Below, piece by piece: positions 1 through 64,000 of a stretch of 64,000 nt of DNA. The stretch is taken from assembly GCA_028712365.1 (NCBI GenBank), contig JAQTQE010000007.1, positions 1,026 to 65,025 on the forward strand, read 5' to 3'. The notes under the pieces were generated by a model that had not been told where the DNA came from, searched no databases, and saw only the letters and a program-made list of their open reading frames with translations. The stretch is from a bacterium (lineage in GTDB: Bacteria > CAYTYR01 > UBA6262). A program made the position numbers and the translations under genes. Position 1 is the first letter of the stretch, and each line of letters starts with the position of its first letter.

Positions 1-93
1 GGTCCGGGTCATATTGATCAGCATAAGATAAAATGGGATGACGCAGAAGAACAGCAAAACTATTAGAAGCAAATAAACAGCAGTTTTACGCAT
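1..93 (-). CDS. Carbohydrate ABC transporter permease (MalG/UgpE-like). Only the N-terminus is in the window and the gene runs off the left edge.
   Basis: The reverse complement of 1-93 reads MRKTAVYLLLIVLLFFCVIPFYLMLINMTRT, a hydrophobic N-terminus typical of the second permease of sugar ABC importers. Its ATG overlaps the stop of the upstream permease (ATGCGTAA). Confidence 0.5.
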   Translation of the reverse strand, partial: MRKTAVYLLLIVLLFFCVIPFYLMLINMTRT

Positions 94-1006
94 CTGGTGT
101 ATTCCTGTTGAATACTTTTAAGTAAATAATGGAAAATATTGCCGTAAAGAAAAACATGATAAATGACACCGCGGAGCCACTTCCCAATTGCCCCCACCTG
201 AAAGCCCGGCTATACATATAAACCGCCATAGTCATCAAGGATTGGTCAGCTCCTCCCGTCCCTTCCGTGATCACCCAGGGCATATCGAACATATTCATGC
301 CTCCGATCAATGAGGTAATGATCACATATGCCAGCATCGGTTTAAGCAGCGGCAGGATAATAAAACGGAATAATTTCGTCTCAGAGGCGCCATCTACGAT
401 CGCGGCTTCAATAATATGTTTGGGGATTCCCTGGATGCCGGCCATCAGCAGGATCATGGTATAACCAAACCACATCCAGGTCTGAATTACAGAAATGATC
501 ATCCGGGACCGGGAAGGATCATTCAACCACCAGATATAGCGATCACTGGCGCCGGGACCGGTGCCGAAAAGAAATTGGTTGAGCATCCCATGCTGCCAAT
601 CAAGAATGGCATAGGCCAGCACAGCGATGGAAGTCACGGTTACAAGATTGGGGAAAAAATAGACAGCCCGGAATAATCCCATACCATATATTTTCAAGCG
701 GCGATTGGTTAAAACAAAAGCCAGAAAAAGCGCCAGGGACAACTGAGCGATGATATTGGGCAGCCAGATGATCCAGGTATTCAAAAAACTCTGCCAGAAA
801 AGAGATCTTTTACTGGTCAATTCTTCGATATAATTCCTGATCCCTACGAAATTATATGCCTGGGAATTCAAATTTTCGTTAGTCAGGCTGGTAATAAAAG
901 TATTGATGACCGGATAAATAGAAAAAAGAATAAACACGGCAAAAAATGGCAGGATAAACAAGTATCCATACCAGTCATACTTTATAGACTTAGTTTGCAT
1001 TTTCAT
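86..1006 (-). CDS. Carbohydrate ABC transporter permease (MalF/UgpA family).
   Basis: The 306-aa ORF has six predicted TM segments. It carries the EAA-like loop (IIEAAIVDGASETKLFRFIILP) typical of binding-protein-dependent permeases. Confidence 0.85.
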   Translation of the reverse strand: MKMQTKSIKYDWYGYLFILPFFAVFILFSIYPVINTFITSLTNENLNSQAYNFVGIRNYIEELTSKRSLFWQSFLNTWIIWLPNIIAQLSLALFLAFVLTNRRLKIYGMGLFRAVYFFPNLVTVTSIAVLAYAILDWQHGMLNQFLFGTGPGASDRYIWWLNDPSRSRMIISVIQTWMWFGYTMILLMAGIQGIPKHIIEAAIVDGASETKLFRFIILPLLKPMLAYVIITSLIGGMNMFDMPWVITEGTGGADQSLMTMAVYMYSRAFRWGQLGSGSAVSFIMFFFTAIFSIIYLKVFNRNTPDA

Positions 1007-1024
1007 GATCAGTCATTCTGGTAA

Positions 1025-2320
1025 TTATTTGATAGTTACTTGCGGATAAGCCTGTTTTACGCGTTGGCCAAGCGTGGTGATCAATCCAGCCAGATCATAT
1101 TTCCCGTTCAGGTATTCATTGACCAGCTGCCCGACCATCTGATTGATCTGGTAATCATCGCCGGAAATAGCGCTGGAATCAATATACTTCACCTGGTCGG
1201 CAAAATACTGATAGTGGTTCTGGCCATTAATAACAGGAGAAGACATAGCGCTTTTTATCTTATCTACCACGGTTTTATCGGACATAAAGTCACCAGTCTT
1301 CTTGGCATAAGCTTCCATATAGGCTTTGTCCTGGGTCAGCATTTGAATGAATTTCCAGGCCAGTTCTTTCTTTTTGCTGTTTTTGTAAATACCCATCCAG
1401 GTACCACCCCAGAAGAACGGGCTCGGAGGAGCAGTTACTGCCCAGTCACCTTTGGAATCAGACTGTTCGGAAAGGACAAAGAAAAGTCCCCAGGTCGGCC
1501 AGCCATAGACAAATACGGTTGCTTCATCGGGTTTGGAATTCATAGCAGAGAAGAACGGACCGGACCAGTCGCTGATCTTGGCGTCATAGTCATTATCACG
1601 GATCGCCTTTATTATCTTGAAATACTCGATCATCTGGGGATCAATGGAAAACTCATTTTTATCATTGATCCATGGAATCTTCCTGGCAGAATAGAACGGG
1701 CGATAAATTGTTTCTCCTGTGCCAGCAAACATTTTAACCTTTCCTTTACTCTTAGCTTTCAGAGCCGCCGCGGTACGCATGACCGCGTCCCAACTGGAAA
1801 AGTATTGCCCGATCTTTGCCGGGTCATCTGTACCAAAATATTTCCTGGCCACACTCCGGCGATAGAACCAGCCTCCGGGAGTCGCTTGCCAGGAAAGAGC
1901 TCTCAAAACACCACCCTTGTCTGTGCCCATTTGAACCACATAGGGATATGAATCCTTGGTTTTGGCGTTATAGGGAGCTTTGTTCAAATCCTCCCAGTAA
2001 CCGCCATCCAGGAATTGTTTTACCCAGGCTGCCTCACCGACAAAAACATCAGGAACTCCCTTGCCTGTTTTTAAAAGAGGCAGGATCTTGGCCTGGTATT
2101 GTTCAGTGGGAATGATCTGCAGGTCAACTTTTACATTGTACTTCTTCTCAAAGTCAGCCACAATACCCTGGCTTTTGAATTCAGAATTATAAGTTATAAT
2201 AGAGAGATTATTTGAGTCAGCACATCCGGCCAAGAAAGCAGCCAGGAAGATAACGATCAGCAGTAAGCCATTCTTTTGTTGCCTCCTAGCCTTAGCTAAT
2301 TTTCCTTTAAACCCAGTCAC
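1025..2320 (-). CDS. ABC transporter extracellular solute-binding lipoprotein (family 1, sugar-binding).
   Basis: The ORF is full of SBP-like sequence. The hydrophobic lipoprotein signal ...LLLIVIFLAAFLAGC lies well downstream of the first ATG. The likely start is the GTG at 2320, preceded by AAGGGG. Confidence 0.75.
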   Translation of the reverse strand: MTGFKGKLAKARRQQKNGLLLIVIFLAAFLAGCADSNNLSIITYNSEFKSQGIVADFEKKYNVKVDLQIIPTEQYQAKILPLLKTGKGVPDVFVGEAAWVKQFLDGGYWEDLNKAPYNAKTKDSYPYVVQMGTDKGGVLRALSWQATPGGWFYRRSVARKYFGTDDPAKIGQYFSSWDAVMRTAAALKAKSKGKVKMFAGTGETIYRPFYSARKIPWINDKNEFSIDPQMIEYFKIIKAIRDNDYDAKISDWSGPFFSAMNSKPDEATVFVYGWPTWGLFFVLSEQSDSKGDWAVTAPPSPFFWGGTWMGIYKNSKKKELAWKFIQMLTQDKAYMEAYAKKTGDFMSDKTVVDKIKSAMSSPVINGQNHYQYFADQVKYIDSSAISGDDYQINQMVGQLVNEYLNGKYDLAGLITTLGQRVKQAYPQVTIK

Positions 2321-2357
2321 TATACACCCCTTCGTTTCGTAGTAGAGACATAATATT

Positions 2358-3050
2358 TTATTCACTAAAGTACCTGCTTTTTTCAGCGCCGATAGTTGAG
2401 TCGGTCTTATGCCCCGGAAAGATCCTGGTTGACGGCGGCAGGTTGAAGAGCAGGTATTTAATGCTGCTATCAAGAGCTTCCTTGCTACCTCCCGGAAGAT
2501 CTGTTCTGCCCATACCACAGTTGAATAAAGTATCTCCGGTAAAAGCTAACCCCTCACTAACTAAGGTAATGCCTCCCGGGGTATGTCCCGGAGTACAGAC
2601 AACAGTCAACGTCTGTCCTCCTACCGGGATCTTCTCCCCGTCGGTTAAAAAACGGTCGGCGGTTATCTCATACAGGATCGATGCGTCATTACTATGGATC
2701 AGGACTTCTGCCTTCGTAGCTTTTTTTACTTCAGACGCGGCCTTGGTATGATCGCCATGCCCATGAGTAAGGATGATCTTCTTCACCTTTAATTTGTTTT
2801 CCTTGGCCAGGGAAATAATCTTTTCCGCTTCACCGCCGGGATCTATCACTACAGCGTCAAGAGTTTTCGGGTCATAGGCAATGTAGCAGTTGGATTTAAA
2901 ACGCGCCACCGGAATATTCAGGACAGTTAGCGGCAGCCCCTCGAACTTGTGGTATGAATTTGGATCAACTTTTTCTTGTTCAACCGAGCAACCAGTTAAA
3001 AATAACAGCCCTAAGATCATTAGAAGCCAAGACATTCTCATTGTTCTCAT
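2358..3050 (-). CDS. MBL-fold metallo-hydrolase lipoprotein.
   Basis: It has the HGHGDH zinc-binding motif (LTHGHGDHT) and a C-terminal D/H pattern. The lipoprotein signal is MRTMRMSWLLMILGLLFLTGC. Confidence 0.8.
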   Translation of the reverse strand: MRTMRMSWLLMILGLLFLTGCSVEQEKVDPNSYHKFEGLPLTVLNIPVARFKSNCYIAYDPKTLDAVVIDPGGEAEKIISLAKENKLKVKKIILTHGHGDHTKAASEVKKATKAEVLIHSNDASILYEITADRFLTDGEKIPVGGQTLTVVCTPGHTPGGITLVSEGLAFTGDTLFNCGMGRTDLPGGSKEALDSSIKYLLFNLPPSTRIFPGHKTDSTIGAEKSRYFSE

Positions 3051-3103
3051 TTACAATCTCCCGTTAGTTCTTTCTCCTAAATAAGCCATTCTCAGGCTCA
3101 ATA

Positions 3104-4264
3104 TTAAGGATTAGTTTCGTTGTCTTCCGTATCTTTTTCCGGTTCTTCATTTTCTGATTCGTCTTTTTGTTCAGCCGTAGTTTCAGTTGATTTTGAGCTG
3201 TCTATTTTTTCCTTAATACCCTTAAAAGTCTTGTCTAAAACAATTTTTACTTCATTTTGCGGAAGATTCTGCCACTGGCCGCCTCTGATCAGCATCTCAG
3301 ATGTATCCATGTCATAAAAATCTATTATGAAATATTTTAAAATACTAGAACTGCTGATCTGATAATAATCGTAACAAAAAACAGCCACCAGCTTGGGCAG
3401 ATTGATCTCTTCATTTGAGACAATACCGGGCCGAACCTGGATCACCGCGTTCTTTACATCATCAAAAGACAAGATTTTATTCGCCTCTGTCACCACTACT
3501 TTATTCTTGCCGAGAAATTCTTTTATTGCGCTGCTCTTAAGAGCAAAATTCACATTTTGAGGCAGATTACCAGAGTTATATAGCACTTTAAACGGATTAA
3601 TAGTACTTTGTACCAGCCCAATGACCGTACCTTGCGAATTCAACAAAGGGCTGCCGCTATTGCCTGGTTGGACTTCTACTGATATTTGCAATTGGAGCGG
3701 ATCATCTTTCAATCCGACCGTTGAGCTGATCAAGCCCTTATTTAAACGCGCGTTATTCCCCAGCAAGGTGCTCAAGGGAAATCCTATCGAATATACCTCT
3801 TGTCCCATTTTACAATCATCTGTAAAATACATCGGCAAAGGTTTTACTTTTTCTTGTAATGATCCAATTATCTTTAATAAAGCTATATCCTTTTTTTCAT
3901 CCTGGTCGATCAAGTCAGCTTCATACCTGATACTATTCACCCAGACACTGGCTTTCTTATCTTTCCCGATAACATGCGCGGCGGTAAGAAAATATCCCTC
4001 CTCCGTTATAATAAAGCCTGTACCTTGCGAGGCTATTTGGCCATCTTCAGCAACTTCATGTACTCTAAATTTAAGTTTCTTCAACTGGGCTTTTACTTTG
4101 GAGAATAATTTTATTGGGTCTTTTTCCTTTTTTGGCTTGATCAGGTAAACTTCGCGGTACTTTTTTAAATCAGCGTCTTTCTTTACTTGGACAATAGGCA
4201 TAACACACCCGCATAATAACAATGAACAGATGAATAAAGCCAAGACCTTGTTAAAATTAGTCAT
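3104..4264 (-). CDS. Trypsin-like (S1/DegP-type) serine protease lipoprotein with an acidic C-terminal tail.
   Basis: The catalytic triad context is TAAHVIG, DIALLKI and GNSGSPL. No PDZ domain is present. The signal is LLLCGC. Confidence 0.75.
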   Translation of the reverse strand: MTNFNKVLALFICSLLLCGCVMPIVQVKKDADLKKYREVYLIKPKKEKDPIKLFSKVKAQLKKLKFRVHEVAEDGQIASQGTGFIITEEGYFLTAAHVIGKDKKASVWVNSIRYEADLIDQDEKKDIALLKIIGSLQEKVKPLPMYFTDDCKMGQEVYSIGFPLSTLLGNNARLNKGLISSTVGLKDDPLQLQISVEVQPGNSGSPLLNSQGTVIGLVQSTINPFKVLYNSGNLPQNVNFALKSSAIKEFLGKNKVVVTEANKILSFDDVKNAVIQVRPGIVSNEEINLPKLVAVFCYDYYQISSSSILKYFIIDFYDMDTSEMLIRGGQWQNLPQNEVKIVLDKTFKGIKEKIDSSKSTETTAEQKDESENEEPEKDTEDNETNP

Positions 4265-4311
4265 CTTTCCTCCGGATAAAGTAATAACTACGCAGGTTAA
4301 GATCTAATTAC

Positions 4312-5487
4312 TTATCTGATCACGGCTATCTTTCCTTTTTCCTGCCGGCTGTTATCATCAGGATAAGTAATGACATAAACATAAATTCCGCTGGCTACTT
4401 TCTCCCCTTCTTTATTTACCAGGTTCCAGTACACAGAAGATGAATTGTTATTTTTATCTACCTCATTGATCAGCTTACCGGAAAGGTCATAGATCTCAAT
4501 GTTAGCCCTGCTCTGCAAATTGCGGAAGTAAACCCTGCTGCTGTTTTTGCAGGGATTAGGATGTGTTCGCGCTTTTGAACCAGGGCCGGGTAAGGCCGGT
4601 TCTGGTTCAGGATCATCAGGATCCGTGGGATCGGCGGCACTAGTTCCTCCATCCCAACCAGCGAGGCGTGCCCACAACCACCAGGCAGCATAGGCTTTCT
4701 GATTGGCATTCAGAGGTTGAGAATGGGCGGCAGAACAATTATACCAGTCAACTCCTTCAGTATGCGCAGCCTGCCATTCTTCAGCCCAATTATTATCACG
4801 GCTGCCATTGTTGTCACTGTCATAATTGCACCCGTCATCCGGGCTTTTATCCCCGAAATAAGCGCCGTCCGGATCATAACTTTCAATATCTTCAAAATCA
4901 TAAAGGATCTTGTCATTGGCGTTACAATAATCCCTGATCTGCTGGTTGCGGATATGGAGATTACCGGTAAGACCGCCTCCATCCAGATGACCGGTCATAT
5001 AGACGAATTTCACCTTTGGATAATCACTTTCCAGACCATTCATCAGGCTGAGATATGTACTGATATTAGAATACGAAGAACCACTTACCTGGCCGCACCA
5101 GGACCAGATGATAACGTTTATTTCAGGGTGAGCATCGAGGTAATCCCTGGTAGCGGTTTCCCAGGCAGTGAAATTCGGATTACCCAGGTCACTGGCTCCT
5201 GTAATGTTCTCCCTCAAGTCCAGAGCTCCGCCCGTACCACCGCTATTATAGGCATAGGATGACCCTTTAAAAATAACCAGGCCGGTCATGCCGGTAGTGA
5301 GTTGGCTGCCATGAGAAGTGTGCCCATAGGCGATATGCAGGTCCTGACGCGCCTTATCTACCCAGGCTGAGGGTATCGTGGACAAATTGACGCAATTGTG
5401 ATCAATAACTTTGCTCGCGCCATAAGCCGACGCAGACAGTATGAGCACATAAATAATTAAAACCAGTATTTGTATTCTTTTTTTCAT
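4312..5487 (-). CDS. Secreted protein with a C-terminal type IX secretion (Por) sorting domain. It may be a hydrolase.
   Basis: It has an N-terminal signal peptide. The C-terminus ...VYFRNLQSRANIEIYDLSGKLI...GIYVYVITYPDDNSRQEKGKIAVIR matches the T9SS CTD pattern. Confidence 0.6.
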   Translation of the reverse strand: MKKRIQILVLIIYVLILSASAYGASKVIDHNCVNLSTIPSAWVDKARQDLHIAYGHTSHGSQLTTGMTGLVIFKGSSYAYNSGGTGGALDLRENITGASDLGNPNFTAWETATRDYLDAHPEINVIIWSWCGQVSGSSYSNISTYLSLMNGLESDYPKVKFVYMTGHLDGGGLTGNLHIRNQQIRDYCNANDKILYDFEDIESYDPDGAYFGDKSPDDGCNYDSDNNGSRDNNWAEEWQAAHTEGVDWYNCSAAHSQPLNANQKAYAAWWLWARLAGWDGGTSAADPTDPDDPEPEPALPGPGSKARTHPNPCKNSSRVYFRNLQSRANIEIYDLSGKLINEVDKNNNSSSVYWNLVNKEGEKVASGIYVYVITYPDDNSRQEKGKIAVIR

Positions 5488-5498
5488 TAACGCTCCAG

Positions 5499-6488
5499 TT
5501 AAATATATAGTCTTTTTGACAATTCCTTTAGATCCCTCAGCGCGTAACCAAACATTATTCCAGCATTCTTTTTGAGTCCAAAGTGTATGCTATCTTCAAG
5601 GGCAGCCTGCAACGCGCCGCAGGCTTTATACAGCAGGACTCTCATATAAGCTGCTTCCTTTAGCGCCGGCATAGTTTTCCCGTACGCTTCCCAGAAAGAC
5701 TGGTTTGGATCAGTCCCATAAAGGATCCACTCAAAATACGGGTCTCCCCAGAGGCTCCTGTCCCAATCCAGGATAGCAGCTATCTGATAATGACTGTGTT
5801 GTTTCCTGACCAGTATGTTCCTGAGCCAAAGATCTCCGTGAATAAGTCTTGGCGTTTTTACTTTATCCAACAGGGGCGCCATTCTTCGCGCCATAGTTGA
5901 TAATGAATATTCCTGAGGAAGGCACAAATACGGATGCCCCTTCAGGTCCTCTTCCAGGGAAAGCACATACTTAGCGATAAAATCGCTCCACCTTTTATGC
6001 CGGCCAAATGGCGGCGGATAGCCGAACCATTTTCCTTTGTTCGCCAATGAATGTATCTGCCGGGCATATCCCCCAAGCTCCCGGTATATATGATCCATTT
6101 CCTTTTCAGTCAAATACTTTTGCTGATAGTGGAGTGTCTGGCCCTCACTAAACTCAGAAATGACATAATCCCGATCGATCAGTTTCCTGGTAAAGTCGGA
6201 GAACAAGAGCTGCGGGACAGGTATTCCAGTCCCTCTTAAATACCGGTTAATATATACTTCCCGTTTCAGCAGTTGTTTCTCCACTCCCAATAGCTTCTTA
6301 TCATTAGGGGGAGCGACCCTTAATACCACCATCCTTTGGTCAGCTAATTCAATTTGATAGGAAGTATTGAACAGGCCGCCGCGGATAGGCTGGGAGCGAA
6401 TCACCTTGATCCCGCTGCCCAATCCTCTCTTGATCAGTGATTCTATTGTTTTACTGCTGATGGGAGCTTTCAGGATCTTATGAGCCAA
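5499..6488 (-). CDS. Phosphotransferase (APH/choline-kinase-like) family protein.
   Basis: It carries the Brenner motif LIHGDLWLRNILV and a downstream DWD (ILDWDRS). Confidence 0.7.
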   Translation of the reverse strand: MAHKILKAPISSKTIESLIKRGLGSGIKVIRSQPIRGGLFNTSYQIELADQRMVVLRVAPPNDKKLLGVEKQLLKREVYINRYLRGTGIPVPQLLFSDFTRKLIDRDYVISEFSEGQTLHYQQKYLTEKEMDHIYRELGGYARQIHSLANKGKWFGYPPPFGRHKRWSDFIAKYVLSLEEDLKGHPYLCLPQEYSLSTMARRMAPLLDKVKTPRLIHGDLWLRNILVRKQHSHYQIAAILDWDRSLWGDPYFEWILYGTDPNQSFWEAYGKTMPALKEAAYMRVLLYKACGALQAALEDSIHFGLKKNAGIMFGYALRDLKELSKRLYI

Positions 6489-6497
6489 GATGTTCCC

Positions 6498-6857
6498 CTA
6501 TTTAGTTGTCTTTCTCTCGTTATAGCCTTTATCGCCATATGGCTGTAGTTTATCGAGCCACATTGCTTCAAGCACTTCCAGGTCATCGGAATAATTATAA
6601 GCTGGATCTTCTTTGGGCTTGAGCTGGTCAATTATTTCAAAAACGAAATTATCCTTGCCAAATTCCCTATAATCCTTCTGCAGATCCGTATTTGGATGGC
6701 TGCCCATATCTAATTGGAATGTTTCCCTATTGATCCTGCCCGGTATATTATTACTATTAATGACCAGGATCTTGCCATTTACTTTATTCCGTATTTTAAA
6801 AACACCCATCGGTTGCAAGGTTTCTTTGTATTGCTTTCTCAGCGCTTTTTTATCCAA
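6498..6857 (-). CDS. Small GIY-YIG-like nuclease family protein.
   Basis: GVFKIRNKVNGKILVINSNNIPGRINRE...GSHPN..LQKDYREFGKDNFVFEII resembles stand-alone GIY-YIG proteins in its Arg, H-N and FEI(L) positions. The YIG motif is degenerate. Confidence 0.4.
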   Translation of the reverse strand: MDKKALRKQYKETLQPMGVFKIRNKVNGKILVINSNNIPGRINRETFQLDMGSHPNTDLQKDYREFGKDNFVFEIIDQLKPKEDPAYNYSDDLEVLEAMWLDKLQPYGDKGYNERKTTK

Positions 6858-6867
6858 TTGGTCTCCT

Positions 6868-7323
6868 CTAATTGATCTTTTTTATTTCCTGCTTTTGGGT
6901 GAAAGGCACACCCTTCTCTCCGGTGAAGAACACAATAAGCACTACCTCCTCTGTCCCATTATTCCGTCCATTGTGCGCTACATTTACTACTTCAGCGAAT
7001 GCTTCTCCTGCTTTAAACTGCCGGGACACGGCTTTATCATACTCCAGCGTGATAGTCCCGGAAAGCACGTAAGCATAGCCAGGCACTGAATGAGTATGCC
7101 AGCCAGTTTCTTGTCCTATCGGTATCGTTACCTTCAGGCCAGTAACCTCTGGCTGCTCTACCTGGGGATAGACCAGATTTTGCCCGACAACATCCTGGGT
7201 TGCCTGGAGCACCATCTTTGACTGCACACCCGCGTTGTAGACTGTTTCAGCCTTAACTGGCCCAATAACTATCAAGCACAGCCCCAGGACCGCCAGCCTT
7301 ACCTTTGATCGATCAAGACGCAT
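6868..7323 (-). CDS. Secreted cupin-domain protein.
   Basis: It has a signal peptide and a cupin beta-barrel motif (GWHTHSVPGYAYVLSGTITLEY...GEAFAEVVNVAHNGRN). Confidence 0.7.
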   Translation of the reverse strand: MRLDRSKVRLAVLGLCLIVIGPVKAETVYNAGVQSKMVLQATQDVVGQNLVYPQVEQPEVTGLKVTIPIGQETGWHTHSVPGYAYVLSGTITLEYDKAVSRQFKAGEAFAEVVNVAHNGRNNGTEEVVLIVFFTGEKGVPFTQKQEIKKIN

Positions 7324-7348
7324 TTACCAATCTCCTTTTGTGTCTTTA

Positions 7349-10300
7349 TTATTGCTTTTTCATGGTGATATAAATGTTCTTTTTATACTGGTTATTATCA
7401 GCGTCTGTCCAGGCAATAGTAACCTTACCGGTTTGATCAGCGATATAGGAGCCATGATCAACCATTACTGTGACAATATCTTCTTCTCCCGTAGTATCAC
7501 CGTGAACCGGCATGATGATAGTGATCCAGTCTTCATCCTCGCTCAGCGTCCAGGAGATCGTCTGGCCGCTGGCGCTTTTTATTTTAAAAGCCCCCGCCTG
7601 CACTAAAGGCCCTATGATCAGATGCTCACTGTCTGTCTCCAGCAACGCCGGAAGGCTTTTTTTGCTTTTAGGCAACTGGTTTGGAAACCTCACGGCATTC
7701 GGATCATCCAGGGTGACTGTAATGAATTTCTTCCCGGCGCTACCCGCGTCCACCACCATTACCGTATGCGTGGAAGCTGTGACCGCGCTCCAATCCACGG
7801 TCAAAGCTACGGGCTCCATCTCATTGACAGTGGTACCAGTGGCTGGAGTGATCGCTAACCAGGTAACCGGCCGTAATTGGCTGATCGACCAGTTCATAGC
7901 CGCGAATCCATTATTCTCGATATTTATCTTCCTGGCAGTTTCCGGTCTATTGATGACCACTTCGCTTGCCGCGATAAATAATTCCGGTTGTACCGGCACA
8001 GAAACAGTGATATCTTTCCGTCCGGCGCCAGTACCATTCTCGTCAACGGCCAGGAGCGTGATCGTCCCGGTATAGGTTTTCGTCGCGGTTAATTTAGTCC
8101 TGTCTAATGTCACCCGCAGGATAAAATCATCCAGGTCATCATACACATAAGCTTCTGGTGTCACTGCGGTCCAAGCTTCACTATTGGCATGATCACGGCA
8201 GTTCACGCTAAACCAATCATCGCTGATATATATTTTGTATTTTAAAATTTTCCCGCCATCATTGTCGAGATAGATATATCTTTCACTTTCATTATTCGAC
8301 CAATCCAGGGTTAAGGGATAGGCCACCAGTTTGGCCGGCGGGTCAGCAGCCAAGTTCTTGGAATCGGGATTGCGCGGGTTGGTCCCGGCTGCTACTTCTG
8401 CGCTGTCACTGACAGCGTCATCATCGCTATCCTCATCAGTTATACTTGTGCCATATCTTATTTCCTGTGCGAGGGCTAGCCCGTCACCGTCGATATCCTG
8501 GTCGACGCTGTTATAAATACCATCATGATCATGATCTAAAGGCACGGCCAGGGTCACCTTGGCCATATTGCCGCTGCCCTTGGTTTCTTTCTTAGCCAGG
8601 CCAATCCCGTTTTTTACATAAACGATAAAAACCCAGGGGTCATGAGGGCTAACTGATGAGTATAGAGTCGACCCGAAAGCGCCAAGTTTCGCGCATTGGG
8701 CCAGGAAATTAACTTGTTTATGTTTAGCTAAAGCTAGAATATATTTGTCACTGGTATTGTCATATTGGTCTAGCCAGTTATGCACGGCTGTCACACTGGT
8801 TAGTTCCTTCATACTTTTACTTATCAGCCGGCCGCTGTCAGGGTCAAAAGCCGCGGCTAAAACACAAGCCGGGGAACTGGCGTCAAAATCCCAGATGAGC
8901 GAATCATTCTTAGTGATCCTGGCAGATGACGCGTTCAGGTCAGATCCTGCTTCTACTTCAAACACTGGTTTTAGATAATTCAACGCATTATATCTATTCC
9001 GGTAATCGGTAATAGCCGGGCGGGCGCGGCGATTATAACCGCTGGTGCCGCCGGTATCCCATCTTACGTGATCTATCCAGTACTGGATATTGCCGTTACC
9101 AGTCCTGATCGGCCTGCTGGAAACAGAGAAAACCATTTTCATCTTTTCCAGATTAAGCTTGGCCAAGTGCGACCCATTGGCAGGATGTTTGTAACCATAC
9201 TCATCCTGCCAGGTATAGCTGTGACTGTCCCACAAAGCGCTGATCGGCACAGTGATCTCCTGCCAGGCTGTACTATTAGCGTTGAATTCACTGAAATAAC
9301 TTTCATCGAACCATATAAAAACAGCGTTTTCCAAGCCGCTCTCGTCTTCGAACTTCAGGAAAATATCTTGCTTCAGCGGCTCCCCGATCGGTGTCGCCGG
9401 AGTAGTAGTTTGCTGGATCTTTATCCAAAATTTCAAATCACCATTGGCAAATCTTGATAGATCAATAAAATCCCTGGTGCGGAAGAGCCCCCAACCCCCG
9501 CCATAATCCTTGCCCCAGATCTCTGTATATGTGCAGCGGTGACCTTCGGGTATAATGTTGCCGGCCCCGCTGCCGCCAGTATAAGCATATTCTTTAAAAT
9601 TACTGTAATTTAACCTGCTGCCTTCCTGAAGGCTGATATAGTCAGCCTGGGAATTGATCTTACCATAACCTGTCCCTTGCGCCGGCAAGCCCCAGGTGAA
9701 AAAGTCCCAAGCCGGACTTCCGCCTTTTTGTTCACCGATCAAGCCCATATCGCTAAAGAAGACCAATGGGTTGATAGTCTTAGGATCCTGGCTGTTGAGC
9801 CCCCAAAACTCCTCTTCCATGCATCCGTCAGGCCACAAGTAAGTATTAGCCGGTACTCCGTTGTTTACCGGATAACCAGGATCATTATCATGAGTTTCCG
9901 GATTTTTGCCTTTCAGTTTCCACCATTCATCTACCCACTCAAAAGCGCAGCCACCAAGCAGGGAATCACTATTGTCTTGAGCCGACAACCGGCTTTGTAT
10001 TTCGCTCCATTGCCAACTGAGCCCTTCTTTCTGGCTCGCTACATCTTCAAATTCTTTTGCCGGGTCAGTATGGTAGCGCCACGCATCCACCCCATATTCA
10101 CTGAAATAATACGGCTTATTACACGTAACAGTATCGGCATACATCTCATAGAACGGGTCAAAGCTCTTGCCTTTATACAGGTTCAACCCTATCAGGTCAA
10201 TATTAGGCAACAAGCCAACACCGGCTTTATAATGTTCATATGAAGGATAATGCGGTTCACCCAAACACACGGCTACGGGATGATTGGGATCATTAGCTTT

Positions 10301-11089
10301 TATCCAGCCAGCCAGGTCGTTTACCGCCTGGCAGGCAGCTTCGAAACTGGCGTATCGCCACATATATGTTTGTTGATCGTTAAAATTGTAATTAAATTCG
10401 TTACCGATCGACCAGAACAGCAAGGCAGGATGATCTTTATACGTATTAATAATTTTTTGCGCCAACGCGGTATTGCAGTTTAAACCGTCTACCACCATGA
10501 TGACTTTCAAGCCGTTCCGGTAGGCTTCATCCAGGACTGCCAGGCCTTGTGTCACCGCGTTTGCCCCCTGATCGCCGATCATGGCCATACCATCCTGCCA
10601 ATCCATGAATCCATTACCATTTTCATCCAGGGCTACAGGATACCCGCCGATATATACTATATTGCCATTGGCATCGGTCTGCCACAGGAGGTGATCCGTA
10701 TTTTCATGGAAATATAAACTGCTGTCTTTAGCCAATCCCGGATCAATATACATTCTGATGGTATTGAACCCGGCTTCCCTGATCCGCGGGAAATCATACT
10801 TCGCCATCTCCCACATTCTCTTCCGGCCATCATGCTCGAATGGCGCTCCTGCCGGGTAGGTTTCCGAAGGCCAGAGAGTGGCTACGCTCCAACAGACCCC
10901 CTTGATCACGTAGTTAGTCTCTGCTTTCATCGTCCCGTCTTCCCTGATCTGATGAACTTTTAATTGGTGGCCGTCGACTCTGACCGTAGCAGGCACAGCC
11001 GGGATCGGGGGGAGCGGAGACAAGGTCTTACATGCCGCCAGAAAAACCAGTAGAACTGCCGCGGTGATGATCATTTTAAACACGCGCAT
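7349..11089 (-). CDS. Large multi-domain glycoside hydrolase lipoprotein (1246 aa). It has a GH-A clan TIM-barrel catalytic domain, Ca-binding TSP3-like repeats and Ig/BACON-like domains.
   Basis: The signal is MRVFKMIITAAVLLVFLAAC. The barrel motifs are GFNTIRMYIDPG, FWSIGNEFNYNF and YFSEYGVDAW. The run DHDHDGIYNSVDQDIDGDG...DEDSDDD is acidic and Ca-binding-like. Confidence 0.7.
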   Translation of the reverse strand: MRVFKMIITAAVLLVFLAACKTLSPLPPIPAVPATVRVDGHQLKVHQIREDGTMKAETNYVIKGVCWSVATLWPSETYPAGAPFEHDGRKRMWEMAKYDFPRIREAGFNTIRMYIDPGLAKDSSLYFHENTDHLLWQTDANGNIVYIGGYPVALDENGNGFMDWQDGMAMIGDQGANAVTQGLAVLDEAYRNGLKVIMVVDGLNCNTALAQKIINTYKDHPALLFWSIGNEFNYNFNDQQTYMWRYASFEAACQAVNDLAGWIKANDPNHPVAVCLGEPHYPSYEHYKAGVGLLPNIDLIGLNLYKGKSFDPFYEMYADTVTCNKPYYFSEYGVDAWRYHTDPAKEFEDVASQKEGLSWQWSEIQSRLSAQDNSDSLLGGCAFEWVDEWWKLKGKNPETHDNDPGYPVNNGVPANTYLWPDGCMEEEFWGLNSQDPKTINPLVFFSDMGLIGEQKGGSPAWDFFTWGLPAQGTGYGKINSQADYISLQEGSRLNYSNFKEYAYTGGSGAGNIIPEGHRCTYTEIWGKDYGGGWGLFRTRDFIDLSRFANGDLKFWIKIQQTTTPATPIGEPLKQDIFLKFEDESGLENAVFIWFDESYFSEFNANSTAWQEITVPISALWDSHSYTWQDEYGYKHPANGSHLAKLNLEKMKMVFSVSSRPIRTGNGNIQYWIDHVRWDTGGTSGYNRRARPAITDYRNRYNALNYLKPVFEVEAGSDLNASSARITKNDSLIWDFDASSPACVLAAAFDPDSGRLISKSMKELTSVTAVHNWLDQYDNTSDKYILALAKHKQVNFLAQCAKLGAFGSTLYSSVSPHDPWVFIVYVKNGIGLAKKETKGSGNMAKVTLAVPLDHDHDGIYNSVDQDIDGDGLALAQEIRYGTSITDEDSDDDAVSDSAEVAAGTNPRNPDSKNLAADPPAKLVAYPLTLDWSNNESERYIYLDNDGGKILKYKIYISDDWFSVNCRDHANSEAWTAVTPEAYVYDDLDDFILRVTLDRTKLTATKTYTGTITLLAVDENGTGAGRKDITVSVPVQPELFIAASEVVINRPETARKINIENNGFAAMNWSISQLRPVTWLAITPATGTTVNEMEPVALTVDWSAVTASTHTVMVVDAGSAGKKFITVTLDDPNAVRFPNQLPKSKKSLPALLETDSEHLIIGPLVQAGAFKIKSASGQTISWTLSEDEDWITIIMPVHGDTTGEEDIVTVMVDHGSYIADQTGKVTIAWTDADNNQYKKNIYITMKKQ

Positions 11090-11098
11090 TATTACCCC

Positions 11099-11827
11099 CT
11101 ACCTGACTCCTATAAGTTTATGTGTTTGCGGAATGACTTTCACGGTTGATAAATGTTCCAGGGCCAGGTTCTGGAACGCAAAGATATTTTTTGGCAACAT
11201 AGCCCTGACCTGGCGGAGGGGTGTGACTGGCTGTAAGACCAATGGAATATGCCGGGAGATCCCGGCAATGAGCTCAATGGCTTTTTTGATCTCGGCTGCC
11301 CTGGATTTAGAGGTTAAGATGATCTTCACAAAAATTTTTCCCGGTTTTAACCGAGATTTATTCAGAACCGTCAAAAACGCCTGGTGTTCTTTCCAAAAGG
11401 CAGGATTACCACTGGAAGGCAGTTTTATGTCCATAGCCACATAATCGACTAAGTTAACGATCTTCTTCAACTCTTGCGGTAATGTGCCATTAGTCTCAAG
11501 ATATATCCTTAATCCCAGTTTTTTAACCTGGGGGATCAGCTCTTTTAAAAAATCAGCATAGAGCAACGGCTCTCCGCCGGTGATAGAAACTGAATGGATT
11601 TTTGTTTTCTTTAATACCTCTATTTTACTTAAAACTTGTGAGCTGGTTAACTTGCCTGCTTGTTTGCTGCTTGTCGTATCACAATAAGCGCATTTCAGGT
11701 TACAATCCGCGAACCGGATAAAAGCCTGACGTTCTCCTACGAATAAACCTTCTCCCTGGATGCTGGCAAATATTTCAGTGATCGGCGCCTTGCTATTTGG
11801 TTGTAACTGCCATCTGCTATCTGTCAT
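11099..11827 (-). CDS. queE: 7-carboxy-7-deazaguanine synthase (radical SAM).
   Basis: The ADCNLKCAYCDT cluster motif is present. The gene sits in the queDCE context. Confidence 0.85.
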   Translation of the reverse strand: MTDSRWQLQPNSKAPITEIFASIQGEGLFVGERQAFIRFADCNLKCAYCDTTSSKQAGKLTSSQVLSKIEVLKKTKIHSVSITGGEPLLYADFLKELIPQVKKLGLRIYLETNGTLPQELKKIVNLVDYVAMDIKLPSSGNPAFWKEHQAFLTVLNKSRLKPGKIFVKIILTSKSRAAEIKKAIELIAGISRHIPLVLQPVTPLRQVRAMLPKNIFAFQNLALEHLSTVKVIPQTHKLIGVR

Positions 11828-12528
11828 CTGCTATCCAAAATCGCTGGATCAGCGATTTTAGCCTCCCGGAAACCTTTGGCGCGCAGGATACAGCTGTCAC
11901 AAATACCGCACGGCCTGGTACCGCCGCGATAGCAACTCCAGGTGAACTGGTACGGCACTTTTAATTCGCTGCCCCAGCGGATGATCTGGGCTTTGGTTTT
12001 ATGCAAAAGAGGCGTTACTATTTTTATTTTCCGGCCTTCTACTCCGGCCTTGGTAGCAAGATCAGCCATTTTTTGTATGGCTTGGAAATATTTTGGCCGG
12101 CAGTCAGGATACCCGCTATAATCAAGAGCATTGGCCCCGATCACCACCGCTTTGGCGCCAATAGCTTCAGCGCATGACAAGGCGAAACTGAGAAAAATAG
12201 TGTTGCGAGCCGGGACATAAGTACTAGGAATGGCGGATAGCGGACGGCGGACGGCAGTTGAAACAGGAACAGATAAATTCTTATCTAAGAGGGAGCTGCC
12301 TTTCCAGGGGAAAGATATTTTGACTATTTGATATTGGCATTTTGCGGTTTTAGCGATCTTAGCAGCTTGCTGTATTTCCTTCTTATGTCTTTGGCCATAG
12401 TCAAATACCAGGCAATGGCACTCATAACCCTGGTCCTTTGCCCAATACAGGCAAGTGGTTGAATCCAGGCCGCCAGAAAGTAACACCACCGCAGTTTTCT
12501 TTTTATTCATGATGCTCCCTAAATGCAA
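11824..12528 (-). CDS. queC: 7-cyano-7-deazaguanine synthase.
   Basis: It has the LLSGGLDSTTC PP-loop and a C-terminal CxxC...C zinc motif (CGICDSC). Confidence 0.9.
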   Translation of the reverse strand: MHLGSIMNKKKTAVVLLSGGLDSTTCLYWAKDQGYECHCLVFDYGQRHKKEIQQAAKIAKTAKCQYQIVKISFPWKGSSLLDKNLSVPVSTAVRRPLSAIPSTYVPARNTIFLSFALSCAEAIGAKAVVIGANALDYSGYPDCRPKYFQAIQKMADLATKAGVEGRKIKIVTPLLHKTKAQIIRWGSELKVPYQFTWSCYRGGTRPCGICDSCILRAKGFREAKIADPAILDSR

Positions 12529-12579
12529 ACAGTGTTGATAGATGTTCGATCAACTATCAACCATGAACGATCAACAGTA

Positions 12580-12948
12580 TTATTCTTTATACGTGGCGCA
12601 GGCAGTATCACTTTCCCAGACAGTAACTTTATTTAGACAGCAGCCAGTAGATGACAGCTGGCGGTTTAAAGACTCAAAAATATACTTGGCGAGGTTTTCA
12701 CTGGTCGGGTTGATTTTATCAAAAGGCGCTATTTCATTCAAATAGCCATGATCAAGCCTGGTTAAAACATCTTCTACTTTCTTCTTCAGGTCATGAAAAT
12801 CGATCAGCATACCTGATTTCCCAAGTTTTTTACCCCGCACTTCCACTTCTACTTTCCAGTTATGGCCATGCAGATTCTCGCATTTGCCTTTATAGTCGCG
12901 CAAATTATGCGCCGCACTGAATACTTTAATAACCTTCAAGATAAACAT
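12580..12948 (-). CDS. queD: 6-carboxy-5,6,7,8-tetrahydropterin synthase.
   Basis: The motifs FSAAHNL...CENLHGHNWKVEV are present. Start is taken at the internal Met (MFILKVIKVF) because the upstream part of the 138-aa ORF overlaps an intergenic repeat. Confidence 0.85.
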   Translation of the reverse strand: MFILKVIKVFSAAHNLRDYKGKCENLHGHNWKVEVEVRGKKLGKSGMLIDFHDLKKKVEDVLTRLDHGYLNEIAPFDKINPTSENLAKYIFESLNRQLSSTGCCLNKVTVWESDTACATYKE

Positions 12949-12959
12949 AAACACCCCTA

Positions 12960-13083
12960 TTAAAATACTAATTTCTAATATCGAATTCCTAAACAAATCA
13001 AAAATACTAAATTCTAATTTCCTAAACGTTTAGAAATTTGACCTTGTTTAGGATTCAGATATTAGTGCTTAGAATTTGCTTTT
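12960..13083. repeat. AT-rich palindromic intergenic repeat, family B, core (G)TTTAGGATT(C)AGATATTAG with CCTAAA(T) arms.
   Basis: ...TAATTTCCTAAACGTTTAGAAATTTGACCTTGTTTAGGATTCAGATATTAGTGCTTAGAATTTG... It lies between murI and queD. Confidence 0.55.
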
Positions 13084-13887
13084 TTAGTATTTCTCAATAT
13101 CGATCTGGGTGGCTTGTTGTATCTTTTCACCCAGCAGCTGCTGTCCGACCGTAATAAATTTATCCGGTATGTCACTGACATAGAACAGGCAATTACCTAT
13201 GCCTTTGGTCACTGCTTGCTCTTTGTTTTCCAGGATCTGCTGGACTTCCAGCGCTGCTTCCTGGGCAGAATCAACGAGTTTCACTTTTTTGCCCATTACC
13301 TGCCCGATTATTTTTTTCAGCAAGGGATAATGGGTACAGCCTAAGATAAGAGTGTCTATGCCTACCCTTTTTAGCCCGGAAAGATATTCCGCGGCGATCA
13401 GCGAGGTCACTTTTTTATGGACCCATCCTTCTTCCACCAGCGGCACAAATAAAGGACAGGCTTGCCCATATACTTGCACATCAGAGGCTTTACTTGTCAG
13501 TAAACGGTTGTAGGCCTGGCTGGAAATTGTAGCCATGGTGCCGGCTACGCCAACTTTTTTACTTTTTGTCGCCTTTAAAGCGGCTTTTACTCCCGGTTCG
13601 ATCACGCCAATGATCGGCAGGCCAGGAAAGCTTTCCTGTAGAGTGGGCAGACTTAAAGCTGATGCCGTATTGCAGGCGACAACTAATAACTTTATGTCCT
13701 GTTGCAATAAAAACCGCACGTTTTGCAATGAGTATTTAGTCACGGTAGCTGCTGATTTATTCCCGTACGGCACCCGGGCCGTATCCCCGAAATAAATAAT
13801 GGTTTCGCGGGGCAAGAGCTTCATTAATTCCTTTACTACGGTCAACCCGCCGACGCCAGAGTCAAAAACGCCAATATTCTTAGGCAT
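13084..13887 (-). CDS. murI: Glutamate racemase.
   Basis: IGVFDSGVGGLTV and GCTHYP motifs are present. Start is taken at MPKNIGVFDSG. Confidence 0.85.
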   Translation of the reverse strand: MPKNIGVFDSGVGGLTVVKELMKLLPRETIIYFGDTARVPYGNKSAATVTKYSLQNVRFLLQQDIKLLVVACNTASALSLPTLQESFPGLPIIGVIEPGVKAALKATKSKKVGVAGTMATISSQAYNRLLTSKASDVQVYGQACPLFVPLVEEGWVHKKVTSLIAAEYLSGLKRVGIDTLILGCTHYPLLKKIIGQVMGKKVKLVDSAQEAALEVQQILENKEQAVTKGIGNCLFYVSDIPDKFITVGQQLLGEKIQQATQIDIEKY

Positions 13888-13888
13888 A

Positions 13889-15487
13889 TTATTCTTGTTC
13901 CTTTCGCTCGATATAATCCATGATCCCATTAAAGATCGTTTTCGCTATCTTATCATTAAAGCTGCCCTTGTTCAATAACCTTTCTTCGCGCTTATTGGAC
14001 AAGAAAGCGCATTCGACCAGCACTGCCGGCATTTTGGCCCCGCGCAGGACATAAAAACCAGCTTGTTTTACTCCCCGGTTGAGCAGGTCCACGTCCATTT
14101 CATTGACCCGTCCTACGACAAAGGAACACAATTCACTGGAATCATTGACAAATTCATTCAAGGTCAGTGACCACAGGATAGCTTTTAACTTATCAGTCAC
14201 GGCTGATCTATCTTCCAGATCAATGACCGAGTTTTCGATATTCGCTACTGCTTCAGCTTCCATATCCGTAGCCCGTTCACTTAAAAAATAGATCTCAAAC
14301 CCGCTGGCCTTACGGTCCAAGCCAGAGTTGCAGTGAATAGAGACAAATAGATCGGCTTTTTTAAGGTTGGCGATCTGGGTGCGTTCGGCTAAGGGTATGA
14401 ATTCGTCTTCTTTCCTGGTGAGAATGACCTGCAAATTAGTTTTTTCATGCAACAACTGGGCCAATTTAAAGGCCAGAGAGAGATTAACATCTTTTTCCTT
14501 GGTGCCATATTGCCCTATAGCGCCCGGGTCCTTACCGCCATGTCCGGGATCGATCACGATTGTTCTTATTTTAGCAGTATTGACTTTCTTTGGTGGTTCA
14601 GGTTTGGATCTTATCTCTGGCGTGACTACCGGTGGTGGAGACAATTCCGGGGTAACTGGCGGAGCTTTCACCACTGCTACGCTGGCTGGCTGTGTAGACG
14701 CGGATATTTCCGACTCTGGCGGACAAACCTGGGCCCCTGTCTTCTTGATATTAACCAATATACGCCAGGGATTATCAACAACTTTGACACTGTATTCGAA
14801 TTCCGGGCAAACCTCTATCACCCAAGATACTTTATTGCTTTTTTGGATCAGGTTCATATTGGTGACCAAGGCATTACCCGGCACCGTGTATTTCTTATCC
14901 TGGTCCAGCACCCCTTTATAGATATCTACTGTGATCTTATTAGCCGCTTCCAGGGATGTCTCATAATACAGTTTTTCCTGGGTCTCCAATATTAGCTGGC
15001 TGAGGCCTTCTTGCTGTTGCGTTTTCACTCCGGATATATTAGGGGTTTGGAATATTTTTAAGGTTTTGGTTGATTCATCGAATTTTATTCTCAGCCCGAC
15101 AGGTTTGGTAAAACCGCGGCTGATAATAAAACTAAGAGGAACGTAAAGGTCCCCTTTTTCCAAGCGGCAAACCGAGGTCATCTTGACCTTCTGTTCATTG
15201 ATCGTAGCGGTTCTGCCGAAATATGTCAATTCGATCCGCACGCCTTTGAGGGACAAGATCACTTTTTTACTGACCGGCAGCCATTTTATATCGGCAGCCA
15301 GGAAATCAGCCAAGTCACTGACATCGAGGAATTTTTCCTTATTTAGTTCGTATAGTTTAGCGTTTTCAGTGCGGGTTCCGTTATCAAGAGTGACTTTGAT
15401 CGATAGCGGTACAGGCTGCGCCTGTACCGGTGTAACAAACAATGAAGATAGCAATAGAAATAAAGGGATGGTAATTTTAGAATGCAA
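13889..15487 (-). CDS. N-acetylmuramoyl-L-alanine amidase (Amidase_3) with an N-terminal AMIN-like region.
   Basis: The Amidase_3 motif is IVIDPGHGGKDPGAIG...VSIHCNS...E.YF. The signal peptide is PLFLLLSSLFVTPVQA. A probable TTG start at 15487 sits behind AAGGAA. Confidence 0.75.
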   Translation of the reverse strand: MHSKITIPLFLLLSSLFVTPVQAQPVPLSIKVTLDNGTRTENAKLYELNKEKFLDVSDLADFLAADIKWLPVSKKVILSLKGVRIELTYFGRTATINEQKVKMTSVCRLEKGDLYVPLSFIISRGFTKPVGLRIKFDESTKTLKIFQTPNISGVKTQQQEGLSQLILETQEKLYYETSLEAANKITVDIYKGVLDQDKKYTVPGNALVTNMNLIQKSNKVSWVIEVCPEFEYSVKVVDNPWRILVNIKKTGAQVCPPESEISASTQPASVAVVKAPPVTPELSPPPVVTPEIRSKPEPPKKVNTAKIRTIVIDPGHGGKDPGAIGQYGTKEKDVNLSLAFKLAQLLHEKTNLQVILTRKEDEFIPLAERTQIANLKKADLFVSIHCNSGLDRKASGFEIYFLSERATDMEAEAVANIENSVIDLEDRSAVTDKLKAILWSLTLNEFVNDSSELCSFVVGRVNEMDVDLLNRGVKQAGFYVLRGAKMPAVLVECAFLSNKREERLLNKGSFNDKIAKTIFNGIMDYIERKEQE

Positions 15488-15533
15488 AACCCCGTTCCTT
15501 TCTAGGATAAATAGGAAATAATAATTGAGAATA

Positions 15534-15576
15534 GAAAATCGAAAATTGACCACAATCAAATCTCGATTTTCGATTG
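15534..15576. promoter_or_regulatory. Palindromic tandem-heptamer element upstream of the amidase gene.
   Basis: (GAAAATC)(GAAAAT)TGACCACAATCAAATCT(CGATTTT)(CGATT) is an inverted tandem repeat about 60 nt 5' of the amidase start. Confidence 0.25.
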
Positions 15577-15583
15577 TTCTAAA

Positions 15584-15600
15584 TTTTGCCAAGGGCAAAA
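15584..15600 (-). terminator. Probable rho-independent terminator in the ssrA 3' trailer.
   Basis: On the minus strand a perfect 7-bp hairpin (TTTTGCC CTT GGCAAAA) is followed by TTTAGAAC. Confidence 0.4.
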
Positions 15601-15743
15601 TATGGAGGTGCCGGGAATCCTCCTCACCCAGGCCGTATGCGCGGCCTTCCTTCGTCGCCGGCCAGTCTCGCTCGGACCAATGGCGCTCAACTTGGCTTCG
15701 ATTCCCTTAAGCAAGGGAGAAAATATGGAGGTGCCGGGAATCG
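15590..15743. repeat. About 30-bp direct repeat of the tmRNA 3' end. Copy 1 is at 15590-15619 and copy 2, the functional 3' end, is at 15712-15743. The repeats flank a GC-rich 92-bp stretch.
   Basis: AAGGG(C/AG)AAAATATGGAGGTGCCGGGAATC occurs twice. Only copy 2 continues into the T-arm (GAACCCGG). Confidence 0.7.
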
Positions 15744-16075
15744 AACCCGGGTCCCAAAATACGGTGTCGAGAACTTCTACAGGTTTAGTCTAGTAATTGA
15801 TTTCGCTGCTTCTGGCTCCACTAGATAGGATACAAAGGCAGCTATCCTTACTGATCTCACTTGACTCGCTAAGGAGTAACTCGTCAAGCCAGCCTACAGT
15901 TTTTGTACCTCTACCGCCCGTAGGCAGAGCAGGTAAAGATACTACGCCTTAACAGGCGTATGCGTACTGCGTGTTATAGTTAGCAGTTATAATTTGCTAG
16001 GTATTTAACGGCGACCCAACCATGCCGACCTGCCATCCAAGACCCCAAATATTCCGGTCGAAACCTTTCACCCCC
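15726..16075 (-). ncRNA. ssrA: tmRNA (SsrA), standard one-piece form.
   Basis: The minus strand begins GGGGGUGAAAGGUUUCGACCGG... at the 5' end. It ends ...GGACCCGGGUUCGAUUCCCGGCACCUCCA with a tRNA-like T-arm and acceptor, and CCA is not encoded. The gene lies immediately downstream of smpB. Confidence 0.8.
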
Positions 16076-16077
16076 AT

Positions 16078-16122
16078 CTGAAATACAAATTCTAAATCCT
16101 AAATTCGAAATTCTAAACAAAG
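16078..16122. repeat. Short family B copy.
   Basis: GAAATACAAATTCTAAATCCTAAATTCGAAATTCTAAACAAAG lies between the ssrA 5' end and the smpB stop. Confidence 0.4.
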
Positions 16123-16578
16123 TTATTTATGTTTTTCGCGAAAGGCTCTTTGCATTTCTCTCTGAGCATCCTTCTTTTTCAACTCGTCTCTCTTATCCCG
16201 TGCATTCCTGCCACGCGCCAGGGCCAATTTTACTTTCACATTTCCTTTACTGAAATATAATTCCAAAGGGACCAAAGTCAGCCCCTTTTCTTTGACTTTG
16301 CCCATTAGCTTTTTTATCTCTTTTTTATGCAAAAGCAATTTGCGTACCCGTAAAGCGTCACATTCTTCCAGGCGCGAATGTTCATATGGCGAAATATGCA
16401 TATTATAAAGAAAGACTTCTTCTTTATTGATACTGGCATGGGCATCGCCCATATTGATATGGCCGCCCCTGATCGACTTCACTTCATTGCCTTTTAGGAC
16501 AATACCAGCCTCAAAAGAATCCAGGATCTCGTAATTATGCAGGGCTTTACGGTTCGTAGAAATGTTTTTTCGTTCCAT
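16123..16578 (-). CDS. smpB: SsrA-binding protein.
   Basis: MERKNISTNRKALHNYEI...GNEVKSIRGGHINMGDAHA... is canonical SmpB. The ORF extension upstream of this Met is antisense to a tRNA. Confidence 0.9.
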   Translation of the reverse strand: MERKNISTNRKALHNYEILDSFEAGIVLKGNEVKSIRGGHINMGDAHASINKEEVFLYNMHISPYEHSRLEECDALRVRKLLLHKKEIKKLMGKVKEKGLTLVPLELYFSKGNVKVKLALARGRNARDKRDELKKKDAQREMQRAFREKHK

Positions 16579-16694
16579 CAAGGTAATATACCATAAAAAT
16601 CTACTATTTTCAAGTCTATCTTGACAGAACTGTGGATTTAAGGTATACTTTAAATACCCGCCAAGCAAGGATATAGGCGGGCCGATATTTATAT

Positions 16695-16781
16695 GGACGA
16701 GTGGCGGAATTGGCATACGCGTAGCGCTCAGGACGCTATGGTCGTTAGACCTTAAGGGTTCAACTCCCTTCTCGTCCACCA
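16695..16781 (+). tRNA. tRNA-Leu (anticodon CAG), type II with a long variable arm. CCA is encoded.
   Basis: GGACGAGTGGCGGAATTGGCATACGCGTAGCGCTCAGGACGCTA...GGTTCAACTCCCTTCTCGTCCACCA. The D-arm is near-identical to E. coli tRNA-Leu. The anticodon loop is CUCAGGA. Confidence 0.85.
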
Positions 16782-16854
16782 AATTTTCTCGAAAATTTGG
16801 TAGAGCAATCGAGAATCCCTGCCTGCCGGCAAGCAGGGAAATTAGAAAAACAAA

Positions 16855-16890
16855 AACCTCTGTTAGTATTCTTAACAGAGGTTTCTATTA
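16855..16890. terminator. Bidirectional rho-independent terminator.
   Basis: An 11-bp perfect stem (AACCTCTGTTA / TAACAGAGGTT) has an A-run (AAAAACAAAAA) before it and TTTCTATT after it. It would serve the plus-strand tRNA-Leu and the minus-strand gene 16920-17819. Confidence 0.6.
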
Positions 16891-16919
16891 TAACCGCACT
16901 ATCTTGAACTATTCTTATC

Positions 16920-17819
16920 TTAGAATTTCACGCCTAAACTGATCCTATGCGTATCGCTCAGTTCGCCATATGGCACCCAGGCATAGGACAGGTTGATCTT
17001 GTTGATATTAAATCCTAATCCCGCGCTTACTCCTGCTAATCCGTCCAGTTTATCATCTTTACCCGCTTTGTATCCCAGGTCCAGCACCAGGGCATTGATC
17101 ACCTTGTATTCCATTCCTACGCCAATGGTCATTTTGGAATCATAGTAGTTGAGATCACTGGTCAGGTTGATCTTGGACAGGCTGTAGTTGATACCGGCCG
17201 CCAGGGTTAAAGGCAGGTCATATCCTTCGCTGATGAATTTCATCTGCGGCCCCAGGTTGCGTAAGGCTATACCGACATTTAAGTTGTCTATGCTGGTCTT
17301 GACCAATGCGCCCAGGTCCACAGCCATTCCGGTAGTGCTTTCATCATCGATCTTCTGGTTGATGACCTTGATACTGGCGCCTAAGGCAACCTTTTCATTT
17401 ATTTTCTTGGCCAGGGCTAAAGTCCCACAGGTATCAGTGGCGCTAAAAGTACCTAATTTTTCCCGGGTCTCGGACCGCTTCTCCATCTCCCCGGATTGCA
17501 GCATAACGATACTGCCGCCAAGAACTAAACCACTAGAGAAAGGTTGGGCATAGCTGGCAAATTCATAGTTCATATCAGCCAGCCAACTGGCATACATCGC
17601 GGATAATTCTTTCTCTTGCAGAAAGCCTAATCCTCCTGGATTCCAGTTGACGGCGTTGACATCATCGGCCAATCCCACATAATTGCCGCCCAGGGCAGAA
17701 GGCCTGGCCCCGGCGCCGATCTTTAAAAACGCCGCGCCCGTAGAAGCTGCCCAGACCGCGCTGGTTAGAATTAAGATTAAGCTGCTGCTTATTAGCGCCA
17801 CTTTCAACTTCCGTTTCAT
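16920..17819 (-). CDS. PorV/PorQ-family outer-membrane beta-barrel protein (T9SS-associated).
   Basis: It has a signal peptide. FLKIGAGARPSALGGNYVGLADDVNAVNWNPGGLG is the hallmark N-terminal motif of the PorV/PorQ/UPF0164 family. A C-terminal ...LGVKF closes the beta-barrel. Confidence 0.55.
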   Translation of the reverse strand: MKRKLKVALISSSLILILTSAVWAASTGAAFLKIGAGARPSALGGNYVGLADDVNAVNWNPGGLGFLQEKELSAMYASWLADMNYEFASYAQPFSSGLVLGGSIVMLQSGEMEKRSETREKLGTFSATDTCGTLALAKKINEKVALGASIKVINQKIDDESTTGMAVDLGALVKTSIDNLNVGIALRNLGPQMKFISEGYDLPLTLAAGINYSLSKINLTSDLNYYDSKMTIGVGMEYKVINALVLDLGYKAGKDDKLDGLAGVSAGLGFNINKINLSYAWVPYGELSDTHRISLGVKF

Positions 17820-17849
17820 TTCTTCCTCCTGATCTTTATTATAATTATA

Positions 17850-20800
17850 TTATTTCAGTATCGCGAATTTCTTAGTTATCTTGAGCTTATCCGAACCTCT
17901 GGTCGCCACGATCCGCGCGATGTATACTCCACTGGCCTGTCCGGATGTATCCCATTGGTATTCATATGCATACTGGCCGTTAATGATAGTCGGAGTATCG
18001 GTAATCTCAAAGCTGTCCTGCAGGTCACCGGCGACATCATAGATGTATACTTCTACCTTGTCTGCTTCTCCCACTTCCACATGGATCACCGGTTGTTGGC
18101 TTTCCTTAGCCGGATTCGGATACACATAAGTCTCTCCTTCAACAAAGTCAGTGCTGGGCGCGTAACCCAGGGCCGCTGCTGCCATCGTGGTCGGTGAGAA
18201 TTTGAGCGCTACCCCGTTGCTGATGCTGGCGGTAGGATACGTTACTCCAGCGGTGCCGGTCGGATTCTCGATCCCGATCACCGTGGTCAGGTCTTTGGTC
18301 ACTGACTGGTATTGGTATACGATCACGCCGGTCTTGTAGATGATCACCTGGAAAGTTTGCTTGTTGGTGTTGGCGTAGTTATAGACGCTCCAGGTTACCA
18401 CAAACTTATCGCTATAGCTGCCATAAGTTATGGCACTGCCGGATTTGGCCGGATTGAGGTCCCGCCAGTAGGCGGCTAAGAGCGCGTTCGGCTGGTAACT
18501 GCTCGGTATGGTGACTGGTGAATAAGCGGTGCTATTGGAGACAAAGCTCATAAAGCCGTTGCCGCAAACATAGACTGAACTATAGCTGACGCCGTAGAAG
18601 CTGACCGTGAAAGGCAAGGTGAACAGCTTGCTCTGGTCATCCAGGGTAATGCCGGTCGTAGTGCTGGTGGTGATCCAGCTGTATGGCGTCGTGTTTACCG
18701 TATAAGTCGGCGCGTTACCTACCTGGATCAGGATCCCGTTGCTGGCCGCGGTATAGCTGCCATACAAGGTGGCTCCGTTACGGGCACGTACTCGCGCGTA
18801 GTAGGTTAACCCGTTGGTGCAGCCGCTGATGGCCTTGGTGACTACATTGCCAACATACTCATTGTAGGCAAAGGTACTGAATGATGTATTGGTGGATACT
18901 TGCAAAGTATACCCACTGATCCCGCTTTCCGCGTCGACGGCAGTGCCTGCGGTCCAGTTAAAGGTAAGGCTGGTGGAGGTGGAGGTTGTTCCGGCATCGG
19001 TCGGAACTGATGGCAAACCTGTCGGGGCAGTGGTATCGATCTTGATCCCGTTGCTGCTGCCACTGTATGTGCCGTACAAGCCGCCGCCGTTCTTGGCCCG
19101 GATCCGCGCATAATATGTCTGGCCCTGGGTGCAACCAGTGATGGTCTTGGTCAGAACATTCCCGGTATCACTGTTAAAGATGGAAGTAGCAAAAGTAGAA
19201 CTGGTGGAAACTTGCAGGGCATACCCGGCTATACCGCTTTCCGCGTCTGCCGCGGTACCTATCGTCCAGTTGAATACCAAGGTCGTGCTGGTGCTATATA
19301 CTCCGGCATCGGTCGGTACAGTGGGCGTACCGGTAGGAGCGGTTGTGTCCGCGGTCTGCACCAGTATACCATTACTGGCGCCTGAAAAACTGCCATATAA
19401 TCCAACGCCATTCTTGGCCCGGACGCGGGCATAATAAGTCAATCCATTAGTGCAGCCAGAAATAGACTTGGTCAGCACAGTGCTTACATCTCCATTGAAG
19501 ATAAAGGTGCTGAACGCGGTGCTGGTTGATACTTGCAGGTAGTAGCCATTTAAGCCTGATTCCGGATCAGCGGCGGTACCGGCAGTCCAGTTAAAAGTTA
19601 AAGTAGTACTACTTGAAGCAGTCCCCGCATCCGTTGGTACGGATGGTGTACCCGTGGGTGGAGTAGTATCCGTCGCTACCGGTACTTCATCATAAGAAAC
19701 TTCGTCTACATAAAAAGTAATGGGACTGGAGATGCCGGTATTGCGTGACGCTTCGATGAAAAAGTACCATACTCCATTTATGGAGCTGAGATTTAATCCA
19801 GCCAGGTCAATGGTAATCGGCTGCCAGGCAGTAGTTAAAGTGAAGGCAGACTCTTTCTTGGCAGTATCAGTAGCTTGACCCGTACCAAAGGTGACTACTA
19901 CGCCGTTAACTGAAGATTTTGCCAGGAAGGTCAGGCGTTTATTGCCGGTTAAGTTAATGCCTGCTCCATTCCAGTTCCCGGAGTACAAACTATAAATACC
20001 AGCCCAAGTCTCTGCTGAGGGATTATAAGTGAATTTTGTGCTGGTGCTGCCGCTATACTTCTCGCCGGTAAAAGCCGGATCACAAGTCAAGCTTGCTCCG
20101 TTATTGGATCCCATCCAGCCGGTAAGACCGTTCAGCCAGCTAGTGTCCCAATACATGCGATATGGGAACGTGCCTGTACCGCCGCTGTCTGAATGGTCAT
20201 AGGCAATAGTCATATCATTAAGATAAGGAGTAACTGCGGTATTGGTAGTGGCCAGGAAAGCCCTGACGCGCAGGTCAGACCCGGATGAAGGGAAAGTATA
20301 TTTTGTACCAGGGGTAATATCACGCCAGCTGCTACCACCATCATTACTCAAACGGAAAGTGAGACTCTGGCCGTTCAAGGTAGCGTTATAGGTTAAGGTA
20401 GCTGCTGTTATGTTAGTAGTAGCAATATCTATGGCCGTAGTCTCGGCAAAGGAACTAGTAACATATGATGTCCCTGCTGAGAACAAAGCCAGGTCACCGG
20501 ACCAAGCCCTGGTCCCGGCAGACAATATCTTATTGGCATACAGGTTACTGTTAGACATCCAGACGCCAAACAATCCGCCGGCTCCATCAGTGGCAATTTC
20601 AGCTCCGCTTTGGTCAATGAAATCAGTCTGGCAAATCTGGACACCGCCAGACGTCCATTGCGTGGCGTCAGTAGAACTAAGCTTTTGTCCGCGTAATGTA
20701 TAGTCATAACCGCTGCCAGTATCATAACGATCACGGAAAACGATATATTTATTTCCTGAGTAATCCGTGGCTATGTCTGCCAGCTCTTTTTGCAGGTACA

Positions 20801-21725
20801 TGGCCCCTGTATTGGAGATCTGGATCGGGCCAGCCAGCCTGGTACCGCTGGAATTATATTTTTCATAATATACCGTATAATTAACATTGTAAACAGCGCA
20901 AACATAACCCAAGGCATCTACTGCTATTTCTACTTGCCCCGGAGAGCCAACATCTACTGTCCAAAGGGTATTGCCACTGGCATCGATCCTGGTAATAGCG
21001 CCGTTAACGCTGGCAGTATAGGTATAGCCAACATTACTGGCAATAGCCGGGTCATTACCATTATTATACTTATCGCCCCAGAGCTTGTTGCCATTGATAT
21101 CAAACTTGGACATAAATGAGCCGGTCCCCTGGGGGCCATACCGCTGATAGATCACATATATATTATTACTATTGTCAACTGCCAGGTCATGCAGGCACCA
21201 TTCCGCTGAATAAGCCGCGGAATCAGCTTGCCGGTCCCATTGATAGTCCCCATTGGAATTGTATTTTAAAAGCCTCAGGTTACCAGTACTGACCGCGTAA
21301 GATACATATATATTACTACTGCTGTCACAGGCTACTCTTGGCGCCTGATCCCAGACACCATCCAACAGCACTGACTGGTTCAGTTTCTTATCTCCCCAGA
21401 TTTTGGTCCCGCTGGTATTGTACTTGGCGCCATAGACATCAATAGCCCCGTTACGGCTGTCTATCCAGACCATGATCATGTTGCCGGAGGCATCACGCGT
21501 TATGTGCATGCTCTTCTGGGTATAGCTGGCTGTGCTGGTGGTCGGCAAAGAAACTTGGCCGGTGGCAGTGTTCCATACCGCGGTGGTATTGGATGCTTTG
21601 TAGGTTGTACTAGTGAAGGTTTCGGTAAAACTGGTGGTGGTAGCTAGAGCCGCCTGCCCATAGCAGAGACAGGAAAAAATAGCTATGACCCTTACTGCAG
21701 ACTTAAGAATGGTACTCAACTTCAT
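17850..21725 (-). CDS. Giant secreted T9SS cargo protein (1291 aa) with beta-propeller-like repeats, three tandem fibronectin-III-like repeats and a C-terminal Por sorting domain.
   Basis: The signal is LCYGQAALA. Three ~97-aa repeats (PTG.PSVPTDAG...LTFNWT.GTA.D.ESG..GY.LQVST...GCT.G.TYYARVRA.NG.GLYG) show up as ~290-bp DNA repeats at about 18840-19700. The C-terminus is YVYPNPAKES...GVYIARIVATRGSDKLKITKKFAILK. Confidence 0.7.
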   Translation of the reverse strand: MKLSTILKSAVRVIAIFSCLCYGQAALATTTSFTETFTSTTYKASNTTAVWNTATGQVSLPTTSTASYTQKSMHITRDASGNMIMVWIDSRNGAIDVYGAKYNTSGTKIWGDKKLNQSVLLDGVWDQAPRVACDSSSNIYVSYAVSTGNLRLLKYNSNGDYQWDRQADSAAYSAEWCLHDLAVDNSNNIYVIYQRYGPQGTGSFMSKFDINGNKLWGDKYNNGNDPAIASNVGYTYTASVNGAITRIDASGNTLWTVDVGSPGQVEIAVDALGYVCAVYNVNYTVYYEKYNSSGTRLAGPIQISNTGAMYLQKELADIATDYSGNKYIVFRDRYDTGSGYDYTLRGQKLSSTDATQWTSGGVQICQTDFIDQSGAEIATDGAGGLFGVWMSNSNLYANKILSAGTRAWSGDLALFSAGTSYVTSSFAETTAIDIATTNITAATLTYNATLNGQSLTFRLSNDGGSSWRDITPGTKYTFPSSGSDLRVRAFLATTNTAVTPYLNDMTIAYDHSDSGGTGTFPYRMYWDTSWLNGLTGWMGSNNGASLTCDPAFTGEKYSGSTSTKFTYNPSAETWAGIYSLYSGNWNGAGINLTGNKRLTFLAKSSVNGVVVTFGTGQATDTAKKESAFTLTTAWQPITIDLAGLNLSSINGVWYFFIEASRNTGISSPITFYVDEVSYDEVPVATDTTPPTGTPSVPTDAGTASSSTTLTFNWTAGTAADPESGLNGYYLQVSTSTAFSTFIFNGDVSTVLTKSISGCTNGLTYYARVRAKNGVGLYGSFSGASNGILVQTADTTAPTGTPTVPTDAGVYSTSTTLVFNWTIGTAADAESGIAGYALQVSTSSTFATSIFNSDTGNVLTKTITGCTQGQTYYARIRAKNGGGLYGTYSGSSNGIKIDTTAPTGLPSVPTDAGTTSTSTSLTFNWTAGTAVDAESGISGYTLQVSTNTSFSTFAYNEYVGNVVTKAISGCTNGLTYYARVRARNGATLYGSYTAASNGILIQVGNAPTYTVNTTPYSWITTSTTTGITLDDQSKLFTLPFTVSFYGVSYSSVYVCGNGFMSFVSNSTAYSPVTIPSSYQPNALLAAYWRDLNPAKSGSAITYGSYSDKFVVTWSVYNYANTNKQTFQVIIYKTGVIVYQYQSVTKDLTTVIGIENPTGTAGVTYPTASISNGVALKFSPTTMAAAALGYAPSTDFVEGETYVYPNPAKESQQPVIHVEVGEADKVEVYIYDVAGDLQDSFEITDTPTIINGQYAYEYQWDTSGQASGVYIARIVATRGSDKLKITKKFAILK

Positions 21726-21989
21726 TGTTGCCCCCTAAAAAAAATATAGTCCCCCGCTTCAGTGTTTGAAAATGCTATCAAATTGATACAATCATGCTCG
21801 TATCACTTTGATCATACTTCCACACACGTCAACGGAGCACTATTTTAGGTTACCAACAATGCTTAATGAGCACCCGAGATTGGCGTCTTTTGTTTTGTTT
21901 TTTGGAGTCAGCACTAAATATAACAGTTATATTCGTTTTGTCAAGCGGTATTTTTTTAAGAACGACGATTACACGGATTCCTGATCTTC

Positions 21990-23507
21990 TTACTTAATTG
22001 CTTCCTGCTTCAGGATCTTCCAAGTCCCTTGTTCCTTCTTGAAAGTCAGGATCAATTCCCCTGCACTGATCGTGTCCAGGATCTTCAATTCCCGGAATAT
22101 GCCATCGATCTTATACGTGTAGGTAAGCGTAGCGGAATCAGGACCGGCAAAGACTATCGGGTTGCTAATAGCGTATATTCTTTTAATATCATCATATTGC
22201 CGGAAAATATCGTTGATCCGGAGTTTATAAGTCTCAAAATCAATGCTTTTAACGGTAGGATCATCAATGACGCATTCAGTACTGTACGCGACCATATAAT
22301 CATCAATACTCTTGGTCTTTTCAGCTTGTTTGAGCTTTTCCAGGATCTCTGTAATAGCCTTGGTGTTTTTCCTTTGTTCTTCCTCACTGAGCGCGACCGC
22401 GGCCAAGCGGGCCGGTTGGTCAATATTACTACGGATAAAAGTCTGGTTATTATCCCGGCTGACCTCTTGCAATGCTTTATCTCTATCCAGTATGCCCACT
22501 ATCCTCATCCGTTTAGCCGTCGCGCCAAAAGTATAACTGACTTCATTGTTATAAGAGCCCTGGCTGGGTATTTTGGGTATATCTTCATAGAGCCGGCTGG
22601 TTTCTTTGTTATCTTCCAATACCAGCAATTCCAATATACAGGGCGTGCTAGCTCCCAGCCCGATATTAGCTATGGTATATTTTATCTTGTTCACCGTGCC
22701 GGCTACGGGCGGCATGGCGGCCAGTTCCATTTTAGCCAGGGTTAGGTCCGGCAAAATCGATTCAACCGTAAAAGTGGTTGCTTTTTCATTATTAGTGCTG
22801 TTAATTTCACCCAGAGCGCTGTCCCGGTTGATCACAACTTTGATCGTATGCTCCCCCGGCTGGGTAAAGACATACTTAATAGCTGTGTCCCTATTCTCTT
22901 TCACCGGCAAATAGACTTCATAACTTATATCCTGCGTTTCCCTGCCGTCAATGAAAAATTTCAGGTTGCAGGGAGAGAGCCGTCCTTCATCAGCGCTCCA
23001 TACCGGCCGAAAGGTGATAGTCTCACCGGTTTCATATAATTGTTTTAACGGTTCAAGCTCAAGTCGAACGATCCGGAAGTCAGGTTTTTTTTCAGGTATT
23101 ATCGTAAAGGATGCGGTCTGGACTACCGGCAGGATGGTTTTCAGCTTGATCTCCACGCTTCCATTCATTGCTTTAACAGCGTTAGGGGTATAAGCTAATT
23201 CAAATACTTTCTTTTCTCCGGCGGCCAATGGCGATAATAAAAACTCTTTGTATAATTTACGGTATCCAGTGGTCCGGGGCTTTCCTTCTTCAATAACCAC
23301 GGTAACCATTTCCGCGGATACAGGCAATGATCCGGGATTCCTGACACTAAAATTGATCAGTACTTCTTTATTGCTTACTAAGGGTTGAACCGCGGAAAAA
23401 CCGATACCTTCTATAACCAGGGCAGGACCGGCCTGTTCAGCAAATGCCGAACAGGAAATAAGGACGCATAATAATGATAAATATAATATTTTTCTGGTCC
23501 TGTCCAT
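21990..23507 (-). CDS. Secreted hypothetical protein with repeated CARDB-like beta-sandwich domains and an NTF2/SnoaL-like C-terminal domain.
   Basis: It has a signal peptide with a Cys (LISCSAFA). The architecture is repetitive. I did not recognise a catalytic motif. Confidence 0.45.
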   Translation of the reverse strand: MDRTRKILYLSLLCVLISCSAFAEQAGPALVIEGIGFSAVQPLVSNKEVLINFSVRNPGSLPVSAEMVTVVIEEGKPRTTGYRKLYKEFLLSPLAAGEKKVFELAYTPNAVKAMNGSVEIKLKTILPVVQTASFTIIPEKKPDFRIVRLELEPLKQLYETGETITFRPVWSADEGRLSPCNLKFFIDGRETQDISYEVYLPVKENRDTAIKYVFTQPGEHTIKVVINRDSALGEINSTNNEKATTFTVESILPDLTLAKMELAAMPPVAGTVNKIKYTIANIGLGASTPCILELLVLEDNKETSRLYEDIPKIPSQGSYNNEVSYTFGATAKRMRIVGILDRDKALQEVSRDNNQTFIRSNIDQPARLAAVALSEEEQRKNTKAITEILEKLKQAEKTKSIDDYMVAYSTECVIDDPTVKSIDFETYKLRINDIFRQYDDIKRIYAISNPIVFAGPDSATLTYTYKIDGIFRELKILDTISAGELILTFKKEQGTWKILKQEAIK

Positions 23508-23531
23508 ATATAACCCGGCCTAGAGAAAATT

Positions 23532-23557
23532 AGGGGACATAATTTTATATGTCCCCT
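23532..23557 (-). terminator. Hairpin terminator downstream of the small membrane ORF.
   Basis: A 10-bp perfect stem (AGGGGACATA aattt TATGTCCCCT) is followed on the minus strand by AATTTTCTCT. Confidence 0.4.
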
Positions 23558-23584
23558 AGTCGATCGGAAAAAACAACAAGCTGA

Positions 23585-23773
23585 CTATTTTTGTACCTTG
23601 GTCATTTCCATTAACGAAAGAGCAATGGAAAAAGCCAAAGAACAAATTGTGAATTGGCCATATGCCTTGACCGAAAATCCCAATAATTCCGATCCCTTCA
23701 TAGCTGCGGCCACCATGGATGTAACAAACCCGACAAAAGCTAGAAAAATGAATATTTCAGACCAACGTCTCAT
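23585..23773 (-). CDS. Small two-TM membrane protein (62 aa), hypothetical.
   Basis: There are two hydrophobic helices and a downstream hairpin. It is the last ORF of the tol-pal run. Coding status is uncertain. Confidence 0.3.
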   Translation of the reverse strand: MRRWSEIFIFLAFVGFVTSMVAAAMKGSELLGFSVKAYGQFTICSLAFSIALSLMEMTKVQK

Positions 23774-23796
23774 TTCTTCACCCCCTTGCTGTTATT

Positions 23797-23895
23797 TGGG
23801 TATTAGGTTAGGAAATAAGTTTGGTTTAAGGTCTCTGGGTGTTAGGCTCCAAACCACAAACCTCAGACTTACTTCCATACCTACTTCTACAACTA
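23797..23895. repeat. Intergenic palindromic repeat, family A, core TACTTCCATACCTACTTC[TC]ACAAC. Copy 1.
   Basis: It is an imperfect inverted repeat whose right arm reads ...CAGACTTACTTCCATACCTACTTCTACAAC. It lies immediately 3' of tolR. Confidence 0.6.
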
Positions 23896-23969
23896 TTAAC
23901 CTTTCTTCAGTTTTCACGAATTCTTAAGAATATATATAGCAAAAAATACATTATTTTGTAAAGCTCTTT

Positions 23970-24377
23970 CTATGGTTTTTCCGGTTCCGTGGCGATAGCC
24001 AGTTTTTCCACTCCGCTTTTTTTCGCGACGTCCATAGCCTGGACAACCACCCCATGCAGTACCGCCCGGTCCGCTTTTATGATCAAAGCAGTATCTTTAC
24101 GGGTGGAATATTCTGCTTTCAATTCCTGGGGTAAAGTAGCCAGATACACTTTTTTTTCATTAAGATAGAACTGGTTATCCTTGGTAATGGTCAACACCAG
24201 CTGTTTTTCCGGATGGGGATCGCTTGTGGCCGCTTTTGGCAGTTTTACTCCTATGGCCTGTGGTAAACCAAAGCTGGCCCCGATCATAAAAAAGATGACC
24301 AGGTTAAAGATAACATCAGTCATCGGGGTTGGGTCCAGCCGCTCTATCAGGCGATGATGTCTTCGCTTAAACTTCAT
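23970..24377 (-). CDS. tolR: Biopolymer transport protein ExbD/TolR.
   Basis: It has a single TM (VIFNLVIFFMIGASF) followed by a periplasmic ExbD fold. Confidence 0.85.
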   Translation of the reverse strand: MKFKRRHHRLIERLDPTPMTDVIFNLVIFFMIGASFGLPQAIGVKLPKAATSDPHPEKQLVLTITKDNQFYLNEKKVYLATLPQELKAEYSTRKDTALIIKADRAVLHGVVVQAMDVAKKSGVEKLAIATEPEKP

Positions 24378-24394
24378 AATGCCCTCATGTCCTT

Positions 24395-25042
24395 CTAATC
24401 TTTTTCCCTGGTCACTATACCTACCAACTCAGCCGATCCTTTTTCTATTCCCAGTACAAAATTATCTACCTTGGAAATAAAATAATTATACGCTACCACT
24501 GTGGGGATCGCGATGAAAAGGCCGTAAGCAGTGGTTATCAGGGCTTCACTCACTCCACTGGCGACAACCTGGGGAGTAGTGACATTGGCCGAGGCAATGG
24601 CATTAAAAGCGGCGATCATCCCGGTTACCGTGCCGGTAAAACCAAGCAAAGTAGAAACACTGGCTAAAGTGGACAAAGGAGATAAAAACTTTTCTAACCG
24701 GGGAATAGCATCCAGCCCCGCTTCTTCCATGGCTTCTTCCATAGCTACCCGGCCATGCTCTTTATCTTTTAGGCCAGCGGCCAGGACAAAGGCCACCGGA
24801 CCGGGAGTCTTTTCGCAGAGGGAGATCGCCTCAGCGACCCGGTCCGCATAAACCATTTTTTTTAGCTCCGCCATAAAACCGGCCAGATCGGTTTTAATCC
24901 GGTGATAATAAAAGAACCTTTCGATGATGATCGCGGCCGATAATATGGAACACATTAACAGCGGCCACATCATTATTCCGCCCTTGGCAAAATACTCCAG
25001 CACGATTTTCTCCTTTTTTTCGCTTTTACTCTCAACTACCAA
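24395..25042 (-). CDS. tolQ: MotA/TolQ/ExbB proton-channel protein.
   Basis: It shows the three-TM topology and the conserved C-terminal helices (LGFTGTVTGMIAAFNAIA...). Confidence 0.85.
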   Translation of the reverse strand: MVVESKSEKKEKIVLEYFAKGGIMMWPLLMCSILSAAIIIERFFYYHRIKTDLAGFMAELKKMVYADRVAEAISLCEKTPGPVAFVLAAGLKDKEHGRVAMEEAMEEAGLDAIPRLEKFLSPLSTLASVSTLLGFTGTVTGMIAAFNAIASANVTTPQVVASGVSEALITTAYGLFIAIPTVVAYNYFISKVDNFVLGIEKGSAELVGIVTREKD

Positions 25043-25085
25043 CTACGAGCCCCGCTGCAAATCGGGGCGGACTATGAACCGGTTC

Positions 25086-26387
25086 CTAAGGTGACCAACT
25101 GGGGGTTTGTATCTCTCCCTTAAATTGGTCAGAAAATTCCCCGGGAAACAAGGGTCGCTGGCTAGAGCCGTCATTATTCATGACAAACAATTGGCTTTGA
25201 CCGTTACGCGTACTGACAAAAACCAGGAATCTCCCGTCAGGCGACCAGCTGGGATTTTCATTACGTTTGGCCCCCTTGGTCAACTGCTGCTGGTAATTAC
25301 CGCTGAGATCGGTAGTAAAAATGTTAAATTCACCCTGTGACATCCGGCAAACATAGGCGATCCGCTCGCCGGTTGGCGACCACTCAGGAGAATCCGTGTA
25401 AGTGTTGTTGTAGATCAACCGGCGCACATTCGCGCCATCAATATCCGTTACGAAGAGTTGCGGTATCCCGGTCCGGTCGCTGATAAAAACAATGTCCCGG
25501 TTGCTTGGCGACCAGCTGGGAGAAGAATCAATATTCTTATTATTGGTCAGGCGGCGCAGCATTTCCCCGACAGGATTCAGCAGGTATAACTCAGGATTAC
25601 CATCTTTGCTCAAGACGATCACCAGTGAGTTGCCGTCAGGAGAATACCTGGCCATGGAATTCAGGCCCTGGTAGCCCGACAACCTTTTTCGCCCGGTGCC
25701 ATTCTCTTTAATGACATATAAGTCAGGATTATTATCCTTATATGAAGTGTAGAGTATCTTATTACCATCAGGAGTCCACTTTGGCAGCAAGACCAGGGAA
25801 TTTTCCTTGGTCACCTGCTTCAATCCATAACCGTCGTAATCAACCGCGTAAATCTCCCGGCTACCTTTGTAGTCGCCTACAAAACATATCCGGGTATGGG
25901 CGATCCCTTTTTCGCCGGTATAGCGGAAAACTATTTCATCGCTGAAATCGTGGACAGACTTGCGCAGGATAGGCTTGACCGCCTTATATCGCACCCCGGT
26001 GACCCTGACCTTACTGGCAGTATCGAACAGATAACATTCCAGGAGATACTGGCCATCTTTTTTAGAGATCGTTCCTTTTACTACCGCGTCCACTCCCTGT
26101 TCGCTTAATTCATTATAATCCAAGGTGGCAGACTGCAATTGTTGTTCTTCTATCCCTTCGGTTATAGTAAAATATCCGGATAAGTACAAGTCATTCTTGA
26201 TGATCGCCGCGATCTGGGCCCCCATATTATCTTCACCCAGGTCTTCGATTTCAGTAAAAGGCGCCACGGCTACGGTTATCTTGCGGGAGTCAAACCTGGA
26301 GACATCGATTCTGACATCAGCCGGAGCCGCAAAAGCAACAGAGACTATGCTAAAAAGTATTATTAAAAGCAGATAAATTTTGCGCAT
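25086..26387 (-). CDS. tolB: Tol-Pal system beta-propeller protein TolB.
   Basis: It has a signal peptide, an N-terminal TolB domain and repeated SPDG/WSPDG blades. Confidence 0.8.
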   Translation of the reverse strand: MRKIYLLLIILFSIVSVAFAAPADVRIDVSRFDSRKITVAVAPFTEIEDLGEDNMGAQIAAIIKNDLYLSGYFTITEGIEEQQLQSATLDYNELSEQGVDAVVKGTISKKDGQYLLECYLFDTASKVRVTGVRYKAVKPILRKSVHDFSDEIVFRYTGEKGIAHTRICFVGDYKGSREIYAVDYDGYGLKQVTKENSLVLLPKWTPDGNKILYTSYKDNNPDLYVIKENGTGRKRLSGYQGLNSMARYSPDGNSLVIVLSKDGNPELYLLNPVGEMLRRLTNNKNIDSSPSWSPSNRDIVFISDRTGIPQLFVTDIDGANVRRLIYNNTYTDSPEWSPTGERIAYVCRMSQGEFNIFTTDLSGNYQQQLTKGAKRNENPSWSPDGRFLVFVSTRNGQSQLFVMNNDGSSQRPLFPGEFSDQFKGEIQTPSWSP

Positions 26388-26388
26388 G

Positions 26389-27072
26389 CTAATCCTCTTT
26401 CATAATATGGTTAAAATGGAAATGTATATTCAGCTCTTTTTCTTGGTACCCTTCTGGCAAAGGAAGAAATTTCTGGCAGCGCAAAATCGCCTTTAAGGCC
26501 AGCTGATCATAAAAATCAACGCCTGAAGATTTTTCTATTTTTAAGTCCTTGATCGTCCCGTCTCTTTCAATTAGAAAATAAACAACTACTTTATGCGAGG
26601 CGATCTGATTAATATCCCAATTGCTTTTCACCTGTTTCGTAAGGCTATTTAAATAATATTGATAATTGAAATCTTTTACATCAGGCACAGCCGTTGTTAG
26701 CTGCGTTTTAGCCGGGGCCGCTTCTACCGGAGCCGGAGCAGCCTGTGGGACTGTTTTAGCCTCTGGCTTTGGCTCAGCGGCTTTTCCTTTTGGCTTAATG
26801 ACAATGGCCTCTTTTTTCGGTTCTGCTTTTTTCTCTTTTGTCTTTTTTGGTTCCTTAGCTTTCTTTTTTTTCAGGACCGGCTTGACTTGTTCCGCCGGCT
26901 GAGCGACACTGGGTGGTTCAGCGACAGGCAATGATACCAGTTCTACCGGGGAAGAGAGCCAATAACGCACGGTCTTCCGCTGGAATCGCGGCCCCGTCAT
27001 CACAAATAAAGCTATATGTAAACAAAGTGACAACAATAACGCTCTTTTAAGGGTCATTTCCGGCGTTATCAC
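26389..27072 (-). CDS. TonB/TolA-like energy-transducer protein, probably the TolA functional analogue.
   Basis: It has an N-terminal TM, a Lys/Pro/Ala-rich linker (KKKKAKEPKKTKEKKAEPKK...) and a C-terminal TonB_C-like domain (VVVYFLIERDGTIKDLKIEKSSG). Confidence 0.65.
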   Translation of the reverse strand: MITPEMTLKRALLLSLCLHIALFVMTGPRFQRKTVRYWLSSPVELVSLPVAEPPSVAQPAEQVKPVLKKKKAKEPKKTKEKKAEPKKEAIVIKPKGKAAEPKPEAKTVPQAAPAPVEAAPAKTQLTTAVPDVKDFNYQYYLNSLTKQVKSNWDINQIASHKVVVYFLIERDGTIKDLKIEKSSGVDFYDQLALKAILRCQKFLPLPEGYQEKELNIHFHFNHIMKED

Positions 27073-27078
27073 TATATC

Positions 27079-27816
27079 CTACTCCTTCTTTTTAGGCTTA
27101 TTCCATTCCTTCTTTTTTTCCTCGGCAGACTTGGCTTCATCAGAGTCAGGATATTGGTCTATAACTTCATCCAGCAAGGCTAAAGCTTCTTTTTTCTTGT
27201 CCGTTAATTCCAAGGCTAAAGCAATTTTAAGTTTGGCCGGGGGATTTTTAATGCTTTGGGCATAAGCCAGGTTGACTTTCTTGAATTCTTCGATCGACTG
27301 GTCATATTTCTGCTGGCTGAAAAAACTCTCCCCGATCCAGTATTGGGCGCTGTCTGCCAGTACCCCGGCGGGATATTTCTCCAGGTATTGCCGAAATCCC
27401 ATTATCGCCAGGTCAAAATTACCCTTGGTATAATCAGTATACGCGGTCTGGTAAAGTTTTTCCGAAGAAACCGTTAATTCAGCCGCGGCCCGGTCTTCCA
27501 GGGCTTTTAACCGCGCTTGATGCGCGGCCTCCAGGTTATCTATCCGCAAACCGATCTTATCCATTTTATTATTACTTTCGTCAACTTTAGCTTCAACCTT
27601 TTGCTGGCCAAGTTCCAGGGTGTCCATCCTGGCCCCGATGTCCGCTTGACCGATCTTGATCTTCGAGGTGGATTTGCTCATGCCCTGCTGTACTCCCCCA
27701 ACCTGCTCCTGCAGCCTGGCCAGGTCCTCTTGCAGCGTAGCCATTTCCTCCCTGGTAGCAAAACAACCAGGCAGGCATAATCCGCCCAATATAAATAATA
27801 AAATTATTCTTTTCAT
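27079..27816 (-). CDS. cpoB: Tol-Pal system protein CpoB/YbgF (coiled-coil plus TPR).
   Basis: It has a lipoprotein-like signal, an N-terminal coiled coil and C-terminal TPRs (YTKGNFDLAIMGFRQYLEKYPAG...AQYWIGESF). Confidence 0.75.
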   Translation of the reverse strand: MKRIILLFILGGLCLPGCFATREEMATLQEDLARLQEQVGGVQQGMSKSTSKIKIGQADIGARMDTLELGQQKVEAKVDESNNKMDKIGLRIDNLEAAHQARLKALEDRAAAELTVSSEKLYQTAYTDYTKGNFDLAIMGFRQYLEKYPAGVLADSAQYWIGESFFSQQKYDQSIEEFKKVNLAYAQSIKNPPAKLKIALALELTDKKKEALALLDEVIDQYPDSDEAKSAEEKKKEWNKPKKKE

Positions 27817-27822
27817 ATTCGC

Positions 27823-28383
27823 CTATTTGACAGCCGGCGCCAAATGTGCCCGCCGGTTCTTGGCCCAGGCTTCTTCATTATGACCCGGATCAAGCGGTTT
27901 TTCTTTGCCGTAACTGATGGTGAAAATACGGGCTGAATTGATACCGGCCGCGATCAGGTAACTACGTACGGCAGAAGCTCTTTTCTGCCCGAGAGCCAGG
28001 TTGTATTCAACCGTACCCCGTTCATCCGCGTGTCCTTCGATCTGGACGACAACCTTGGGATTGCTCTTCAAGGTTTCCACGTTTTTAGCCAGTATATTCA
28101 TTGCCTCCTGGGTTAAAGTATATTGGTCATATCCAAAATAGACATCGTCCAGAGAAACGTTCATGACCCTGCTGAAATCTATCCCCCGGGCGCTTTGTTC
28201 TTCAGGGATAGCGCCTTCGTCCATGCTCCTATCATCTGTTTCCTTATCTTCAGCGGCTAATGCTTGGGCTCTTGTCCTGGCATCAGCCGAGGTTGGTTTT
28301 ACCGCTTTTTTAGCGCACCCTACCAACAAGAACAATATTAATAACCCCATGTAACCGAGCACAATTAACCTGCTTTTTTTCAT
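27823..28383 (-). CDS. pal: Peptidoglycan-associated lipoprotein (OmpA-family C-terminal domain).
   Basis: The signal is LLVGC. The OmpA_C motifs are VQIEGHADERGTVEYNLALGQKRA and YGKEKP. Confidence 0.85.
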   Translation of the reverse strand: MKKSRLIVLGYMGLLILFLLVGCAKKAVKPTSADARTRAQALAAEDKETDDRSMDEGAIPEEQSARGIDFSRVMNVSLDDVYFGYDQYTLTQEAMNILAKNVETLKSNPKVVVQIEGHADERGTVEYNLALGQKRASAVRSYLIAAGINSARIFTISYGKEKPLDPGHNEEAWAKNRRAHLAPAVK

Positions 28384-28425
28384 AACTTACCTCCTTATTT
28401 GTTCTATCTTACATTATACAACCGT

Positions 28426-31224
28426 CTAATTTAAAGTCAAGAACTGTTTCAGGTATTGCCCGGTATATGATCCCTGCTCCGCGGCTACTTCCTCCGGTGT
28501 GCCGGAAATGATCAATCGGCCGCCGGCGGCCCCGCCCTCTGGGCCCAGATCAATAATATGATCAGCGGTTTTAACTACATCCAGGTTATGTTCGATGATC
28601 AAGACCGTATTACCTTTATCCGTTAACCGGTGCAGCACATCCAACAAATTATGGATATCGGCAAAATGCAATCCAGTCGTTGGCTCGTCCAGGATATAGA
28701 TGGTCTTCCCGGTACTGCGCCGGCCCAACTCTGCCGCCAATTTAACCCGCTGCGCTTCGCCGCCGGATAAGGTGGTAGCTGATTGTCCCAGTTTAATATA
28801 ACCCAGCCCGACATCAAACAGGGACTGCAGGGGTTGTTGTATCTTGGGTACATTCTGGAAGAAAGCTAAAGCTTCTTCCACGGTCATATCCAGAACTTCA
28901 GCAATGTTTTTTCCTTTAAACTTGATCTCCAGGGTTTCCTGGTTGAAGCGCGCGCCCTGGCATTCTTCGCATTTAATATAAACATTAGGAAGAAATTGCA
29001 TCTCAATTTTAATAACCCCGTCTCCCTGGCAGGTTTCGCATCTTCCACCCTTGACATTAAAGCTGAAACGTCCTGGTTCATATCCCCTGACCCGGGCCTC
29101 AGGCAGTTTACTGAATAATTCCCTGATCGGGGTAAATACCCCGGTATAGGTAGCTGGATTAGAACGCGGGGTTCGTCCGATCGGGGACTGGTCCACCATG
29201 ATCACCTTATCTATCAGGTTCAGTCCCTTGATGGTCGTGAATTTCCCTGGTTTTTCTTTGGCCTGCCCTAACTTCTGGGCCAGGGCTTTATAAATAATTT
29301 CGTTGACCAGGGTGCTTTTGCCTGAGCCGCTCACTCCGGTGACGCAGACAAATAATCCTAACGGGATCTTGACATTAATATTTTTCAGGTTAAAATGACT
29401 GGCGCCGATTATTTCCAGGTACCGGTTGCCTGGGTTCCTTCTTTCTGCAGGTATGGGGATCTTTATTTTGCCGCTTAAATATTTGCCAGTGGGAGAATCA
29501 TCGCAGGCCAGGATATCCTGGAGCGATCCCTGGCAGACGATCCTGCCCCCGTGCTCTCCAGCCCCGGGACCCAGGTCCAGTATATGTTCCGCTCTTTTAA
29601 TAGTGTCCACATCATGTTCTACGATCAAAACAGTATTACCCAGCTTTTTTAATTCTTCCAAGCTATCTAATAAGCGTGCCGTATCGCGGGCGTGCAGGCC
29701 GATAGTCGGTTCATCCAGGACATATAACACCCCTACCAGTCCGGAACCGATCTGGGTAGCCAATTGTATGCGCTGCGCTTCTCCACCGGCCAAAGTACTG
29801 GTTTCCCTGGCCAAGGTAATATAGTCCAATCCGACATCCAATAAAAATTTCAGCCGGACCTTGATCTCCTTCAATATCTGCTGGCTGATCTTCTGTTCCT
29901 TCTCATTCAAGGGCAGGGTCTGGAAAAATTCCATACTCTCCTTGATAGATAATAAGACAAGGTCAGCGATCGATTTGTTCCTGATCTTCACGCTCAAAGC
30001 TTCCCGGCGCAGGCGCGCGCCTTTGCAGGCCGGGCAGGGATGGGTCATCATATATTTCTGGTAAATTTCTTCGCGTACAAAATCGCTTTCTGTCTCTTTG
30101 TAGCGCCGCTGCAGGTTAGTGATAACTCCCTCAAAAGTACCGGCGCCGTCACCATACAAAATAATATCCTGTTTTTCCGGAGAGAGTTTTTTGAAAGGCA
30201 CTTCCAGGGAGATCCCATATTTTTTCGAAACACCCGCCAATAGTCCAAAATACCAGTTATTCCAGGCCCCTTTCCAGCGGTGCCGCTTGGTCGTGATCGG
30301 CTGGCTCCACGGGACCAGTGCCCCGTCATATATGGACAAATCCCGGTTAGGGACTACCAGATCAGGATCCACTTCGATCTTATGTCCCAGTCCGGTACAC
30401 TCGGGACAAGCACCCTGCGGCGCATTGAATGAAAAAAACCGCGGCGTTATTTCCGGCAGGCTGATGCCGCATTTCTGGCAGGCATGATGCTCGCTATACA
30501 CCTGGTCTTGGCCAGTTATATTGATCACGACCACGCCCTGTCCTAGTTTCAACGCTGTTTCCACGGAATCAGCGATCCGGCTTTTTGATCCCTGGGATAC
30601 CTCTATCCGGTCCAGCAGCACCAGGATATCATGTTTTTTCTTTTTATCCAGTTTAATATCTTCTTCCAGGGCATATTGTTTGCCATCTATTCGGACCTTC
30701 AGGTATCCTTCTTTGCGGACTCGCTCAAACAAATCCCGGTACTCTCCCTTGCGGCCCTGGACCAGGGGAGCCAGGATCTGGACCTTGGTGCCAAAAGGCA
30801 ATTTATTGATCTGGGTAATGATCTGTTGGGCGGTTTGCGGTTGTATCGGCGAGCCGCACTGCGGACAAAAAGGTTTGCCGATACGGGCAAAAAGCAAACG
30901 CATATAGTCATAGATCTCCGTGGTAGTGCCGACGGTGGACCGGGGGTTGTGCGACATGGCTTTTTGCTGGATGGCAATGGCCGGGGACAAACCTTCGATA
31001 TAATCGAGGTCTGGCTTGTCCATTTGTTCCAGGAATTGGCGGGCATAAGCGCTTAATGATTCCACATAACGACGCTGGCCCTCGGCATAAATAGTATCGA
31101 ACGCCAGCGAAGATTTACCTGACCCGGACATCCCCGTGATCACGACCATCTGGTTGCGGGGTATTTCCACATCTATATTTTTTAGATTGTGCTCTCTGGC
31201 ACCTTTAATGATTATCTTATCCAT
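28426..31224 (-). CDS. uvrA: Excinuclease ABC subunit A.
   Basis: The N-terminus is [64 protein letters not shown]. There are two ABC ATPase modules, zinc-finger CxxC motifs and a length of 932 aa. Confidence 0.95.
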
Positions 31225-31365
31225 ATATCACCTTTAAAATTTCTAAATCCTAAGCCCTAAATCCTAAACAAATTCCAAGCCCTAAATTCAAATTTTCAAA
31301 ATACCGCGACATTTGAATTTTGAACATTTGAAATTGTTTAGAGTTTAGATATTAGGATTTCGGAT
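31225..31365. repeat. Family B palindromic repeat, the longest copy.
   Basis: ...CTAAATCCTAAGCCCTAAATCCTAAACAAATTCCAAGCCCTAAATTCAAATTTTCAAAA ... TTTGAATTTTGAACATTTGAAATTGTTTAGAGTTTAGATATTAGGATTTCGGATTTAAG. It lies between uvrA and the response regulator. Confidence 0.6.
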
Positions 31366-32145
31366 TTAAGCCTTCCCTATCAGTTCTTCGATCTTTTTCA
31401 GTAACTGGTCCGGTTCAAAGGGCTTGGTCATATACGCGTCAGCCCCTAATTGCTGTCCCAAATTGCGGGATTCCTCAGCGCTACGGGCCGTTAACATGAC
31501 GATCGGTATCTTCTTATAATTATTATCGAATTTAAGCATCCGGCATACTTTAAATCCATCTATCACCGGCAAGACCAGGTCCAGGAGGATCAAGTTGGGA
31601 TTGACCTTGTGTACCAACTCTAAACCAGCTTTGCCGTCGTGAGCCATAAATACGCTGTAGCCATTGGCTTCCAGCCTGATTTTCAGCATCCTGGCAATAG
31701 GCACCTCATCATCCACCACTACGATCTTTTTACGATTATCAGTCTCCGCCGGCGCCTGCTTGGCCTGGAACTCAGCCAGTAACTGCCGGGTCATGTACAC
31801 AATAATATCCGCGGCCGCCGGTTTTTTAATATATTTGGTGACGCCCAGGGTCATCGCTTCCAATAAAGCGTCTCTTTCAGTTTCATCGGATAATATCAGG
31901 ATGGGCCAACCTTTGGTGCGTTCATTCGTTTTTAGCCGCCGGACAAACTCCACCATGCTGACGATCAGTATCTTATCATCGATCACTACCGCGTCAAAAG
32001 TGCGCTCAGCGGTCATGACCTCATAAAGGCCTCTCTTGCCGTCACCGCACAAAGTTACCTCAAAATTATCCACGCTGAACTTGGTTTTAAGTTCTTCCCC
32101 CAGCTCATAATTATCACTAATGATCAAAACACTTTTATCCGCCAT
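31366..32145 (-). CDS. Response regulator with two receiver domains. The first is atypical and the second canonical.
   Basis: REC2 shows VVVDDE...ILLDLVLPVIDGF...TKPF. REC1 lacks the usual acidic pair (IISDN). Confidence 0.7.
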   Translation of the reverse strand: MADKSVLIISDNYELGEELKTKFSVDNFEVTLCGDGKRGLYEVMTAERTFDAVVIDDKILIVSMVEFVRRLKTNERTKGWPILILSDETERDALLEAMTLGVTKYIKKPAAADIIVYMTRQLLAEFQAKQAPAETDNRKKIVVVDDEVPIARMLKIRLEANGYSVFMAHDGKAGLELVHKVNPNLILLDLVLPVIDGFKVCRMLKFDNNYKKIPIVMLTARSAEESRNLGQQLGADAYMTKPFEPDQLLKKIEELIGKA

Positions 32146-32159
32146 TGCTCAACCTCTGG

Positions 32160-32278
32160 AACTTAGTCTATGGGTATAAGTTGTGGAAGTAGGTATAGAA
32201 CTAAGTCTGAAGTTTTTGGGTCAAAACCAATTCCCTTAGACTTTAGACCAAACTTACTTCCAAAACTTTCAACTTACT
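32160..32278. repeat. Family A palindromic repeat, copy 2. It is a full hairpin element.
   Basis: The left arm GTATAAGTTGTGGAAGTAGGTATAGAACTAAGTCT pairs with the right arm AGACTTTAGACCAAACTTACTTCCAAAACTTTCAACTTAC. It lies between the two response-regulator genes. Confidence 0.65.
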
Positions 32279-32650
32279 TCATTTTAAGAGCTTTCGTATC
32301 TTTTCCATTAATATTTCCGGTTCAAAAGGTTTGGGCATATAATCATCCGCGCCGGCTATCACTCCCAGGTCAGTGGCTTTTTCTTCCGCTTTTACCGACA
32401 ACATCAAGACCGGGATGCTTTTAAAAACCGGATCATCCTTTAACTTGCGGCATACTTCAAAACCATCCATCTTCGGCATCATAACATCCAGGATGATCAA
32501 GTCAGGTTGACTTTGCTGTACCTTAGCCAGGCCTTCCAGACCGTCATTGGCTACGTCTGCTTCATAACCTGATGCTTCCATCCGGATCTTCAGCATCCTG
32601 GCGATCTGCTTTTCATCATCAACAATGAGTATCTTTTTTTTCACAACCAA
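32279..32650 (-). CDS. Single-domain CheY-like response regulator.
   Basis: ILIVDDE...LIILDVMMPKMDGF...MPKPF motifs are present. Confidence 0.8.
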   Translation of the reverse strand: MVVKKKILIVDDEKQIARMLKIRMEASGYEADVANDGLEGLAKVQQSQPDLIILDVMMPKMDGFEVCRKLKDDPVFKSIPVLMLSVKAEEKATDLGVIAGADDYMPKPFEPEILMEKIRKLLK

Positions 32651-32664
32651 TTAATCCTTAGGAC

Positions 32665-34107
32665 TCACAAGGGGCGGTCTTGTAAGTTATTATGGGCTGA
32701 TTCCAATAGTTCTTTTGGCTTATCGCTATTATCCGGATAAGTGGTCCGTCCTATCTTGAGCCATGGTTTCTTTTCTTTTATCCGTAATTCAGCCCTGGAC
32801 AGTGATTCAATGATCCTGTGTTCCACGGCTTTGACTCCTTCCGCGTTCGCTTCCGGCAAAATAATGATCACTTCTTCACCCTCGATGATCACTTTATCAT
32901 ATGGCCGGCGCACCGTCCGGCTGATGAGCTGTTCCAGTTTTTTCAACTCCATTTCTATCTCAAACCCAGCCAGGTCCTTAAAATTATCCACCTTGATGAC
33001 CAGTATAGAAAACTTGGATTGGTAAATAAAAGCGGTCTTGATCACTTCTTCCAGCACTAACGTCAGGTAGTTCTTATGCTGGCGCTCTTCCAGGAATAAC
33101 TCATCTTCCGGCTTGATCTTGATCTCAGATTCTTTCTGTCCGGAATAACGAGGCAAAGTAAAAATAAATCTACTGCCTTTGCCCAATTCACTTTGCACGG
33201 AAATCTTGCCCCCATGGGCTTCTACCAGGCTCTTGGCAATAGACAATCCCAAACCACTACCGCCGCTCTGCCTGGTAAGATGAGAGCCAATTTGGTAAAA
33301 TTTTTCAAAGATCCTTTCCACCTCATCTTTAGGGATACCTAATCCGGTATCAGCCACACTTACTGCCACATAGCTAATATCAGCCTGGTCAGGTTCATTT
33401 ATTGTTTCTTTTTCAGCTACTGCTATTGTGATCCTACCACCCTCATTGGTAAATTTAAGGGCATTGTCTATCAGGTTGGTCACGATCTGGGTGATCTTAT
33501 CCGGATCGCCAAAGACCCTGGGCAATTCCCGGGGAATATCAAATTCCAAACCTATTTTTTTCTCCTGCATAGAAGCTTTATAACTATCTCTCAAATTTTC
33601 CAGCAGTTTGTTTATATCTACTTCCCTTTTAGCCAGCCGCAGCCTGCCAGCCTCGATACGGCTGACATCCAACAGGTCGCTGATCAGGCGCCCTAAACGA
33701 CTGGCCCCATCCAGAGCCATATTCAGGCATTCCTTTTGCGTCTCGTTAGTCGGTCCGGCTGTGCCATCCAGGTTCAGCCTAATGCCTTCTTTTATAATAG
33801 TCAATGGCGTGCGTAATTCATGGCTGACCATGGAAACGAATTCGCTTTTGGTCTGGTTCAGGCGCCGTAATTCATTCGTTTGCTGGTTAAGCCGTTCATA
33901 AGCAAAACTCAATTCATCATTGGCCGCCAGCAATTCAGACTGGGCAGCCTGTAATTCCTGCTGGCTGATCGTCAATTCTTTATTCTTTATCTCACACAGG
34001 GTATCGCTTTGGCGTTTACCCCAATAACCGATAGCCAGCAGGATCACCACTGCCAGCATCAGCAACACAAAGACAATCAGCAAATAAACATTGACCGGTA
34101 TATTCAC
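32665..34107 (-). CDS. Sensor histidine kinase with a C-terminal degenerate GGDEF-like domain.
   Basis: It has an N-terminal TM, a coiled coil, the H-box SHELRTPLT and the HATPase motif [19 protein letters not shown]. The roughly 150-aa tail aligns to GGDEF ([13 protein letters not shown]...[21 protein letters not shown]...ERI), but GG[DE]EF is replaced by EGEEV. Confidence 0.75.
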
Positions 34108-34134
34108 CCACTACTCCTAATTAAATTCCTTGTC

Positions 34135-35730
34135 CTAGAGGCTGAGAAGCGTGTCTTTTTGCCATTGTAAATCATTTCTCTCGGGATAGTCAATAGTATA
34201 ATGCAAACCACGGCTCTCTTTGCGCTTGATAGCTGATTTGATGATAATTTCCGCTACCGTAGCGATATTGCGCAATTCCAGCAGATCGCTCGTGACAATA
34301 AAGTTCCAGTAATAATCGGCGATCTCTTTCTGCAGGAGGTCGATCCGGCGTTTAGCCCTGGCCAGACGTTTTTCCGAACGGACGATGCCGACATAGTTCC
34401 ACATTAGCCGCCGGATCTCATCCCAATTATGCGTGACCATGATCGATTCATCACTTTTCACGGCTTTACCGATATCCCAGGACTTGACCCGGGGAAAAGA
34501 AACCTTGTTCTGTACATCCAGGATCGCGTCTTGCGACGCATTATGCGCGTAAACCATGGCTTCCAGCAAAGAATTGCTGGCTAAGCGGTTAGCGCCATGC
34601 AAACCGGTATGCGCCACTTCCCCGATAGCATACAGCCGGTCAATCGTTGTCCGGCCATTAACATCAGTCATGATGCCACCGCACATATAATGAGCCGCCG
34701 GAGCCACAGGGATAGGCTGTCTGGTCATATCTATGCCAAAAGACCGGCATTTTTTGTAAATATTAGGAAATCTTTTTTTAACATACGCGGCTGATTTATG
34801 AGTAATATCCAAATAGACACATTCATCACCGGTTCGTTTCATTTCCGCGTCGATCGCCCTGGCTACTACGTCACGCGGCGCCAGATCCTTCAACGGATGA
34901 TATTTTTTCATGAACGCAGTTCCGTCCTTCAACCGCAAAATACCGCCTTCGCCGCGCACTGATTCGCTCACCAGGAATGATTTGGCCTGGGGATGATATA
35001 AACAAGTCGGGTGAAACTGCATGAACTCCATATTGGCGACTTTTGCTCCCGCGCGATAAGCCATAGCCACACCATCTCCGGTGGCTGTATCAGGATTACT
35101 CGTCAGTAAATATACCTTTCCCGCGCCACCGGTAGCCAACACAGTTATTTTGGACAAAAACGTAATGACTGCTTTTCTTTTAACATCCAGGACATACGCT
35201 CCCCAGCAAGTATGGACATTTGAATTCTTGATCAGGTTAATGGCTATATGATCTTCAAAAATACTGATATTCTTTTCCCGTTTGACCCGGTCTAATAATT
35301 TTTCTTCGATCTCCCGGCCGGTCAAATCCTGGGCATGTACAATACGGCGTTTAGAATGTCCGCCTTCCCTGGTCAGGTCTAAATGCTCAGCGTCTTTATC
35401 CCAGCGGGTAAATTTTACGCCATAGGTTAAGAGTTCACGAATGCGCGCTGGCGCGCTCTTGACGACCATGGCCACGACATCAGGATGACATAACCCGTCC
35501 CCGGCGATCAAAGTATCTTTTATATGCATTTGGAACGAGTCTTCACTGCTCAGAACTGCCGCGATCCCACCCTGGGCATAAAAGGTGGAAGATTCAGTAG
35601 CCTGTTTCTTGGTAATAATAGCCACCTTGCCATACGGAGCCACTTTCAGGGCAAATGAAAGCCCCGCCACCCCGCTGCCAATGACGAGAAAATCAAACTG
35701 TACTTGTTTATGGATTAGTTTTTTGCTCAT
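34135..35730 (-). CDS. nadB: L-aspartate oxidase.
   Basis: FAD-binding motifs [12 protein letters not shown] and [10 protein letters not shown] are present. The C-terminal capping domain is present. Confidence 0.9.
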
Positions 35731-36665
35731 CCTATCACCATATTGTCGATCAGCCTTGTTTTGCCAACATAAACAGCCAGGGCGATCACAACTTTACCTT
35801 TTATCAACTTAACTGGTTCAAGAGTTTCTGTATCTACGATCTCAATATAATCAATCCTTCGACTTCCCCGGGGTATGCTCAGGATTAATACTGAGCGGCG
35901 CTTTTGACTGCGGCCTAAATGCCGCAGCTTAGCGCCGTCGAATGTATCAACTTTGGCTAGCAAATTACTTTCTAAAATATTCCTGATCTCTTTTTTGATC
36001 TTACCAGCTTCTTTGATCCTGCTTTTGATCATAGCCTTGGCAACTTTAAGAGCTTCATACAAACAAGTCGCTGACTTTCTTTCCTCAGGGCTTAAATACT
36101 GGTTGCGCGAGCTCATGGCTAAACCGTCTTGCTCGCGAATGATCGGACAGGTTACGACTTGTACCGCTATGTTTAAATCCCGCACCATCTGCTTAATGAC
36201 TTGCACCTGCTGGTAATCTTTTTGCCCGAAATAGGCTTTATCCGCCGGCACCGCGTTAAATAATTTATTCACGACTGTGGCTACGCCGCGGAAATGCCCG
36301 GGACGCGAAGCACCGCACAATCCCTGGGTTATTTTGCCCACTTCCACATAAGTATGATATCCTGCAGGGTACATTTCTTCTACGCTGGGATTGAAGATCA
36401 CACTTGCTCCGGCACTCTTAGCCAACCGCGCATCTTTGGCAAATGGCCTCGGATATTTTTTAAAGTCTTCTTTTGGGCCGAATTGGGTGGGATTGACAAA
36501 AATACTCACCACCACCACATCATTTTCTTTCTTGGCCTGGCGGATCAGGCTGAGATGCCCTTCGTGCAGCGCTCCCATCGTCGGCACAAACCCCACGGTT
36601 TTGCCAGTCTTACGCTGCCGCTGTATATACTTTTGCATTTTATTAACGGTTTTGATTATTAACAT
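35727..36665 (-). CDS. panC: Pantoate--beta-alanine ligase.
   Basis: [18 protein letters not shown] (HIGH-type) and [11 protein letters not shown] motifs are present. Confidence 0.85.
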
Positions 36666-36687
36666 ATATTCCTTGTTGAGGAGCTGT

Positions 36688-36797
36688 TATTAGGTATAAG
36701 TTTTGGAAGTAAGTTTAGTCATAGGTCTTAGGAAGTTTGGCTTAAAACCTTAAAACCTACTTCCTACTTCCATACCTACTTCCACAACCTTCACCCT
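36688..36797. repeat. Family A palindromic repeat, copy 3.
   Basis: The left arm GGTATAAGTTTTGGAAGTAAGTTTAGTCATAGGTCTTAGGAAGT pairs with the right arm ACCTACTTCCTACTTCCATACCTACTTCCACAACC. It lies between the hydrolase and panC. Confidence 0.65.
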
Positions 36798-36798
36798 A

Positions 36799-37689
36799 TT
36801 ATAAGTACTTATCAAAAAAGGCGATGACCTTTTCTTCATACTCTCTTGGCCACAAGCCATGCGCCTCCAAATGATCCGCCTCTGGCGCTATCCACAACTG
36901 CCTCGGCTCACCCGCCGCTTTAAACAAATCATCCTGATTCACCGGCGGTATCCGCACATCATTGGCGCCGCCAATAATAAAGACTGCCCGCGGGGAGATA
37001 TGGCCAATATATTTTGTGGCATCAGCTTTCCTGGCGCTAAATCCTGCCCGCAGTTCTGCGAACCATATAGCCGGCGGTACAAATGGATACTTCGGCAGGT
37101 TATAAAACAACTTGGCAAATTTGGTAATTGTCTTTTCAAAAGAAGCAAAACCACTGTCTGCCACTATTGCTTTTATCCGCGGATCATTAGCCGCCCCAAT
37201 TATGGCCACATTAGCTCCCATGGAGCAGCCAAGCACGCCTATCTTGTTTTGGTCAATATCCTTGCGAGTCATTAAGTAATTCACCGCGCCAGCCAGGTCC
37301 CTGGTCTCGTTATAGCCCAAGGTACATTTCCCCTTAGTCTGCCCATGAGCCCGGAAATCAAACACTAGGACATTATATTTATGGTGGTGCAGCATTTCCG
37401 CGAAAGTCAGAATATCGCTCTTATTGGTGCCATAGCCATGCAGAACTATAACCGTAGGCTTAGTGTTGTCACCCGGGATAAAAAAACCAATGGTTTGGAT
37501 GCCATCGGTAGAAGAAAAGGTCACGTCTTCATAAGACATATTCAATTCTGAAGGTTTAGTGTCCAGATCATACCGTGGCGGGGTTAAGATAAGCCGCGAA
37601 GCCCCCCACCCCCATATTATCGTCACAGCAACGATAATCACTACTATAGAAGTCCAAACAGGAACATGTATGTTAAAATAGTTAGTCAT
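36799..37689 (-). CDS. Alpha/beta-hydrolase (dienelactone-hydrolase/peptidase S9-like) with an N-terminal membrane anchor.
   Basis: It has an N-terminal TM. The nucleophile elbow is GCSMGA. The Ser-Asp-His order is GGANDVRIP...ADHLEAH. Confidence 0.75.
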   Translation of the reverse strand: MTNYFNIHVPVWTSIVVIIVAVTIIWGWGASRLILTPPRYDLDTKPSELNMSYEDVTFSSTDGIQTIGFFIPGDNTKPTVIVLHGYGTNKSDILTFAEMLHHHKYNVLVFDFRAHGQTKGKCTLGYNETRDLAGAVNYLMTRKDIDQNKIGVLGCSMGANVAIIGAANDPRIKAIVADSGFASFEKTITKFAKLFYNLPKYPFVPPAIWFAELRAGFSARKADATKYIGHISPRAVFIIGGANDVRIPPVNQDDLFKAAGEPRQLWIAPEADHLEAHGLWPREYEEKVIAFFDKYL

Positions 37690-38162
37690 ATAATTAATAC
37701 TGATTACTCGTATTATAAAATGTTTTACCGGGGTCCTGTCTCGGGTTGATTTTACAGGGACGTTTGCTCCACCCAGCGGTTACGCTGCACTTTAGTTCAG
37801 CTTTTGCTCGTCCCGATAAAGAACATCGGGACACCGTGCTCGCAAAAGCATCAATAACCCTGGCAAAAATCAAACCCTCGCCACCCCCAGCTACTGTGAT
37901 AATAATAACAGCAACCATATAAATCAGGGAACTCGTCATTATTTTGAGCGAGCTTGTCGGTTTCAGCCAAAGCACGCTTGCAGACAACGAGGGCATCTGT
38001 TGGTTGCTGGATGCCGAGGCATGTTTGAGCCCTGTGGGCGAGTTGCGAGGCACCGAGTTGTCAAAAGACCTTTGGCGCAGGATCCGCCAAGGGCGGATAT
38101 GGAAACCGACACTGGAGTGAACAAATAGTGACAGTTACCTGATATACGGAGAAGTTATTTTA

Positions 38163-38960
38163 TCAATATGAATGTTTTTTATCCGGGAATTTGCCGGATT
38201 CCACTTCCTGTTTATATTGTTTGAACGCCTTTAGCATTATCTTCCTAACATCCACGTACTGCTTCACGAATTTCGGTTTAAAATCCGGGAACAGTCCCAG
38301 CATATCCGGTGTCACCAGCACTTGCCCGTCGCAATACTTGCCGGCTCCGCAACTGATAGTTGGTATAGCCAGGCTTGCAGTGATCTCCTTAGCCAGCTGC
38401 CAAGGCACACTTTCCAGCACTATGGAAAAGACGCCTGCTTCCTGTAATAATAAGGCATCTTGTTTTAATCTTTCGGCTTGGACATTCTCCCGTCCCTGGA
38501 CTTTGTATCCGCCCATTTTATGCACTGCCTGGGGAGTTAGTCCGATATGCCCCATTACCGGGATATCAGCGTCCAGCATCGCCTTGATCGTCTTGATCAT
38601 TTCCCGCCCACCCTCGATCTTCACCGCTTCAGCCCCGCCTTCTTTCAGGAACCGGCCGGCATTGCGCACTGCCTCGCTGGGCTTGATCTGGTAGGAAAGA
38701 TACGGCATATCAGCGACTATCAAGGCATTCTTATTGCCTCTTTTCACTGCCTTGACATGATGCAGCATTTCTTCAATAGTCACCGGCAGGGTTGTCTCAT
38801 AGCCAAGCACTACCATAGCCAGGGTATCCCCCACCAATAAAATATCAATACCAGCCTCATTCATCAGCCTGGCGGTGGGATAATCATAGCAGGTAAGCAC
38901 AGCTATTTTTTGTTTAGCTTGTTTTTTAGTTAATAATGAAGTTGTTGTTACTTTTCCCAT
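38163..38960 (-). CDS. panB: 3-methyl-2-oxobutanoate hydroxymethyltransferase.
   Basis: KIAVLTCYDYPTA...LLVGDTLAMVVLGYETT...GHIGLTPQ motifs are present. Confidence 0.9.
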   Translation of the reverse strand: MGKVTTTSLLTKKQAKQKIAVLTCYDYPTARLMNEAGIDILLVGDTLAMVVLGYETTLPVTIEEMLHHVKAVKRGNKNALIVADMPYLSYQIKPSEAVRNAGRFLKEGGAEAVKIEGGREMIKTIKAMLDADIPVMGHIGLTPQAVHKMGGYKVQGRENVQAERLKQDALLLQEAGVFSIVLESVPWQLAKEITASLAIPTISCGAGKYCDGQVLVTPDMLGLFPDFKPKFVKQYVDVRKIMLKAFKQYKQEVESGKFPDKKHSY

Positions 38961-39382
38961 CTAAACACCTTCCTGTTTAATGCCGGAGCAATTTCCTTGA
39001 GAGGTTTAAGCACAAAATTACGTTTATTGATCTGCGGATGCGGAATGATAAGCTTGCTATGTTTGATCTTTTTGCCTTCGTAGAGCAGTATATCTATATC
39101 GATGAGCCTGGGACCCCAGCGCGCTGTCCTGGTCCGCCCCATAATTCTTTCAATGCTTTTAACCTGTCGCAATAATTGCAGCGGCGTTAAACTTGTTTTA
39201 ATTTCCGCGACCGCGTTCAGGAAATCAGGCTGATCCAGGTAACCAACTGGTTTGGTTTTGTATAATGAAGAAACCTTTACTATTTTTACGTCCCGCCGCA
39301 ACAACCTGATCGCTTCTTTAATATTCTTTCTCTTATTTCCCAGATTTGTTCCCAATCCCAGGTATATTGTTTTTATTACCAT
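38948..39382 (-). CDS. folK: 2-amino-4-hydroxy-6-hydroxymethyldihydropteridine pyrophosphokinase.
   Basis: IYLGLGTNLGN...RWGPRLIDIDILLY...HPQINKRNFVLKPL motifs are present. Start is taken at the internal Met (MVIKTIYLGLG). Confidence 0.85.
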   Translation of the reverse strand: MVIKTIYLGLGTNLGNKRKNIKEAIRLLRRDVKIVKVSSLYKTKPVGYLDQPDFLNAVAEIKTSLTPLQLLRQVKSIERIMGRTRTARWGPRLIDIDILLYEGKKIKHSKLIIPHPQINKRNFVLKPLKEIAPALNRKVFRWEK

Positions 39383-40542
39383 TTTATTTTTTCGATACGT
39401 TTCAGCGCTTCCTGCAGGCGTTGCTTGTCCTGCGTCAGGGCAAAACGGACGTATCCTTCCCCGGAAGGACCAAAGCCAATGCCAGGAGTAGCTACTATAC
39501 CAGCTTGCTCTAAGAGCATAGACGAACAGTGCATCGAGGTATAGCGCGGAGGTACTTCTGCCCACACATAGAAGCTGGCTTTTGGCTTATCCACTTTCCA
39601 GCCCATTTTCTGCAGGCCGCCGACAAAAATATCACGGCGCTCCTGGAACACTTCACGCATTTTGTCGACACATTTCTGGTCCCCGGTCAAAGCCGCTATC
39701 CCGGCATATTGCACTGCCTGGAATACTCCGGAATCAACATTTTCTTTCACTTTGGCCAATCCCTGCAATACCTTGGCATTGCCGCAAGCGAACCCCATGC
39801 GCCAACCAGTCATGCAATATGTCTTGGAAAGAGAATGGAATTCAATGCCCACATCCTTGGCCCCTGCCATTTCCAGGAAGCTGGCCGGCTTTTCACCGTC
39901 ATAATACATTTCACTGTATGCCGCGTCATGACAAACAATAATATTATGATGCTGGGCGAATTTAATCACCTTTTCAAAAAACTTTTTATCACAGCAGGCG
40001 GCTGTTGGATTATTGGGATAATTAATGAACATCAGGGCCGCTTTTTTAGCCACTGCTTCGGGAATAGCGTGCAGGTCAGGCAGGAAATGGTTTTCCTTTT
40101 TCAGCGGCATAAAATAATTCTGTCCCTCGGCGAAAACCGTGCCATTGGCATAGACCGGGTAACCCGGCTCCGGCACCAGCACATCGTCACTGGGATCCAC
40201 GAAAGCATCATGGATATGGTAAATGCCTTCTTTTGAGCCAGCCAGGGCTACAACCTCTGTCGCCGGGTCAAGAACGACGTTAAATCTTTTCTTATACCAG
40301 TCAGCGACTGCCTGCCGGAACTCCAGCAAGCCGATACCAAAAGGATATCTTTGGTTATCGAGTATCCGCATCGCCTTGTTCGCGGCTTCCACTATATGGT
40401 CAGGAGTAGGGATATCCGGATCGCCGACTCCCAGGTCGATCACATCGACGCCTTTATCCCGGGCCAGCTTTTTCTTTTTGTCAATTTCGATAAACAAATA
40501 GGGCGGTAACTTTTTTAATTTCTCGCTAAAATCGATCTGCAT
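39376..40542 (-). CDS. dapL: LL-diaminopimelate aminotransferase-like class I/II aminotransferase.
   Basis: The N-terminus LPPYLFIEID...VIDLGVGDPD resembles DapL, as do NYPNNPT and the PLP-lysine motif SLSKTYCMTGWRMGF. It is adjacent to the dapB/dapA/dapF/lysA cluster. Confidence 0.65.
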   Translation of the reverse strand: MQIDFSEKLKKLPPYLFIEIDKKKKLARDKGVDVIDLGVGDPDIPTPDHIVEAANKAMRILDNQRYPFGIGLLEFRQAVADWYKKRFNVVLDPATEVVALAGSKEGIYHIHDAFVDPSDDVLVPEPGYPVYANGTVFAEGQNYFMPLKKENHFLPDLHAIPEAVAKKAALMFINYPNNPTAACCDKKFFEKVIKFAQHHNIIVCHDAAYSEMYYDGEKPASFLEMAGAKDVGIEFHSLSKTYCMTGWRMGFACGNAKVLQGLAKVKENVDSGVFQAVQYAGIAALTGDQKCVDKMREVFQERRDIFVGGLQKMGWKVDKPKASFYVWAEVPPRYTSMHCSSMLLEQAGIVATPGIGFGPSGEGYVRFALTQDKQRLQEALKRIEKIKW

Positions 40543-40544
40543 TT

Positions 40545-40656
40545 AAACCCCTCTTGAAATACAATTTTGAATTTTGAGTGTTGAGTTTTGAATTATGGAA
40601 AAAGATTTTACCTTAACTTAAAACTTAAAACTCAAAACTTATAACTGCTTTTAAAA
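40545..40656. repeat. AT-rich palindromic repeat, a TTTTGAA variant.
   Basis: The inverted pair is TTTTGAATTTTGAGTGTTGAGTTTTGAA and TTAAAACTTAAAACTCAAAACTTATAA. It lies between dapL and the small membrane ORF. Confidence 0.45.
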
Positions 40657-40908
40657 CTACTTTTTAAAAACATAGATGATCTCACCAACCAGGATCAAGA
40701 GAACGACCGCGGCAATGATATTGGTGGTCAGGCTATGGGCTACCATTAAAGACCAAAACAGCCAGAACAATAATCCCATGCTGACAATTACTATGACTAT
40801 AGTCGCCGCCAGGTTTGCCGGATCCCAACCCTCCTCAACTTCTGGCGCCGTAATAACGGTTTGATTCTCAATCCTTGGTTTCTCGTCTCCGGCCATATAA
40901 CCCTCCAA
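40657..40908 (-). CDS. Small hypothetical membrane protein (83 aa).
   Basis: It has an acidic N-terminus and two TM helices. It is flanked on both sides by intergenic palindromic repeats. Confidence 0.35.
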   Translation of the reverse strand: MEGYMAGDEKPRIENQTVITAPEVEEGWDPANLAATIVIVIVSMGLLFWLFWSLMVAHSLTTNIIAAVVLLILVGEIIYVFKK

Positions 40909-41047
40909 ATATTAACACAAATTCTAAGCACTAATATCTAAACCTTAAACAATTTCAAAACTCCAAATCCTAATTTCTAAACGTTTTACATTTTAAGATA
41001 GATTTTGTCTAGGATTTCGATATTCGAATTTAGGATTTGCTCCAAAA
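40909..41047. repeat. Family B palindromic repeat copy.
   Basis: ...CCAAATCCTAATTTCTAAACGTTTTAC...GTCTAGGATTTCGATATTCGAATTTAGGATTTG. It lies between the small membrane ORF and the HEAT gene. Confidence 0.55.
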
Positions 41048-43090
41048 CTAGTATGTTTTATTCTTCTGCAGCCAGTTGTGCCATCTATCCTTGTCTTCAC
41101 CATAACTTTTACCGGTAATCCTCTCAAGCGCGACTGCCGCCACTACCCGGACACTGGCAAATTTGTCATTTAAAGCCTCGATCAATGGTTCCACTGCCTG
41201 TGCGTCCTTTATTTCTCCCAGGGCCCAGGCAGCTTTTTCCCGTACTCCTGAGTTGGGATCCTTTAAGATCTTGATCAACGGCAGGGTCGCCTGGTTGTGG
41301 GCGATCTCGCCAAGTGATTTAGCCACCTGCTCACGCACCAGTTCGCTTTCGTCCTGCAAGGCTTCTATTAAAGGTTGCACTGCTCTTGAATCCTTGATCT
41401 TGCCCAGGGCAAAAGCGACGTCGGTACGTATTTCCTTATTTTCATTTTTCAACGACATGATCAGCGGTTCTACCGCCCGGCTGTCACAAATTATACCCAG
41501 GGCTACCGCCGCTACGATACGCACATTTTTATCTTTATCTTTAAGCGCTCCGATCAATGGCTCCACTGCTTTGGGATCTTTTATCTTACCCAAAGACAAC
41601 GCGGCATTCCAACGCACTATATCAATTTTATCTTTAAGTAACCGGACCAGGGATTCAACTGCCCGGGGATCTCTCAACTCCCCCAAGGTCAAAGCGGAAT
41701 AACTGCGTACGACCTCATTGCTGTCATCCAGGGAAATGATCAACTGATCAATAGTTGCTTCTCCGATCTTCACCAATGCTTCAGAAGCTTTTTCCCGGAC
41801 CATTTCACTTTTGTCTTTCAACGCCAGGATCAGAGAAGCGATCGCCCGTTCATCCCTGATCTCCCCCAGGGCTTTAGCGGAATTTATTCTGACTTCTTCA
41901 TCCGCGTCCATTAAGGCTTCCGTCAGTCCCTCTAACGCCCGGTTGTCCCGCACTTCTCCCAATATTATGGCCACATTCCGGCGCACATTTACATTATTGT
42001 CTTTCAACGCCGAAATGAGCGGATTTACCGCCGGATTCCCGATGATCTTGGTAATAGCTTCGGTAACCGAACTTTGGATGAATTTAAAATTCTTTTCATC
42101 TCTCATGGCTTCGATCAGAGGCACCACCGCGCGGGTATCCCGTATTTCACCCAGCGCTTTGACTGCCTGCTCACGGACCATTTCACCTTTATCAGACAAA
42201 GCCGAGACTAAAGGGCCAACTGCCCGGTTATCCCTGATCACACCGAGCGCTTTAACCGCTTCTTCGCGGACAATGGCGCTTTCATCTTTTAATGCCAAGA
42301 CCAACGGCTCCACTGCCCGGCCATCGCCAATTTCACCGAGAGCTTTAGCCGCGTATTTCCTGATAAACCACTTATCATCGCTCAGAGCGGTAATTAACGG
42401 ATTAACCGCTGATTTGCCGATCTTAACCAAGGAGCGGGAAGCATACCGGCGGGCAATGTCATTCTTATCTTTAAGAGCGGTGATCAAAGCGGAAACCGCC
42501 GGTTCACCTATTCTCTCCAGGGATAGGATCGATTCCCTGAGCACAAAACCATCATCATCTTTCAAGCCGGCTACCAAGGCTTCCACTGCCCGGTTGTCAC
42601 CAATATCACCCAAAGCTTTAGCCGCGTGTTCCCTGACGGTGGAGTTCTCATCCCTGAGAGCGCCGATCAGGGCTTCTACCGCCCTGGTATTGCGCAGATC
42701 TCCCAGGGCCCGGGCAGCCTGGTCCCTGGCATACCACTTTTCCGCTTTGAGCGTCACGATCAGCGGATCAACGGCAGGCTCACCCGTGCTAACCAGGGCT
42801 TGTTCCGTGATCTCGATAAATTCACGGGAATTCGTATCCCCCAACAACTCGATCAGGTAAGGGATCGCTGGCGCTGCTTCTGCCCCCATATTCCTGAGGG
42901 CTATAACTGCCTGCTGTCTTTCATCTGGATTAGTGGAATACAATCTTTCTATTTGGGTCCTTACTGCTCCGGTAATAGAAGAGGGAATATGGGATGAGGT
43001 TTCATGCAACTGGGCAGATACTGGATTGGTGATGAACATAATGATACCGATTAATACTCCGAACCAACTCTTGGAGTTAATCGTTGTCAT
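41048..43090 (-). CDS. HEAT-repeat (PBS-lyase-like) protein, secreted or periplasmic.
   Basis: It has a signal peptide and about 18 tandem ~31-aa repeats (AA.ALG.IGD.RAVEPLI.ALKD....VR..A..ALG). The repetition is visible at the DNA level. Confidence 0.75.
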   Translation of the reverse strand: MTTINSKSWFGVLIGIIMFITNPVSAQLHETSSHIPSSITGAVRTQIERLYSTNPDERQQAVIALRNMGAEAAPAIPYLIELLGDTNSREFIEITEQALVSTGEPAVDPLIVTLKAEKWYARDQAARALGDLRNTRAVEALIGALRDENSTVREHAAKALGDIGDNRAVEALVAGLKDDDGFVLRESILSLERIGEPAVSALITALKDKNDIARRYASRSLVKIGKSAVNPLITALSDDKWFIRKYAAKALGEIGDGRAVEPLVLALKDESAIVREEAVKALGVIRDNRAVGPLVSALSDKGEMVREQAVKALGEIRDTRAVVPLIEAMRDEKNFKFIQSSVTEAITKIIGNPAVNPLISALKDNNVNVRRNVAIILGEVRDNRALEGLTEALMDADEEVRINSAKALGEIRDERAIASLILALKDKSEMVREKASEALVKIGEATIDQLIISLDDSNEVVRSYSALTLGELRDPRAVESLVRLLKDKIDIVRWNAALSLGKIKDPKAVEPLIGALKDKDKNVRIVAAVALGIICDSRAVEPLIMSLKNENKEIRTDVAFALGKIKDSRAVQPLIEALQDESELVREQVAKSLGEIAHNQATLPLIKILKDPNSGVREKAAWALGEIKDAQAVEPLIEALNDKFASVRVVAAVALERITGKSYGEDKDRWHNWLQKNKTY

Positions 43091-43878
43091 ATATTGTTCT
43101 CCCCGCTGACATTATTTTTTAAAGTGCCGACTCCCGCGACGGTTACTTCCACAGTATCACCGATATTCATCGCTCCCACGCCAAGCGGGGTTCCCGTAGT
43201 AATTACATCTCCCGGTAAAAGAGTCATGACCTGGGAAATAAAACTTACCAGTCGCGGAATAGGAAAGATCAGGTTTTTAGTGCTGGAAGACTGCTTGACC
43301 TGGCCGTTCAAGCGTAACTCTACCGATAAATCAGCCGGATCCAAACCACTGGCAATAAAAGGCCCGATGGGACTAAAGGTATCGAAGCTTTTAGCCCTGG
43401 TCCACTGCCCGTCTTTTTTCTGCAGGTCCCGGGCAGTGACATCATTAAAGCAGGTATACCCGAGAATATATTCACCAGCTTGTTCCGAAGATACACGCCG
43501 GCACGTTTTCTTAATGACCACTGCTACCTCAGCTTCGTAATCCAGCTGAGCGCACATTTTAGGATATACTATTTTCTCGCCGGGACCGATCACTGAAGTA
43601 CTGGGTTTGATAAACAGCACTGGTTCTTCCGGCACCGCCATTTTCAGCTCCTGGGCATGTTCAGTATAATTCAACCCGACAGCGACAATTTTGGAAGGCA
43701 AACAGGGCAACAAGATCTTGCATTGGGATAAAGGATGCTTATGGCGGCTGGGATAAGAACTATAATCACCCTCCATCTCCAGGATCACATCATCTTTTTC
43801 CAAGATCCCATATTTTATTTCATTATTATGCGAAAACCGTAAATACTTCACCCCGTTAGACCTCCTAGACAAATTCAA
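43087..43878 (-). CDS. Fumarylacetoacetate-hydrolase family protein (2-keto-4-pentenoate hydratase-like).
   Basis: FAH fold motifs are IFPIPRLVSFISQVMTLLPGDVITTGTP.G and EAEVAVVI. Confidence 0.8.
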   Translation of the reverse strand: MNLSRRSNGVKYLRFSHNNEIKYGILEKDDVILEMEGDYSSYPSRHKHPLSQCKILLPCLPSKIVAVGLNYTEHAQELKMAVPEEPVLFIKPSTSVIGPGEKIVYPKMCAQLDYEAEVAVVIKKTCRRVSSEQAGEYILGYTCFNDVTARDLQKKDGQWTRAKSFDTFSPIGPFIASGLDPADLSVELRLNGQVKQSSSTKNLIFPIPRLVSFISQVMTLLPGDVITTGTPLGVGAMNIGDTVEVTVAGVGTLKNNVSGENNI

Positions 43879-43969
43879 CTATACCAATTCTATTCAATTA
43901 CCTATTTATTTGTTCTTACCCGTCAGCCCGAACTTTCAAAAGGTCTAACGGGGTTCATAGCACCTCTTT

Positions 43970-44752
43970 TTATTTTAGTCCCAGGACATCCTGCATATCA
44001 TAAAAACCGGTTTTAGCTTTAGCCATGAACCTGATAGCATGCACTACGCCGCGAGCTAAAGTATCGCGGCTGGAAGCGCGGTGAGTTAATTCCAACCTTT
44101 CGCCGCGACCGGCAAAGATCACGGTATGATCACCCACAATATCCCCGCCGCGGATCGCGTGAATGCCGATTTCCTTGGGCAAACGTTCTCCCACATTTCC
44201 TTTTCTGCCATATACCAGGTCTTCCTTGATATTGCGGTTAAGAGCCGCAGCAATTTCTTTAGCCAACGTTAAAGCTGTTCCGCTGGGAGCGTCTTTCTTA
44301 CGGTTATGATGGGCTTCTATGATCTCTACATCATAAGAATCACCCAGTTTTTGAGCCACATCACGAACTAAACGGAATAATAAATTCACGCCAATACTCA
44401 TATTGGAAGCCAGTAAGCACGGGAAATTCTGGGTAATGAACTTAATATTCTTGATCTCATCATCAGTAAATCCGGTAGTGCCGATAATGAACGGCTTTTT
44501 CAGCCTGGCCAGAACCGCTAAAAAATCCAGGGTGGCCTTGGGTGAAGTAAAATCCACGACCACATCAGCCAGGTTGGCAACTTCTTCCAGGTTATGGATG
44601 ATCTTAACCTCCGGACTTACCTGCGTACCGAGCATAGGATGATGGATTCCTTCAATGGCTCCCACTAATTTCATATCCGGCTCTTCATGGATCATGCTAA
44701 TGATTCGCTGCCCCATCCTGCCGGCAGCCCCGCAAACCACTACTTTGATCAT
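43970..44752 (-). CDS. dapB: 4-hydroxy-tetrahydrodipicolinate reductase.
   Basis: MIKVVVCGAAGRMG at the N-terminus and EIIEAHHNRKKDAPSGTA in the catalytic region. Confidence 0.9.
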   Translation of the reverse strand: MIKVVVCGAAGRMGQRIISMIHEEPDMKLVGAIEGIHHPMLGTQVSPEVKIIHNLEEVANLADVVVDFTSPKATLDFLAVLARLKKPFIIGTTGFTDDEIKNIKFITQNFPCLLASNMSIGVNLLFRLVRDVAQKLGDSYDVEIIEAHHNRKKDAPSGTALTLAKEIAAALNRNIKEDLVYGRKGNVGERLPKEIGIHAIRGGDIVGDHTVIFAGRGERLELTHRASSRDTLARGVVHAIRFMAKAKTGFYDMQDVLGLK

Positions 44753-44773
44753 ATTAAACTCCTATTCGCTCTA

Positions 44774-45646
44774 CTAAATTAACCCAAAGTCTTTCATTAC
44801 TTTCTTTAACTTCTGTATGTTACTTTCAGCCATTGGTGATAACGGCAACAACATTTCAGCGGAACATAACCCCATGATCTCCATGGCTGTCTTAACCGGT
44901 ATGGGATTAGTCTCAATGAACATGGCTTTCATGAGCGCAAACATCTTGAAATGCAATTCGCGAGCCTTGTCCAGGTCACCTTTTGCAAAAGCAGTGATCA
45001 TGGCCGCGACAGCGGCGGGAATAATATTAGAGACTACGGAAATTACTCCCTGGCCACCCAAAGCCAGGATCGAGAAAGTGAGCGAATCCTCACCGCTTAA
45101 CACTATGAAATCCCGGTCAACATTCTGCACGATCTGGCTCACCTGCTCCAGATTGCCGCTGGCTTCCTTAATACCTACTATATTTTTTACCTTGGACAGC
45201 CTGATGACAGTTTCCGGCAGCAAATTCACGCTGGTCCGCCCAGGGACATTATACAATATCTGGGGAATATCTACCGTCTCTGCTATCTTTTTAAAATGCC
45301 GGTACATTCCCTCTTGAGTCGGCTTATTATAATAAGGCGTGATCAATAAAGCTCCATCTGCCCCAGCTTCTTTGGCATACTTGGTCAACATAATGGCTTC
45401 ATCGGTGCTATTAGAACCGGTGCCAGCCAGTACTTTTACTCTCTTTTTGGCCTGCTGTACGCAGAACTTGATCACTTGGTCATGTTCTTCGTAAGTCAAG
45501 GTAGCTGATTCCCCGGTCGTACCGCAGGGGACCAATACCTGGATCCCATTCTTTATCTGGAATTCAATTAATTTTCCCAGGGTCTCAAAATCAACCTTGC
45601 CATTGGCAAAAGGCGTTACAATCGCTGTTCCTGAACCACTAAACAT
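44774..45646 (-). CDS. dapA: 4-hydroxy-tetrahydrodipicolinate synthase.
   Basis: GSGTAIVTPF...VLVPCGTTGE...GIKEASG motifs are present. Start is taken at MFSGSG. Confidence 0.9.
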   Translation of the reverse strand: MFSGSGTAIVTPFANGKVDFETLGKLIEFQIKNGIQVLVPCGTTGESATLTYEEHDQVIKFCVQQAKKRVKVLAGTGSNSTDEAIMLTKYAKEAGADGALLITPYYNKPTQEGMYRHFKKIAETVDIPQILYNVPGRTSVNLLPETVIRLSKVKNIVGIKEASGNLEQVSQIVQNVDRDFIVLSGEDSLTFSILALGGQGVISVVSNIIPAAVAAMITAFAKGDLDKARELHFKMFALMKAMFIETNPIPVKTAMEIMGLCSAEMLLPLSPMAESNIQKLKKVMKDFGLI

Positions 45647-45728
45647 TTTCTTCCTCCTACCTTTCATAAACTATCTCTATTACGATCAACCACGAACGAC
45701 CAACTACGAACGTCTCTTGCTCTTTCTA

Positions 45729-46541
45729 TCAAATCTCCTTCACTTCCCCTTCAAATACGAACTGTACCCGGCCTTCCATATACACATCATAGAATCTATT
45801 CGCGCTGTACTTAAAATAAACAGTCAATACTTCGCCGCCTTGGGTATGTACCCGTACCGGTGAGACCGTGTTTTTGGCAAGAGAACTGCCTAAAGCAGCC
45901 GCTACCGAGCCGGTACCACAGGCTAAGGTTTCATTCTCCACGCCCCGTTCATACGTCCTGATCCTTATGGTGTGCTGATCGATCTTGCTGACAAAATTCA
46001 CATTGGTCCCGGCTGGTTTAAAGATCCGGTGGTTACGGACCATCCTGCCCCATTCAAAAACCGGCACCTTACTTAGATTATTGACAAAGATAACAGCATG
46101 AGGCACGCCGGTATTAATGAATAATACCTTTTGCGCACGACCAGCCAGACTGATGGTTATATTATCCTTGAGGCTATGCGGATCGCTCATGTGCAATTTA
46201 ACCTCAGAGCCCTTGACCTGGGCGCTGATCAACCCGGCCAATGTTTCAAAGATCATTTTCGCCGGGGCGATCTTATGCAGGTAGGCGAAACGGGCTATAC
46301 AACGGGCACCGTTACCGCACATCTCCGCTTCACTGCCGTCTGGATTAAAAATACGCATCTTAAAATCAGCTTTTGCCGATCTTTCCAACAGTATCAATCC
46401 ATCCGCGCCTACGCCGGTTTTGGGCTGGCACAATTGTATCGCCAATTTTGCCGCGGCCGAAGGCAAAACCTTCCGCCGGTTATCGATCACGACAAAATCA
46501 TTACCCGCGCCGCTTAATTTGGCAAACCTGATTCTTCCCAT
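45729..46541 (-). CDS. dapF: Diaminopimelate epimerase.
   Basis: FAKLSGAGNDFVVID...CGNGARC...CGTGSVAAA motifs are present. Confidence 0.9.
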   Translation of the reverse strand: MGRIRFAKLSGAGNDFVVIDNRRKVLPSAAAKLAIQLCQPKTGVGADGLILLERSAKADFKMRIFNPDGSEAEMCGNGARCIARFAYLHKIAPAKMIFETLAGLISAQVKGSEVKLHMSDPHSLKDNITISLAGRAQKVLFINTGVPHAVIFVNNLSKVPVFEWGRMVRNHRIFKPAGTNVNFVSKIDQHTIRIRTYERGVENETLACGTGSVAAALGSSLAKNTVSPVRVHTQGGEVLTVYFKYSANRFYDVYMEGRVQFVFEGEVKEI

Positions 46542-46607
46542 ATATCCCCTTATTTTTAAAAACAATTACGCGGATTATTAACATTGATTACGCAGATTAG
46601 TAGGATA

Positions 46608-47864
46608 TTATTTTATATCCAGCAATCTCTCGTTACTTACCATATCGCCGAACGTTTCCCTGTCCCGGATCATGTAATACTGGTTCTTACTGACCACTAC
46701 CTCACAGGCGCGCGGACGGGCATTATAGTTTGAGGCCATGGAAAAACCATATGCCCCGGCATTGAAGATGGCCAGCAAATCACCCTGTTCCACGAGTGGC
46801 AGGCTGCGCTTCTTAGCGAAATAATCGCCGCTCTCGCAGATCGGCCCGACCACATCGACGAGCATTTCGTTCTTGCCGGATCCCTTGACCGGCTTGATCT
46901 CATGATAGGCGTCGTATAACACCGGACGGGAAAGGTCATTCATGCCGGCATCCACGATCACAAATTTCTTAGCCTGGGTTTCCTTAAGATACAAGACCTT
47001 GGTTACCAGTATTCCCGCCGTACCGGCAATATACCGGCCAGGTTCAAAAATGTATTGGTAATGGGTTTTCCTGATCAAGGGCATGATGGCCTTGGCCAGG
47101 TCTTGCGGTGTGGGTGGCTTTTCATCATTATACGTAATGCCCAATCCTCCGCCCAGATCAATATACTTTAGTTCAATACCCAGGTCCTTGAGCGTTTTCA
47201 GCAAGATGAATACTTTCTGCACTGCTTCCACGAACGGTTCCACGGTAGTTATCTGGGAACCGATATGGACCTGTACCCCGATCACCTCCAGGGACTTATC
47301 CATACTGGCGCGTTCATACGCTTCAGCTGCGTGATTTATGCTGATACCGAATTTATTCTGGGCCAGGCCAGTGGATATATGGTGATGAGTTTTAGGATTA
47401 ATATCCGGATTTACCCTGAATGAGATCCTGGCCTTTTTCTTTACTTTTCTGGCTACGGCGCAGATCAAGTCCAGCTCCGGCAAAGATTCCACATTAAACA
47501 TCAGGATATCATTCTTCAAAGCATAATAGATCTCGTCTTCTGTCTTGCCTACTCCGGCAAACACTATCTTTTCCGGCTTAAAACCAGCGGTCAAGGCACG
47601 GTACAGCTCACCAGCGCTGACAATATCAGCTCCAGCTCCCAGGTTGGCTAAAGTCCGCAGTATTGAGAGATTGGCATTGGTCTTCACCGCGTAACAGACC
47701 GTATGCTTCACTAAGGTAAAAGCTTCATCAAAAGCCTGATAATTATCTACCAAGGTCTTGTGACTATAAAGATAACAAGGGGTCCCTACTGCCTCGATGA
47801 TCTCCCTGACGCTAAGGTTTTCACAGTAGAGCTCACCCTTCTTGTATTCAAACGCACCCATCAA
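46608..47864 (-). CDS. lysA: Diaminopimelate decarboxylase.
   Basis: The PLP-Lys context is CYAVKTN. GPICESGD and the Orn/DAP/Arg decarboxylase fold are present. Confidence 0.9.
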   Translation of the reverse strand: MMGAFEYKKGELYCENLSVREIIEAVGTPCYLYSHKTLVDNYQAFDEAFTLVKHTVCYAVKTNANLSILRTLANLGAGADIVSAGELYRALTAGFKPEKIVFAGVGKTEDEIYYALKNDILMFNVESLPELDLICAVARKVKKKARISFRVNPDINPKTHHHISTGLAQNKFGISINHAAEAYERASMDKSLEVIGVQVHIGSQITTVEPFVEAVQKVFILLKTLKDLGIELKYIDLGGGLGITYNDEKPPTPQDLAKAIMPLIRKTHYQYIFEPGRYIAGTAGILVTKVLYLKETQAKKFVIVDAGMNDLSRPVLYDAYHEIKPVKGSGKNEMLVDVVGPICESGDYFAKKRSLPLVEQGDLLAIFNAGAYGFSMASNYNARPRACEVVVSKNQYYMIRDRETFGDMVSNERLLDIK

Positions 47865-48928
47865 CGATCTCCTTTGTTGGAAGTTAAAATTGCGATATTC
47901 TTCTGTGCCAGGTCCTGCATCCAGGACACATTCTTTAATTCCAGTACCTGTTGAAAATCTGCTATCGCGTCCTGGTCATGATGTAATTGCCTGGCACACC
48001 AGCCCCGCCCGGTCAAAACCAAAGCGCTCTGGGAATTCATTTCCAACGCTTTGGAAAATTGTTCCATAGCGATCTCCCAATCAGCGAAATCACTATAGAT
48101 CAATCCCCCGATCGCATAATTTAAATATTCATTCGGTTCAAGTTTAATAGCTTCCAGCAGGGTAGCAATGGCTTTCTCTTTTTCCCGCAAGTAAAATAAG
48201 CAGAGAGCCATATAGCGAAATACCCGTCCTTGCGGTTGCAGGCTGGCAACATATTTTAATTCTCCCAGAGCCTGGCCGTACTCTTTTTTGTGATAATAAA
48301 TATCCGCCAAAGCCAGGTGCGCCTCTGTATTCGTGGGATCATGGCTGATCACCTGCAGCAGGGCTTGATGCGCTTTCTGGTAGAGGCCCCAGTCACGGTA
48401 CAACAATCCGCTGGTTAAATTATATTCAGTTCTCAATTTCTTTGATTTGCTGATATGATCAAGTTCTTGTTTGGCTTCCGCGTACATTTTCATATCTTTG
48501 TATATTTTCGCCAGGCCTAAATACGCCGGTTCATAATTACGTTTCAGTTCAATACAGTCCTTAAAGTACCCCATAGCCTGGGCATAGTCTTGCCGGTAAT
48601 AGCTTATTTTTCCTAGCATTTCACGGGCGCTGAGTTGGTCACTTTTATTCAGCTTCTGGTCTAAGGCCTTCAATATATGTTTTTCCGCTTCCTGGTAATT
48701 TCCCGCCGCCAGATACAACCGGCCCAAGGCAATATGCATCTTTCCCGGGCGATACCCTTTATCCAATGCTTTCTGGTAATTCTCGATCGCCGCGGCAAAA
48801 TCGTTCTGCTGATCCGCCTTGGCCGCGTTTGCCAGGAAAGTTTTCAGTTCCCGATCCGCCGCTTGCAGGCACGGGACAGGCATGGCCAGCGCCAGGAACG
48901 CTATGATCAACCAGGTCTTTTTATTCAT
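47861..48928 (-). CDS. Secreted tetratricopeptide-repeat protein.
   Basis: It has a signal peptide and many TPR motifs (AEA.......ALELNP....A...LG..Y). Confidence 0.7.
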   Translation of the reverse strand: MNKKTWLIIAFLALAMPVPCLQAADRELKTFLANAAKADQQNDFAAAIENYQKALDKGYRPGKMHIALGRLYLAAGNYQEAEKHILKALDQKLNKSDQLSAREMLGKISYYRQDYAQAMGYFKDCIELKRNYEPAYLGLAKIYKDMKMYAEAKQELDHISKSKKLRTEYNLTSGLLYRDWGLYQKAHQALLQVISHDPTNTEAHLALADIYYHKKEYGQALGELKYVASLQPQGRVFRYMALCLFYLREKEKAIATLLEAIKLEPNEYLNYAIGGLIYSDFADWEIAMEQFSKALEMNSQSALVLTGRGWCARQLHHDQDAIADFQQVLELKNVSWMQDLAQKNIAILTSNKGDR

Positions 48929-49866
48929 TGCAGTTTATCCCAGACTTTATTCAAGATCACTTTCTTAATCTGTTTGACCTTGGCCCGGGTCGCTATGATG
49001 CCGGCGTCAACACATTCCACGCCGCGGTTCAACTCAGACACGGTAATATTTTTCACGTCCGGACTGATCACCAGGTCAGCTAATTTAAGCTGTTCCTGGG
49101 CTAAAAAATTTCCCCGGATATAGATCACCTGGCTCAAAATTAAAAGAGCGTTATTGGTTTTCGCTATCCCTACTTCCGCGGTCACATCTACCGCTATAAT
49201 GATATCCGCGCCCATGAGTTTGGCAACATCCGCCGGGACATTATCGATGATCCCGCCATCCATCAGCAAGCGATGCCGGTATTCTACCGGCTGGAACAAG
49301 CCAGGCATAGTTGAACTGGCGCGCACCGCAGGCGCGACCTGGCCTTCCTTCAGGATGATCTTTTCCCCGTTGCGTATATCTACAGCCACGCAGGCAAACG
49401 GTATTTTCAATTCATCAAAACGTTTATTCCCGATATACTTAGAAACGTATTCTTCCATTCTTTTGGTAGAATACAGGCCGACCGGAGAGATCTTGAAGCT
49501 TACCAGCTTATTCCAGGTCATATTCTGCGCCATGTCCACGATCGTATCAGCCGGCACGCCAGCGGCATACAATGAACCGATCAAAGCCCCGACACTGGTG
49601 CCGACAATTATATCTACCGGTAAAAGTTCTTCGGCAAACACCTGGACGACCCCGGCATGGGCCAACCCCCGGGCTCCGCCGCCCCCCAGTACCAACGCTA
49701 CTTTAGGTTTTTCCGCTGCCGGTAAAGATAGATATTTTTGCCAGAAAAAATCGATCAGTAATTCTTCTTCGTCAATAGTACCGGCGGTAGCCGGCGCTGT
49801 CGGGACCCAAAGAATAAAACCGAGTAATAAATAAACAAAAAGTTTTTTAATTGTGAACTGGACCAT
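48925..49866 (-). CDS. Patatin-like phospholipase.
   Basis: The oxyanion hole GGGARG, the nucleophile GTSVGA and a DGG dyad are present. Confidence 0.8.
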   Translation of the reverse strand: MVQFTIKKLFVYLLLGFILWVPTAPATAGTIDEEELLIDFFWQKYLSLPAAEKPKVALVLGGGGARGLAHAGVVQVFAEELLPVDIIVGTSVGALIGSLYAAGVPADTIVDMAQNMTWNKLVSFKISPVGLYSTKRMEEYVSKYIGNKRFDELKIPFACVAVDIRNGEKIILKEGQVAPAVRASSTMPGLFQPVEYRHRLLMDGGIIDNVPADVAKLMGADIIIAVDVTAEVGIAKTNNALLILSQVIYIRGNFLAQEQLKLADLVISPDVKNITVSELNRGVECVDAGIIATRAKVKQIKKVILNKVWDKLQ

Positions 49867-51342
49867 TTATTTGTTTCCCAGAGCCAATCCCGTGGCCACA
49901 TTCAATTCCTGTTCGCCTATGGTATACTCATAGGAATTATCCAAAGCCTGGATCCTGGTTTCTATGACTCTTTTCTGTATCGCCAGCAGGTCTGTGCAGG
50001 ATAGCTGGTCATTTTTGTAATAATTCAGCGCTGAATCCAAGGCCTTCTGCGCCAAGTCATTATTTTTGGACATTTCTTCCAGGTTTTTCCCGGCACGAAT
50101 ATATCGCCGGTAGCTTTCTTCTATGTTCATTTTCAGGTCATCACTGATCCGCACCTTCAGCAAATTGGTGGATTTCAACTCACTACGCATCTGCCTGACT
50201 CTCGCCCAGCTCAACCAGCCGTTGAACAACGGGTAATGCAATGCCACCGTAGCGGTCCAGTTCCTGCCCTCCAGCTCCGAATTTAATCCGCTGCGTTCAT
50301 AATCCGCGCCCAGCACGATAGTCGGATAACGCTCACTAAAAGCCTGGCTGATCTTATGGTTAATCTTTTTTTCTTCCAAAGAAAGTCCTTGCAGGACCGG
50401 CGACCGGTCAATGGCCAGGGCAATATAGGTATTCAAGCCCTGGCACTCTTCTCCAGGGATCACTGTTTTAAAATCACCGACCAGCTTTACCTGCGAGTCC
50501 AATTCAAATCCGACCGCCTTATTAAAGGCCGTATAAACCAGTTGGAGCTTTTCTTCTTCAGCCGCTATTTGCATCTCCCACCGGGAGCATTCGATCGTCA
50601 AGAGAGTGATCTCATAATCCTTCGCTTTGTTTTTGCTTTTAGCTGTTTCCAGATAAGTCTTAACCTGGGCCAAGGCTTCCCGGCTAAATTCCAGCGCCTG
50701 CTGCTGGTAGAGAACGCTATAAAACCTCTGGGTCACTTCCAGGTAAACTTTCCGCTTGGTTGTTTCATATGCCTTATTAGTGATATCGAGATCTTTTTTC
50801 GCGATATTAAGCTGGTTAATAAGATAGCCGCCGGTAAATAAAGACTGGCTGACAGAGATCCTGGCCGCGTAGTGATTGCTGACTCCCACTGCCAAACTGG
50901 ATCCGCCCAAGCTAGGCGGCAACGTGGTAGGCGTACCCACGTTCAAGCGGGTATAAGCGCCAGTCAGGTTGATCTTGGGGAAAAAATAAGAATCAGCTTC
51001 TTCAATTTTCTGCTCGGCAATATATTTTTTTTCTGAGGCTTCCAATAACTCCTGGTTGTTGGTCATAGCCCATTTAATGCTGTCTTCCAGGGTTAGTATC
51101 TTTTCCGGCTGTTCCAGCGCCCAAGAGGCAGTGCCCCAATATAATAAGCATAATAATAAAAGTATTTTTTTAACGAACCCAAGAGTTGTATTAGATTTTG
51201 AGAACCGAGACGTAAAAGTGCGATATTTTCCCGCATAAAAAATTGTGAGCATACTCACAGGAGTATGTAAGCAATTTTTTAGAAAGGAAAATGAAGCAAT
51301 ATTACGTCGAATTCCTAAATCTAACGCAATTTTTGGGTTCAA
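49867..51342 (-). CDS. TolC-family outer-membrane efflux protein.
   Basis: Two OEP repeats and coiled-coil helices are present. The signal peptide (ILLLLCLLYWGTASWA) lies about 60 aa inside the ORF. The start could be the ATG overlapping the argH stop (ATGA) or the internal Met at about 51252. Confidence 0.65.
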   Translation of the reverse strand: MNPKIALDLGIRRNIASFSFLKNCLHTPVSMLTIFYAGKYRTFTSRFSKSNTTLGFVKKILLLLCLLYWGTASWALEQPEKILTLEDSIKWAMTNNQELLEASEKKYIAEQKIEEADSYFFPKINLTGAYTRLNVGTPTTLPPSLGGSSLAVGVSNHYAARISVSQSLFTGGYLINQLNIAKKDLDITNKAYETTKRKVYLEVTQRFYSVLYQQQALEFSREALAQVKTYLETAKSKNKAKDYEITLLTIECSRWEMQIAAEEEKLQLVYTAFNKAVGFELDSQVKLVGDFKTVIPGEECQGLNTYIALAIDRSPVLQGLSLEEKKINHKISQAFSERYPTIVLGADYERSGLNSELEGRNWTATVALHYPLFNGWLSWARVRQMRSELKSTNLLKVRISDDLKMNIEESYRRYIRAGKNLEEMSKNNDLAQKALDSALNYYKNDQLSCTDLLAIQKRVIETRIQALDNSYEYTIGEQELNVATGLALGNK

Positions 51343-52712
51343 GATAATTCCTTCTGCTCTTTCTTAATCCCGGCCAGCACCTGGAGCGGAGCAGTGCCGC
51401 CGGTTGATTTTTTCCGTTTGAGGCAATTCTCGATCTTGATAAACGAGAAAATATCCTGGTTGAATTTAGGGCTAAACTGCCGGTATTCTGCCAGCTTCAG
51501 GTCATGGAAGTCTTTATGCTGTTCCAGGCAATACTTAACCAGGCTGCCAACGACAAAATGCGCTTGCCGGAAAGGGATGCCTTTTAAAACCAGGTAATCA
51601 GCGATATCCGTGGCTTCCATCAAACCTTTGGCTATTTTCTGCGCCATGTTGTTGGAACAGACCTTCATGGTCCTGACCAGTTCACCGGTGATAGCCAGGG
51701 TATCATTGACTGTATCTACCGTATCGAATAGCGGACCTTTGTCTTCCTGCAGGTCCCGGTTATAGGATAATGGCAATCCTTTCAGCAATGTCAGCAAGGC
51801 CATCAGGTTACCATAGATCTTGCCGCTTTTGCCGCGGATCAGCTCTGCCACATCCGGATTCTTCTTCTGCGGCATGATGGAAGAACCTGTGCAGAAAGCA
51901 TCGGCCAGTTCCACAAATTCAAACTCGCTGGAACTCCACAGCACCAACTCCTCTGCTAACCGCGAAAGATGCATGATCAGGATAGAAGAAACAGCCAGGA
52001 ACTCAATAATAAAATCCCGGTCACTGACCGTGTCAACACTGTTCTCGCTCACTTTCGGGAAATTGAGCAATTTGGCGGTAAATTCCCGCCGTACCGGATA
52101 ATTCACCCCGGCTAAAGCCCCTACTCCCAGGGGCAGGACATTGGTCCGCCCAAGGCATTCGGCAAACCGGGCCTTATCCCGTTTGAGCATATAATAATAG
52201 GCCATGATATAGTGGCTGAACAAGATCGGCTGGGCATGCTGCATATGCGTATAGCCCGGCATCACGACTTTAATATTTTTCTCAGCCACGTTCAGCAATA
52301 CCTTTTGTAATTGAGCAATACCCTTGATAATATCCTCTGTCTCAGAACGCAAAAACAGACGCACATCCAGCAGCACCTGGTCGTTACGCGACCGGGCAGT
52401 ATGTAGTTTTTCCCCTACCGGCCCGATCTTGGCGATCAGTTTTTTTTCTATAGCCATATGGATATCTTCGTCAGTCTGCTTGAAAATAAATTTCCCGGCT
52501 TCGATCTCTTTGAGGATACTTTTTAGGCCAGCTTTGATACCGGCTGCTTCTTTTTTGGAAATAATACGGCTTTTTGCCAGCATGGTAGCATGGGCAATGC
52601 TACCGGCAATATCATAGGCATACAACCGCTTATCAACTTGAATGGAAGCAGTATAGTCCTCGCATTGTTTGTTCGTGGATCCCTTGAACCGTCCACCCCA
52701 TAATTTTTTCAT
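51339..52712 (-). CDS. argH: Argininosuccinate lyase.
   Basis: MKKLWGGRF at the N-terminus and the signature GSSIMPQKKNPD. Confidence 0.9.
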   Translation of the reverse strand: MKKLWGGRFKGSTNKQCEDYTASIQVDKRLYAYDIAGSIAHATMLAKSRIISKKEAAGIKAGLKSILKEIEAGKFIFKQTDEDIHMAIEKKLIAKIGPVGEKLHTARSRNDQVLLDVRLFLRSETEDIIKGIAQLQKVLLNVAEKNIKVVMPGYTHMQHAQPILFSHYIMAYYYMLKRDKARFAECLGRTNVLPLGVGALAGVNYPVRREFTAKLLNFPKVSENSVDTVSDRDFIIEFLAVSSILIMHLSRLAEELVLWSSSEFEFVELADAFCTGSSIMPQKKNPDVAELIRGKSGKIYGNLMALLTLLKGLPLSYNRDLQEDKGPLFDTVDTVNDTLAITGELVRTMKVCSNNMAQKIAKGLMEATDIADYLVLKGIPFRQAHFVVGSLVKYCLEQHKDFHDLKLAEYRQFSPKFNQDIFSFIKIENCLKRKKSTGGTAPLQVLAGIKKEQKELS

Positions 52713-52744
52713 GGCAAAACTCCAATTTTTAGTCTATTAATTAT

Positions 52745-52790
52745 CACCAACCTAAGACCTACTTCTATACTTACTTCTACACCTTTCACC
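52745..52790. repeat. Family A repeat, half-element.
   Basis: CCTAAGACCTACTTCTATACTTACTTCTACACC sits between argG and argH. Only one arm is recognisable. Confidence 0.45.
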
Positions 52791-52815
52791 CTGTGACTGT
52801 TCTTAACATTGGCTC

Positions 52816-54027
52816 TTAGTATTTCTTTTTATTCACTAACGCTTGCACTTTTAACGGCAAGCCCAACAGATTAATAAAACCTTCCGCGTCGTACTGGTTA
52901 TATACGGTATCTGCTTCAAATGTGGCCAAATCCGGCTGGTACAATGATTTATCCGCTTTCCGGCCAACGATCGTGCAATTTCCTTTATACAATTTTACCC
53001 GCACTGTTCCGGTCACGGTAGCCTGGGTCTGGTCGATAAAAGCATCGAGAGCTTGCCGTAAAGGCGTGAACCAAAAACCAGCGTAGATCAATTCAGCGTA
53101 TTTATCACTGACTTTTTTCTTCCACACCGTAGTTTGCCGGTCCAGGCAGAGCGTCTCCAAAGCCTGGTGCGCGGTCATCAGGATCGTGCCGCCCGGTGTT
53201 TCATATACGCCGCGGGACTTCATACCCACTACCCGGTTTTCTACAATGTCCACCCGGCCGATCGCATTGGCTCCGCCGACCTTGTTTAGCTTTTCGATCA
53301 ACTTGACCCCGTCATACTTCACGCCATTAATGCTGACCGGAATACCTTTGAAAAAACCGATGTCAACATAGGTAGCTTTATTAGGCGCCTTTTCCGGAGA
53401 CACAGACAGCAAGAACATATCTTCCGGCGGTTCGTTCCATGGATTCTCCAGGATGCCGCCTTCGAAACTGATATGCCAGAGATTCCGGTCGCTGGAATAA
53501 GGTTTTTTCTTGGTAACCGGGACAGGAATGCCATATTTTTTGGCATAAGCGATCTCTTCTTCCCGGGATTTCAGGTCCCAGGTACGCCATGGGGCAATGA
53601 TCTTGATCTTCGGGTCAAGAGCTTTAAAGGTCAATTCAAAACGCAACTGGTCGTTCCCTTTGCCGGTGCAACCATGTGCCACAGCGTCGGCATTTTCTTT
53701 CTTAGCGATCTCGATTTGCTTTTTCGCGATCAATGGCCGGGCGATACTGGTTCCGAGCAGGTATTTGTCCTCATAAATGGCTCCTGCCTTCAGCATTGGC
53801 CAAATATACTCTTCCACAAATTCCTTGGTCAAGTCCTCGATATAGATCTTGCTGGCGCCGGTCTTCAGGGCTTTTTGTTTCAGCCCGCTCAATTCTTCAT
53901 TCTGGCCGATATTGGCGGCAAAAGCTACTACTTCACAGCCATATTCTTTTTTCAGCCAATGGATAATAATAGACGTATCCAGCCCGCCTGAATAGGCCAA
54001 CACAACTTTGTTAATTTTTTCTGACAT
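52816..54027 (-). CDS. argG: Argininosuccinate synthase.
   Basis: [13 protein letters not shown] and the ATP-binding context are present. Start is taken at the internal Met (MSEKINK). Confidence 0.9.
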
Positions 54028-54101
54028 ATTATACTCCTTGAATGTAAGGGTCAATGAAAAGGATCACAAAAGAGGGTCATAAAAGAGGATCACTGTTTTA
54101 A

Positions 54102-54185
54102 TGCCGCGGAAGGGATTTGAACCCCCAAGTCCTTGCGGACACATGGTCCTAAGCCATGCGTGTCTGCCAATTCCACCACCGCGGC
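54102..54185 (-). tRNA. tRNA-Leu (anticodon UAG), type II.
   Basis: The reverse complement reads GCCGCGGTGGTGGAATTGGCAGACACGCATGGCTTAGGACCATG...GGTTCAAATCCCTTCCGCGGCA. The anticodon loop is CUUAGGA. CCA is not encoded. Confidence 0.8.
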
Positions 54186-54456
54186 GTATTTTGCTGAAAG
54201 CTGAATGCTGAAAGCTAAAAGCCGAAGAGAAATGTTTTTGGCATCCAGCATTTAGCATTTAGCATTTAGCCAAAATTTACTTCGTAAATTTTGGGCCGTA
54301 GAGGACTCGAACCTCCAACCTTATCCTTAAGAGGGATCTGCTCTACCATTGAGCTAACGGCCCATATATAAACTGCTTGATGCTGGAAGCTGAAAGCTTG
54401 ATGCAAAATCTTTTAGCATCCAGCTTTTAGCATTTAGCGGTCTTTAGTAAATTAAG
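54186..54456. repeat. tRNA-spacer heptamer-based hairpins.
   Basis: GCTGAAAGCTGAATGCTGAAAGCTAAAAGC pairs with GCATCCAGCATTTAGCATTTAGCATTTAGC at 54186-54291. A similar hairpin lies at 54375-54447. Confidence 0.45.
54292..54363 (-). tRNA. tRNA-Lys (anticodon CUU), probable.
   Basis: The reverse complement reads GGGCCGTTAGCTCAATGGTAGAGCAGATCCCTCTTAAGGATAAGGTTGGAGGTTCGAGTCCTCTACGGCCCA. The anticodon loop is CUCUUAA, with one mismatched stem pair at 27-43. Confidence 0.65.
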
Positions 54457-54529
54457 CGCGCCTGCTGGGACTTGAACCCGGACATCTAGCTCCGGAGGCT
54501 AGCGCTCTATCCAATTGAGCTACAGGCGC
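54457..54529 (-). tRNA. tRNA-Arg (anticodon CCG).
   Basis: The reverse complement reads GCGCCTGTAGCTCAATTGGATAGAGCGCTAGCCTCCGGAGCTAGATGTCCGGGTTCAAGTCCCAGCAGGCGCG. The anticodon loop is CUCCGGA. Confidence 0.8.
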
Positions 54530-54533
54530 GTAT

Positions 54534-54643
54534 CAACACCCCAAACCCCGCTCAAAGGGGCTCCCGCCCCTATTGCGCTCGCTCGGCTGATCCCGATAAA
54601 TCGGGATCAATACACCGGCTCGCTATTACCCCTTGGGGTGTTG
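54534..54643. other. GC-rich structured element of about 110 nt between the HD-GYP gene and tRNA-Arg.
   Basis: The outer 11-bp stem CAACACCCCAA...TTGGGGTGTTG encloses internal hairpins CCCCGCTCAAAGGGG and GATCCCGATAAATCGGGATC. GC is about 60 % against about 43 % locally. Confidence 0.3.
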
Positions 54644-54737
54644 CCGGGAAACAATAATATACCTTAGTTATGGAAGAAAAACAGCGTCCATAGCTATTTT
54701 GTTACTTATACCATAAATGGGGATTTTTGGCAAGTAT

Positions 54738-56150
54738 TTACTCGAACTTAAATCCTTCTTGCGTGACTACTTTAATGCAGGCATCAACTACCGCTGGATC
54801 ATAGAGGGTCCCTTTATTTTGGGAAATATGTTGCAGCGCTTCATTCATGGATAAAGCGGGACGATACGGACGGTCAGAAGCCATGGCCTCGACGACATCT
54901 GCGACTCCTAATATTTTAGCTTCCAGTAGTATTTGCTCATTGACCAAGCCTTTGGGGTAGCCGGAACCATTGGGCCTTTCGTGATGCTGTACCACGATCT
55001 GGGCGATCGGCCAGGCAAAATCAATGTTTTTCAAGATATCAAAAGCTACCTGGGGATGTAGTTTCATCAAGTTAAACTCATTCTTATCCAAAGCTCTTGG
55101 TTTGGTCAATATCTCGGCTGGCACGCAAATCTTGCCAATATCATGCAGGACACCGGCAATACGGATCATTTCGATCTGATCCTGAGTAAGCTTCATCTCT
55201 TTAGCAATGGCGCAAGCCAGGTTAGCTACGCGGCGCTGATGGCCGGCAGTATAAGCGTCGCGCATTTCCAGGGTCAGGGCCATAGCATTAATGATACCTT
55301 CCAGGACTTTCTTCTGCTGGACCAGGCTTTCCTGGACCTTTTCTTCTGCCATGGTACGCTCAATGATCTCTTTAACCAGCTTTTCATTAATTTCACTTAA
55401 TTCAGCGGTACGTAATTCCACCTGTTTTTCCAGGTAATCACGGGTTACCGTGATCTTTTGCAGGTTTTCGGCCATTTTATTGAACGAACTTGCCAATAAG
55501 CCGATCTCATCATTTGTTTTAATGGGTACTTTATAATCCAGGTCTCCCCGGGAAATATTTTGCGTACCTATTACCAGTTGGTCGATCGGTTTGCCCAGCA
55601 TGATCCTGATCAACCAGGAACTGCCGATAGCGGCCAGCAACATGCCTATGGCGCCCATGATCCAGATCGTTTTTTTGGCCTGCTCCAGCTTACTGGTGAG
55701 ACTATCCAAAGAAAATACGATCTTTACCTTGCCGATAGTCTCAATTTCCTTTTCGATCTGGCCGCCGCCTAAGATCAATTCTTCTTCACTTACCGACGCT
55801 TTTATCTTTTCGGTAATAATATTATTAGAATAAGCCCGCAACTGCTGGCTTTCTTTTTTACTGTCTTGAAATAATACCATTCCGGCTTGATCCTTAACTT
55901 CACAGAAAATAACATCTTTCTGCTGCATGGCTCCTTTACCGATCTTAGAAATCGAATCCTGGTCACTGATCAGCACGGGATATTCACAGCTATTGACTAC
56001 GCTGTTCAAGAGAGTATACGCCCGCTCATCCAACTCTACTAATAACGCCTTCTTTTCCTGGTTGACAAAATAGTACGAAAAGAATCCGCCCAGGATACCG
56101 ATCACCATAGTCACTAATAGAATAATTTTTTTATCGATGCCAAATCTCAT
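54738..56150 (-). CDS. Membrane-bound HD-GYP phosphodiesterase with a periplasmic sensor region and HAMP domain.
   Basis: Two TM helices flank a ~140-aa periplasmic domain. A HAMP domain and coiled coil follow. The HD motif is VLHDIGK and the GYP motif is HHERPNGSGYPKGL. Confidence 0.8.
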   Translation of the reverse strand: MRFGIDKKIILLVTMVIGILGGFFSYYFVNQEKKALLVELDERAYTLLNSVVNSCEYPVLISDQDSISKIGKGAMQQKDVIFCEVKDQAGMVLFQDSKKESQQLRAYSNNIITEKIKASVSEEELILGGGQIEKEIETIGKVKIVFSLDSLTSKLEQAKKTIWIMGAIGMLLAAIGSSWLIRIMLGKPIDQLVIGTQNISRGDLDYKVPIKTNDEIGLLASSFNKMAENLQKITVTRDYLEKQVELRTAELSEINEKLVKEIIERTMAEEKVQESLVQQKKVLEGIINAMALTLEMRDAYTAGHQRRVANLACAIAKEMKLTQDQIEMIRIAGVLHDIGKICVPAEILTKPRALDKNEFNLMKLHPQVAFDILKNIDFAWPIAQIVVQHHERPNGSGYPKGLVNEQILLEAKILGVADVVEAMASDRPYRPALSMNEALQHISQNKGTLYDPAVVDACIKVVTQEGFKFE

Positions 56151-57076
56151 TATTTATTCTCACCGAATACATTATTTGTGTTTTCGACGATTTCCGGGGA
56201 AAACTTTATATCCAGCCGGGCAGCGGTAGACAGGTTAAGGGAAAAACTGGTTTTCCTCGGTTTGACCGGCTTGATATCCACAGGTCTTTCCCCATTGAGT
56301 ACGCGCAAAGCTATTTCCCCGGCCTGGCGGCCCAGGTCCTCATAGTCACAATCAATAGAGAGTAAGGCGCCGGATTTAGAATGATACTTGGATAATCCGA
56401 TCACGGGAAACTTCTGCCGCAGGCTTTCCAGGAGCAGGTATTTCACGGATTGGGGGAAATAGATCTTGGCATCGGGGATCATCAGCAGGCAATTGATCTG
56501 CCAGGTAATGTCCGCTAGAGCGGCGGGCAATTCTTTTTCATCATTCACTTTTCGTTTAACCAATTTCAGCCCTAGTTCGCCACAGGTCTGATTCAATTCA
56601 GTAACCTTATTGGTTGAATCCGCAGTATAAACAACGCCAATTTTCTTTGCCTCAGGGAATACTTTCTGCAGGGCTTCCAACTGCATCCTAACCGGGACAT
56701 CCAGCAGTACTCCGGCCAAGTTCGCGCCGGTCAATTTCTCCGGATTAAGGACCATAGCATATACTATCGGTTTATCTTTAAATGATTCCTCTGCCAGCTT
56801 GGCTGCCCTAGTGCCTATCGCGAAAACGATATCCGGTTTCTCGGCGTTTACCTGAGCCACTATTTTTTGCGTATTTTTATCCAGTAGGAAATACTCGGTA
56901 AACCATAAAGCTATCTTTTTATCCTTAAAAAACTCCTTAAAACCAGTACAGGATTGTAAATACGGCTCAATATCCGAAGAATAAATAACCGAAACCAATA
57001 CCCGGTCAGCAGCCTGGCATTGGCTCCAGGTTAAGGCTAATATAAATACACTTAACAGTATCGCTTTGATCTTCAT
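56150..57076 (-). CDS. Periplasmic substrate-binding protein of the uncharacterised ABC_sub_bind (PF04392-like) family. No permease or ATPase partner is present.
   Basis: It has a signal peptide and an SBP type-I fold pattern (IGVVY...PDAKIYFPQSVKYLLLESL...PVIGLS). It is paralogous to 59320-60267. Confidence 0.6.
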   Translation of the reverse strand: MKIKAILLSVFILALTWSQCQAADRVLVSVIYSSDIEPYLQSCTGFKEFFKDKKIALWFTEYFLLDKNTQKIVAQVNAEKPDIVFAIGTRAAKLAEESFKDKPIVYAMVLNPEKLTGANLAGVLLDVPVRMQLEALQKVFPEAKKIGVVYTADSTNKVTELNQTCGELGLKLVKRKVNDEKELPAALADITWQINCLLMIPDAKIYFPQSVKYLLLESLRQKFPVIGLSKYHSKSGALLSIDCDYEDLGRQAGEIALRVLNGERPVDIKPVKPRKTSFSLNLSTAARLDIKFSPEIVENTNNVFGENK

Positions 57077-57097
57077 CCTGCTTTTAAATCCTTAATC

Positions 57098-59302
57098 CTA
57101 CCAGAGATAATTTACCTTGACTTCATAACTCACCGGTTCAATTTCATAGTAATGCCCCGGGTCCATCGCATTACCGTTCAGATAGAGTTTATTGGTCACG
57201 TTCTTACCGATGATCGACAGATTCAGGTTTTTCAGCCCAACGTTTTTGGCCGTGGCAGTTAGGTCGACGGTAGAACCACCTGTAAATACGCTCGGGTGAT
57301 AGTAATCCGCCCAGAATTCTTCACTTCTTACTGCGATCTTCCCATGATGTTTCCAGATACCGGAGATACTATAGTTTTCAGTAATGTCGTAATATCCGCC
57401 AATGGACACATTGTACCGCGGCACGCTGGAACGGTTGAATTTGCCTTCATCTGGAGCATTATTCCAGGCCCAGGCAATTTCATCCATTGCCTTGTCAACA
57501 GCATTCACTCCTGATCCGCTGGCAAATTTTGAATCGTGCAAATTCTTGATCCGATTTTCAAATAATTGACTGCCGGAAATAAAAGCGCCAAATTGGCGCC
57601 AGTCATAAGACAAGTTTGCTTCTACTCCTCTTACCTTCTGGTCACCCATATTGAAAAAGCCGCGGAGTTCGCCAGGATTCAATACTGGCCACGCTGTGCC
57701 AGTATATATAAAGTTGGCAAAGTCATATAGTTGCGCTTGATAATAACTGGTGAGCAATTTCATGTTCTTGATCGGCCGCCAGTCAATGACGAACTCAGTG
57801 CTTTCCGAGGTAGTAGCATTCTGAGTCCCTCTTAGATCAATATTATTATGTTCTGAATATCTCTCAAAAGTATTCATCCTGGTAAACGCTTGCTGATAAA
57901 TGCCTTTCAAATACAGGTTCTCGATCGGGCTATACACTACCGCGCCTTTCGGGAAGAACTTGTGCATTTTCTCACGCGAATCACGGAATTGGTCGCCAGG
58001 ATTAAATTCACTTACATAACGACCGCCACCAGTCAGACTGAGATTATCCAGTAACTGATACTTGGCATCAATATAACCCTCAAAAGCAGCTATATCATTA
58101 CCCATTTCGGTAAAGGTAGGCAAAAATTCCGGCGGATCAATAATATTGCCGCTGCCGGCCACATTAGGATCCCAGGGCCTGGTATTTGGGTTCCAGTTTA
58201 CTGTCGGGCCGGACCCCTGCGGGCTCCACACGCCAACCTGCGCGCCGAGCACTACGCTTAGTTGTTCAATAGGCGATAGCAGGAAATTGGTATCAAGCTC
58301 ATATCTTTTCTCACTTTTCATCTCATAGCCGCCCACCGTCTCATCCGTGAAGCGGAATACGTCGTACATCTGGTAAAAATTGTTATATCTTAAGGTGGTA
58401 GTCCAATCGACATTCTTGAAATATTCAGGCTTCTTGATAATGATATTCAAGTCATCCGCATAATTCTCAATATACTTAGCGCTAAAACCTTTATCCTGAC
58501 GCCCGGTCCTGGATTCAAGCCGCCGATACGCGATAGTGAATTCCTTATAATTGGCGCTGGCAAATATTTCATAATCAGGCAGGGGATTAGCGATATCATG
58601 AGCATCCAAATTAGTCGTATTGGGGCCCCACCACTCTTTAATATTCCGGTAAAAACCTTTATAGTATACTGAATTAGCTAAAAATTGGTAGGAGAAATCT
58701 TCAGTTGGTTTTTGAGAATAATTAACATTATATCGCGCCATGCCATATTTCCCTATAGTAATACCAGTCTTCAGGCCCTGGAAATGATCTGGACCTTTAT
58801 GAACAATGTTTATCGTGGCCTGGGTCGCTTGGCCACCCCAGATAGAGGTGTTCGGCCCCTTAATTAATTCAATCCTTTCCACTTCCGCCATGTCACCAGC
58901 CGGCCAGTTATTCTCACCCAAACCTAAAAATGTCGGGAAAAGCATGCCATCATAAAGGAATAGTATTTTGTCATTGGCATAACCTACGACTCCTCTTAGC
59001 GCCAATACTTCATCCATACCTTTATGTGTATGATAGCCACCTTCTATCACTTCAAACAAGTCATTGATATTCCTGATCGCATACCTTTCCAGAAACTTCC
59101 CCGGGATAATAGTCACATTAGCTGCCGCTTCATAGGTTTTTTCCAACCGTCTGGTAACCCCGCTGACATTCTCCGAAAATAACAATTCATCTTCTGTCCG
59201 CTCCACCGGTGACAACATTACCGTGGATTCCGCTTGAACTGGAGAGTAAAGGCCAAGGCTGCAGGCCATTAACAATAATAATATTGAAACATTCTTCAGC
59301 AT
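57098..59302 (-). CDS. TonB-dependent-receptor-like outer-membrane beta-barrel protein with a plug domain. Paralogue 1.
   Basis: It has a signal peptide and a plug motif (ANVTIIPGKF...LRGV...ILFLYDGMLF...IERIELIKGPNTSIWGGQATQATINIV). The ~600-aa barrel ends ...VKVNYLW, a terminal aromatic residue. Confidence 0.7.
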   Translation of the reverse strand: MLKNVSILLLLMACSLGLYSPVQAESTVMLSPVERTEDELLFSENVSGVTRRLEKTYEAAANVTIIPGKFLERYAIRNINDLFEVIEGGYHTHKGMDEVLALRGVVGYANDKILFLYDGMLFPTFLGLGENNWPAGDMAEVERIELIKGPNTSIWGGQATQATINIVHKGPDHFQGLKTGITIGKYGMARYNVNYSQKPTEDFSYQFLANSVYYKGFYRNIKEWWGPNTTNLDAHDIANPLPDYEIFASANYKEFTIAYRRLESRTGRQDKGFSAKYIENYADDLNIIIKKPEYFKNVDWTTTLRYNNFYQMYDVFRFTDETVGGYEMKSEKRYELDTNFLLSPIEQLSVVLGAQVGVWSPQGSGPTVNWNPNTRPWDPNVAGSGNIIDPPEFLPTFTEMGNDIAAFEGYIDAKYQLLDNLSLTGGGRYVSEFNPGDQFRDSREKMHKFFPKGAVVYSPIENLYLKGIYQQAFTRMNTFERYSEHNNIDLRGTQNATTSESTEFVIDWRPIKNMKLLTSYYQAQLYDFANFIYTGTAWPVLNPGELRGFFNMGDQKVRGVEANLSYDWRQFGAFISGSQLFENRIKNLHDSKFASGSGVNAVDKAMDEIAWAWNNAPDEGKFNRSSVPRYNVSIGGYYDITENYSISGIWKHHGKIAVRSEEFWADYYHPSVFTGGSTVDLTATAKNVGLKNLNLSIIGKNVTNKLYLNGNAMDPGHYYEIEPVSYEVKVNYLW

Positions 59303-59319
59303 ATCTCATCCCCCTTTTG

Positions 59320-60267
59320 CTATTTTACCGTTTCTTCGTAAATAAAGGTAGCCGCTTTGATAATCTCCGGAGAGAACTTGACCCCTAATTTTTTCGCCAC
59401 TATCAAATTAAGGGAGAAATTGATCTTCCGCGGCTGCACTGAAGCGATATCCTTCGGTTTGGTCCCGTCTATTATCTTGACCGCTAATTCGCCGGCTTGT
59501 TTTCCCATATCCAGATAATCGCAATCAAAGGATATGATCGCCCCGTCCTTGCTATAATACCTGGATAAGCCAACCACCGGTAACTTTTGTTTTAGGCTTT
59601 CCTGCAGTAAATATTTTACTGACTGGGGAAAATATATTTGCGTGTCCGGGATCATGATAAATATTTCTACCTGGGATTTTATCCCCCTAATAGCTTCTGG
59701 CAACTGCTTTTCCGAATTGACTTTTTCGGCAATTAATTTCATGCCTAATTCATTACTAGCCTGTTGTAACTCCACGGCTTTAGCCGTGGTCCGGTCGGAA
59801 AACACCGCCCCTAGTATATTTACTCCAGGAAACAATTTTTTAATCCACTCCAATTTCATTTTTGCCGGGATATCCATTAAAACCCCAGTGATATTTGGCT
59901 CATTAAACAATCCAGGCTCTAGCACCAGGGCAAAAACGATAGGGATATTTTTAAAACTAACTTGCGCGAGCCTGGTCGCCTTAGTGCCCAGGGCAAATAT
60001 GATCTGCGGTTTTTCCTCCGCGACCTGGGAAATGATCTTTTCCGGGCTTTGTTCATTTAAATTATACTTGGAAACCCATAAAGCAACATTTTTGGAAGTC
60101 AAATACGTCCTGAAACCTTCCCAAGCTTGCTGGTATGGTTCACTACTTGAAGAATAAATTACTGAAACGATCACCCGTTCCGCCGCATAGCTATTAATAG
60201 CCGCGCAAGCGGGATTAATAAAAAGCCAGCTGGTTATGACGCTTAATAATAAAGCAATGTATTTCAT
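59320..60267 (-). CDS. Periplasmic PF04392-like substrate-binding protein, paralogue 2.
   Basis: It shares about 50 % identity with 56150-57076 over the whole length (VIVSVIYSS...PIVFALVL...IMIPDTQIYFPQSVKYLLQESL). Confidence 0.6.
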   Translation of the reverse strand: MKYIALLLSVITSWLFINPACAAINSYAAERVIVSVIYSSSSEPYQQAWEGFRTYLTSKNVALWVSKYNLNEQSPEKIISQVAEEKPQIIFALGTKATRLAQVSFKNIPIVFALVLEPGLFNEPNITGVLMDIPAKMKLEWIKKLFPGVNILGAVFSDRTTAKAVELQQASNELGMKLIAEKVNSEKQLPEAIRGIKSQVEIFIMIPDTQIYFPQSVKYLLQESLKQKLPVVGLSRYYSKDGAIISFDCDYLDMGKQAGELAVKIIDGTKPKDIASVQPRKINFSLNLIVAKKLGVKFSPEIIKAATFIYEETVK

Positions 60268-60292
60268 TTATCTGTCCTGCTCCTGGCGTTTA

Positions 60293-62443
60293 TTACCATA
60301 AATAACTTGCTTTTACTTCATAATAAACCGGATTAATCTCGGTAAAAGCGGAAGCATCCATCGCGCTGCCGGTAATATAATTGGAATTCAATACATTTTT
60401 ACCAATAATGCTAAAACTCAGGTTTTTAAATATCACGTCCCTGGCTACCGCGGAAAGATCGATCTGCGTCCCGCCATTAAAATAAGAATCCAGGCGTCCG
60501 CCGCCGCTGCGATCACCCCGGACCTGGATCTTTTGGTGGACCTTATATATTCCGGAAACGCTATATTTATCAGTCAGATCATAATAACCGCCAATACTTA
60601 AGTTATAGCGCGGTACAGACGCTTTATTGAAATCTTTGTCCATCTCGGGAATTATCACTCCTGATCCAGTGGCCAGGCCAGGCACTATATTATCGATCTT
60701 ATTCTTCAGCAAATGGCTGCCGGAAATAAAGCCCCCCATATTTTTCCAGTCATACGAAATATTCGCTTCCAGGCCTTGTACCTGGTGATCGCCGACGTTG
60801 AAAAATCCCCGATATTGGCCGGGATCGACAAAAGGCCAAGCCGACCCGGTATACACAAAATTAACAAAATCATATAACGTCGCTTGGTAATAGCTTCCCA
60901 GTATTTTTGCATTTTTAAATGGCCTCCAATCAACCACGAACTCTGTTGACTTGGAAGTTGTAGCTTTTTGAGATCCTCTTTTATCAATATTGATCTGTTC
61001 AGAATACCGCTCAAAAGTATTCAATCTGGTAAAAGCCTGCTGGTAAATGCCCTTCAAATAAAAATTTTCCAGCGGATTGTAGACTACAGCTGCTTTTGGG
61101 AAAAAATGATGCAGTTTCTCCCTTTCATCCCTGAATTGGTCACCGGGATTGAACTCCTCTACATACCTGCCGCCGGTGGTCAGAGTAATATTATCACGGA
61201 TCTTGTATTTAATATCGATATATCCTTCCAGCGCCGCGATGTCATTACCCATCTCTGTGAAGGTAGGTAGAAATTCCGGTGGATTATAAATATTGCCGGA
61301 ATTAGGGACATTGGGATCCCACCAGCGCATGACCGGGTTCCAGGCAACGGACGAGCCGGAACCCTGCGGGCTCCAGACGCTGGCCTGCGCGCCCAGGACC
61401 AGGTCCAGCCGATCGGTGAACGTGACCAGTATATTCGAGTCAACCTCATACCTTTTTTCAGTTTTTAATTCATAATTACTGGTACCAGCGTCAGCGGAAA
61501 AATTATGAAACACATCATACATTTGATAAAAATTAGCGAACCTGAATGTAGTCGTCCAATTGATATTGCTGAAAAATTCTGGTTTCTTAATTATGACATT
61601 TATATCATCAACAAAGTTATTAATATAAATATTCCGGTAGATCCTGCTGGCAGTTATTTCCTCCCGGTGCACTCTCTCTTCCAAACGTCGATAGGATAAA
61701 GTAAAATCTTTATACCGCACATTGGCAAAGACCTGGTAATCAGGCAGAGGATTAACCTGGTTGGCCCCGTCCGTGATCCGCAGGCGCACTCCGCCATATT
61801 CTTCGATCCAACGCCGGCATCCTTTATAATAAGTTGAGTTTAACAACAGCTGGTAGCTCAAGTCATCATTAGGTTTCTGCGCATAATTTATATTATAGCG
61901 AGCCATACCGAACTTGCCGGCTACCACGCTCGTTTTCAAGCCGCTAAATTGTTCCGCCCCTTTATGAACAATATTGATCGTCCCCTGGGTCCCCTGACCG
62001 CCCCAAATTGATGTATTTGGTCCCTTGATAAGTTCGATTTTTTCCACATCATCAAAAGTATTTGGCCAGTTGTTCTCGCCTAAGCCTAAAAATGTCGGGA
62101 AAAGCATGCCATCATACAGGAACAATATTTTGTCATTGGCGTATCCGGAGACGCCTCTCAACACCAGGACTTCATCAACGCCCTTTATGGTGTGCCAGCC
62201 GCCCTCTAACACTTCAAACAGGTCATTGATATTCCTAATGGCATATCTTTCCAGGAATTTCCCGGGGATAACCGTAACATTGGCTGCCGCTTCATAGGTT
62301 TTTTCTTGCCGTTTAGTAACGCCCGTCACTATTTCCTCAAACAAAAGCTGTTCTTCGGTTAGCTCTTCCTGGCCCAATACTTCCAGGTTGATCCCGAACA
62401 AGATAATAAAGATCACACAAATAGTCATAAAATACTTAGGCAT
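60293..62443 (-). CDS. TonB-dependent-receptor-like outer-membrane protein, paralogue 2.
   Basis: It has a signal peptide and the same plug and barrel motifs as paralogue 1 (IELIKGPNTSIWGGQGTQGTINIV ... YEVKASYLW). Confidence 0.7.
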   Translation of the reverse strand: MPKYFMTICVIFIILFGINLEVLGQEELTEEQLLFEEIVTGVTKRQEKTYEAAANVTVIPGKFLERYAIRNINDLFEVLEGGWHTIKGVDEVLVLRGVSGYANDKILFLYDGMLFPTFLGLGENNWPNTFDDVEKIELIKGPNTSIWGGQGTQGTINIVHKGAEQFSGLKTSVVAGKFGMARYNINYAQKPNDDLSYQLLLNSTYYKGCRRWIEEYGGVRLRITDGANQVNPLPDYQVFANVRYKDFTLSYRRLEERVHREEITASRIYRNIYINNFVDDINVIIKKPEFFSNINWTTTFRFANFYQMYDVFHNFSADAGTSNYELKTEKRYEVDSNILVTFTDRLDLVLGAQASVWSPQGSGSSVAWNPVMRWWDPNVPNSGNIYNPPEFLPTFTEMGNDIAALEGYIDIKYKIRDNITLTTGGRYVEEFNPGDQFRDEREKLHHFFPKAAVVYNPLENFYLKGIYQQAFTRLNTFERYSEQINIDKRGSQKATTSKSTEFVVDWRPFKNAKILGSYYQATLYDFVNFVYTGSAWPFVDPGQYRGFFNVGDHQVQGLEANISYDWKNMGGFISGSHLLKNKIDNIVPGLATGSGVIIPEMDKDFNKASVPRYNLSIGGYYDLTDKYSVSGIYKVHQKIQVRGDRSGGGRLDSYFNGGTQIDLSAVARDVIFKNLSFSIIGKNVLNSNYITGSAMDASAFTEINPVYYEVKASYLW

Positions 62444-62466
62444 TGTATTGTTCCCCTATTTTTATT

Positions 62467-64000
62467 TTACCAGAGATAACCGATTTGCACTTCGTAATAC
62501 ACCGGATTGATTTCCTGAAAATGGCCAGGATCCATGGAACTGCCGGTGATGAAGTGGGAATTAAGCACATTTTTACCGATTATGCTTAAATCCAGGTTCT
62601 TGACAAAAACGCCTTTCGCCGTACCGGCCAGATCCAACTGAGTCCCGCCATTGAAGTTATAGCCCGACCACCCGCCACCATCGCGGTCACCCCGGACCTG
62701 GATCTTTTGATGGACCTTATAAACGCCTGAAACACTGTATTGCGAAGTAATATCATAATAAGCTCCTAAAGCGATATTATAACGGGGTACCGCGGATTTA
62801 TTAAAATCAGAATCGATCTCCGTATCAATAACGCCGGTGCCTCCAGCCAATCCCGTCACTATGTTGGCGATCTTATTCTTGAGCAAATGGCTGCCGGAAA
62901 TAAAGCCGCCCATATTCTTCCAGTCATATGAAATATTGGCCTCTATCCCCCTGACTTGATGATCACCAACATTAAAAAATCCCCGCAACTGGCCAGGCAC
63001 TATAGTCGGCCACGAAGTTCCGGTATAGACAAAATTAACAAAATCATAAAGAGTCGCTTGATAATAGCTGGCGAGCACTTTCATATTGGTTATAGGCTTC
63101 CAATCAATTACCAACTCACTAGATTCACTGGTGGTCGCTTTTTGGCTACCTCTCTTGTCAATATTGACTTGCTCAGAATACCGCTCGAAAGTATTCAATC
63201 TGGTAAAAGCCTGCTGGTAAATACCTTTCAGGTATAGATTCCGTAGCGGGTTATAAACAGCCGCGACCTTGGGGAAAAACTTATGCAGTTTTTCCCTGTC
63301 ATCACGGAACTGGTCACCAGGATTAAATTCACCGACATAGCGGCCGCCTACGGTAAAACTCAATTCTTTTAAAACATCATACTTAACGTCGACATAAGTT
63401 TCTATGGCGGCAATATCATTACCCATTTCAGTAAAAGTAGGCAAGAATTCCGGAGGATCTACCACATTGCCCGTGCCTGGTGTATTCGGATCCCAGCTGC
63501 GGGTAACCGGATTCCAAGAAACGGTAGGGCCTGACCCTTGAGGGCTCCACACCCCGGCCTGGACCCCAAAAATAAGGCTTAGCTTATCAACAGGAGTGAT
63601 CAACAGGTTAGAATCCACTTCATATCTTTTCTCAGATTTCATCTCATACGTATCAGGCAAATCTCCTTGATTAAAATGAAACACATCATACATCTGATAG
63701 AAATTATTGAATCGTAAGGTAGTGGTCCAATCGGTATTTTTGTAATATTCCGGTTTTTTGATTATGATATTCACATCATCAGCGTAATTTTCAATATATT
63801 TCTTCCGATAAGTGCCATCATAATTAGTAATTTGCCTTAACACCCGTTCTTCCAGGCGGCGATAAGCTAAACTAAAATCTTTATACGCTACATTAGCAAA
63901 CACCTGATAATCAGGCATAGGATTAAGCATATCCGCGCCATCCACAACCTGCGTCGTCACCGTACCCCATCCCTCAGAGGCTCTCCAGGCGCCTTCATAA
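62467..64000 (-). CDS. TonB-dependent-receptor-like outer-membrane protein, paralogue 3. The N-terminus runs past the right edge of the window.
   Basis: The frame stays open to nt 64000 (…YEGAWRASEGWGTVTTQVVDGADMLNPMPDYQVF). It aligns to the middle of paralogues 1 and 2 and ends ...YEVQIGYLW. Confidence 0.65.
   Translation of the reverse strand, partial: YEGAWRASEGWGTVTTQVVDGADMLNPMPDYQVFANVAYKDFSLAYRRLEERVLRQITNYDGTYRKKYIENYADDVNIIIKKPEYYKNTDWTTTLRFNNFYQMYDVFHFNQGDLPDTYEMKSEKRYEVDSNLLITPVDKLSLIFGVQAGVWSPQGSGPTVSWNPVTRSWDPNTPGTGNVVDPPEFLPTFTEMGNDIAAIETYVDVKYDVLKELSFTVGGRYVGEFNPGDQFRDDREKLHKFFPKVAAVYNPLRNLYLKGIYQQAFTRLNTFERYSEQVNIDKRGSQKATTSESSELVIDWKPITNMKVLASYYQATLYDFVNFVYTGTSWPTIVPGQLRGFFNVGDHQVRGIEANISYDWKNMGGFISGSHLLKNKIANIVTGLAGGTGVIDTEIDSDFNKSAVPRYNIALGAYYDITSQYSVSGVYKVHQKIQVRGDRDGGGWSGYNFNGGTQLDLAGTAKGVFVKNLDLSIIGKNVLNSHFITGSSMDPGHFQEINPVYYEVQIGYLW

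Follow-up and report, generated by a model that had tools for sequence, protein, structure and literature searches.

To our knowledge, few histidine kinases are known as direct receptors of c-di-GMP: SgmT, through a dead GGDEF domain, and CckA, a c-di-GMP-switched kinase/phosphatase in which the ligand is bound on the CA domain. A degenerate GGDEF domain can also serve another nucleotide, that of Caulobacter PdeA being a sensor of GTP. Receivers that carry no output domain, such as the dual receivers of the FrzZ type and single receivers resembling CheY, act via protein-protein interaction. SgmT of Myxococcus xanthus, an orphan hybrid histidine kinase and c-di-GMP receptor, is cytoplasmic, has the architecture GAF-HK-REC-GGDEF and signals to the DNA-binding regulator DigR (PMC3509222). 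Its GGDEF domain is dead (GGGVF, RHPD, no K442 or R446) and binds c-di-GMP through the I-site, and c-di-GMP altered the localisation of SgmT, not its kinase activity or its phosphotransfer in vitro (PMC3509222). GGDEF proteins of the I-site receptor class (Caulobacter PopA; Schirmer and Jenal) combine a dead A-site with a retained RxxD and are receptors instead of enzymes (PMC3509222).

The locus described here lies in a 64-kb window, which is the whole stretch of DNA that was analysed, and comprises a histidine kinase with a GGDEF-like C-terminal tail, a stand-alone receiver and a dual-receiver protein, all encoded on the minus strand. SgmT is the closest characterised relative in function, and the kinase represents a variant on a theme already known: both place a dead GGDEF domain with I-site residues on a histidine kinase, and R431 of the tail corresponds to R794 of SgmT. 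The present kinase differs in its architecture (TM, coiled coil, HK and dead GGDEF, with neither GAF domain nor fused REC) and in its partners, which are output-less receivers; its tail is also more eroded than the SgmT domain as the latter has been described, with the substrate loop deleted, the GG turn shortened and D327 (PleD numbering) replaced by lysine. Since architecture and partner type differ, the sequences indicate that the kinase is not an SgmT orthologue. PopA likewise has a dead A-site and RxxD, but is a response regulator (REC-REC followed by the dead GGDEF), whereas here the domain belongs to a kinase and ligand binding is putative. The likeness to CckA is one of concept, namely direct action of c-di-GMP on a histidine kinase, and CckA has no GGDEF fold. 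PleD and the DivJ/PleC-DivK system of Caulobacter resemble this locus in having a tandem receiver in which one domain is canonical and the other adaptor-like, a single-domain receiver without output, and a link between phosphorylation and c-di-GMP, which is putative here; however, the order of the two receivers is reversed in our case, the dead GGDEF fold sits on the kinase and not on the regulator, and no orthology is implied. Unlike the FrzZ and CheY systems, the locus has no CheA, CheW or MCP genes nearby and its kinase is of the class I HisKA type. Anabaena CdgK/CdgS was considered as an HK-GGDEF fusion and rejected, the pair being a kinase and a separate, active REC-GGDEF protein.

Domain anatomy of the kinase

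The kinase gene (32665-34107) begins with GTG and encodes 480 aa, as established by ORF calling and Pfam matches to HisKA, HATPase_c and GGDEF. Its NCBI entry, identified by exact-sequence match, is MDD5131557.1, for which 'ATP-binding protein' is the sole annotation. Hydropathy and the AF2 model agree on a single N-terminal TM helix (residues 7-29; 34021-34089); the Kyte-Doolittle 19-mer maximum falls at residues 9-27 with a mean of 3.41, and no second hydrophobic segment was found when the full length of the protein was scanned in this way. Only about six residues lie beyond this helix, outside the membrane, and the kinase is therefore predicted to have no extracytoplasmic sensor domain. The cytoplasmic coiled-coil stalk (residues 30-86; 33850-34020) belongs to one continuous helix that spans residues 5-113 in the AF2 model and runs straight into the DHp helix; the stalk is very highly conserved, with many invariant columns at residues 41-85 of the ortholog alignment.

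The HisKA or DHp domain (residues 87-154; 33646-33849; PF00512, E 2.9e-17) carries the phospho-accepting histidine, H96, inside SHELRTPL (residues 95-102), and the HATPase_c or CA domain (residues 200-320; 33148-33510; PF02518, E 2.7e-32) has all of its boxes intact, with motif positions N 211, G1 253, F 267 and G2 283. With every catalytic box present, the protein is a membrane-anchored class I (HisKA) histidine kinase with predicted activity. The first-pass annotation had already recognised the TM, coiled-coil, HisKA and HATPase regions, and Pfam, hydropathy and AF2 confirm each of them; the strings it quoted are present in the translation. A linker (residues 321-345; 33073-33147) follows, predicted to be disordered (pLDDT <50 at 330-343 in the AF2 model), of which about 21 aa are a clade-specific insertion by comparison with distant family members; it is nevertheless 96% identical to its counterpart in an ortholog with 86% identity. 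The GGDEF-fold tail at the C-terminus is the only domain predicted in the protein besides the TM helix, coiled coil, HisKA and HATPase_c.

Fold, active site and conservation of the tail

The tail occupies residues 346-480 (32668-33072) and is, by profile and structure-model comparison, a GGDEF-fold domain of the PF00990 superfamily. Pfam GGDEF matches residues 346-476 of the full kinase with an E-value of 2e-11 and 44.2 bits, the gathering score being 23.8, and scores 47.3 bits on the tail alone; NCBIfam TIGR00254 reaches 41.9 bits against a cutoff of 37.4. The secondary structure order of the tail is b1-a1-a2-b2-b3-a3-b4-a4-b5. A tail-only AF2 model (pLDDT 87, pTM 0.77) was submitted to Foldseek, of which the top 47 PDB matches are all GGDEF domains (best E 3e-7, TM 0.66-0.71), and when the tail family was compared with canonical GGDEFs in hhalign, the probability was 99.9 and the E-value 4e-31. 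The similarity to GGDEF domains that had been proposed for an extension of about 150 aa is thus significant in Pfam, AF2 and hhalign, but the domain itself is shorter, at about 135 aa, and starts after the linker of about 25 aa.

What remains of the GG[DE]EF signature hairpin is EGEEV (E409-V413; 32869-32883). The hairpin is one residue short: the stretch from D404 to P418 lacks a single residue, and in hhalign this gap falls inside the GG turn (EG-EEV). The signature is degenerate, as first described; the direct equation of EGEEV with GGEEF depends on the alignment. The metal Asp (PleD D327) is K372 in the tail and S, K or R in most of the family. HMMER and hhalign agree that the guanine-binding loop with PleD N335 is deleted, PleD D344 is matched by either M386 or E385 according to the alignment used, and PleD K442 corresponds to P479 in a chain that ends at residue 480, short of R446. 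Given the replacement of D327 by lysine, the deleted N335 loop, the short GG turn and the missing K442 and R446, the tail is predicted to be incapable of diguanylate cyclase activity. These losses bear out the earlier description of the domain as catalytically dead with altered substrate positions; an intact GGEEF, which would have denoted an active hybrid, is absent together with the A-site residues. Within the clade of this kinase, E411 varies among E, D and Q and E412 is invariant (ortholog alignment), and across the wider family the equivalent of PleD E370 is mostly Gly ('DTGE').

Both elements of the I-site that were inspected, the RxxD motif and the equivalent of PleD R390, are retained. 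RPYD (R401-D404; 32896-32907) stands at the RxxD position of GGDEF domains in alignments to GcbC and PleD and ends four residues before E409, the canonical spacing being five, and R431 (32815-32817) is, in the PleD alignment, the R390 equivalent and third residue of the primary I-site. Together they align with R359/D362/R390 of PleD and with 'RRPAD' of c-di-GMP-bound GcbC. R400, directly before RPYD, and D404 are invariant in 15 orthologs, in which R401 is R (12), K (2) or H (1). At the level of the family, the D404 position is D in 144 of 161 domains and the R431 position is R in 143 of 161 and, in a second alignment, in 52 of 53. Strict RxxD occurs in 84/161 tails (52%), or 92/161 if K is allowed; the R400 position, with Arg in 139/161, is better kept than R401 and gives an RxxxD pattern. 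Because RxxxD is also found in the nearest canonical GGDEFs ('REGID'), the conserved R/D/R of the tail could be structural rather than ligand-binding.

The tail is under purifying selection, about as strong as that on the ATPase domain (dN/dS 0.111 for the tail versus 0.080 for the CA domain). The coiled coil (0.031) and the linker (0.015) are more conserved than the tail. The tail motif is kept across 15 orthologs, whose identity falls as low as 58%, with many invariant tail residues.

The tail family and candidate roles of the tail

An exhaustive profile search of representative sequences with the tail profile returned 94 clusters at E <=1e-30, distributed over several phyla. The best clusters include 102 tails linked to kinases, every one of them degenerate and none with a canonical signature; on these sequences, the tails constitute a large, kinase-dedicated family of degenerate GGDEF domains. 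They form the C-terminal end of kinases whose N-terminal sensors vary widely (dCache, PAS, GAF, SBP), and the order HK-REC-tail was found in none of the 144 best family clusters. A PilZ domain directly follows the tail in some members (P0059, P0102, P0119), and one family locus adjoins a MshEN-type pilus ATPase. Tail-bearing homologs are named 'diguanylate cyclase' in some sources; a literature search found no description of the tail family or of c-di-GMP signalling in its phyla, and this large group from uncultured phyla has hitherto been unstudied.

Our best guess, offered tentatively on the strength of residue conservation and of analogy, is that the tail provides the kinase with a c-di-GMP input via its I-site-like surface. 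The tail would be the regulatory input of the kinase, and the likeliest mechanism would be binding of c-di-GMP at the surface formed by R400/R401-x-x-D404 and R431. The bound ligand may restrain or cross-link two CA-tail units in the kinase dimer, and this restraint would shift the balance of autokinase and phosphotransfer versus phosphatase activity. Such an input is suggested by the purifying selection on the tail, by the lack of any other sensor in the kinase, by the I-site-like residues, by an intact HAMP-HD-GYP gene (HD, HHERPNGSGYP) at 54738-56150 in the same window, by the PilZ-appended members and the MshEN-adjoining locus, and by the SgmT precedent; against it stand the restriction of strict RxxD to 52% of tails and the indifference of SgmT kinase activity to c-di-GMP. 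A further point against it is that the survey of the window, by ORF calling and two Pfam batches covering part of the ORFs, revealed no active diguanylate cyclase. An Rfam scan of the window found tmRNA and four tRNAs but no c-di-GMP riboswitch.

Nearly as likely is a ligand-free docking or dimerisation role, in which the tail, possibly with the disordered linker, would be a protein-protein module that dimerises, restrains the CA domain or offers a docking platform to the output-less receivers. It would then tune the kinase/phosphatase balance or the choice of partner, and the signal would enter via the membrane helix, the coiled coil or a partner protein. The disappearance of all nucleotide-binding A-site residues fits this role, as do the presence of strict RxxD in only about half of the family (~52%), the position of the tail C-terminal to many different sensors, which would suit a general accessory of kinases, its specific pairing with REC-only proteins, and the superior conservation of coiled coil and linker. 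A ligand-free tail accords less well with the near-invariance of R431 and D404 exactly at I-site positions, with the kinase having no other recognisable input domain, and with the binding of c-di-GMP by its characterised precedent, SgmT (PMC3509222). If the tail only docks or dimerises, the finding is an ordinary one.

The remaining explanations fare worse on the same evidence. A sensor of GTP, as the first-pass annotation had suggested, or of another mononucleotide might use the active-site remnant, in which both acidic signature residues are kept within the kinase's own clade (E411 as E/D/Q, E412 invariant) and AF2 is highly confident in the geometry of the hairpin; we consider this improbable, however, because the A-site has lost its GTP-holding residues (the loop with N335 is deleted, Lys and Pro stand in for D327 and K442, and the chain ends before R446), and the E370 equivalent is mostly Gly across the family. 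The heavy erosion of catalytic residues might instead betray a decaying relic without function, but a dN/dS of 0.10-0.11, on par with the CA domain, the many residues invariant across 15 orthologs, the retention of the domain in several phyla and its intact, confidently predicted fold make that very improbable indeed. Least credible, to the point of being negligible, is a bifunctional kinase with an active diguanylate cyclase: the Pfam and NCBIfam cutoffs are exceeded and homologs sometimes bear the enzyme's name, yet there is no GG[DE]EF, D327, N335, K442 and R446 are missing, and the count of canonical signatures among kinase-linked tails is 0/102.

A broader proposition, which we regard as rather unlikely, is that the RRxxD...K-DTGE tail defines a distinct kinase-dedicated pseudo-cyclase family (Elusimicrobiota, Omnitrophota, Aminicenantes and other uncultured lineages) that, with obligatorily output-less receivers, would make up an unrecognised cassette gated by c-di-GMP or by tail conformation. 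If so, minimal members such as the present kinase would convert the c-di-GMP level directly to receiver phosphorylation as their sole input. Having the dead GGDEF tail as the only candidate input, these minimal members would offer a clean test of pseudo-cyclase gating.

Receiver partners and genomic neighbourhood

The stand-alone receiver (32279-32650; 123 aa) is separated by 14 bp from the kinase stop codon. It matches Pfam Response_reg at residues 7-119 (E 3.5e-29), is canonical in the CheY alignment, where it retains DD, D, S and K, and has no output domain detectable by Pfam. The adjacent REC'-REC gene (31366-32145; 259 aa), defined by ORF calling and Pfam, encodes two receivers. REC2 (residues 141-253; 31387-31725; Response_reg E 5.3e-37) is canonical, with the DD pocket, phospho-Asp, T/S and K present in the CheY alignment, and the protein stops directly after it, without an output domain. 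REC1 (31771-32133) is atypical: CheY D12 is replaced by Ser, the equivalents of D13, D57, T87 (as S) and K109 are present, and the loop after the phospho-Asp (D57) is without the MPxMDG pattern. These features are conserved in orthologs, and REC1 matches the adaptor half of PleD, D2, slightly better than D1. Judged by this alignment, REC1 is not a pseudo-receiver by loss of the phospho-Asp or of both acidic pocket residues; to describe it as lacking the acidic pocket residues, as had been done, is right for D12 and overstates the defect, as D13 and D57 are present. The absence of output domains from both regulators, also claimed at the outset, holds in Pfam, which finds receiver domains only.

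In the model of a c-di-GMP-responsive kinase, the recipients of the phosphoryl group would be the neighbouring single receiver and the canonical REC2 of REC'-REC. Because both proteins are without output domains, they would act on a putative downstream target via protein-protein contact, or else as phosphate sinks or allosteric modulators; pairing with output-less receivers points to phosphorylation being read by protein-protein contacts, not by transcription. Two more specific suggestions of the first-pass annotation are disfavoured. A phosphorelay is not apparent at the scale of the locus, where Pfam finds no Hpt in the three proteins and the neighbours are nadB/panC and uvrA/pal, and a chemotaxis-like output is at odds with a kinase of HisKA type and with the lack of che genes (CheA, CheW, MCP) in the portion of the window covered by the survey.

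The gene order HK-REC-REC'REC is conserved in orthologs, although synteny within this group may reflect only close relatedness. No minus-strand terminator was found between the kinase and receiver genes, and the promoter/terminator scan returned 7 promoter-like sites against 6.2 expected. The locus is flanked by nadB/panC/panB/folK on one side and by uvrA/pal/ybgF/tolA on the other. This three-gene two-component module probably comes from a MAG of the Elusimicrobiota: the relatives of UvrA that bear a taxon name all belong to Elusimicrobia, Elusimicrobiota or Endomicrobiales, and on that ground an origin in Omnitrophota, to which the names of distant kinase matches had pointed, was rejected. 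Beyond the ortholog group, a scan of genome contigs with generic HisKA peptide patterns recovered no close ortholog but mostly unrelated kinases, which served as a control set, and three cross-phylum loci with tail-bearing kinases. Relatives of the kinase do lie beside REC-only regulators: every nearby receiver is output-less in five of five independent tail-bearing loci, and of the 64 control kinase loci in which a receiver ORF occurs, 53 have a receiver that carries an output domain.

The three-gene locus and the kinase core

Three consecutive minus-strand ORFs occupy precisely the positions assigned to them by the first-pass annotation: a histidine kinase of 480 aa with a GTG start (HK, 32665-34107; MDD5131557.1, named 'ATP-binding protein' by NCBI), a 123-aa protein that Pfam describes as a single receiver domain from end to end (REC, 32279-32650), and a 259-aa protein comprising two receiver domains and nothing else (REC-REC, 31366-32145). 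The intergenic gaps are 27 bp from nadB to HK, 14 bp from HK to REC, 133 bp from REC to REC-REC and 141 bp from REC-REC to uvrA, and a promoter and terminator scan found no terminator-like site on the coding strand within the two gaps that separate HK, REC and REC-REC. The entire neighbourhood, folK-panB-panC-nadB-HK-REC-REC'REC-uvrA-pal-ybgF-tolA, is syntenic within the ortholog group, which relatedness alone may account for. At the locus of a 61%-identity ortholog (L084), a gene directly after the kinase and overlapping its stop codon (7446-7838) encodes a 130-aa receiver, closer to the second receiver of REC-REC (REC2) than to the single REC; the contig stops shortly past that gene, so the receiver arrangement may differ in this lineage. 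All named relatives of UvrA belong to Elusimicrobia, Elusimicrobiota or Endomicrobiales (88% identity, next 64-68%), and the source organism is, judging from these relatives, most likely a member of the Elusimicrobiota. Across the window (1-64000), 50 of 51 non-overlapping ORFs of at least 100 aa are encoded by the minus strand and nearly every 2-kb window has a negative GC skew, indicating a single long co-directional stretch that presumably lies on one replichore.

Pfam identifies HisKA (residues 87-154, E 3e-17) and HATPase_c (200-320, E 3e-32) domains in the kinase; the H box SHELRTPL (H96) and the N (211), G1 (253), F (267) and G2 (283) boxes are intact, and the kinase part looks functional. 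Its sole hydrophobic segment (residues 9-27, mean Kyte-Doolittle 3.41) leaves approximately six residues outside the membrane. In a full-length AlphaFold2 model (53-sequence alignment, mean pLDDT 82), residues 5-113 form one unbroken predicted helix, comprising the transmembrane anchor, coiled coil and first helix of HisKA, followed by the HATPase_c domain, a low-confidence linker (330-343) and a confidently folded C-terminal domain, the tail. Given the single hydrophobic segment and the continuous helix, there is no extracytoplasmic domain, and Pfam, hydropathy and the AlphaFold2 model reveal no PAS, GAF or HAMP domain either; the tail is the only non-kinase domain of the protein. The coiled coil (33850-34020, minus strand; residues 30-86) is near-invariant even in orthologs with as little as 58% overall identity, a conservation that far exceeds that of the transmembrane helix itself and is unusual for a mere spacer; this helix may bind a partner or transmit a signal. 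The linker (33073-33147, minus strand; residues 321-345) is predicted to be disordered, with pLDDT below 50 at 330-343, and is nonetheless among the most conserved stretches of the kinase, being 96% identical to that of the 86%-identical ortholog. An insertion restricted to this clade makes up about 21 aa of the linker, which could serve as a short linear motif for docking.

The C-terminal tail and its family

Kinase residues 346-476 match the Pfam GGDEF model with E 2e-11 and 44.2 bits, above the gathering score of 23.8 (47.3 bits for the tail alone), and the kinase passes the generic NCBIfam GGDEF model (41.9 against a cutoff of 37.4). A tail-only model (pLDDT 87, pTM 0.77) has the topology b1-a1-a2-b2-b3-a3-b4-a4-b5, and its top 47 PDB matches are all GGDEF domains (best E 3e-7, TM 0.66-0.71), the first class III cyclase appearing at rank 48. 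Residues were mapped both by phmmer alignments of the tail to PleD, GcbC and others, and by a profile-profile comparison, made with hhalign, of 31 tails with 16 canonical GGDEF domains (probability 99.9, E 4e-31). With the canonical residues numbered as in PleD, the metal ligand D327 is replaced by K372, the loop with the guanine-binding N335 is missing (3-4 residues), the signature hairpin is one residue short of xGGEEF and reads EG-EEV, K442 is replaced by P479, and R446 is absent, the protein stopping at residue 480. The equivalent of D344 is M386 or E385 and the placement of the one-residue gap varies according to method, leaving the conclusion unaffected. Fold matches and active-site losses together bear out the dead GGDEF-fold domain originally proposed.

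When 1.84 billion cluster representatives were searched exhaustively with a tail profile in HMMER, 94 clusters matched at E <= 1e-30 and 33,824 did so at E <= 1e-10; the low-scoring end of this list grades into the general GGDEF superfamily. Among the 144 best matches scanned, 100 have a kinase core leading directly into the tail, with or without additional receivers, and in most of these the tail extends to within a few residues of the C-terminus. Every kinase-linked tail among the best clusters (102 of 102) is degenerate, with the consensus RRxxDxxxK-DTGE[ILV], and the canonical GG[DE]EF domains in the list (n=18) all occur in proteins without a kinase. By these sequence criteria the kinase is one member of a large, kinase-dedicated tail family, of which literature searches found no published description. 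Members differ in their N-terminal sensors (PAS, GAF, dCache, SBP), some add a receiver or PilZ domain C-terminal to the tail, and they occur in MAGs labelled Omnitrophota, Aminicenantales and Thermoanaerobaculia. In three homologs (P0059, P0102, P0119) a PilZ domain with a visible RRxxxR-like motif stands right behind the degenerate tail, and RxxD is still present in the tails of P0059 and P0119.

Receiver partners

Both neighbouring regulators lack output domains, as first described, Pfam finding only receiver domains in them. REC and REC2 align with the complete DD / D / T-or-S / K set. The description of the first receiver of REC-REC (REC1) as lacking the acidic pocket residues was too strong: the CheY-D12 position is Ser, but equivalents of D13 and D57, like those of S87 and K109, are kept. 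Its loop after the phospho-Asp is atypical (DDKILIVSMVE in place of MPxMDG), it is slightly nearer to the D2 adaptor half of PleD than to the other PleD receiver, and its atypical features are conserved in orthologs.

At all five independent loci compared (the window clade, L087, L089, L001 from Aminicenantales and L010 from Omnitrophota), the receiver ORFs within 3 kb of the kinase are output-less, single or double. As a control, 78 loci around ordinary kinases were compared: 64 have a receiver ORF, 53 of these 64 include a receiver with an output domain, and six have REC-only proteins exclusively. Pairing of tail kinases with REC-only proteins therefore looks like a family property, albeit in a small sample of five loci. 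The phosphorelay or chemotaxis-like output suggested earlier was not borne out, no Hpt protein or che genes being found alongside the three-gene module. Locus L089 encodes two tail-bearing kinases (1-2178 and 5001-6560), a 1229-aa dCache-HAMP-PAS-GAF kinase and a 519-aa kinase, interleaved with four single receivers and a further dCache kinase; directly downstream are an MshEN/T2SSE ATPase, a T2SSF protein and pseudopilins, which suggests that a network of several kinases feeds into a pilus or a secretion machine.

Function of the tail and c-di-GMP context

We propose, tentatively and at somewhat less than even likelihood for the scheme as a whole, that the tail is the regulatory input to a kinase otherwise without a sensor, that it would most likely bind c-di-GMP at an I-site-like surface, and that it would change how the kinase acts on the two receiver-only proteins as kinase or phosphatase, these proteins in turn working through protein-protein contact. 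The anatomy, taken jointly as an active-looking kinase, a dead GGDEF fold, REC-only partners and family membership, is close to certain; the first-pass observation is thus confirmed and its interpretation supported in part. SgmT of Myxococcus xanthus is a direct precedent: its C-terminal GGDEF domain has a dead A-site (GGGVF) and lacks K442/R446, retains RHPD and R794 and binds c-di-GMP through these I-site residues; binding sets SgmT localisation, but no change in kinase activity could be measured in vitro (PMC3509222). Compared with this description, our kinase shares the plan without being an SgmT orthologue: it has a transmembrane anchor, lacks both a GAF domain and a fused REC, has other partners, and its GGDEF domain is more eroded; the order HK-REC-tail is absent from the best 144 family clusters.

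In the tail, R401-P-Y-D404 aligns at the position of the RxxD inhibitory site and R431 aligns to R390 of PleD, which completes the primary I-site as its third residue. Of the 161 tail domains compared across the family, 144 have Asp at position 404, 143 have Arg at 431 and 139 have Arg at 400, but at 401 only 86 have Arg and 10 have Lys. Since strict RxxD occurs in 52% of these domains and the nearest canonical GGDEFs likewise carry an RxxxD pattern ('REGID'), conservation of the R/D/R triad may in part reflect ancestry or structure, which is the chief weak point of the c-di-GMP-receptor reading. The main rival, a docking or dimerisation module without ligand, is only a little less likely than this scheme, and sensing of GTP is unlikely. 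That the tail is a functionless relic is very improbable: it is kept in 15 orthologs (58-94% identical overall) with many invariant residues, including R400, D404, K405, E412, L417-P418-E419, R431, G453 and P458, and its dN/dS against the 86%-identical ortholog is 0.111 (HATPase_c 0.080, HisKA 0.013, coiled coil 0.031, linker 0.015). An active cyclase has next to no probability, because loss of D327, the N335 loop, the signature and K442/R446 excludes the active hybrid that an intact GGEEF would have implied. The locus is of value chiefly for the pattern seen at family level and as a minimal system in which to test pseudo-cyclase gating of a histidine kinase.

A 470-aa HAMP-HD-GYP protein (54738-56150, minus strand; HAMP and HD_5) is probably a c-di-GMP phosphodiesterase, with intact HD (336) and HHERPNGSGYP (389-399) motifs, and its presence suggests c-di-GMP turnover in the organism. 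An MshEN-type pilus ATPase adjoins one distant family locus. The Rfam scan found no c-di-GMP riboswitch in the window, and no active cyclase was found among its scanned ORFs. The HD-GYP gene stands at the end of a series in which three genes for TonB-dependent receptors (57098-59302, 60293-62443, 62467-63960) are interspersed with genes for two periplasmic binding proteins of the PF04392 'ABC_sub_bind' type (56150-57076, 59320-60267), in what looks like a repeated receptor, binding-protein and signalling cassette.

Elsewhere, the window carries a tmRNA (182 bits) and four tRNA genes (15723-16075, minus; 16695-16778, plus; 54102-54529, minus), three of the tRNAs being clustered just downstream of an argininosuccinate-synthase-like gene, beside the HD-GYP gene. 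Signs of type IX secretion involve four minus-strand genes (4312-5487, 16920-17819, 7349-11089, 17850-21725): one product bears a Por_Secre_tail/CHU_C sorting domain, another is a PorV/PorP-like outer-membrane protein, and the two adjoin a pair of very large secreted proteins (1246 and 1291 aa), one matching BACON and a glycosyl hydrolase 2 TIM-barrel. Finally, 41048-43090 (minus strand) encodes a 680-aa protein in which HEAT/PBS-lyase repeats (HEAT_2, E 7e-115) take up almost the whole length behind an N-terminal hydrophobic segment.

Follow-up and report, generated by a model that had tools for sequence, protein, structure and literature searches.

Results

The gap between panB and the hydrolase gene

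The window, the whole 64,000 nt stretch of contig that was analysed, carries between 34 and 41 kb a string of minus-strand genes in the order DapL-like aminotransferase gene, folK, panB, an intergenic gap, an alpha/beta-hydrolase gene, panC and nadB. The gap (37690-38162, 473 nt) extends from the panB stop (38163) to the hydrolase ATG (37689). The lineage of the source genome, UBA6262, is classed under Elusimicrobiota.

In the first-pass annotation, this interval had been described as GC-rich, rich in hairpins, free of a convincing gene and the only long gap in an otherwise saturated coding region. That description was borne out in part. The 473 nt stretch carries no ORF recognisable by Pfam, and both of the local hairpins quoted were located at 37800-37849. 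The contrast in GC content (about 50% against a local 43%) had been overstated: at 47.6%, the gap is close to the 46.0% of the window and to its flanks, which have 46-47%, and only module A (see below) reaches 51%. Four other gaps of at least 500 nt were found in the window, at 2519-3103, 15599-16122 (tmRNA), 40543-41047 and 54055-54737 (tRNAs), and the claim that this was the only long one was not upheld.

In the direction of the genes, the gap consists of a palindromic module (A), a linker, the core of a second imperfect palindrome (module B) and a short locus-specific tail (Table 1). Module A begins 20 nt after the panB stop and module B ends 35 nt before the hydrolase ATG. The element lies tightly wedged inside operon-like gene strings. 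The tail differs at two of its 35 positions from the corresponding sequence of the related contig L002. Beyond the hydrolase gene, the spacer to panC is filled by a palindromic repeat of a different family, designated ‘S’, of which the window holds more copies at 23788-23893, 32172-32271 and 52749-52792, with a further two in L011. As the locus illustrates, lineage-specific palindromes routinely occupy the spacers of these genomes, and this may matter for the way in which such bacteria arrange polycistronic expression.

Table 1. Features of the panB-hydrolase gap and its surroundings, in window coordinates
Feature	Coordinates	Strand	Remarks
panB (ketopantoate hydroxymethyltransferase)	38163..38960	-	Upstream of gap; Pfam PF02548, E 1.5e-117
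Outer extension of the A 5' arm, CCGTATA	38143..38149	-	Can pair with the far-side extension at 37915-37923, TTTATATGG
Module A, dispersed palindromic repeat, 219 nt	37924..38142		Minus-strand (gene-sense) reading 5' TCAGGTAACTGTCAC ... GACGAGTTCCCTGA 3'
A 5' terminal inverted repeat, TCAGGTAACTG	38132..38142	-	Similarity between copies starts here
A 3' terminal inverted repeat, GAGTTCCCTGA	37924..37934	-	CAGTTCCCTGA in most other copies
A-B linker, 33 nt, TTTATATGGTTGCTGTTATTATTATCACAGTAG	37891..37923	-	Least conserved part of gap; accompanies A at several loci
Module B core, 166 nt, second imperfect palindrome	37725..37890		CTGGGGGTGGCGAGGG ... GACAGGACCCCGGTAA; apical hairpin variable
Nested hairpins, apical part of B	37800..37849		GCTTTTGC ... 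GTCCCGAT-loop-ATCGGGAC ... GCAAAAGC
Tail specific to this locus, from B to the hydrolase ATG	37690..37724	-	Outside the dispersed element; L024 copy departs directly after ...CCCCGGTAA
Spurious 119-aa ORF	37694..38053	-	No Pfam match; 81-aa sub-ORF at 37694-37939
Alpha/beta-hydrolase gene	36799..37689	-	Downstream of gap; Pfam alpha/beta-hydrolase families
‘S’ family palindromic repeat, distinct from A and B	36666..36798		GGAAGTAG / CTACTTCC motifs; fills the hydrolase-panC spacer

Module A is a dispersed palindromic repeat

Copies of module A, 68-97% identical, were found at no fewer than 13 unrelated intergenic loci in Elusimicrobiota-like MAGs and metagenomes. When metagenomes were probed with a 20-mer shared unchanged by three copies, nine matches were obtained, seven of them real copies and two (L005 and L009) chance matches, both inside coding sequence. 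A protein search with the open frame of the opposite strand returned five more tiny ‘proteins’, which were in truth copies of the repeat.

The similarity between copies ends sharply at an inverted repeat of the form TCAGG.../...CCTGA. In the window, the two 11 nt arms agree at 10 of 11 positions when TCAGGTAACTG is compared with the reverse complement of the 3' arm (TCAGGGAACTG). Outside the core arms, an extension of about 7 nt is kept more loosely, with a similar sequence (TYCCGTRTA) in eight of the 13 copies. Whole hairpins have been gained or lost between copies at fixed points.

The genes flanking the copies are unrelated and include queF, a PBP gene, dinB/lexA, glycosyltransferase genes, aroB, leuA/leuC, LemA/DUF218, gatB and an HhH-GPD glycosylase gene. 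Both orientations relative to the neighbouring genes were observed (eight versus five, p = 0.58). Two copies flank leuC on a single MAG contig (L021), and in L002 a copy of A before the hydrolase gene is accompanied by a degenerate A' after it. The copy in the window is 96% identical to that of L023 and 95% identical to that of L002, and in general copies at unrelated loci were as similar as orthologues (93-96%).

The density of copies is low. The 64 kb window has one, with no further copy of A or B detected in it by nhmmer or a covariance model, and related MAG sequence totalling about 100 kb has none. The 20-mer was absent from viral contigs, the element had no match in plasmid and phage collections, and nothing similar was found when 5,426 complete E. 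coli genomes were searched by blastn (word size 11).

None of the 13 copies was bounded by a shared direct repeat that could represent a target-site duplication. The terminal A...T of the element could equally belong to the palindrome. No gene for a transposase, RAYT or TnpB adjoined any copy in about 300 kb of loci, and no promoter or terminator was found to be conserved within the repeated unit.

The linker and module B form a composite with module A

Relative to L002, the linker shows nine mismatches and a 3 nt indel. It contains short motifs resembling the arms of A, and related linkers were found in L002, L011, L022 and L024. The core of module B has a predicted minimum free energy of -62.9 kcal/mol. 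In its apical hairpins the base of the inner stem is kept and the apex differs in two of the copies, L001 and L024, the latter having a longer hairpin.

L002 and L008 carry module B at the orthologous site, and the whole A-linker-B arrangement recurs at two more unrelated loci, with a full B in L024 and a shortened B in L022. The L024 module adjoins a copy of A and is 97-98% identical to that of the window outside its different apical hairpin. The L022 form is a ‘mini-B’ whose two arms directly abut; L001 also has a shortened B, and in L012 a solitary, inverted arm of B adjoins A. A different module, C, follows A in L006, L007, L012 and L021b.

Presence and absence among relatives

Relatives of the locus were collected by a search with the hydrolase protein, which yielded four MAG contigs labelled Elusimicrobia, “bacterium” or “Clostridia”. 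One of these, L002 (hydrolase 93% identical), has a homologous gap of 470 nt. In L003 (85%), just 34 nt separate panB from the hydrolase gene, and the 5' half of the window's gap, that is module A, is found instead after the hydrolase gene. L004 (81%) also has a gap of 470 nt, which is occupied by an unrelated gene for a 119-aa protein of the 23S_rRNA_IVP family (PF05635, E 1.6e-14). The L004 gene is flanked by AT-rich repeats. The panB-hydrolase site is therefore devoid of the element in two relatives, L003 and L004. The notion that the gap of the window is a decayed copy of the four-helix-bundle gene of L004 was rejected, as the two have no sequence similarity. At the lexA-dinB site, compared in seven relatives, no clean empty site was found, each lineage having a different filler. 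As the window and L002 share the junctions of the element, the insertion is most simply explained as ancestral to both.

Folding and compensatory change

The gap as a whole was predicted to fold better than chance on either strand (z = -3.7 for the minus and -3.0 for the plus strand), and module A alone gave z of about -4.5 on both strands in dinucleotide shuffles. The consensus fold of A, obtained with RNAalifold on MAFFT alignments, is a nested, branched rod of about 72 pairs. In an alignment of 12 copies (A6), 97.2% of the cells at paired positions form a standard pair. Across these copies, 15 pairs have changed on both sides, compared to 3.9±1.3 in shuffled alignments (none of 500 reached 15) and 0-5 in slid registers, although the structure was derived from the same sequences, the copies are interrelated and the shuffle count is not a probability. 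In the divergent copy L021b, whole helices have been swapped with pairing kept: GACAAC/GUUGUC is replaced by GUCCUUUUCGG/CCGAAAAGAC and UGCC/GGCA by UGGC/GCCA. The variable columns of A are enriched at unpaired positions (Fisher p = 0.008). The predicted fold of A is maintained by compensatory substitutions, with variation concentrated in the loops.

Raw folding energies favoured the plus strand of the window by 5-17 kcal/mol, and when the alignment was read on that strand there were about 41 G.U cells versus about five A.C cells, which also favours it. The shuffle z-scores, however, did not differ between the strands (about -4 to -7), which indicates that the difference in energy is compositional, and the assignment of a strand by folding energy was dropped.

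Divergence of the element and its neighbours

Between the window and L002, synonymous divergence (dS) was 0.58 for panB, 0.61 for the hydrolase gene, 0.96 for panC and 0.95 for nadB, with dN of 0.04-0.07 for the same four genes. The corresponding divergence (K) was 0.06 for module A and 0.06 for module B. Both modules have therefore evolved about ten times more slowly than the synonymous sites of the neighbouring genes. The adjacent spacer sequence has diverged freely: of the 16 nt that separate A from the panB stop, five are different, and the hydrolase-panC spacers of the two contigs could not be aligned. Within it, 11 of the 14 differences in A fall in unpaired columns, and all six substitutions in the B core and tail are unpaired in the predicted fold. 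Given an ancestral insertion, so low a divergence points to purifying selection, or else the copies have homogenised one another. It is possible as well that a segment delimited precisely by the ends of the element was transferred recently.

Discussion

Nature of the element

The gap is probably an A-linker-B mosaic that belongs to a new family of structured repeats, similar to MITEs, ERIC and REPINs, in an uncultured Elusimicrobiota-like lineage. The family has not been described before; the type of element is itself familiar in bacteria. A search of the literature on MITEs in Elusimicrobia found nothing relevant. In common with MITEs, the element is shorter than 500 bp (219 nt for A and 166 nt for the B core), has no conserved ORF, ends in terminal inverted repeats, which measure about 4-30 bp in MITEs, and occurs as dispersed copies with filled and empty sites. 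The AT-richness typical of MITEs was not observed, module A having 51% GC versus 46% for the window. Also counting against this reading are the missing target duplication at the 13 sites, the lack of a transposase gene beside any copy and the low density of copies.

An element of this kind may have spread as non-autonomous mobile DNA, or via recombination, by means of an enzyme encoded elsewhere. At the present locus it would be co-transcribed inside the folK-panB-[A-B]-hydrolase-panC-nadB string and fold into long RNA hairpins. By analogy with ERIC elements, which involve RNase E, and Correia elements, which involve RNase III, these hairpins could set the processing or stability of the mRNA and decouple expression of the upstream genes from that of the downstream genes. 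A cis-acting RNA hairpin co-transcribed with the pan genes would, on the same analogy, be the most likely mode of action, and this is favoured by the lack of a promoter or terminator of its own within the unit together with the short distances to the adjacent genes (20 and 35 nt).

Behind the strong conservation of sequence lies either selection acting on the hairpins or a process that homogenises the copies. Neutral decay of selfish DNA fits poorly with the low divergence and the compensatory changes, and a functional RNA fits them at least as well. It is possible, if on balance unlikely, that A-B is not merely selfish DNA and instead constitutes a functional structured nucleic acid under purifying selection, either a branched-rod RNA or single-stranded DNA. 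Identities of 93-98% among copies at unrelated loci in different genomes would be in line with this. Potentially, the element is a repeat that has been domesticated to punctuate operons, by targeting RNase processing or by stabilization; it could also provide a scaffold or recognition RNA for a putative mobile-element enzyme of Elusimicrobiota. It is unusual to find low copy number and clear compensatory evolution together with an ancestral insertion that has diverged ten times less than synonymous sites. If selection rather than homogenisation is responsible, elements of this type are useful inside operons and the present one offers a tractable case of repeat domestication. For a poorly known phylum, there is now also a covariance model, together with exact boundaries and a modular grammar whose units are A, the linker and B, with C as an alternative.

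An unlikely but still live alternative is that the sequence, either A by itself or together with B, is not mobile junk and serves as a multi-copy gene whose product is a trans-acting structured RNA, or a scaffold or guide RNA of a putative enzyme. Such a gene would account for the 15 compensatory pairs and 97% pairing, for a K of 0.06 against dS values of 0.6-0.96, for copies at unrelated loci that are 93-96% identical, as orthologues are, and for the excess of G.U over A.C cells (about 41 versus about five) on the plus strand of the window. Optional hairpin insertions at fixed positions, as seen between the copies, are also found in many large RNAs. However, the unit ends at the base of its terminal helix and includes no conserved promoter or terminator, the copies lie in both orientations relative to the flanking genes without significant bias, and they are wedged tightly within operon-like gene strings. 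The presence/absence polymorphism, the truncated variants (L001, L022 and the A' of L002), the equal shuffle z-scores of the two strands and the lack of a matching Rfam family likewise argue against a dedicated RNA gene.

Much less probable is a degraded pseudogene or a stretch of neutral spacer, with a similarity to L002 that results from recent recombinational exchange between lineages. A short transferred tract would indeed produce high identity confined to one segment. Here, though, identity falls at the element's own ends and not within the flanking homologous coding DNA, which would be unusual for homologous exchange, and the same sequence is dispersed at other loci. Nor did any frame show similarity to a protein, and there is no likeness to the gene occupying the site in L004.

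Protein-coding and known-RNA readings

The first-pass annotation had proposed that the gap held a structured ncRNA or a small ORF. It had noted a 119-aa ORF on the minus strand, which it suspected of being spurious, and a Cys-rich peptide of about 95 aa in another minus-strand frame. The 119-aa ORF exists and was judged spurious here also. When four ORFs of the gap were searched against Pfam, no family was found, and a search of 5.8 billion proteins with the 119-aa ORF returned a single partial match of 33 residues, lying within module A. The open frame of the opposite strand, searched against large protein sets, matched no protein family and only five tiny ORFs that are copies of the repeat. 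The Cys-rich peptide was found to be a splice of minus-strand frames 0 and 1, the true open stretch being 69 codons with none of the listed start codons.

The 81-aa sub-ORF, whose ATG (37939-37937) lies just inside the 3' arm of A, was also considered, for instance as a membrane peptide or type I toxin. The window, L002 and L008 all keep it unbroken, its sole indel relative to L002 is in frame, its stop lies 4 nt ahead of the hydrolase ATG and its N-terminus is hydrophobic. The hydrophobic segment, however, is its least conserved part. Compared with L002, the ORF had a pS of 0.08 and a pN/pS of 0.58, versus a pS of about 0.40-0.54 and a pN/pS of about 0.1 in the neighbouring genes, which indicates that constraint acts on the nucleotides. 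Nor is the frame kept: in L001 a stop follows ...AFVPI, L022 is without most of the frame, and in other copies the same ATG opens unrelated peptides of 7-64 aa. Differences in the loop lengths of A between copies (1, 2, 5 and 19 nt) break all frames on both strands. With no protein family, no codon-level constraint, broken frames and a peptide spliced from two frames, a small protein, whether of 119 aa, 81 aa or the Cys-rich frame, was rejected as scarcely credible.

With respect to known RNAs, weak resemblances to RNase P RNA had been noted on the first pass. Using cmscan with Rfam 15 at the gathering threshold, nothing was found in the gap; elsewhere in the window, a tmRNA (15723-16075) and four tRNAs were recovered. 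At E<=10 with lax filters, the region 37600-38260 gave no match on either strand, and the resemblances were therefore left unsupported. RNase P RNA was ruled out, as there was no match to RNaseP_bact_a or RNaseP_bact_b, the site is empty of the element in L003 and L004, and the element is multi-copy elsewhere. There was equally no match to the Rfam covariance models for 6S RNA, cobalamin and other riboswitches, the pan motif, group I and II introns, HEARO or OLE.

The position of this highly structured sequence in a pantothenate-gene cluster, and the conserved, locus-specific 35 nt tail before the hydrolase ATG, would suggest a riboswitch or other cis-regulatory leader that serves the pan operon or the hydrolase gene; such a leader, like a housekeeping RNA, is nevertheless barely conceivable given the empty Rfam result, the absence of the element from the site in two relatives, and its occurrence beside 13 unrelated gene sets in both orientations in place of the steady downstream gene class and orientation expected of a riboswitch.

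The earlier interpretation was thus partly supported. Its structured, non-coding part stands, on the strength of a fold conserved in 12 copies with 15 compensatory pairs; a unique ncRNA gene and a small ORF do not. For annotation, the false leads of RNase P RNA, a riboswitch and a Cys-rich peptide can be removed, and the ORFs placed here by gene callers are to be regarded as spurious.

Comparison with known repeat families

As a structured intergenic repeat, the A-B element can be compared with several established families. It shares with ERIC/IRU sequences the occurrence of imperfect palindromes, in either orientation, in the transcribed spacers of operons (transcription being presumed in the present case), as well as size variants produced by internal insertions at fixed sites, chance ORFs and conservation across species. 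ERIC differs in being 127 bp long, with a 7 bp terminal inverted repeat with TA ends and a target-site duplication, and in having 30-700 copies, in Enterobacteria and Vibrio. The element described here comprises 219 nt with a 166 nt partner, shows no duplication, has a low copy density, is predicted to fold as a branched rod and has no similarity to E. coli sequences. ERIC sequences are co-transcribed and change the stability of the flanking mRNA via RNase E (PMC2229807, PMC10969869). The same two papers cover the features of MITEs and describe how ERIC and Correia elements act on mRNA in cis (PMC10969869, PMC2229807).

The YPAL (RU-2) sequences of Yersinia are, like the present element, larger intergenic palindromes (168 bp) that are not AT-rich (PMC2229807). 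They lack TA termini and insert at or near sites of dyad symmetry (PMC2229807). YPAL differs in being abundant and in having target duplications of 3-26 bp; none were seen here, and the host phylum is unrelated.

With MITEs such as Correia/NEMIS, RUP and QMITE2, the element has in common a length below 500 bp, the lack of coding capacity, terminal inverted repeats, dispersed intergenic copies and presence/absence polymorphism (PMC10969869). The transcripts of MITEs form very stable stem-loops (PMC10969869), as a transcript of the element is predicted to do. In contrast to MITEs, the element is not AT-rich and is not bordered by direct repeats, and no parent IS carrying the same ends was seen next to the copies in about 300 kb of sequence. 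Its conservation of sequence and structure also lies far above the neutral expectation.

The RAYT-mobilised REP/BIME/REPIN sequences and the pneumococcal BOX element are mosaics of palindromic modules that cause no target duplication and whose hairpin is apparently selected. A REP unit spans 20-40 nt and a REPIN about 100 nt; they occur in hundreds of copies, with a RAYT gene flanked by REPs. Unlike a REPIN, module A is a single branched structure of 219 nt and not a REP doublet, and no RAYT gene was seen in about 300 kb of its loci. Shared with these mosaics, including BOX, is the way in which modules combine variously, here as A+B, A+C or A alone. By architecture, ERIC/IRU and YPAL, being palindromes with insertion variants that sit in operons in both orientations, are the closest analogues, with the mosaic REP/BIME and BOX elements also close.

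Palindromic repeats in intergenic spacers

Besides modules A and B, the two palindromic parts of the gap between panB and the alpha/beta-hydrolase gene, a second family of palindromic intergenic repeats ('S') was present, with tandem GGAAGTAG motifs in one arm and CTACTTCC in the other. The S repeats occupied spacers separating co-directional minus-strand genes, among them the hydrolase-panC spacer, the next one along from the A-B gap. When orthologous spacers were compared between related MAGs, each MAG had its own palindrome there, and the short motif behind it varied. UBA6262 used ATCAGG/CCTGAT, of which ATCAGG is identical to the terminal motif of module A; CAGCGTA/CGCTGA was used by two other MAGs.

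Module A itself carried nested insertions in L008 and L012, which had in common an extra hairpin of ~50 nt. L008 is the same locus as that of the window, with a module B that is 99.6% identical, and the extra hairpin is therefore a strain-level difference. The L012 copy also contained a 276-nt insert (1741-2016) with its own 32-nt inverted ends.

Repeats bracketing genes

Two same-orientation copies of module A were found to bracket the hydrolase gene in one relative (L002) and leuC in another locus (L021). In L003, the position of the hydrolase gene relative to module A differed from that in the window, and a 17-nt direct repeat (AAGGTATAGCCTCACTG) was present on both sides of the gene, at 782-798 and 1710-1726. 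Gene rearrangement may be mediated by the repeats.

A third repeat family was AT-rich (TTTAGAATTTAGATATTAGG...). One copy directly adjoined the tmRNA gene of the window. In L004, the panB-hydrolase site that holds the A-B gap in the window was occupied by a gene for a 119-aa 23S_rRNA_IVP four-helix-bundle protein; inverted AT-rich repeats on both sides of this gene suggest that it is carried as a cassette.

Locations of RNA genes, ORF-poor stretches, repeats and the small lexA-dinB gene
Feature	Locus	Position	Strand	Remarks
tmRNA gene	Window	15723-16075	-	Rfam, 182 bits
tRNA genes (n=4)	Window	16695-16778; 54102-54529	+; -	Rfam
ORF-poor stretch, at least 500 nt	Window	2519-3103		45% GC
ORF-poor stretch, at least 500 nt	Window	40543-41047		36% GC
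S repeats	Window	36666-36798; 23788-23893; 32172-32271; 52749-52792
S repeats	L011	142-247; 2044-2152
AT-rich repeats	Window	12960-13079; 16087-16121; 31233-31367; 40919-41040
AT-rich repeats	L004	3531-3575; 3955-4000
Lineage-specific spacer palindromes	L015	9445-10000
	L001	~1000-1250
	L014	9900-10000
	L017	~9920-10000
81-82-aa lexA-dinB gene	L011	~1830-2075	-
	L015	~9573-9820
	L017	9674-9919
	L019	6564-6812

Other ORF-poor stretches and a conserved small gene

Two other long ORF-free stretches in the window were explained by the tmRNA and tRNA genes. The stretch at 36% GC contained an 83-aa ORF and an AT-rich repeat copy. Several relatives had a conserved gene of 81-82 aa between lexA and dinB (MIETINERIRVGAIFTGD...VWHLLKV), which matched no Pfam family and presumably encodes a small protein of the SOS regulon.

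Follow-up and report, generated by a model that had tools for sequence, protein, structure and literature searches.

Does a run of genes for outer-membrane receptors and periplasmic binding proteins that ends in a gene for a cyclic-dinucleotide enzyme serve to import a nutrient, or to carry a signal across the cell envelope? The question arises within a 64,000-nucleotide stretch of bacterial DNA (hereafter the window), where the minus strand holds six open reading frames (ORFs) in the order TBDR3 (partial), TBDR2, SBP2, TBDR1, SBP1 and a membrane HAMP/HD-GYP protein (Table 1), TBDR standing for TonB-dependent receptor and SBP for periplasmic binding protein. On balance, the cluster seems to be an envelope-spanning signalling cassette and not a nutrient-uptake operon. 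All six ORFs were found where the first-pass annotation of this DNA had placed them, and profile searches of the ORFs matched the Pfam Plug, barrel, PF04392, HAMP and HD_5 models. The cluster closes with three tRNA genes; its 5' end lies beyond the window.

Table 1. Genes and domains of the cluster, in window coordinates.
Feature	Positions	Strand	Description	Pfam match
TBDR3	62467..64000	-	TBDR paralogue, C-terminal 510 aa, N-terminus beyond window	TonB_dep_Rec_b-barrel 1.7e-17
TBDR2	60293..62443	-	716 aa, plug and barrel	Plug 4.8e-9, barrel 5.2e-17
SBP2	59320..60267	-	315 aa, secreted, diverged duplicate	PF04392 1.6e-33
TBDR1	57098..59302	-	734 aa	Plug 3.1e-10, barrel 2.9e-19
SBP1	56150..57076	-	308 aa, secreted, coupled translationally to HD-GYP gene	PF04392 1.1e-32
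Membrane HD-GYP transducer	54738..56150	-	470 aa	HAMP 1.1e-15, HD_5 4.8e-39
Periplasmic sensor domain	55674..56066	-	~residues 29-159, CHASE8-like, PAS/PDC fold, proposed SBP docking site	
HAMP domain	55458..55595	-	residues 186-231	PF00672 1.1e-15
HD-GYP catalytic domain	54789..55277	-	residues 292-454	HD_5 4.8e-39

The shared strand had been taken as a sign of a single operon. The genes are indeed co-directional, but as every long ORF in the window except one lies on the minus strand, this carries no weight; the operon evidence proper is the short gaps and one stop/start overlap. The gaps measure 23, 25, 17 and 21 nt, in keeping with the 17-25 bp given at first, each with a purine-rich Shine-Dalgarno-like motif, and the SBP1 stop and HD-GYP gene start codons share one nucleotide (TAATG). 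That the TBDR paralogues, SBPs and HD-GYP gene are simply unrelated neighbours, a view that could draw on the uninformative co-direction, sits poorly with this spacing. It is effectively refuted, and in our judgement barely credible, following a neighbourhood census that took in 27 non-redundant loci spread over many uncultured phyla, retrieved as relatives of the window's PF04392 SBP clade. The gene order recurs identically from Elusimicrobiota to Firestonebacteria MAGs, and is found in Ignavibacteria, Cloacimonadota, Gemmatimonadota, anammox-related, Desulfobacterales and other MAGs. An SBP is followed directly by a transducer with a homologous ~130-aa periplasmic domain and HAMP in 22 of the 27 loci, whilst a TBDR lies immediately upstream in 16 and inside the cluster in 19. 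Such repetition across many phyla upholds the functional link first drawn between the three gene types. The SBP-sensor pair can do without a TBDR, since eight loci have none in the cluster (one of them, L027, is a contig beginning at the SBP). In the window's own clade, copy number ranges from STSN through TSTSN to TTSTSN. As the census covers only relatives found with the window's SBP clade, it is silent on PF04392 at large.

Both binding proteins belong to PF04392, as first annotated (Pfam 1e-32 for SBP1, 2e-33 for SBP2), and share 50% identity. SBP1 is the copy nearest to the lone SBP found in other phyla; SBP2 has orthologues in loci L005 and L013-L016, and scores 83.9 bits against NCBIfam TrpX, for which the cut-off is 390. 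Canonical PF04392 genes adjoin a permease and an ATPase. The 27 loci are without any homologue of these partners, and in place of every canonical binding-site motif (HP..D, TPxAQ, DP plus loop, G[TLV]SD and [TI]DN) the sensor-linked clade has other residues, so that SBP1 and SBP2 are true orphans without an ABC partner. The early claim that no permease or ATPase lies nearby extends to the entire 64-kb window, which holds no homologue of the canonical partner permease and in which UvrA is the sole ABC ATPase-like ORF. One might still propose that a nutrient brought in by the TBDRs and SBPs enters the cell by way of an ABC permease whose gene lies elsewhere, and that the HD-GYP protein does no more than eavesdrop on an SBP that is loaded, in the way Tar listens to maltose-binding protein; members of PF04392 otherwise serve transporters, and the window's 5' flank is out of sight. 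A partner just past the window's edge had been foreseen as a possibility, yet syntenic loci carry TPR or prismane genes upstream instead, and the invariant neighbour of the SBP is the transducer, their stop and start codons often overlapping. Set beside the missing partners and the replaced motifs, these observations make a remote transporter improbable.

The identification of the outer-membrane proteins as TBDRs is likewise sound, with Plug and barrel domains in TBDR1 and TBDR2 and a barrel in the partial TBDR3, the third copy being present full-length in syntenic locus L013. N-terminal motif comparison of TBDR2 revealed a signal peptide and a TonB-box-like segment (EEIVTGVTKR), and its C-terminus reads ...SYLW. 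Pairwise identities, initially put at 55-65%, are 63% for TBDR1/TBDR2 and 61% for TBDR1/TBDR3, with TBDR2/TBDR3 slightly higher at 69%. TBDR1 differs from TBDR2 by a 14-residue insertion; plug windows of the two are 79-90% identical (~85% overall), whereas barrel segments 211-240, 270-296, 595-624 and 655-684 reach only 38-50%. By this comparison, the receptor copies appear to have conserved their plugs and diverged mainly in barrel segments. Likeness between TBDRs of the window's clade and those of other cassettes is confined to the N-terminus and plug (29% over ~200 aa), and the TBDR partnership is therefore conserved by position, not demonstrably by orthology. The TonB-related content of the window consists solely of a Tol-Pal-type cluster that includes a TonB_C protein; no dedicated TonB-ExbBD system was seen in the window, which counts against the signalling reading.

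The transducer runs from TM1 through a ~130-aa periplasmic alpha/beta domain (first estimated at ~140 aa), TM2, HAMP and a long coiled helix to HD-GYP, a topology that Pfam and the secondary structure of AF2 models of moderate confidence (pLDDT 71-73) both bear out. Its periplasmic domain is CHASE8-like (hhalign 91%), with a LapD-type partner-binding domain as its top structural match. In a LapD/DvhD-type inside-out receptor, HD-GYP would sense cytoplasmic c-di-GMP and the periplasmic domain would bind or release the SBP, thereby controlling the TBDR. Such an arrangement is quite unlikely here: DvhD's HD-GYP domain is degenerate (HD to SQ, HH to MN), whereas the window protein retains intact motifs (H336-D337, H389-H390, G397-Y398-P399) and aligns with the active enzymes V-cGAP3 (5Z7C, 2e-34) and PmGH (4MCW, 2e-32); a LapG-like protease is absent from the cluster; and 68 of 84 proteins with the same sensor domain are histidine kinases, signalling from outside to inside. 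Judged by its sequence, the HD-GYP protein probably breaks down c-di-GMP. Among the 84 sensor-family representatives, HAMP is present in 83, HATPase_c in 68, MCP in two, HD-GYP in two and GGDEF in none, and the sensor domain is homologous whichever output is attached. Across the census loci the usual output is again a histidine kinase, with HD-GYP confined to the window's Elusimicrobia-like clade; HD-GYP is a rare output swap on a mostly kinase-linked module.

In the signalling relay that we favour, the TBDRs would bind an external ligand at the outer membrane, and either this ligand or the receptor's ligand-induced state would be passed in the periplasm to the transporter-less SBP1 and SBP2, whereupon an SBP would dock onto the CHASE8-like domain of the transducer at the inner membrane. 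The ensuing conformational change could be relayed through TM2, HAMP and the signalling helix to the HD-GYP domain, altering hydrolysis of c-di-GMP or possibly of another cyclic dinucleotide. What we infer in this scheme is that ligand is bound, which components touch, and with what sign and in which direction regulation runs. Sequestration of the YfiBNR type fits as well as ligand admission by the TBDR and ligand binding by the SBPs: the SBP, itself without a diffusible ligand, would constitutively inhibit or activate the transducer from the periplasm, and a TBDR ligand or envelope stress would lead the TBDR to capture or release it, freeing the HD-GYP protein. In having a CHASE8-like sensor domain the transducer resembles YfiN, and PF04392 proteins are the closest structural relatives of YfiR (PMC4655355), the two families showing weak profile similarity; a one-lobe YfiR-like protein fills the SBP position in other cassettes, one with HD-GYP output; amino-acid-binding motifs have been lost from the SBPs; and the unliganded SBP of the Pah system sits on its TBDR (PMC10570129). 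That same SBP, PahP, is nevertheless reported as a direct ligand binder (PMC10570129). The window's SBPs also still have the two lobes and hinge found in a ligand-binding SBP, and their duplication together with barrel-divergent TBDR copies fits diversified ligand recognition; sequestration is to be taken seriously, but we consider it rather unlikely.

Elements of the ligand-driven relay are familiar from several known systems. In LuxP-LuxQ, TorT-TorS, NspS-MbaA and ScrB-ScrC, a transporter-less SBP binds to a membrane kinase or c-di-GMP enzyme at its periplasmic domain; these use SBP families other than the window's and, to our knowledge, none has an HD-GYP output or a dedicated outer-membrane receptor in its operon. 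In cell-surface signalling of the FecA-FecR-FecI type the trans-envelope signal starts at a TBDR, as proposed here, but the receptor must carry an N-terminal STN signalling domain and the system also needs an anti-sigma factor together with an ECF sigma factor, all absent from the window's system, where Pfam matches in the receptors are Plug and barrel only.

The YfiB-YfiR-YfiN (TpbB) c-di-GMP system of Pseudomonas and E. coli shares the three tiers of an outer-membrane protein, a soluble periplasmic regulator and an inner-membrane TM/periplasmic/TM/HAMP c-di-GMP enzyme, and YfiN carries CHASE8. The parts differ: in the window's cassette, a TBDR would replace YfiB, an OmpA-like lipoprotein; a two-lobe PF04392 protein would replace YfiR, a single-lobe DUF4154 protein; and HD-GYP, which should degrade c-di-GMP, would replace the GGDEF domain with which YfiN synthesises it. 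The same cassette layout is seen in an NCBIfam trio, NF053590 (TOL_0244 TBDR), NF053591 (TOL_0243 YfiR-like) and NF053592 (kinase near YfiR-like), for which no experimental characterisation was found in the literature; its periplasmic component is YfiR-like and 150-200 aa long, against ~310 aa for the window's PF04392 protein. Where other phyla have PF04392 cassettes, NF053590 is the best NCBIfam match for the cassette TBDRs (166 and 152 bits), and all window proteins fall well under the curated cut-offs of the trio. Locus L024 comprises TBDR / YfiR-like / CHASE8 kinase, and L042 comprises TBDR / DUF4154 / CHASE8-HAMP-GAF-HD-GYP, with a catalytic domain 55% identical to the window's.

With these systems in view, and with the PahS-PahP-PahK relay published in 2023 (PMC10570129), the first-pass suggestion of an undescribed architecture was overstated. 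PahS-PahP-PahK(-PahR), an experimentally studied pathway by which Cycloclasticus sp. P1 senses PAH (Wang et al., iScience 2023, PMC10570129), has the same order of TBDR (687 aa), periplasmic SBP (318 aa) and inner-membrane signalling protein. PahP, a two-lobe SBP with a three-stranded hinge and no transporter, carries the signal from receptor to inner-membrane protein: PahP is bound by PahS and, once loaded with ligand, itself binds PahK (PMC10570129). As its output the Pah pathway has a histidine kinase, according to the authors without a periplasmic sensor domain, that feeds a GacA-type regulator (PMC10570129), whereas the window, from an uncultured Elusimicrobia-like lineage, encodes three receptors, two SBPs and, as output, a one-component HD-GYP enzyme whose periplasmic domain is CHASE8-like. 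By analogy, the cassette can be viewed as an evolutionary cousin of YfiB-YfiR-YfiN and a functional parallel of PahS-PahP-PahK, and would represent a variant output on a seldom studied yet widespread signalling design.

Six co-directional open reading frames (ORFs) occupy the region from position 54738 to the window end (see table), and both the ORFs and their Pfam matches bear out the six-gene cassette of TonB-dependent receptor (TBDR)-like, PF04392-type and HD-GYP proteins described in the first-pass annotation: the feature is real and is a coherent signalling cassette. Intergenic gaps measure 23, 25, 17 and 21 nt, each carrying a purine-rich motif resembling a ribosome-binding site, and the stop codon of SBP1 overlaps the start codon of the HD-GYP gene within TAATG. 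As three tRNA genes (Arg-CCG, Lys-CTT and Leu-TAG), then argG and argH, come next, the HD-GYP gene is the last of the unit; the 5' end of the cassette lies beyond the window. The shared strand, previously offered as an argument for an operon, is empty in this respect, because the minus strand carries all long ORFs of the 64-kb window but one. GC skew is likewise negative in every 2-kb bin of the window except 18001-20000, where GC reaches up to 0.52. The 211-nt stretch separating the HD-GYP stop codon from tRNA-Arg is predicted to fold unusually strongly (z -3.15) and contains a perfect 9-bp hairpin, and the tRNA spacers form hairpins that yield spurious miRNA matches. Two further ORFs of the window are very large and begin with what resembles a signal peptide.

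Positions of the cassette genes, of other features of the window and of segments of related loci (L-numbers; positions are those of the locus). SBP, PF04392 periplasmic binding protein.
Feature	Position	Strand	Remarks
TBDR3	62467 to beyond 64000	minus	partial, 510 aa visible; N-terminus outside window
TBDR2	60293-62443	minus	716 aa
SBP2	59320-60267	minus	315 aa
TBDR1	57098-59302	minus	734 aa
SBP1	56150-57076	minus	308 aa
HD-GYP membrane protein	54738-56150	minus	470 aa
tRNA genes	54102-54529
tRNA spacers	54193-54263, 54372-54441
Tol-Pal-type cluster	23970-28383	minus
Long ORF on the opposite strand	23598-23927	plus
Very large ORF	17850-21725		1291 aa
Very large ORF	7349-11089		1246 aa
L010	8001-12852		Polarisedimenticolaceae MAG
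L018	8974-10917		insertion between SBP and kinase
L024	3920-16842		Ignavibacteria MAG
L038	143-3908		HD-GYP relative
L042	647-5233		YfiR-like cassette

Evidence that the arrangement extends beyond a single contig comes from related loci, gathered by exact-protein look-ups and by a scan of species-representative genomes queried with an alignment of eight closer SBP sequences, then annotated with iterated HMMs and checked against Pfam. Within the resulting census of 27 non-redundant loci, which covers relatives of the window's SBP clade only, the SBP gene is followed directly by a transducer of TM, periplasmic domain, TM and HAMP in 22, in many cases with an overlap of a few nucleotides between stop and start. 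A TBDR stands directly upstream of the SBP in 16 loci and inside the cluster in 19; none is seen inside the cluster in the remaining eight, one of which (L027) has a contig beginning at the SBP. Gene order recurs across phyla, with hosts labelled as Elusimicrobia, Ignavibacteria, Cloacimonadota, Gemmatimonadota, an anammox-related MAG, Desantisbacteria, Eisenbacteria, Pirellulales, Firestonebacteria, Desulfobacterales and others. In the window's own clade, where SBPs are 62-84% identical and SBP1 and SBP2 each have separate orthologues, layouts vary between STSN, TSTSN and TTSTSN, from which recent amplification of the TBDR/SBP module follows. In L018, genes for an AAA_21/AAA_15 (AbiEii-like) ATPase and a 219-aa protein lie between SBP and kinase in what looks like a mobile or defence element splitting the pair, and in L010, a cluster without a TBDR, the orphan SBP precedes an sCache_4-HAMP-GAF kinase, after which comes a GAF and HD-GYP response regulator, so that two components lead to the output that the window reaches with one protein. 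Searches of the literature for PF04392 proteins alongside kinases, and for YfiR-like proteins alongside TonB, turned up no specific reports.

Both binding proteins, which share 50% identity, match the PF04392 profile with confidence (SBP1 113.8 and SBP2 116.6 bits against a Pfam cut-off of 25.9; E about 1e-33), and a role in transport with a remotely encoded permease would accord with this family membership. The genes of canonical members, represented by the control loci L040 and L041 from plasmids of P. aeruginosa and Salinivibrio, immediately precede those of an ABC permease and an ATPase; the plasmids came from a tblastn search for cultured sensor-linked SBPs, which returned canonical transporter operons only, and these were taken as controls. 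When the partners of these controls were used as phmmer queries, neither the window nor any related locus among the 27 gave a permease homologue, and the ATPases recovered only UvrA and one weak, unrelated ORF, in agreement with the earlier observation that no permease or ATPase gene is nearby. The NCBIfam TrpX equivalog scores 88.9 bits for SBP1 and 83.9 bits for SBP2, and 84-107 bits across the sensor-linked clade, against a cut-off of 390, and NCBIfam holds no model for that clade. Alignment of six canonical members, among them the crystal structures CD0873 (Tyr-bound), VC_1101 (Phe-bound) and SP1069 (Trp-bound), with 15 sensor-linked proteins showed every motif common to the canonical set to be replaced: HP..D by PY, TPxAQ by GT[RK]A, DP with its 8-residue loop by NP, G[TLV]SD by GVLLD and [TI]DN by PD[AT]K. 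The equivalent of CD0873 Glu-263 is Ser, and that of Tyr-279 is retained. We infer that the replaced motif residues include those that touch the ligand, and the alignment suggests a changed pocket that may not bind alpha-amino acids. The SBPs thus share a profile with the TrpX/CD0873/VC_1101 proteins of ABC transporters but have neither their partners, their equivalog score nor their motifs; they are genuine orphans forming a distinct PF04392 clade, for which reason transport through a remote permease is unlikely.

The identity of the outer-membrane proteins as TBDRs held up against Pfam, with the TonB_dep_Rec_b-barrel profile above its cut-off of 27 in all three (70.7, 63.3 and 64.8 bits) and Plug above its gathering cut-off of 23.9 in TBDR1 (40.9 bits) and TBDR2 (37.1 bits); all three end in the C-terminal aromatic sequence ...YLW. 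Pairwise identity among the paralogues is 61-69%, unevenly spread: TBDR1 and TBDR2 share 79-90% of plug residues when compared in 30-residue stretches (~85% overall), whereas four barrel segments, one with a 14-residue indel, are only 38-50% identical. Such conserved plugs beside diverged barrel segments are the pattern expected if receptors with diversified ligand recognition all fed one periplasmic partner. Compared with TBDRs of other cassettes, those of the window's clade match in the N-terminus and plug alone. The segments SENVSGVTRR and EEIVTGVTKR resemble TonB boxes and occupy the site of EIPxVxTAxR in relatives. A conserved acidic EELLF motif preceding the TonB box was weighed as a possible place for SBP docking and dropped, the motif being common among many non-proteobacterial TBDRs. 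No dedicated TonB system was seen in the window; its sole candidate energy-transducing system for TBDRs is a Tol-Pal-type cluster encoding an OmpA/Pal-like lipoprotein, a TPR (CpoB-like) protein, a TonB_C-domain protein, TolB, MotA/ExbB/TolQ and ExbD/TolR. Pfam finds no STN signalling domain in the TBDRs, whose mature N-terminus leads directly into the plug, in contrast to FecA-type transducers with their N-terminal STN and FecR/ECF sigma partner.

At the inner membrane, Pfam identifies HAMP and HD_5/HD domains (HD_5 134 bits) in the 470-aa transducer, whose N-terminal 185 residues share 42% identity with the beginning of a 1305-aa hybrid kinase encoded after an SBP in an Ignavibacteria MAG. 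Its sensor domain (residues 29-159) has no Pfam match, CHASE8 included, and scanning 1.84 billion cluster representatives in full with HMMER recovered only 252 proteins with it, N-terminal in all; the named members are all from uncultured MAGs. Among 84 representatives, HAMP is present in 83, HATPase_c in 68 and HisKA in 56, with an MCP signalling domain in two, HD-GYP in two (the query included) and GGDEF in none; the transducer is modular, and HD-GYP is an unusual output. AF2 predicts a long N-terminal helix, two short helices, four strands and the TM2 helix (core pLDDT ~80-85), and structural resemblances below the top match include the PDC/sCache sensor domains of WalK, PhoR and CitA. By hhalign, the sensor aligns with the CHASE8 N-terminus of a kinase encoded after a YfiR-like protein (90.9% probability, E 1e-6, 151 columns). 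Since the catalytic motifs are intact (H336-D337, H389-H390 and G397-Y398-P399) and the domain's best alignments are to two active enzymes, V-cGAP3 (5Z7C) and PmGH (4MCW), the HD-GYP domain is predicted to be catalytic. Judged from sequence, the substrate is likely c-di-GMP and possibly 3'3'-cGAMP, the best PDB relative being a cGAMP-specific enzyme. Stand-alone 542-aa HAMP-HD-GYP proteins, at first sight homologous over their full length, were rejected as cassette members, having no SBP or TBDR nearby and weak N-terminal similarity. In L038, a porin-like gene, a 196-aa gene and a stand-alone HD protein precede an sCache_4-HAMP-HD-GYP protein 41% identical to that of the window. An inside-out role, in which the HD-GYP protein would act as LapD or DvhD do, is less likely: these combine a degenerate catalytic domain (SQ and MN replace HD and HH in DvhD) with a LapG-type protease, whereas the window's domain is intact, its cluster has no protease gene and relatives of its sensor domain are mostly kinases.

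The model we prefer is outside-in, whereby a signal would pass from receptor to SBP, CHASE8-like domain, HAMP and finally HD-GYP, with several receptor/SBP pairs converging on one enzyme. Its main rival is a sequestration switch of the YfiBNR type, in which the SBP would be a regulator captured or released by the receptor; the sole difference between the two is whether or not the SBP cleft holds a ligand. CHASE8 is the periplasmic domain of YfiN, and the C-lobe of the SBP profile, together with a shared C-terminal motif, aligns with a YfiR-like protein at modest significance (hhalign 39%, E 3e-4). More broadly, we put forward, as a tentative proposal that may well not stand, that cassettes of a TBDR, a two-lobe PF04392 or one-lobe YfiR-like protein and a CHASE8-type transducer constitute a third mode of TonB-dependent cell-surface signalling, widespread and found across phyla, beside FecA/FecR/ECF sigma and SusC/hybrid two-component systems. 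A soluble periplasmic protein would shuttle between the periplasmic face of the receptor and the inner-membrane sensor, and in the window's lineage several receptor/SBP pairs would act on one HD-GYP enzyme for direct second-messenger degradation. If the outside-in model is right, multi-phylum comparative genomics would back TBDRs that feed SBPs as signal carriers instead of transport parts, an idea hitherto based mainly on one experimental system, PahS/P/K. It would also tie an orphan PF04392 clade to the YfiR/YfiN paradigm, give a small Pfam-less sensor-domain family (about 250 cluster representatives) a likely role in docking a PF04392 SBP, and link outer-membrane sensing to c-di-GMP turnover without a two-component step in the window's lineage. 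The labels 'ABC transporter substrate-binding proteins' and 'HD domain-containing proteins' carried by such proteins in MAGs, pointing to transport or unknown function, are on this reading wrong.

The belief of the first-pass annotation that this architecture was undescribed is incorrect, because a comparable relay has been published. In Cycloclasticus sp. P1, pahS (TBDR, 687 aa), pahP (two-lobe periplasmic SBP, 318 aa) and pahK (kinase, 771 aa) are clustered; binding of PahS and PahP is reported, with SPR, co-immunoprecipitation, two-hybrid and FRET among the evidence for the relay, and according to the authors ligand-bearing PahP leaves PahS and then binds PahK, which signals to a GacA-type regulator (PMC10570129, PMC8547461). 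The likeness to the window's cassette lies in gene order, namely TBDR, orphan periplasmic SBP and inner-membrane signalling protein; PahK, however, is a histidine kinase that has no periplasmic domain and targets a GacA-type regulator, whereas the window has an HD-GYP protein with a ~130-aa periplasmic domain. The published account of the relay names no Pfam family for PahP, none of the retrieved homologues reproduces its published pocket residues, and a search among the matches for PahP and PahK by pocket residues and protein length gave no match.

Comparison with YfiBNR likewise reveals differences in every component: the window cassette has no periplasmic DUF4154 protein (YfiR), its outer-membrane part consists of TBDRs where YfiBNR has the OmpA-like lipoprotein YfiB, and its CHASE8-like sensor (hhalign 91%) leads to HD-GYP, unlike the CHASE8-HAMP-GGDEF cyclase. 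Closer in plan is the curated NCBIfam trio TOL_0244/TOL_0243/kinase (TBDR NF053590, YfiR-like NF053591, kinase NF053592), although window proteins fall below its cut-offs, at 51-61 bits for the TBDRs (cut-off 645) and 34 bits for the HD-GYP N-terminus (cut-off 194); in two further phyla, the TBDRs belonging to PF04392 cassettes have NF053590 as their top NCBIfam match. In L024, a TBDR-TBDR-PF04392-hybrid kinase cluster adjoins one of TBDR, YfiR-like protein (203 aa) and CHASE8-HAMP-PAS kinase. L042, with a TBDR (658 aa), a DUF4154 protein (195 aa) and a CHASE8-HAMP-GAF-HD-GYP protein (661 aa), parallels the HD-GYP cassette of the window in YfiR-like form, their catalytic domains being 55% identical; in its vicinity are a FecR-domain gene and a sigma-54 two-component pair. 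These likenesses place the window cassette in a broader set running from TBDR through a YfiR-like or PF04392 protein to a CHASE8-type transducer. The underlying design is already known, through a single experimental example and a single curated sister family, and what is new in the window cassette is its HD-GYP output and its amplified receptor/SBP inputs.
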